A stretch of 20,000 nt of DNA from an uncultured virus (IMG/VR IMGVR_UViG_3300027416_000239) (Duplodnaviria; Heunggongvirae; Uroviricota; Caudoviricetes), in the IMG/VR virus record IMGVR_UViG_3300027416_000239. One strand, written 5' to 3'. How positions within the stretch are numbered: the first letter of the stretch is position 1; each line of letters opens with the position of its first letter. Below, piece after piece: positions 1-20,000 of this stretch. The notes below the pieces were generated by a model. That model saw only the letters and a list, made by a program, of their open reading frames with translations. It searched no databases and was not told where the DNA came from. A program made the position numbers and the translations under genes.

Positions 1-2919
1 ATTAATTTGCCTAACATGAAGCTTTTCCTGCGGACTAGAAGTTCCTACTCCCACATTTGCTCCATTTACCACTAGAGCATTAGATCCAAAGGTTCCTGCT
101 ACGACTCTGTCGTCAGAGAACACTTCTAGAATAGGAATACCCGAGATATCATTAACAGACATTAATGAACCGGATAGTGAATCAGTAACGCTAAATAATT
201 GACCTTGGCTACCAGCTATGTTTAAGGCTGTAGAGCCGGATTGATAAACGTCTAGTCTGGCTGATGGTGCTGTAGAACCAATACCTACGTTACCTGTAGC
301 TCGCAATATATTAAGAGCAGGACCTCCTAATCCGTAAGCATAAAATTGTAAATCTCCTGAGGAGATATTTACTAATTGAAAATCGGCAACATTATTGTTA
401 TAAAAAACAATACCACCGTCTTGATTTGATTTTTTATTTAAATGTAAGTAATAATTAGCGCTTGCATTATCTTTGTTTAGGTAAATATCGCCTCCTTCTA
501 CTTGAAGTTTTGATGTTGGGCTAGTAGTACCAATACCTACACTACCTCCAAAAGAACCTAGGCTTGATGCTCTAAATGTTCCTCCTATATGTAACTTATA
601 AGACGGTGATGTTTCTCCTACACCGATATTAGTTCCGTCATCGTACATAACGGAGTTAGTAAGGGTGTTAGTGCCGCTCCACTTAGTAACATAGTTCGCC
701 GTTCCTGTTCCTGTTAAAGAAGGGTTAGCAGTCTCGATGATATTACCAGATGAATCTACCGAAAGGTTGTAGGCAGCTGTACCTGTGAATGTACCTGAAC
801 CGTAGCTATGGAATCTGATGCTTCCATTACCACTAATTCCCATCTTCTGACTACCGCCTAGATTATGAGTAGTAGCAGTATGAGTCCAGAATTGTATTTC
901 TGTAGAAGGGTTACTTTCGTAAATGTTACCTCCAATAACCACAGCATTAGCTGTAGCTGAGGATAGACCGCCAATTAATGCAAATCCTTCTGGTTCGGCA
1001 GAGGAGCTATAATGAGTACTCGTAATATAGGACCATTTTCCTACGCCATCACTAACGTTACCTATTATGATGTTGCCTCCGGCTGAATTACCTGCTCCTG
1101 CTACATGCAGTTTTGATTTAGGACTAGTAGTTCCGATACCTAAATTACCGTCTGAGAGCCATCTACCGGCTTCGTAAGCAGATCCATTACTTAACCAAAA
1201 TCCTATACCTTGCCCAGCGCCTGAAGCTGCTGAGTATATACCTAATCCTACATTCGTGTATGCAAATAAGCCGTAAGCGATGTTTGGTGTTGTTGAGCCT
1301 ACTCCGATTTGTATAGCACCTCCAATGTCTAATTTAGCACTTGGGTTATTAGTTCCGATACCTACTCTGCCACTATTTGTGATATCTAATGCTCTTACAC
1401 CTGTATTACTGTAATATGCATATAAATTACTTCCGTCGTTACCCCATTGCCAAATTCCTCCTGTTGTTGTTTGATGGAGGGATAATCTTGCATAGTCAGT
1501 TTCAGAGACCTGTAGTTTATAAGATGGGGCTGTAGTACCAACACCTACGTTACCGCTATCGGTTAAGGTCATGGTGTAGTCCATAGTACCGCCTGCTATA
1601 GAACCAGATGGGTTCCAGGTGTCTCCACCACCAAAATACAAATTACCGTTGGATGCCTCAATGATTGACGGGTTATCTGTACCAGAGCTATCGCGGTTAC
1701 CCATAATAAGCCTTTGACCGCCGGAGCCATTAGAGATTCTTATCTGATTAGTAGCTTCAAATGGTCCAAATACCTGCATTACAGCCGGATGATGGCTGTT
1801 TGCACCAAATCTTACCTTACTTGTATAAGCATGAGGGGTACCAGACGTTTCCTGATAGTAAACTGAAAGGTTTCCTCCTCTATCTACCTTTATGAACCTA
1901 GATCTATATGCTCCGGTAGTATAGTTACCGTCTAAAGTAAGCACTGAGGCTGTTTGAGTGCTTAGATCTGGGAAGTTTGATGCTTCGTATCCTTTATCCT
2001 GATCACTTGCAGTGCTTTGCTTAATGTGTAATGACCCTGATGGTGCTGTAGTGTTAATGCCTACATTAGTTCCGTTCTGGTAAATTACAGAGTCTGTTAA
2101 CGTATCACTATCACTCCATTTTGGTACGTAGTTAGCTGTACCTGAACCGTTGATGGTAGCTAGTGTAGTCTCAATAACGTTACCGCTAGAATCTACAGCA
2201 AGACCGTAGGCGGGTGTACCTGTGTTAGTTCCTGAGCCGTAGTCGTTAATTTTAACTATACCTGTCTGAAGCAGTGTTAGTACCGGAGTACCAAAGGTTG
2301 TGCCGCCTGCTGTTGTAGAAGCAGCAAAGGTCATACCGTTTGCTACTTGACCTTGGGCATCAATTCTCCAGTTATAATAGGTAGAAGCACCTGTTTCAAC
2401 ATCAAATGTAATGGCTGCATTGCCTCCGGTACTTCTAATCCAGAGTTGATTATAATCTGAAGATCCATTGATGTCTACTTTACCGGTAGGGTTGGTGATT
2501 CCTATACCTACCTTACCGCTTCCTAAGATATTAACAGTATCTGAGCTGTTATACAGACCTAAGCTTAATCTATTGTTAGCAGATCCTGTTCCTGCTAAGT
2601 AAAATCCTAATTCTGCCTGGTTGTTATTGCTTGCTCCGTATCCTAGCGTGATAGCATACGTAGATGCATCAGCTAGACCGGAATTTAAGATGGATAATGC
2701 CCTAGAAGTATCGGTACTTGTACCTAAAACATGGCCAGTTACCGAAGTTGCTTTAATAGCACCTGCTACATGAAGTTTAGAAGTAGGATTAGTTGTTCCT
2801 ACTCCGACATTACCGGATCCTGATACAAATAAAACAGAGGAATTACCGGTTCCTTTGAAATCTGCACTACCTGTAACGTTGATCGCCCCTAAGGCGGGTA
2901 TAATCCTGATGTCGGCCAT
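1..2919 (-). CDS. Long fibre protein with VGIGTxxP repeats, 3'-truncated (>973 aa), absent from ORF track
   Basis: Translated by hand from the ATG at 2917-2919 (MADIRIIPALGAINVTGSADFKG...) with no stop codon down to position 1. About 10 copies of GxVG(I/V)GTxxPxxKL(H/D/Q)(V/I) separated by variable spacers, plus a GSQGQLFSVTDSLSGSLMSVNDISGIPILEV segment near the window edge. Confidence 0.9.
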   Translation of the reverse strand, partial: MADIRIIPALGAINVTGSADFKGTGNSSVLFVSGSGNVGVGTTNPTSKLHVAGAIKATSVTGHVLGTSTDTSRALSILNSGLADASTYAITLGYGASNNNQAELGFYLAGTGSANNRLSLGLYNSSDTVNILGSGKVGIGITNPTGKVDINGSSDYNQLWIRSTGGNAAITFDVETGASTYYNWRIDAQGQVANGMTFAASTTAGGTTFGTPVLTLLQTGIVKINDYGSGTNTGTPAYGLAVDSSGNVIETTLATINGSGTANYVPKWSDSDTLTDSVIYQNGTNVGINTTAPSGSLHIKQSTASDQDKGYEASNFPDLSTQTASVLTLDGNYTTGAYRSRFIKVDRGGNLSVYYQETSGTPHAYTSKVRFGANSHHPAVMQVFGPFEATNQIRISNGSGGQRLIMGNRDSSGTDNPSIIEASNGNLYFGGGDTWNPSGSIAGGTMDYTMTLTDSGNVGVGTTAPSYKLQVSETDYARLSLHQTTTGGIWQWGNDGSNLYAYYSNTGVRALDITNSGRVGIGTNNPSAKLDIGGAIQIGVGSTTPNIAYGLFAYTNVGLGIYSAASGAGQGIGFWLSNGSAYEAGRWLSDGNLGIGTTSPKSKLHVAGAGNSAGGNIIIGNVSDGVGKWSYITSTHYSSSAEPEGFALIGGLSSATANAVVIGGNIYESNPSTEIQFWTHTATTHNLGGSQKMGISGNGSIRFHSYGSGTFTGTAAYNLSVDSSGNIIETANPSLTGTGTANYVTKWSGTNTLTNSVMYDDGTNIGVGETSPSYKLHIGGTFRASSLGSFGGSVGIGTTSPTSKLQVEGGDIYLNKDNASANYYLHLNKKSNQDGGIVFYNNNVADFQLVNISSGDLQFYAYGLGGPALNILRATGNVGIGSTAPSARLDVYQSGSTALNIAGSQGQLFSVTDSLSGSLMSVNDISGIPILEVFSDDRVVAGTFGSNALVVNGANVGVGTSSPQEKLHVRQIN

Positions 2920-2933
2920 GAACTATCTTTAAG

Positions 2934-2942
2934 TATAAATAG
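2934..2942 (-). promoter_or_regulatory. Candidate late promoter motif CTATTTATA
   Basis: Lies in a 39-nt intergenic gap, 14 nt upstream of the ATG at 2919. The same CTATTTAT 8-mer recurs in the other large intergenic gap at 18669-18676. Confidence 0.5.
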
Positions 2943-2958
2943 AACTTACTACCTATTG

Positions 2959-3606
2959 TTATAATCCAAACCTTGTACGGTGGGCATTATAAATTTGAGT
3001 AACTTCTCTGTCTGTTAATACCCTGTTGTAGCAAATAAGATTTGCAATCTCACAGTTTGAATACTGGCTATACTGGTTGTTTAGATTCCATCCGTTAGGA
3101 CCTTGAGATCCTGCGTTGCTGTTACTAACTGTCAGGGTAGTGTTGATATATAAGCTGTACTGATCGTTAGAAATATGACCTTGACCGGTAAACATTCTCC
3201 AAGTAGCATCGGATGATGGTGAACCTACATCGTTTACCCATCCTTCTGCATAATAATCCCCGTAAGTTGTATCGTGGTGGGCAAGTAGCCAGTTGTTATT
3301 CCAGGCAGTAATAGTTCTCCCACTGTTTCCTGTGGAAAGCTTTCGTACCCAGCTTATAACTGTAAAGTTGCTTGAAGCTAAATTCATGCTGCTATTTCTT
3401 CCATACCCGTTTCCGTCTTGAGGGAAGTGCAGCACCTGTATATCGTTAAAGGCGGATGCTGCTACTGAAGTTCCTAAGGAAATATTATGTCCGTTACCTG
3501 ATAGATCGTACCAAGTGCTACCTCCGGGGTAGGATTTTGTATTAGCTGCATCTACATGCATCACTAATCCGTCTGTTGGTACGTCTGGTCCTCCGTATGC
3601 TCCCAT
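2959..3606 (-). CDS. LamG / concanavalin A-like lectin domain protein (215 aa)
   Basis: N-terminal TDGLVMHVDAANTKSYPG..TWYDLSGN, FTVISWV strand, and C-terminal YNRVLTDREVTQIYNAHRTRFGL, typical of phage LamG-like proteins. Confidence 0.8.
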   Translation of the reverse strand: MGAYGGPDVPTDGLVMHVDAANTKSYPGGSTWYDLSGNGHNISLGTSVAASAFNDIQVLHFPQDGNGYGRNSSMNLASSNFTVISWVRKLSTGNSGRTITAWNNNWLLAHHDTTYGDYYAEGWVNDVGSPSSDATWRMFTGQGHISNDQYSLYINTTLTVSNSNAGSQGPNGWNLNNQYSQYSNCEIANLICYNRVLTDREVTQIYNAHRTRFGL

Positions 3607-3607
3607 G

Positions 3608-4171
3608 TTACCAGATTCTTATATTACGTATGATTGTTGTACCTGTACCTGTACATGCTCTACCTATCTGAGGTCCTGCTTTTGATCCGTTAACGTTTCT
3701 TCTTCTTTGTATGAAGAAAGTTTTTGGGTTATTGGTATTGAAGCTTCCGTGGTAAAAGTTATTGGAGTTGTTATCACAAGCGGAAGTTTTTGCATGAGAT
3801 TGAAATGCTGGTATTTCCCAGCTATTAAGCGGACGGCTGATTCTATCTCCGGCACTCTCATCGTAGGTTAGGAGGTTTCCTAGTGCACTCCCGGGAGCAT
3901 ACGCATTTTCGTTAAATGTCCAGCAAGCAGAATTACCTTCTAATATTAATTCGTAAGTAATGTTTGTCCACGGAATAGAGTCACTCAACTCTATGTAAAT
4001 ACCGGACGAAGAACATCCGTAACCGGTGTATGTGGTCTTTATTTGATATCCTCCATTAGGACCTACATTACCGGTCTCAGCAGTAACAATACTATCGTAG
4101 CTACCAAGAGCTACTGACCAGACTTGGTTTGATGTTACTAATGTTGATCGTATGCCGTATCCTGTTGCCAT
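3608..4171 (-). CDS. Hypothetical protein, predicted beta-rich, 4 Cys (187 aa)
   Basis: ATG start, 1-nt gaps to both neighbours. No recognised family. Confidence 0.75.
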   Translation of the reverse strand: MATGYGIRSTLVTSNQVWSVALGSYDSIVTAETGNVGPNGGYQIKTTYTGYGCSSSGIYIELSDSIPWTNITYELILEGNSACWTFNENAYAPGSALGNLLTYDESAGDRISRPLNSWEIPAFQSHAKTSACDNNSNNFYHGSFNTNNPKTFFIQRRRNVNGSKAGPQIGRACTGTGTTIIRNIRIW

Positions 4172-4172
4172 C

Positions 4173-4388
4173 TTACCATTTGCCTTCCGGGCAAGTTGAA
4201 GTTACTAAGTTCATTAAAGCTTCTCTTATACATCCACAGGCTCCACATGTTCCGTCTTCCTGTACATGCTCGCAAGACTGACATACAACCTCCCAAGTAT
4301 CTCTCTGCTCTTGAGTAGCTAAATCAGATTCTTCTATGATGTACTTCTTATACACAACTCCACCAATAATTTCTTCTTCTATTCTCAT
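4173..4388 (-). CDS. Small Cys-rich putative metal-binding protein, DUF6171-like (71 aa)
   Basis: Pattern CxxC-x8-CxxCxC-x12-CPxGKW. ATGA overlap with the upstream gene's stop codon. Confidence 0.7.
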   Translation of the reverse strand: MRIEEEIIGGVVYKKYIIEESDLATQEQRDTWEVVCQSCEHVQEDGTCGACGCIREALMNLVTSTCPEGKW

Positions 4389-5551
4389 ATTCCAAATCTT
4401 GATTTTACTGCTAAATAACTCTGCTCTACTTCCATAGGAGTAAATGCTTTATTTAGGTGAATTTTTAGTAACGGAATTTGACCTGACATTACAGAAGGGC
4501 TTGAAGGAGCTCCTCCTCGATGCTGTCCAATATACTGTGGACCTCTCCCTGCTAAATCAAATGCTGTGGTGTTGGTATTACTTGCAACGAGCTGTCCATT
4601 TAAATACACTCTCATACCGGCATTTATATCAAATACTCCAATAGCATGATGGTACCCTGTACCTACTAATCCTGTTGCACTAATTGCTCCGTTATCTGTA
4701 TATGGTGAGTTTCGTCTATGAAATAGGTATAATTGATTACTAGAATTAACGTAGAAGCTAAACCAGTGGTACTGTGCGTCTCCTATGATACCGTCTACTC
4801 TATTTGTAGAGTATCTATTAAATACTGCTTCAATGGTATAAGACTTATTAACAATATTAGCGGAACCTCCAAAGGTAATTAAATCATTACTGCCGTCAAA
4901 CTCTGGTTCTGCATTTGCATTAAAACTAACACCTGAAAGTTCAAGAGTACGGTTACCGGTCATATCCAGTAGTGCTGCTGTTGAAGCTCGAGTACCGTTT
5001 ACAAACGGAGTAGGGTGTGATTTACCAATCTCAATCTGTACATTAGAAACATCCACTGAGAATGTTCCTGTTCCGTTATCTGCCCAGACTGTAAATCCTA
5101 CTTTCTGTCCATCCCCTACTGTGCCACTCCAGCTAATACGTTCTCTAGTATTACCGTATTTAATGTTTCTCTGACTCCCTGCTGAGTAACCTAGGTATGT
5201 CTGGGTGCCGGTGGTTTGTCCAACCATTATCCAGCTAAAATCTGCTGTAGCTTCATTTGCAGATTCAAAAGTAGCAGAAATAGTTACATTTTGTCCGGTA
5301 TAGGCTGATACATCCCATAGGTAGCTTCTCCAGGCAGCACCAGGAGTTCCAGACCAGCTAGTAATAATAAACCTAAAACTTTTCTCTTCACTACTTAGTG
5401 TAGAGTAAGTTCCACCCCATCCTCCTTGAGACGGAGTGGTAGTGACGATATTAGTTGTAGGTTCTCCTTTATACGACCTGAATGTATTAGTTGCGTCGTA
5501 AAATACCTCGAGGTTATCTACTACTGCTTTTGGTGAATGATGATGAGCCAT
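4385..5551 (-). CDS. LamG-like lectin protein with an inserted CBM-like domain (388 aa)
   Basis: N-terminal VDNLEVFYDATN..SY, then an insert of about 165 aa, then LLDMTGN, FDGSNDLI, YTIEAVF, VYLNGQL and terminal EVEQSYLAVKSRFGI. Confidence 0.8.
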   Translation of the reverse strand: MAHHHSPKAVVDNLEVFYDATNTFRSYKGEPTTNIVTTTPSQGGWGGTYSTLSSEEKSFRFIITSWSGTPGAAWRSYLWDVSAYTGQNVTISATFESANEATADFSWIMVGQTTGTQTYLGYSAGSQRNIKYGNTRERISWSGTVGDGQKVGFTVWADNGTGTFSVDVSNVQIEIGKSHPTPFVNGTRASTAALLDMTGNRTLELSGVSFNANAEPEFDGSNDLITFGGSANIVNKSYTIEAVFNRYSTNRVDGIIGDAQYHWFSFYVNSSNQLYLFHRRNSPYTDNGAISATGLVGTGYHHAIGVFDINAGMRVYLNGQLVASNTNTTAFDLAGRGPQYIGQHRGGAPSSPSVMSGQIPLLKIHLNKAFTPMEVEQSYLAVKSRFGI

Positions 5552-5554
5552 AAC

Positions 5555-8500
5555 TTACTTATCTCTAACGGTTTGTAAAGGTTTAGTGTCTTTACGGGTG
5601 CCTTGTATGTAGTAGTAAGCATTGATCTTACTAGTTAGTAGGTCTCCGTTTTTAATAAATACTCTGTTATCTCTAACATCTACTACATAAAGGTTTTGAT
5701 GCTTACCAATTGAAGTTAATTGCACAGTGATGCTATCTTCATGTACTAATCCCGTCCATTCTTCCGGTAATTCGATTACGTTACCGTTAATCTTTCCTCT
5801 ACAGTACACTGCGTGTTCTGGTCCTTCTAAGACTCCGTACACAAGTTTCTTACCTGGTTGAGTAGGATGATCAATCACAAATGATTTCTCATTTGCTTCT
5901 AAGATACCGTTGATGGATAGGGTAGTACCGTCCCAAGTCAATGCCTGAGATCCTGATACTGTATCTGTATCTTTCCAGAATGCTACTTCATTGGCTACAC
6001 CAGTACCGTTTGATGATACATCAATCTCAATTACGTTACCGGATGAATCTACGGCTAGTGATTTGGTAGCAGTGCCTGTCTGAGTTCCTGAACCGTAGTT
6101 ATTAAGTCTTAAAGCACCTCCTGTTGATATCTGTGCTCTAGTACCTGCGTTAGTCTTAAGGTATAGTGGATGATTAGAATCAGTACCAATAGCTGCTAAA
6201 GAAGATTGTGCTTGAACATTAAATAATGCTCCGGATGCTCTTTGAACTTCAAGCTCACCGTTACCTGTAGAGTAGACGTGTAATTGAGCTGAAGGAGCTG
6301 TTGTACCTACACCTACGTATCCCTGAGAGCCTGAGATTACCATCACTCTAGTTCGGGTGCCGGGCGATCCTGATGGCATAGTGGCGATTTGAAGTAGGTC
6401 GTCACCCATAAAAATCTCCATACTTCTTAGAGATCCTATATCATTTCTATGTCCGCTATCGTAATAGTAGTTGGTAGACAAGTACATACCGCCTGCGAAA
6501 GCTCCTATATATGAATTTGCGGTGCTGGCACCTCCGTCAAATACTATATGGTTTGTACCGGTAGTGTTGTAAATCTGTAAACTGCCTGAGGTAGGAGTAG
6601 TGGTGCCGAGACCTACATTGCCAGTACTAGTGATGCGTACTTTTTCAGAGTTATCAACTTTAAACTGAATAACACTACTGCTATCTGTATTAGAAGCATC
6701 AGCTCCAATGGTTAAGTTACCGTTGAAAGATTCAATTCTACCAGATCCTCCTACTGTTCCTAGTTCTGTATAAGAACCAGACAGTGCATTTGTTCTCTGT
6801 ACTCTTACTGCTGCTCCGTTATCTGTAGTATTACTTACTGTTAGTAGAGCAGCTGGTGAGGTTGTGCCTATCCCTACTCTGCCTACCCCGGTAATACGCA
6901 TTCTCTCACCCATTGACGTACCGTTATTGGTGCCAAAGGCAATTACGTTTTCGGCATCTGTTCTAGATGCTAGAAGTAAAGCTCCTATTCCTGAATCAAA
7001 TGATACATTAGAGGAGTAAATACCGGCTCCTGGTAAGGAAGTAAAGTTTGCGTAGTTGCCAACAAGCGTATGCCCTTTAGTTGTCACTATTCCTGCAACT
7101 TCTAATGTAGTAGTTGGTGAAGCAGTACCGATACCTACTTTTGCACTTGTGTGGTCGTAGAAGAAGTTACTAGCTCCTCCTGTTACTGATCCGCTCTTAA
7201 ACTGTACTGATTTATCCAGTCCGGCTGGGTTGGCAGCTACACCAAATAATCCTGAACCGTCACCTACAAATGAACCAGAAGTAGTTCCTGTGGTAAATAA
7301 ATCTCCGTATACGATATGATCTGAGCCGCTTGACCAGATTTGTGAGTTCTCCAAATGGTCTCCGCCGTCTGATCTTGCTACATACCACTTAGTTAGTGTG
7401 GGTTCTTCTCCTAATGATCCTGTATTTCTAGGACCAGACATAAACATAGCTCCTGAGTATGTAGATCCACTAACGTTCTGATATACCCAGTGATCGTGTA
7501 GGGAATCCCAAGCAAAAGATGCTGTAGCATCACTTGATCCTGAGTCGTATACTCTTAAGCCTCCAAATCTCTCTATAGGTTCAAATACGTTAACGCTAAT
7601 GAAAGCAGAATCAACGTCTAATTGCGAGGAAGTAACGTGGTAGAATGATGAAGAACCGAAAACTGTTAAATCTCCAGTAATAACAACGTCTTGATTTAGC
7701 TGTCCTACGCTCTCAGCTTTCAAAGCATAAGAGGATGTTACTGCAAAGCTAGCACTATCAGCCTGGATTGCATGAGAGGATGAAACAGCTCTATCAATAG
7801 TACCAGCAAAGCTACCTGAGAAAGAGCCTGAGAGAATCATATTATTATGACGTGGTGCGAATCCTCCGTTTGCATTCTTAACTAGAACGTCATATGTTAC
7901 TGTGTTTTCTGATCCTGAGATTACGGCTATATCTCTAAGGTGTACTGGTGATTTAGGTTCTACAAAAATCAGACCATTACCGGCATTTACCTTTGTTACC
8001 CAGCCTACTCTTACTACATCATAAGGGAAAGGAGGTGGTGTGTTTCTAAACCCTGCCGATCCTGTCTGGAGGTATAGAGTATCTCCGGCAGTAAATGCTG
8101 TTGTATTTAATTTACGTACAATACCTTGTGCGGTTATGTATCCTGTAGCATTATCAGCAATATCGTTTGTAGCAACACCTATAATATGATTCTCCCTTCC
8201 AAACTGTGAGACTATGTGGTTTTCAGCTACTGCTGGCCAGATATTAGGCCTGTCTCCTGTGGAGCCTGAGATACGCACCGGTGTTCCATTTAAGATAGGG
8301 TTTCCTGACTTATTAATTGCTCTAATCCAGAACTCCTGACCTACTTGCATTGTTACATCAGCAACATCGTTATAGACTGCTAATGCTCCTTCGGTAGCAT
8401 CGTAAAATACTCTACCTGCTCGATGAGCTGGTTCTGATCCTGCTACTCGAGGTGTAAAGTCTATATGCGAGCCTGTAAAGTAGGAGGCAGTTAACGATGA

Positions 8501-10396
8501 GGCAGCAAATGAGGCAGTAGTAGCGCTATTAGCAAAGAGTGCATGAGAAGCCGAGGTGCTTGTTGCAGCGTAAGAAGCGCTCAATGCATTAACTGCATGC
8601 GAAGCACTAGTAGCTGTAAGAGCGTAAGATGCTGAAGTAGATGTAAGTGAGTAAGATGCTGTTGTTGCATTAACTGCATAGACTGCATAAGAAGCGCTAT
8701 CAATTAATCCCACAAACTGACCGTAGAACGAACCACTGAATGATCCAGACATACCGGCTAGTAGCTCTACTGTAGGTTCAATACGTAAAGTATTAGCTTT
8801 GTTAGGAGAGATGTTAACACCAATAGCGTATGCTTGGTCTAAAGCGTTAACAGCAAACTTAATTGCTCCTACTACCTGACCTGAACCTGAGCCTGCATAA
8901 ATAATTGCAGTACCGGTCCCTGGATCGTACATTCCAATGGTAGATTTAGATCCTGAATCGTCTGCAACACTGTGGGCTACGAAACCTCCGTTATTCTCTG
9001 CGTAATAGTATCCGTCTAGGATAGTAGAGACATTACCTCCGTAGGACCTACTTACAAAGAATCCTTGAGAGCCTGAGATTTGATCTGTAGAACTCCAGAT
9101 TGCTATCTCATCTGTCTGACCTCCACTATCTCTAACATAACCCGGTACATATGAAGCAGTAAGGGCATAAGAAGAGCTAGTAGCACTTGAAGCATAAGAA
9201 GCACTTACTGCATTTAATACATAAGATGCTGTTACGGCATTTTCAATTACAGCAGTAATGGAGCCACTAAAGTTACCTTTAAATGAACCTGTTAGTTCTA
9301 CGTTACCTAACTGTAGGTTGTCTGCTACTGTGATTGCAGCTTTATTATCGGTAATTGCTACGTCTATGTTCCTAGCTGAACCTGTGATAGTTAACGCATC
9401 AGTTTTGAGGTTAACTAAATCGTTACCTGTAGATCCTGATAAAGCTAATGTAGAAGCAATTCCAGTTAAGTTAGAACCGTCTCCTTTGAATGAACCTGTT
9501 AAGTTAACATTAGATAAGGTTAGATTCTGTGATACGCTAATAGCAGCTTGATTGTTTGTAACAGCTACATCTACGTTATTGACCGAGCCTGTTATCTTTA
9601 AGGCATCAGTTTTCAAGTTAACTAAATCGTTACCTGTAGATCCTGACAGAGCTAATGTAGAAGCGATTCCAGTTAAGTTAGATCCATCACCTTGGAAAGA
9701 GCCTGAGAAGGATCCTGAGAATTCAGGAGATGTGATTTTACTTGTTGCTGTTATGGAGCCTGATATGTTGATAGACCCTGTGAATGCATGGTTATCATCA
9801 GCAGAGTCACCGAATTTTGTAGATCCCGATTGGTATATAATGGAAGCAGAAACGAACTCGGTATGAAATTCCTGTGCAGTTAATGTACCGGTAATAATTG
9901 CATCACCGTCTACATGTAATTTAGCAGTTGGATTGCTTATACCAATACCTAAGTTACCACTTGAGCTAATATAATATACTTCTGCTCCTCCAAAAGCTGC
10001 TCCATCTGTAGATGAGCTGTAGAATTGAAGCTGTGTTATATCACCGCCTGGTACTCCACCTACTCCTGTTAAGCCTGAGCCATCACCTTGGAATGAACCA
10101 CTGAATGAACCAGAGAATGGAAGTACTTTCCATGTAAGGCTAGCTGGTGTTGATACTACGCTAGGAGGTGGACCTGGGTCAAATGTTTGAGATGCAGCAA
10201 CCTTAGTGGCAATGTAAAACAGTTTTTCATCTTGTAGATACGCAATCTGCCCATCTTTTGCTCTTTCAAAAGGAATAGCAGCCATAGAAGCAGAATCAGC
10301 AACTGTAATCCAGCCACCTCTAATCTGCTCTATATACCCGAATGGATCATTAGTATCCCCCGGTCTAATATATACGTCACTAACTGTAATTGCCAT
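5555..10396 (-). CDS. Mosaic fibre protein (1613 aa) with SGSF, SASYA and VGIGT repeats, an internal beta-tulip-like domain and a C-terminal KSFVIDHP domain
   Basis: Long ORF with repeated SGSFSGSF, A.SASYA runs and five (V/L)G(I/L/V)G(T/I)xxP motifs. Ends in KSFVIDHP..PGKKLVYGVLEGPE, a domain I recognise from phage fibre C-termini. Confidence 0.85.
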   Translation of the reverse strand: MAITVSDVYIRPGDTNDPFGYIEQIRGGWITVADSASMAAIPFERAKDGQIAYLQDEKLFYIATKVAASQTFDPGPPPSVVSTPASLTWKVLPFSGSFSGSFQGDGSGLTGVGGVPGGDITQLQFYSSSTDGAAFGGAEVYYISSSGNLGIGISNPTAKLHVDGDAIITGTLTAQEFHTEFVSASIIYQSGSTKFGDSADDNHAFTGSINISGSITATSKITSPEFSGSFSGSFQGDGSNLTGIASTLALSGSTGNDLVNLKTDALKITGSVNNVDVAVTNNQAAISVSQNLTLSNVNLTGSFKGDGSNLTGIASTLALSGSTGNDLVNLKTDALTITGSARNIDVAITDNKAAITVADNLQLGNVELTGSFKGNFSGSITAVIENAVTASYVLNAVSASYASSATSSSYALTASYVPGYVRDSGGQTDEIAIWSSTDQISGSQGFFVSRSYGGNVSTILDGYYYAENNGGFVAHSVADDSGSKSTIGMYDPGTGTAIIYAGSGSGQVVGAIKFAVNALDQAYAIGVNISPNKANTLRIEPTVELLAGMSGSFSGSFYGQFVGLIDSASYAVYAVNATTASYSLTSTSASYALTATSASHAVNALSASYAATSTSASHALFANSATTASFAASSLTASYFTGSHIDFTPRVAGSEPAHRAGRVFYDATEGALAVYNDVADVTMQVGQEFWIRAINKSGNPILNGTPVRISGSTGDRPNIWPAVAENHIVSQFGRENHIIGVATNDIADNATGYITAQGIVRKLNTTAFTAGDTLYLQTGSAGFRNTPPPFPYDVVRVGWVTKVNAGNGLIFVEPKSPVHLRDIAVISGSENTVTYDVLVKNANGGFAPRHNNMILSGSFSGSFAGTIDRAVSSSHAIQADSASFAVTSSYALKAESVGQLNQDVVITGDLTVFGSSSFYHVTSSQLDVDSAFISVNVFEPIERFGGLRVYDSGSSDATASFAWDSLHDHWVYQNVSGSTYSGAMFMSGPRNTGSLGEEPTLTKWYVARSDGGDHLENSQIWSSGSDHIVYGDLFTTGTTSGSFVGDGSGLFGVAANPAGLDKSVQFKSGSVTGGASNFFYDHTSAKVGIGTASPTTTLEVAGIVTTKGHTLVGNYANFTSLPGAGIYSSNVSFDSGIGALLLASRTDAENVIAFGTNNGTSMGERMRITGVGRVGIGTTSPAALLTVSNTTDNGAAVRVQRTNALSGSYTELGTVGGSGRIESFNGNLTIGADASNTDSSSVIQFKVDNSEKVRITSTGNVGLGTTTPTSGSLQIYNTTGTNHIVFDGGASTANSYIGAFAGGMYLSTNYYYDSGHRNDIGSLRSMEIFMGDDLLQIATMPSGSPGTRTRVMVISGSQGYVGVGTTAPSAQLHVYSTGNGELEVQRASGALFNVQAQSSLAAIGTDSNHPLYLKTNAGTRAQISTGGALRLNNYGSGTQTGTATKSLAVDSSGNVIEIDVSSNGTGVANEVAFWKDTDTVSGSQALTWDGTTLSINGILEANEKSFVIDHPTQPGKKLVYGVLEGPEHAVYCRGKINGNVIELPEEWTGLVHEDSITVQLTSIGKHQNLYVVDVRDNRVFIKNGDLLTSKINAYYYIQGTRKDTKPLQTVRDK
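8480..8702 (-). repeat. Low-complexity ~9-residue (S/T)AS(Y/H/F)A repeat tract
   Basis: SASYAVYAVNATTASYSLTSTSASYALTATSASHAVNALSASYAATSTSASHA...; a shorter tract lies at about 9150-9240. Confidence 0.8.
9275..9703 (-). repeat. Tandem 207-bp (69-aa) intragenic duplication
   Basis: GDGSNLTGIASTLALSGSTGNDLVNLKTDAL occurs twice. The identical 30-mer gttaactaaatcgttacctgtagatcctga is at 9410-9439 and 9617-9646. Confidence 0.95.
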
Positions 10397-10410
10397 ATCT
10401 TATAAATTGT

Positions 10411-13400
10411 TTAAGGTAGTGTATCCCCGCTTGCTGCGATTGTCCATTCATTAGTACCAGTTGCTCCAGTTAAACCGTAAACAACACCCCATTCCGTATG
10501 TCCGTCTACTGCTACATCTGTAGTAAAATATAACACTCCGGCTGTTGTTACAGCAGGTGGTGTGGTTGCATAAGTGATTAATGCATGCTGTCCTGCAGGC
10601 ATAGTACTGAAGTCTGATCCTAAGTACATTGTGTTAGGTAAGCTTGGGAGTGCAGAAGAAGATGGGAATAGGAATAGAGGTTGGCTACCGGCTGCATCTT
10701 GTGTTATAGTTCCTAATGTCTTAATTTCTAATAGGTCTGCTACAGTACCGTCTGTTTTCGGTGTTGCTGTACCTTGCCCCGATACTGTGATTGGATCTCC
10801 GATATTACCAGCAATCCATTCAGCTAACGGATAGTCCGGGTTCGCATAGTCGTACTGTTCGTAGAATTGAGCTCCGATAGCTGCAAGTGCTTGCGCCTCT
10901 GTATTATCGAGGTTAGATCTATTAATTGTATTAATATAGATGTAGACTGGTGTTGTTCCTGTACTTTGCACGGTAACTGTTTTAGTTTCTGTTGTTGTTT
11001 TATTGAAACTATCTCTAGCAGTAAGTTCTACTTCATAGCTTCCAGCTCCTAATCCTGCTCCATCTACATTAATATTATAGGTCTTAGTGTAAGATGTAGC
11101 TCCTGTCTGTACTAATGCAAAACTGCCAGAGTTAGCTCCTCCTGTTATAGTAATAGATAGGATTGAATCAAGAGATTGTGGGTCTGTGGCTGTTACTGTA
11201 CCTACAGTATTTCCTACGTTTGCCGATCCTGATACTACTGATAAACCTGTGTAAGATAAGGTAGGAGCTGCATTAGCAGTAACTTGAACTGGTACCAGTA
11301 CTTCAGAAGATACCCCGTAAGCGTTGGTAGCTACAACGTACTCCTGAATTAAGTTATAAGGAGCACCTGAGGCGTTCTTAGCAGAACCGCTGATATTAGC
11401 TTTAACTGATAATCCTCCATTACTATCGATGGCTAAGTACGTACTAGGTGATTTAATACTCCAGGTTACATCTTGGTTAGTATTCATATCGGCTTGTACT
11501 CCGGTATATCCGTCACTATTAACTACCACCTGAGAGGCGCTGAGTGCACTTTCAATAATATAGAAGTTAACGGCATTTTTAATAGGTACGTCCGGTGCTG
11601 CTAAAGTAATATTAACTGGGATTGGAGTAACTGTTGTAAGTCCGAATGAATCTGTAGCAGAACCTGTTAGGTTATAAGATCCTGATGTTAGATTCTGTGT
11701 TGTATGTACTGCATACAGTGCTGTGGTGGCTGTAGAGCTTGCTAGTGAAGCAGAAAACTTACTAGCATCAGTACCGGATAATGTGAAGGATACAATGCTA
11801 TCATCTTGAGGATCAGCGATTGAAGCAGATCCGATTACTTCATTGTTTTCAGCATCAGATACATCCTTAGTAAAACCTGTTAAGCTAACTGTAGGAGGTA
11901 GGTTTTCAGCTACTGCAATAGTAAATGCTGCTTTAGCAATTTGATTGTAAGCATCACTACCGGTAACACTAAATGAGTAGCTTCCGCTGTTTAATGCTGC
12001 AGAAGAGGAAACTGTATACACTCTGGTAGAGCCTGCAGTTCCTGCTGAGAATGTAAAGCTACCTACGTCTGGTCCGTTAAAGTCTGTTAACGAAACGTTG
12101 CCCAGAGATTGCGGATCAGAAATTGTGATGGTTCCAAAGCCTGTAGCTGTAGTAGTTTTATTATTATTTTTACCTGCTAAAGTATTCGTAATAACAGGAT
12201 CTAAATCATCTACTACTGCCACACTAAAGGGAAGAGATCTAGAAGCACCAAAGGTGTTAGTTGCTACTACTTCATCGGTAATTGTATTACCAGCCTGCTT
12301 GGCAGAGCCGCTGATGTGTACTTTAGCTGATAACTTACCGTTAGAATCAATAGCTAAATATGTTCCATTTGTTAAGCTCCATGTTACAGCTTGGTTTGTT
12401 GTAAACTGTGCTTGTGTGCCTGAGAATCCGGTGGTACTATTGTATACAAAAGCGCCACTTACAGCACTTTCGATGATGTAAAATGGATCGTTTGAGTCAG
12501 GAATAGAAGGAGCCTGTACTGTAGCTGTTACCGGGATAGGTTTAATTGTTGTGAATCCAAATCCATCTACAGCTGATCCTGTTAGATTATATGTACCTGA
12601 TGTTAGGCTTTCTGCAGTCTTGATAAGATATACGTACTCGTTTCCAACCTGTCCGTTAGGTACAGCATCAAATTTAGCAGCATCAGTACCGGTAAAGTTG
12701 AAGGATGCGATGCCGTCTATTCCGCTATCTCCATCGTTAACTTGTACGTAACCTAACGTAGATCCAGAAACTGCTTGAGCAATGTCCGGTTGATAGGATG
12801 TAACTGTGGAGGATCCACTATATAGTCCAATGACTGGAGGATTATTAGCAAAGACCGATACTGTAAAGCTTTGAGAGGTAAATTGTCCGTAAGAGTCGCT
12901 AGCTGTAACTCCTACTATATAGCTTCCGCTATTTAAAGCTTGAGAAGAAGAGAATGGATACAGTACACTCTGTCCTGCTGACTGGCTTACGAATATAAAT
13001 TTATCCCCATCGGGGCCGCCAATACCTACAAGTTGTACGTTTTCAATTGATTGAGGATCAAAAACTAAGATGTTTCCAAAGCCTGCTGCTCCATCTTTAG
13101 TGTAGTAGTTGTTAAGGAAGCTTAAATTCGGAGAGATCGATGCTCCAACGTTATCTGTTATAGTTACACTTATATTATTCTCTTTATAGAGACCGTAGGT
13201 GTTAGTAGCTCTTACTACTCCTGAGAGTACGCTACCATTTTGGTAGGCTGAGCCACTTAGATTATCTTTTAGAGTAATGTACCCAACTGCACTACCTGAG
13301 ATTGCTAGCTTTCCACTTAAGTCATCTGATAAGGACCAGCTAACGGGCTGGTTAGTAGTCATTGTGGCTACTGTTCCTGCAATTCCGCTTGTTGCTGTAG

Positions 13401-16400
13401 TTACACTAGCTCCAGTTAATGCACTTTCTATAACATAGAATGTACCGTTAGGAGAAGGCAGTGAAGGAGTAGTAGCAGATAGTGTGTTAGGAATTGCTAA
13501 AGATCCTGTGAATGCAAAATTATCTGTTGCAGAAGCTGTAATATTGTATGTACCTGTAAATGGAGGTGTTGTATTAAAGTTAACAGCCCACTTCTCATTA
13601 CCTGTTCCTGATCCTTGACCTCTAGCACTCAGTCCTCCCATATTGGAAGATATTCTATTTACTGCAAAGTAACTGGCATCAGGTCCTGACAGAGTAAATG
13701 TATCAATAGCATCACCAGCGTTATCTGTTACAGTAATACTGCCGTAGATAGACCCTGATGAGTAGTTTTGTATCTGCCCACTAAATGGTAAGAACACTGT
13801 TAAGACTGGTGCTGTGTTAGCATCAATTACTAATGTAGAAGAGGCTGATGCTTCGTTGCCGTATAGGTCACTGCCGGTAAAGTTTAGTACGTAGCTTCCA
13901 CTGTTTAGAGCTTGAGTAGTATAGATCTTGTAGTAACTTACTCCTGCAAGTTGATTATACAGAGAAGAAGAGAAGAAAGAAGGATTAGTTCCCCCAAATG
14001 TATGAATAGTAGGAGGTCCTGCAGGATCTGCTTGTTCGTTAATGTAAACTTCTCCAATATAAGCACCAGAAGCAGTAACAAAGCTAGCTGCTTTTGGGGA
14101 ATAGTTAGTTATATCTGATGTACTAATGGTTGGACCTGTATTGTCAAGTACGGTTACTGTAAAGTCTCTTGTCTTATATCCTCCAGAAGTAGCATTTGCT
14201 GTTACTGTACCTGAAATAACTTTAGGTGCTTGGTATGTAGCACTACCGCTAAGATTAATCTTAATAAAGAGCTTACCTGTTAGAGGTTCAATATCTAATA
14301 CTGAGTTAGTCTGTATGGACCATGTTACTGACGTATTAGCTGTAAATGATGCTGATTCAAATACATTGTAGTAGTTACCTACGGGAGTATTAGTTGTAGT
14401 AGCTCCTCTAACATGAGAACCGCTTAATTCACTTTCTAAGATATAGAAAGGTTCGTTAGTTAAGATCTCAATACCAAAGCCTGGATCTGGGTAGAATACC
14501 TGCTCAAGGAATTGAGAGACTGTGGTAGTACCTGGATTATAGTTAACTAAGGTAGGAAGTAAAGGTTGTGTGATTGGCCTATCTCCGTCAAAGGTACTAG
14601 GTGTTGCTGAAGAGGATAGGCTTGCTAAAGAAGCAGAAATAGACCCCCAATCGTCAATATACGAATCTGTTGAATCTAGGTTACCCAGTACATTAAGAGA
14701 CCCGGTGAAGGTATGTGTATCATCAACAGTGTCACCGAATTTTGTTGAACCGGATTCGTATATCACTGCAGCGGTTACATACTCTGTATGAAATTCCTGC
14801 GCTGTTATAGTTCCTCCTACAGTTAGGTTACCGGTAAACTCTCCCGAACCGTTGATACGTAGAGCAGAAGCTGTAATAGCTGTGCTTGTAGAGTTTCCGT
14901 TTACAGTAACTTGCTGTAAGTTTAATGTAGAGCTGGCTGCACCAATATCTGATAGTACTTGAGCTCCTGTTCTGTAAAGTACATCACCTGTACTGCCGTG
15001 TACTAGAAATTTATCTGTATCAAGTCCGCTCTGCAGTACGTTACTCAGTCTTAAGTCAGATCCACTGATGGTTCCTACCTGTATACTGTTAGTGGTGATA
15101 CTGCCGTTATCTGTTACAGAATCTAGTGTAGGATCTCCAGAGCCAATTGCACCGATATCCGAGCGTACTTGAGCTCCTGTTCTATACTTTACACTACCTG
15201 TAGTATCTATTACTAAAAACTTGTCAGGATCGGTACCGTAGTTATCTACAACGTTAATGCTTAGTCTACTTCCTACAAAAAAGTTACTACTTACTAGCCC
15301 CTGTCCTTGTATTGAAAGTGTTGAACCTGTGATAGGTCCTACGGACATACCTAGCGCAGAGGTGTTACCTGAGGATAGTACCTGTGCTAGAGTAGGAACT
15401 GCGATCTGTGCTCCAATATCAGAAGCTAACTGTGCTCCTGTTCTATATTCAACAGTACCTCCGTTAGATACTAAGAATTTATCTGTGTCTACTGTAGCGT
15501 TTGTAATTGTTCCAATGCTAAGATCTTGACCTACAGAAACACTGCCTGTAACGTTAAAGGAATTTTCTCCAAAAGTTATTATTCTAGTTGGGGATGCTCC
15601 TGAGTTACTGTCAAACCATATACTGAAAATACCTCCGTCTGGGTCGATAATTCTTAATGATTGACCGCCTACTTCTAGGTAGGGATCTCCTGTAAGATTT
15701 AAAGACTGTATCTTAACAGGGTAATCACTGTTAGCTGCTACATGTAGAGTATTAGTTGGAGAGCTTGTTCCAATACCGATGCTCGAACCTGTGATTGTAT
15801 TACCAATAGCAGCTGCTTGTTCTAGTGATATACCGCTTGATGCATCTTGAATAGTAGATAAAGAAGCTGATATCGATCCCCAGTCGTTAATGTATGCGTC
15901 TGAAGATGATATGGTTTCTGTTACAGTTACTGATCCTGTGAATGCATGAGTATCGTCTGAAGTATCGCCAAATTTAGTAGAGCCAGACTGATAAATAATT
16001 GATGCACTTACAAATTCTGTATGAAACTCCTTAGCTGTTACTATTCCTTGTACTGTAAGGTCCTGTCTTACTAAAAATGCATCAGCAGACGATGCTGTCG
16101 CAGCATAAGATGCGCTTAATGTATTTTGAGCAAATGATGCACTTATAGAAGATGTAACACTAGTGATAATAATATCAAATGTAGTGCCGTCTCCTTGAGT
16201 AAACGTAATAGTATCGTTGTTTACAGAGCCTGTGATCATAAAGCTACCGGTATCCAGACTTAATGCTGCTGCAATAGAAGCAGATACGTTTGTAATACCT
16301 TCAATAGCAAGGCTTCCGCTAATTATAACATCCTGAGATCCGGAGAAAAAGGCAACCGGTTCTCCTTCAACGTAGAGAACGACTTGCCCGTACTCTGTAC

Positions 16401-16446
16401 GGTTAAGGTTGTTAGGATGTAAACCTATGTACGTTTTATTGCTCAT
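10411..16446 (-). CDS. Giant fibre/adhesin (2011 aa): fibre-repeat N-terminal third, cadherin/Ig-like array, unique C-terminal domain
   Basis: Long S/T/G-rich ORF with no signal peptide. Repeats of about 100 aa with DN.xP.I / N.xP.(L/I/V) linkers and VGTVTATDP, YEVELTARD motifs. Confidence 0.85.
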   Translation of the reverse strand: MSNKTYIGLHPNNLNRTEYGQVVLYVEGEPVAFFSGSQDVIISGSLAIEGITNVSASIAAALSLDTGSFMITGSVNNDTITFTQGDGTTFDIIITSVTSSISASFAQNTLSASYAATASSADAFLVRQDLTVQGIVTAKEFHTEFVSASIIYQSGSTKFGDTSDDTHAFTGSVTVTETISSSDAYINDWGSISASLSTIQDASSGISLEQAAAIGNTITGSSIGIGTSSPTNTLHVAANSDYPVKIQSLNLTGDPYLEVGGQSLRIIDPDGGIFSIWFDSNSGASPTRIITFGENSFNVTGSVSVGQDLSIGTITNATVDTDKFLVSNGGTVEYRTGAQLASDIGAQIAVPTLAQVLSSGNTSALGMSVGPITGSTLSIQGQGLVSSNFFVGSRLSINVVDNYGTDPDKFLVIDTTGSVKYRTGAQVRSDIGAIGSGDPTLDSVTDNGSITTNSIQVGTISGSDLRLSNVLQSGLDTDKFLVHGSTGDVLYRTGAQVLSDIGAASSTLNLQQVTVNGNSTSTAITASALRINGSGEFTGNLTVGGTITAQEFHTEYVTAAVIYESGSTKFGDTVDDTHTFTGSLNVLGNLDSTDSYIDDWGSISASLASLSSSATPSTFDGDRPITQPLLPTLVNYNPGTTTVSQFLEQVFYPDPGFGIEILTNEPFYILESELSGSHVRGATTTNTPVGNYYNVFESASFTANTSVTWSIQTNSVLDIEPLTGKLFIKINLSGSATYQAPKVISGTVTANATSGGYKTRDFTVTVLDNTGPTISTSDITNYSPKAASFVTASGAYIGEVYINEQADPAGPPTIHTFGGTNPSFFSSSLYNQLAGVSYYKIYTTQALNSGSYVLNFTGSDLYGNEASASSTLVIDANTAPVLTVFLPFSGQIQNYSSGSIYGSITVTDNAGDAIDTFTLSGPDASYFAVNRISSNMGGLSARGQGSGTGNEKWAVNFNTTPPFTGTYNITASATDNFAFTGSLAIPNTLSATTPSLPSPNGTFYVIESALTGASVTTATSGIAGTVATMTTNQPVSWSLSDDLSGKLAISGSAVGYITLKDNLSGSAYQNGSVLSGVVRATNTYGLYKENNISVTITDNVGASISPNLSFLNNYYTKDGAAGFGNILVFDPQSIENVQLVGIGGPDGDKFIFVSQSAGQSVLYPFSSSQALNSGSYIVGVTASDSYGQFTSQSFTVSVFANNPPVIGLYSGSSTVTSYQPDIAQAVSGSTLGYVQVNDGDSGIDGIASFNFTGTDAAKFDAVPNGQVGNEYVYLIKTAESLTSGTYNLTGSAVDGFGFTTIKPIPVTATVQAPSIPDSNDPFYIIESAVSGAFVYNSTTGFSGTQAQFTTNQAVTWSLTNGTYLAIDSNGKLSAKVHISGSAKQAGNTITDEVVATNTFGASRSLPFSVAVVDDLDPVITNTLAGKNNNKTTTATGFGTITISDPQSLGNVSLTDFNGPDVGSFTFSAGTAGSTRVYTVSSSAALNSGSYSFSVTGSDAYNQIAKAAFTIAVAENLPPTVSLTGFTKDVSDAENNEVIGSASIADPQDDSIVSFTLSGTDASKFSASLASSTATTALYAVHTTQNLTSGSYNLTGSATDSFGLTTVTPIPVNITLAAPDVPIKNAVNFYIIESALSASQVVVNSDGYTGVQADMNTNQDVTWSIKSPSTYLAIDSNGGLSVKANISGSAKNASGAPYNLIQEYVVATNAYGVSSEVLVPVQVTANAAPTLSYTGLSVVSGSANVGNTVGTVTATDPQSLDSILSITITGGANSGSFALVQTGATSYTKTYNINVDGAGLGAGSYEVELTARDSFNKTTTETKTVTVQSTGTTPVYIYINTINRSNLDNTEAQALAAIGAQFYEQYDYANPDYPLAEWIAGNIGDPITVSGQGTATPKTDGTVADLLEIKTLGTITQDAAGSQPLFLFPSSSALPSLPNTMYLGSDFSTMPAGQHALITYATTPPAVTTAGVLYFTTDVAVDGHTEWGVVYGLTGATGTNEWTIAASGDTLP
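10960..14460 (-). repeat. Higher-order array of cadherin-like domains (three 3-domain units plus a partial fourth)
   Basis: FY(I/V)(L/I)ES anchors at 14431-14448, 13423-13440, 12466-12483 and 11548-11565, with spacings of 336, 319 and 306 aa. Confidence 0.8.
14880..15490 (-). repeat. Three copies of DxDKFLV..G.V.YRTGAQ..SDIGA, each followed by an L..V...G(N/S) motif
   Basis: Copies at about 15410-15490, 15148-15231 and 14938-15021. Confidence 0.9.
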
Positions 16447-16451
16447 CTATC

Positions 16452-16781
16452 TTAGGTTGTTTCCATCATTGATATAACTACATCTGCTGAAGAAGATACG
16501 TTAGAAGCCACTTGTAAAACATCTGTAGTTTCTAGTACTACTTTTTGATCTCCTCCTACAACAACTAAACTTCCTCCTGCTGCAATAATACCGTCTTTAA
16601 GTAAGTATGCGGTAACACCTGCAGAAGTATCTACTACCTCAGCATCTACTGTGATAGTAGCTGCAGTACGGTTAGCAATTGCCATACCGATTACAGTTGT
16701 AGTTGTAGAAGCAGGAACAGTATAACCTTCGGCTACTGGACCTATTGCTGCTATTACTTTGTTTTTGAATGTGTTTGCCAT
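16452..16781 (-). CDS. Small phage structural / fibre adaptor-like protein, MANTFKN type (109 aa)
   Basis: MANTFKNK..YTVPASTTTTVIG..IAN..KVVLETTD pattern, which I recall from aquatic phage structural regions. 1-nt gap to the upstream gene. Confidence 0.75.
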   Translation of the reverse strand: MANTFKNKVIAAIGPVAEGYTVPASTTTTVIGMAIANRTAATITVDAEVVDTSAGVTAYLLKDGIIAAGGSLVVVGGDQKVVLETTDVLQVASNVSSSADVVISMMETT

Positions 16782-16782
16782 C

Positions 16783-18615
16783 TTATCCTAATGCTATTGC
16801 CATAGCTACTGCAAAATCTAATACTTCCTCTCCTTTAGAGTATATAGAATCTTGTACGTTTAAGCTACTGCTGATTGATACGTGATTTGTTGTCTGGTTT
16901 CCATTGTCAGTTACTTCCTGTAACGTTAGTGCATTTGCAGTTACGGTACTGCCGCTTATTGCTGCTAAAGAAGCAGAAACGTCTGGGAAGCCTGTGATAT
17001 TTAAGTTGGAAGCTGATACTACTAAGGTAGTACTGTTTCCATTATCTGTGATATCCTGTAATGTAAAATTATATGCTGCTGAAGCTGTTGCAGATACGAG
17101 AGTTAACTCGCTTGCAAAGCTCGCTGAAGTACCGTATAGGTCTGCTAGAGAAGCAGATACATCAGGAAATCCTGTAATATTTAAATTAGAAGCACTAATT
17201 ACTAAAGTAGTAGAGTTTCCTTTATCTGTGATGTTCTGCAGGTTGTAGTTTCCTAAACTAGCTAAAGAAGCAGATACATCTGGAAAGTCTGTAATGTTTA
17301 AATTAGAAGCACTAATTACTAAAGTAGTAGAGTTTCCATTAGTAGTTACCTGCTGTAACGTTTGACCGGATGCACTAGTAGAGATACTAGAGAGAGAAGC
17401 AGATATTGATCCCCAGTCGTTAATTGTAACGTCATCTGATTTGGTGTTTCCGTCAACAGTTACAGAACCTGTAAATTGATGTATATCATCTGCTGTATCA
17501 CCGAATTTTGTTGAACCGGAAGAGTATACTATTGAAGCAGAAACAAACGTTGTATGAAATTCTCTCGCTGTTACAGTACCATTTACATTTAGATCTCCTC
17601 TTACTAGAAAATCGTCAGCTGAAGAAGCTGTTGCTGCATTTTCTGCCCAGCTAGAAGTACCTTCTAAATTACCGGTGAACGATCCTGTAAATGATCCTGA
17701 TGCGGTAGTGTTAATTAAGGTTAAATCGCTAAGGCTTTCGTAAATACCTGATAGTTGTAAGTACGAGCTACCTACGGTCATAAACGGACTCTGTAGGTGT
17801 GCAGATAAGTAGAAGCTCTGACCTATCTCATTAAACTCTAAATTAATACCTGATGAGGTATAAGTATCCACGATTATAATTGAATCGTGTACTGCTTTCC
17901 TAAATTCATACGAAGCTGAATCGATTCCAACAGTTGCGTTGGACGTACCATCAAAAGTAAACGGCAGTATACCCGGTCCTGCTGAAGCAGAGGTTGATAA
18001 GGTACCGGTAAGGTCTCCTACAAATGATCCTGAGAAGGATCCGGTAGATTTTGTATTCTCGAGATTAAAGTTTGTTACTGAAGCAGCAGAGTTACCAAGT
18101 TGTATAGAGGTAGAACCCAGCTGTATGTCTGAGTAGAGAAGTGAACCGCTAAGTACTCCTGTGGTTGAGTTATAAGATAAATCTATACCTCCTGCTCCAG
18201 TTGTATCTTGAGCTATAATATTCGGTGGGGTAGTACCGATTAAGTCGACTACAGCGTTAACAAAATGATTCGATCCTGTATCTAAGCTAATAATAGCATC
18301 GGCAGACCCGTTGTACGTAAAGGCTAGCATACCGTCACCAGCAGATGCAGAGTAATCTAATACTACTCCTCTAAGCCCTTCAGCTGATCCTGAGAAGGAT
18401 CCAGTAAATGATGTTGCTTCTACGCTACCTAGTAAAGTGATTGATCCGGTGATGGTTGTATTGGCTCCCAATAACGGAATAATAGTGTCGTCATCCTTAC
18501 GGATGTACACTAAGCCGTCGGCTGTATTTATCGCGATCTCACCAGTCTGCAGAGTGGCCGTGGTTGGCACTCTTCCTGGAACGGAGGATCGCTTCAGTCT
18601 TAATGTTTGAGCCAT
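16783..18615 (-). CDS. Fibre protein with Mtd_N-like N-terminus and AMAIALG C-terminus (610 aa)
   Basis: Starts LRLKRSSVPGRVP...L..GEIAINTADGLVY, resembling major tropism determinant N-terminal-like domains. Contains SGSF and LQxVTDNGNxTT repeats and ends FAVAMAIALG. Confidence 0.8.
   Translation of the reverse strand: MAQTLRLKRSSVPGRVPTTATLQTGEIAINTADGLVYIRKDDDTIIPLLGANTTITGSITLLGSVEATSFTGSFSGSAEGLRGVVLDYSASAGDGMLAFTYNGSADAIISLDTGSNHFVNAVVDLIGTTPPNIIAQDTTGAGGIDLSYNSTTGVLSGSLLYSDIQLGSTSIQLGNSAASVTNFNLENTKSTGSFSGSFVGDLTGTLSTSASAGPGILPFTFDGTSNATVGIDSASYEFRKAVHDSIIIVDTYTSSGINLEFNEIGQSFYLSAHLQSPFMTVGSSYLQLSGIYESLSDLTLINTTASGSFTGSFTGNLEGTSSWAENAATASSADDFLVRGDLNVNGTVTAREFHTTFVSASIVYSSGSTKFGDTADDIHQFTGSVTVDGNTKSDDVTINDWGSISASLSSISTSASGQTLQQVTTNGNSTTLVISASNLNITDFPDVSASLASLGNYNLQNITDKGNSTTLVISASNLNITGFPDVSASLADLYGTSASFASELTLVSATASAAYNFTLQDITDNGNSTTLVVSASNLNITGFPDVSASLAAISGSTVTANALTLQEVTDNGNQTTNHVSISSSLNVQDSIYSKGEEVLDFAVAMAIALG
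16885..17365 (-). repeat. Four LQx(V/I)TxxGNxTT units, three extended by LV(I/V)SASNLNITxFPDVSASLA
   Basis: An identical 41-mer at 17180-17220 and 17297-17337 (117-bp period), with a third diverged copy at about 16965-17060. Confidence 0.95.
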
Positions 18616-18635
18616 ATGTATGGTAACGTTTTGAA

Positions 18636-18664
18636 GGTATATACCGGGTTGCCCTATATAGGAC
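18636..18664. promoter_or_regulatory. Twin 10-bp palindromes GGTATATACC and CCTATATAGG in the putative 5' leader
   Basis: Perfect palindromes at 18636-18645 and 18653-18662, both with a TATATA core. Function inferred only. Confidence 0.5.
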
Positions 18665-18666
18665 TA

Positions 18667-18702
18667 TAATAAATAGGAAAGCCGGCGATAAGCCGGCTCC
18701 TA
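18667..18702 (-). terminator. Probable intrinsic terminator
   Basis: Minus strand reads TAGG-AGCCGGC-TTATC-GCCGGCT-TTCCTATTTATT: a 7-bp GC-rich stem (18680-18698) followed by an interrupted U-rich tail, about 20 nt after the stop of the 85-aa gene. Confidence 0.65.
18669..18676 (-). promoter_or_regulatory. Candidate late promoter motif CTATTTAT
   Basis: Same 8-mer as 2935-2942, 53 nt upstream of the ATG at 18615. Confidence 0.45.
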
Positions 18703-18720
18703 ACCTTATATGTATTTTAA

Positions 18721-18978
18721 TTAAAAGTCATCTGTACCGAGATCGATGGTCTCTCTTGATCCAGTATCTGCAAGAGTGCCGAGGCCTTGAATCGAAAGTG
18801 AACCAGAAACAGCTTGTGCTGCTAGAGTAGATTTAACAATCTCCATGGCTCCTGATACTATTAATGCTGCTATTGTACTATCGGTCTGATAGAATACAGA
18901 TTGACCAGCTACGCTAAAGCTACCTGTGATATTTAGCGAACCAGAAGGGTTTAGTTGTGATAGGTGAACTCGTGCCAT
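18721..18978 (-). CDS. Small fibre-like / linker protein (85 aa)
   Basis: ATG 1 nt after the upstream TAA. Shares SGS/ITGS motifs with the fibres and ends TIDLGTDDF. Confidence 0.75.
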   Translation of the reverse strand: MARVHLSQLNPSGSLNITGSFSVAGQSVFYQTDSTIAALIVSGAMEIVKSTLAAQAVSGSLSIQGLGTLADTGSRETIDLGTDDF

Positions 18979-18979
18979 A

Positions 18980-20000
18980 TTATGTAAACTTACCTGCTAA
19001 TATAACTTCAAAGTCCGGTAGCATTTCGTACTGAATTGCGTTGGTATCAAAGAGTACTTCAATATTAGCTCCTACTTGAGATGTTGTTCTCTGAGTAGAT
19101 GGGATTAAGATACCGTTAACGTATACCTGGAAGCTTGATTCATCGATAGTAAAGCCTGAAGGTGCTGTGGCAATAGTACGGTTGTTAAACGTAGCTTTAT
19201 TACTGATGACTGTATCCGCTATAGCTGTTGTGTTCAAGCTAATAAATGTAATCTCTGCTCCTGTCATACCTCCTGTTCCTGGTGGTGGTTGGAATGCACC
19301 AATCTGACTGTCAAAGAATCTAGCCGGAGCTGCTTCTTGAGGTGTTCTAGATGCTGCTGTTAACGTTTCTAAATCTCCTACAGTCTCGAATCCAAAGTTA
19401 ACCTGAGCCTTAGAGTAGAATTTCTTAAGGTTAGCTTTATCGCGGTTGTAAGTATCTGTGATAATATACCCGTGGAGCACTAAGCTAAATGTAGCCTTTA
19501 CTGCTCTATCACTTCCTTGAGCCATCTCAATGGTAGGAGTATAGGAATCAATTCTAGCTCTAAAGCGGTAGCGTTCTTTATCCCCCCAGTATGAATCAGA
19601 AGCAAAGTTTAATGCTTCAATTAGCTTGTCACATTGCTCTACATAATCGGTATAGATAATACATTGGTAGGTTACTGTAACGTAATCTGGTATTACAACT
19701 CCGTAGAGTTCTTTGGATGGTTGACGATTAGAAATTAAGGAAAATCTATCGTAGATGTTTCTCTTGGAATACTTCTTTTCGTAAATAACAAAGTTACTAA
19801 CTTCGTTACCGTCTAGCTTATTACCTAATGATCTATTCTTCTCAATGTTACTTTTACGGAACATGATTAACGGCACTTGAAGCTTACCGTCTTTGTCTCT
19901 ATAGAAGCCGTCTTTTTGCACAGCTGCCCATCTTTCTGGTGATCCGTAGAGAATTGGTACGTCAAGCTTACTACCATTCTGTACAACTGATGGCTTAATT
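18980..20000 (-). CDS. T4 gp15-like tail terminator / sheath stabiliser with C-terminal extension, 5'-truncated
   Basis: The frame stays open past the track's GTG at 19921 to the window end (IKPSVVQNGSKLDVPILYGSPERWAAV). VPILYGSPERW and PDYVTVTYQCIIYTDYVEQCDKLIE match the gp15-family pattern. Confidence 0.65.
   Translation of the reverse strand, partial: IKPSVVQNGSKLDVPILYGSPERWAAVQKDGFYRDKDGKLQVPLIMFRKSNIEKNRSLGNKLDGNEVSNFVIYEKKYSKRNIYDRFSLISNRQPSKELYGVVIPDYVTVTYQCIIYTDYVEQCDKLIEALNFASDSYWGDKERYRFRARIDSYTPTIEMAQGSDRAVKATFSLVLHGYIITDTYNRDKANLKKFYSKAQVNFGFETVGDLETLTAASRTPQEAAPARFFDSQIGAFQPPPGTGGMTGAEITFISLNTTAIADTVISNKATFNNRTIATAPSGFTIDESSFQVYVNGILIPSTQRTTSQVGANIEVLFDTNAIQYEMLPDFEVILAGKFT

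Follow-up and report, generated by a model that had tools for sequence, protein, structure and literature searches.

The window analysed here, a 20,000-nucleotide stretch of DNA from an uncultured virus, carries the tail-fibre module of a large aquatic myovirus. Genes A to F lie on one strand (-), co-oriented and tightly spaced (Table 1), and the nearest isolate is Flavobacterium phage immuto, whose DNA-level match is limited to gene A. A module of 52–96 aa is common to C, E and F (60–67% identity). An initial annotation had read the region as a daisy chain of plug-and-socket pairs, in which each protein docks on the product of the next gene through a distinctive terminal motif. All of the terminal motifs that it listed were found where it had placed them; they are short peptides at the extreme termini, and the remainder of each protein varies.

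Table 1 Coordinates of genes, domains and terminal motifs of the fibre module
Feature	Position	Strand	Description
Protein A	18980-19999	-	open at window edge
A core, gp15-like tail terminator fold	19433..19999	-	residues 73-261 of 411, cut by window edge
A extra C-terminal beta domain	18983..19258	-	residues about 320-411; pLDDT about 85-94; ends ..FEVILAGKFT
Protein B	18721-18978	-	85 aa; MARVHLSQL...IDLGTDDF; proposed small fibre-like adaptor
B C-terminal peptide ..ETIDLGTDDF	18724-18747	-	divergent form of ..DGG[TS]F
Terminator-like hairpin	18678..18700	-	in the 105-nt B-C gap; 9-pair stem, 6 G-C pairs, T-rich tail
Fibre C	16783-18615	-	610 aa; MAQTLRLKRS...AVAMAIALG
C head MAQTLRLKRS..GEIAINTADG..	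18436..18615	-	residues 1-60; gp37-type N-terminal domain; putative socket for the C-terminal peptide encoded just before it
117-nt tandem repeat in C	17144-17362		
C-terminal plug of C, ..FAVAMAIALG	16786..16815	-	I-A-L-G alone invariant in 41 aligned tails
Protein D	16452-16781	-	109 aa; MANTFKN...; single jelly-roll; proposed coupler
N-terminal plug of E, MSNKTYIGLHP	16414..16446	-	M, Y, G and P alone invariant in 35 aligned heads
Fibre E	10411-16446	-	2011 aa; MSNKTYIGLHP...
Fibre F	5555-10396	-	1613 aa; phrog_17490 (E 1e-30); phrog_9942, tail fibre
F own N-terminal domain	10067-10396	-	..GGWITV..AIPFERAKDGQIAYL.. near N-terminus
F C-terminal domain	5576-5905	-	no assigned function; ..KSFVIDHP.. 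about 110 aa from C-terminus

The full length of A (411 aa) was taken from locus L012, which is 99% identical. Its model (from alignment A3) has a mean pLDDT of 63, and the tail terminator part is only moderately confident (about 60–80). Residues 55–261 match T4 gp15 (3j2m_A) with a VIA Z of 13.0 (rmsd 4.3, 154 aligned), followed by more than 30 further tail terminators at Z 8–11, and Foldseek places the model at E = 6e-7 to 9mkb_AB, of the T4 portal–neck–tail complex, with matches from 6e-7 to 7e-6 that include 4huh and 4hud. Sequence profiles gave no Pfam family at E ≤ 10 except a weak DUF4183 (E = 0.01), no PHROG match and no PDB sequence match. The earlier label 'gp15-like' thus holds by fold and finds no counterpart in Pfam. 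Position 19270, at which the initial annotation began its chain, lies at the start of the extra C-terminal domain of A. The best match of this domain is chain U of the cyanophage A4 portal–tail structure (residues 153–224, Z 7.5, rmsd 1.8, 67 aligned), and residues 187–250 of CBA120 TSP4 follow at Z 5.5. These modest values (Z 5.5–7.5) liken it to XD2-type attachment domains, represented by CBA120 TSP4 and by the head-binding domain of the cyanopodophage A4 fibre gp24; the A4 match is chain U of 9k09, which is putatively equated with gp24. The A4 head-binding domain is termed XD2-like in PMC12002296, in a text that treats such domains as a conserved means of fixing fibres or spikes on the tail. 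Here the domain is carried by the tail terminator and not by a fibre. Because A combines a tail terminator with an XD2-like domain, the downstream fibre chain may hang from the neck. The link from A to B is one of gene order only: an A homologue lies directly upstream of B in 19/19 related loci, all of them close relatives.

B itself has no Pfam or PHROG match, and its comparison with gp36 of T4_ev240 by BLASTP gave no similarity (E = 2.1). The first 60 aa of C match gp37 N-termini in 793 phage records (tblastn), with 34–37% identity to T4-type 'long tail fiber protein distal subunit' proteins over residues 3–60 (E = 1e-4 to 9e-3), and residues 8–74 match phrog_1699, which bears the same name (E = 8e-6). 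A profile of eight heads found no PDB chain at E ≤ 1. The label 'Mtd_N-like' formerly given to this head, after the N-terminal domain of the Bordetella phage tropism determinant, was not recovered by Pfam at E ≤ 0.01, although a distant relation may exist; the head is homologous to T4-type gp37 N-termini.

A gp37-type head stands directly next to B in 14 of the 16 related loci with enough downstream DNA. Across 77 other loci with an LKRS head, the preceding open reading frame (ORF) ends in a ..DGG[TS]F-like peptide in 66, representing 38 distinct tails. Across the 160 scanned loci, only 68 of 3,573 background ORFs have a DGGTF-type tail, and 66 of these 68 are the ORFs upstream of LKRS heads. 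Close relatives keep the order B (..DLGGFY), fibre 1 (..VIDGGTF) and fibre 2 (MAQ.IKLKRS). In T4_ev240, gp36 ends ..DSVQDFGYY directly before gp37 (..QFKRS..GELAIN), a resemblance to B and to the DGGTF-type tails that was judged by eye. According to the account in PMC6957217, gp36 and gp37 trimers make up the distal half-fibre of T4. As T4 gp36/gp37 has the same pattern, the proposed joint between B and C is of a known kind; it is not new and mirrors the step from gp36 to gp37. The ..DGGTF proteins themselves begin with a paralogous LKRS-like head, so that such a pair could also be two independently anchored paralogues inherited together. The hairpin between B and C counts against the proposed chain.

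The T4 gp36/gp37 joint is widespread, and it can be recognized from terminal motifs alone.

The second junction centres on D. At least 564 viral stretches contain a relative of D, and the 80 best were analysed. The ORF directly upstream of D ends I[AV][LF]G(G) in 78 of these 80 loci; the other two have an additional 144-aa ORF in between, preceded by one that ends ..ALAIALG. Downstream, the ORF starts M-x(1-4)-[YF]-x-G in 79 of the 79 loci that have one. The regular expressions were written after the data were seen, and each scan kept the 80 loci most closely related to its query, a non-random set with many near-duplicates; among the 80 D loci, the numbers of different sequences are 61 for D, 61 for the upstream protein and 59 for the downstream N-terminus. 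The background, counted over the 3,731 ORFs of these 160 loci that reach 60 aa, is 84 AIALG-type tails and 79 strict heads. Upstream proteins range from 66 to 747 aa with at least eight unrelated N-terminal anchor types, and downstream proteins from 171 to more than 3,328 aa. The shortest upstream proteins (66–77 aa) are little beyond an anchor motif and an AIALG tail, and in podoviruses the AIALG protein occupies the position of the main tail fibre, without a tip domain. Loci picked by the LKRS head rather than by D contain four ORFs with an AIALG-like tail (L122, L165, L169 and L196), and behind every one of them lies D or a remote homologue of 117–124 aa (hhalign probability 85%, E = 6e-6). 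All nine isolates examined, out of 23 matching records, carry the triad, namely HTVC106P, RHph_Y65, CRP-9, vB_OspM_OC, Melnitz-3, HTVC203P, HTVC026P, YerA41 and CRP-143. These include podoviruses and myoviruses, and D identity is 33–60%. Both adjacencies that the initial annotation had named for aquatic phages therefore recur far above background: its proposed adjacency statistics yield two distinct motif pairs at gene junctions, in many unrelated fibre contexts. We found no description or solved structure of the D junction in the sources consulted.

Some phages have a second M.Y[IL]G-headed protein without a preceding D (EVB97_348 in RHph_Y65 and gene 173 in Melnitz), and such a head may therefore also bind something else.

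Mosaic fibre genes typically show conserved boundaries and highly variable bodies, and the motifs with D could be a conserved island passed on or recombined as one block, its ends serving as recombination linkers for swapping fibre modules while each fibre attaches by itself. The LKRS-like heads of the ..DGGTF proteins would fit this, as would a 100%-complete relative (G002) that shares A, B and the LKRS fibre and in which D is absent (the positive controls G006–G008 matched at E of about 1e-46), implying a cassette that moves as a block; the absence from G002 also speaks for the portability of D if it is a coupler. However, the protein sequence of D remains conserved, with some residues invariant, at identities as low as 33%, and the peptides sit at the very ends of the proteins, boundaries that a DNA linker need not respect. 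Upstream proteins of 66–77 aa would suit an adaptor and not an independent fibre, and the T4 gp36/gp37 precedent is a physical joint. We therefore regard inheritance without docking as decidedly unlikely.

The model of D is a nine-stranded jelly-roll (pLDDT 95.6, pTM 0.85). Its VIA matches are the HFTV1 turret (Z 10.2), the trimeric cement protein of KHP40 (Z 9.5), Ena (Z 9.2) and TNF/C1q proteins (about 7.3–7.7), values in a range common for the tool that assign the fold class only. The family comprises 2,535 representative clusters at E ≤ 1e-3, is nameless in the sources consulted and has no solved relative by sequence in the PDB; most members are called 'hypothetical protein', and the name 'virion structural protein' is annotation only. 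D occurs naturally fused to C-terminal tip-like domains (P0004–P0006 and P0264) and in tandem D–D proteins (P0193 and P0195). A multimer fold with controls, which the initial annotation had proposed as a check, was run with three copies of D and three of the last 45 aa of C. It scored 0.41, against 0.10 for the best of three controls, and passed the mark weakly: in calibration, 116 of the 157 solved complexes passed, only 18 of them with scores of 0.60 or lower, whereas 2 of the 215 mismatched pairs did so, both in that low range. Runs share at least 91% of contacts and partner pLDDT is at least 75; the fold used our own alignments, its 3+3 chains are unlike the calibration set and the three D copies were assumed.

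Small genes right behind a fibre gene often encode chaperones, and the gene for D directly follows C. D could be a fibre-assembly chaperone and not a virion part, one that binds the AIALG tail or the M.YIG head of a folding fibre and is released afterwards, with chaperone–client co-evolution keeping the triad together. The single virion proteome examined is in line with this. Liquid chromatography–tandem mass spectrometry of YerA41 (Table S2 of PMC7354516, whose columns are possibly misaligned in the PDF) does not list the 104-aa D homologue or the 135-aa AIALG protein, and it did detect the M.YLG fibre and even a tail-fibre assembly protein. D has few K/R residues, so that tryptic detection may fail, but its absence still counts against a place in the virion. 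The 'virion structural protein' names, being annotations, also leave room for a chaperone. Nevertheless, D matches no Pfam family (E ≤ 10) and no chaperone family in PHROGs, where its matches, phrog_26609 and phrog_1276, have no assigned function, and its jelly-roll resembles virion knob, cement and turret proteins. A released chaperone would hardly be expected to serve as an N-terminal domain before tip-like C-termini or to occur in tandem copies. Furthermore, a chaperone for one fibre leaves unexplained why the genes on either side keep their terminal peptides while the rest of their products varies freely, and it sits poorly with the tipless podovirus AIALG protein in the main tail fibre position. 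On balance, we consider a chaperone role unlikely.

Fibre E has a fibre-like N-terminal third, four Ig-like repeats of about 310–335 aa that begin at residues 667, 1003, 1322 and 1628, and, at the C-terminus, a unique tip-like domain of about 180 aa; its Pfam matches, Big_3_3 (30.2 bits) and Cadherin (29.2 bits), are both barely above their cut-offs. The initial annotation had continued the chain past this end to F; taken in full, and with the genes farther on, such a reading would string every product in the order of its gene into a single very long or branched appendage. Co-orientation and tight spacing, the module shared by C, E and F, and an A–B–C order kept in relatives would all be compatible with this, yet the step from E to F has no recurring adjacency: a scan for relatives of the F N-terminal domain beside an E-like gene gave six loci, all with unrelated or spurious proteins, and the related records G002–G005 held marginal matches only. 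The relatives of the C-terminal domain of F are confined to unnamed viral clusters. F, G, K, a 561-aa protein and a giant of more than 3,821 aa have differing N-termini (two are alike, MADIRIIP..), which fits parallel attachment; most likely, F, K and the giants farther downstream each belong to an appendage of their own. With E ending in a tip-like domain, a single appendage built from all of the genes is very improbable; of the daisy chain, the stretch from B to E is supported.

The recurring pairs, the conservation of the terminal motifs, the fusions of D to tip-like domains and the weak D–C tail fold fit a plug-and-socket arrangement from B to C and from C through D to E. We hypothesize, giving it somewhat better than even chances, that B, C, D and E form one chain whose members meet end to end at two kinds of joint, encoded in adjacent gene termini, with A's XD2-like domain as a possible anchor and F, K and the giants apart. 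The gene sequences suggest two kinds of coupler, one T4-like and one around the 109-residue D. The C-terminal peptide of B (..IDLGTDDF-COOH) would dock on the gp37-type N-terminal domain of C; the last ~10 residues of C (..AMAIALG-COOH) and the first ~11 of E (M..YIG..P) would both be held by D, probably a trimer, which would couple a virion-anchored stalk to an exchangeable distal fibre. The proximal anchor may be the XD2-like domain of A, which would place the chain at the neck. A bolder version, which we think improbable as a whole, makes D a portable, near-universal coupler: a jelly-roll of ~110 aa would clamp AIALG and M.YIG..P peptides in thousands of podovirus- and myovirus-type lineages, and here more than 2,700 fibre residues (C+D+E) would stand on a gp36/gp37-type joint, through B on the XD2-like domain of A, as a giant neck-borne whisker and not a baseplate fibre.

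If D is a coupler, thousands of uncultured aquatic phages, among them pelagiphages, roseophages and methylophages, have a recognizable gene for an exchangeable receptor-binding protein, the one after D; nearly all of their fibre genes are labelled 'hypothetical' at present. Coupling of this kind would also explain how distal modules move between podoviruses and myoviruses, as only a peptide of ~10 residues must match. The D junction provides a concrete peptide–domain pair for structural work.

Several known fibre systems share features with the proposed chain. Small fibre subunits are strung on a carrier by beta-sheet augmentation in the podophages A1002, GP4 and VP1, as described in PMC13730344; set apart by that description, these are 140–171-aa dimers side by side on a 'rope' protein and not trimers joined by terminal peptides. 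The branched receptor-binding proteins of Klebsiella podophages, with a branching domain in RBP1 and a conserved docking peptide in RBP2 (PMC13352976, PMC6872550), are similar by description, as a short conserved terminal peptide docks on a domain of the product of a neighbouring gene, which lets receptor-binding modules be exchanged; as outlined in these sources, they differ in having no separate small coupler, in their motifs and in branching off a primary spike. In the T4 long tail fibre, as PMC6957217 describes it, a gp34 trimer, a gp35 monomer hinge, a gp36 trimer and a gp37 trimer follow one another, with genes 34-35-36-37 in assembly order. Proteins end to end, a small connector mid-chain and gene order equal to physical order are likewise proposed here, read from the genes; the C head is homologous to the gp37 N-terminus, and the ..DFGYY end of gp36 just before gp37 resembles the B and ..DGGTF ends. 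The differences begin with B, for which similarity to gp36 was not detected; gp34 and gp35 lack homologues here, and the AIALG and M.YIG peptides are not at the T4_ev240 protein ends compared. D, a jelly-roll of 109 aa, resembles gp35 (371 aa in T4_ev240) neither in size nor in sequence, and the chain genes follow a tail terminator gene, in place of the baseplate-binding gp34 of T4.

The window holds 11 genes, all in the same orientation, which fill its minus strand (see the table; upstream and downstream follow transcription). The initial annotation had proposed that its fibre proteins are concatenated into one very long or branched appendage, the C-terminal peptide of each docking onto the N-terminal domain of the next gene product. 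The terminal motifs behind this proposal were confirmed, and all of the strings quoted were found in the window's proteins. As for the daisy chain itself, two joints gained support, for a chain that most likely comprises B, C, D and E; the extension from E to F and to the later fibres gained none.

Genes of the window and their products
Gene	Coordinates	Strand	Size	Remarks
A	18980-19999+	-	411 aa in L012	runs past the window edge; locus L012 is 99% identical
B		-	85 aa	
C		-	610 aa	
D		-	109 aa	
E		-	2011 aa	
F		-	1613 aa	
G	4385-5551	-		LamG-type protein
H	4173-4388	-	71 aa	Cys-rich, DUF6171/phrog_13558; directly after G, 4-nt overlap with G stop; among G and J
I		-	187 aa	
J	2959-3606	-		LamG-type protein
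K		-	>973 aa in window; ~2869 aa in G001	

The virus record G001 overlaps the window (window 1-16123 corresponds to G001 16123-1 at 100% identity) and continues beyond K with a 561-aa fibre and then a protein of more than 3,821 aa (the 'giant'). Ahead of A, locus L012 encodes an acidic, scaffold-like protein, a 535-aa protein that occupies the capsid-gene position, PhoH, and proteins of 380, 105, 162 and 89 aa. Among isolates, the Flavobacterium phage immuto, a 160-kb myovirus, alone showed DNA-level similarity to the window, and over gene A alone (69.7%).

The succession of an AIALG tail (on C), the small protein D and an M.YIG head (on E), which the initial annotation had held to recur in aquatic phage genomes, does recur. 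A scan with D matched at least 599 stretches, of which at least 564 were confirmed; we kept the best 80 loci. Their D proteins are those nearest to D of the window (51–99% identity), and many of the loci are near-duplicates. The set contains 61 different D sequences, with 61 different proteins upstream and 59 different starts downstream. Using patterns that were defined after the data had been seen, the open reading frame (ORF) directly upstream of D ends in I[AV][LF]G(G) at 78 of these 80 loci (the best 80 of at least 564), and wherever an ORF follows D (79 loci), it starts with M-x(1-4)-[YF]-x-G. Across the 160 loci selected with D or with the LKRS head of C, the tail occurs on 84 and the strict head on 79 of 3,731 ORFs of at least 60 aa on both strands, so the two motifs are essentially confined to D junctions. 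The upstream partners span 66–747 aa, with N-terminal motifs of at least eight unrelated kinds, and the downstream partners range from 171 to more than 3,328 aa. Sequence conservation at this joint is restricted to the protein ends: the 41 tails compared have no invariant residues other than IALG, and the 35 heads none other than M, Y, G and P.

The triad was present in all nine isolates examined, from among 23 phage records that match D at 33–60% identity. These are the Pelagibacter podophages HTVC106P, HTVC026P and HTVC203P, the Roseobacter phages CRP-9 and CRP-143 (Autographiviridae), the Rhizobium myovirus RHph_Y65, the Ochrobactrum jumbo myovirus vB_OspM_OC, the Methylophilales myovirus Melnitz-3 and the Yersinia myovirus YerA41, with variant ends in HTVC203P (tail ..AIAL) and CRP-143 (head MAYTG). 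Among the loci chosen for their LKRS head, four ORFs carry an AIALG-like tail (L122, L165, L169 and L196), and each is followed by D or by a 117–124-aa distant relative of D (hhalign probability 85%, E = 6e-6); in those loci that extend further, the next protein has ..SY[IV]G near its start.

Several arrangements around the triad differ from that of the window. In L058 and L061, a 144-aa Cys-rich ORF (..CKTCSEEK..HCIECRKEY..), which by eye resembles a small homing-endonuclease-type gene, separates the AIALG fibre from D, and the ORF preceding it ends in ..ALAIALG. The 211-aa product of Melnitz-3 gene 173 (L203, 4349-4984) has both a MAYIG head and an ..ALAIALG tail and is followed by D and then by an MPYLG protein; in principle, several links of this kind might be strung together, yet that genome region contains only one D. 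A third junction, absent from the window, occurs in L013–L053 and L094 (CRP-9 gp45/gp44), in which M.YIG-headed proteins often end in ..WYGFTAGQAL[AG], the next protein starting MATKKK[LM]LQAAAG...

D is predicted to be a single jelly-roll of nine strands (pLDDT 95.6, pTM 0.85). Among solved chains it comes closest to the turret of Haloferax tailed virus 1 (Z 10.2), the KHP40 trimeric cement protein (Z 9.5), Bacillus Ena pilus subunits (Z 9.2) and nucleoplasmin cores; TNF/C1q-type trimers reach Z 7.3–7.7. These values indicate fold class and not kinship. Foldseek returned generic jelly-rolls only (STMV, Ena and IBDV, E ~1e-4), and searches of PDB sequences with D, A, the D profile and the LKRS-head profile retrieved unrelated proteins only (best E 0.15–0.8). 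Invariant residues of D include its own N terminus, M-A-N-T-F-K, and the stretch G-G-D-Q-K-V-V-L-E. The family comprises 2,535 representative clusters at E ≤ 1e-3 (944 at E ≤ 1e-10), and among the best 150, D stands alone as a protein of 84–126 aa in 144 cases. The six longer ones carry other domains after D (P0005, P0264 and P0203), have D at the C-terminal end (P0207) or consist of two D jelly-rolls in tandem within one chain (P0193, 307 aa; P0195, 225 aa); P0004 has a BclA_C-type Pfam domain behind D. Three apparent fusions among metagenome proteins, P0002 and P0003 (LKRS head, AIALG, QQ and D) and P0001 (D, Q and fibre), were set aside as evidence because the junction glutamine may be a stop codon translated as Q; the glutamines sit exactly at the expected stops, which may mean phages that read a stop as Q, or true fusions.

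Complex prediction covered one joint, that of the C tail with D: three copies of D folded with three copies of the last 45 aa of C gave weak support for docking and no reported interface. The score was 0.41 (runs 0.38, 0.41 and 0.42; best of three controls, 0.10), with contact agreement of at least 91% and partner pLDDT of at least 75, in a fold that used custom alignments and a 3+3 layout that differs from the calibration set. In calibration, 116 of 157 solved complexes passed the mark, as against 2 of 215 mismatched pairs; of these, only 18 solved complexes but both mismatches did so with a score of 0.60 or less.

D probably holds the C tail and the E head together as a coupler; less probably, it is a fibre-assembly chaperone that is not part of the virion. 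Sources name the family 'hypothetical protein'; the name in isolate records is 'virion structural protein', or in one case 'C1q globular head like'. The YerA41 virion proteome, with 63 proteins identified (PMC7354516, Table S2, read from the PDF), favours a chaperone: of genes 040 to 045, the table marks the products of 042 (the M.YLG fibre), 043, 044 (a tail-fibre assembly protein) and 045 as detected, but neither the AIALG protein (040, 135 aa) nor the D homologue (041, 104 aa). This holds despite the few K and R residues in D, which are a handicap for tryptic detection. Also against a coupler, M.Y[IL]G-headed proteins with no preceding D exist in some phages. D was absent from G002, a 173-kb relative (100% complete) that has A, B and LKRS fibres in common with this phage, whereas the same search detected D in three control records (E ~1e-46); this implies that the cassette moves between lineages.

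The other adjacency named there, of a DGGTF-like end with an LKRS start, likewise recurs; in the window it sets the B tail (..IDLGTDDF; common form ..DGG[TS]F) ahead of the head of C. In 793 phage records, the first 60 residues of C find a match in T4-type gp37 N termini ('long tail fiber protein distal subunit'); identity to T4-like phages is 34–37% over residues 3–60. They also match phrog_1699. In T4_ev240, gp36 ends in ..VIKDSVQDFGYY and gp37 starts ..QFKRSKTAG..GELAINLKD; B has no detectable sequence similarity to T4 gp36. A scan with the whole of C had given two loci only, and a profile of eight heads gave 80. An upstream ORF is present in 77 of these, and 66 of the 77 end in [ILVM][DE][GC]G[TSV][FY](S) (38 distinct tails), as against 68 of 3,573 ORFs in the same loci; the 11 exceptions comprise two B-type tails, five ..IEELKSK and four others. 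A caution is that the ..DGGTF proteins carry a paralogous head themselves (..IKIKRS..GELAYS..KLFIG). Close relatives have the order A, B (..DLGGFY), fibre 1 (MAQKILLRRG...SVIDGGTF) and fibre 2 (MAQ.IKLKRS...). An A homologue lies upstream of B in all 19 B loci, and a gp37-type head comes next after B in 14 of the 16 loci with enough downstream DNA, L112 and L113 starting differently. The 105-nt gap between B and C contains a terminator-like hairpin (18678-18700, minus strand; 9-pair stem with 6 G-C pairs, T-rich tail), and gaps of 103–108 nt recur at this junction in relatives.

The fold of A bears out its label as gp15-like, and A is predicted to be a tail terminator. Residues 55–261, modelled with moderate confidence only, resemble T4 gp15 (VIA Z 13.0, r.m.s.d. 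4.3, 154 aligned), ahead of more than 30 further tail terminators, and A matches the T4 portal–neck–tail complex by Foldseek (E = 6e-7); Pfam gave nothing. The last ~90 residues of A form a confident extra domain (pLDDT ~90), the start of which coincides with position 19270, where the initial annotation had set the limit of the fibre system. Its best match is to residues 153–224 of chain U of the cyanophage A4 portal–tail complex (Z 7.5, r.m.s.d. 1.8, 67 aligned), followed by residues 187–250 of CBA120 TSP4 (Z 5.5). The head-binding domain of the A4 fibre is described as XD2-like and as a conserved motif for attachment (PMC12002296), and chain U is a candidate for that fibre. From gene order and this modest fold match, we infer that the chain is anchored on the extra domain of A. 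The family of A (L012 6513-7748) includes 5,415 proteins at E ≤ 1e-3 among 8,000 candidates scored, and those seen are all unnamed and lack Pfam domains; such abundance indicates that phages of this group are frequent in the environments sampled.

E contains four repeats of ~310–335 aa with Ig-like domains, and its C-terminal ~180 aa form a unique domain, as a distal end would be expected to have. Docking of E onto F was unsupported: E ends in this unique domain, and no usable relatives of the F N-domain were found, its comparison with five records giving G001 itself and marginal matches only (E 0.003–0.005). Six loci from a scan with the first 100 aa of F encode unrelated 229–292-aa proteins, and the C-terminal domain of F matched unnamed viral clusters only in an atlas search. 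The N termini of F, K, the 561-aa protein and the giant are of other types, with MADIRIIP.. common to K and the giant, and these four proteins look like parallel appendages. By eye, the 561-aa fibre (L010 6825-8510) and the giant (L010 8537 to L011), both downstream in G001, end in something like an endosialidase-type self-cleaving C-terminal chaperone (..SDRRVK..GVIAQE..). A module of 52–96 aa (..EFHT.FVSASI.Y.SGSTKFGD..DD.H.FTGS..; 60–67% identity) is shared by three fibres, C (336–431), E (two copies, 124–219 and 539–601) and F (162–218), which suggests either recent exchange or a common knot domain. C also contains a 117-nt tandem repeat (window 17144-17362; 1.9 copies, 84% match) that encodes a ..NGNSTTLVISASNLNITGFPDVSASLA.. 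unit.

No account of the AIALG–D–M.YIG triad was found in the openly accessible literature, which leaves subscription journals outside this coverage. The terminal motif strings, used as a literature query, gave no phage work among the matches listed, and the small D-type protein goes unmentioned in the accessible parts of the vB_OspM_OC and Melnitz papers. The closest themes are the work on Klebsiella docking peptides and that on chain-like fibres, neither of which treats the triad in its accessible parts. The distal half-fibre of T4 is made of gp36 and gp37 trimers, as the available part of PMC6957217 describes, and the joint between B and C is of this known kind, that of gp36 with gp37. The joint from C through D to E, with its predicted jelly-roll coupler, would within that open literature be a new form of multi-protein fibre assembly.
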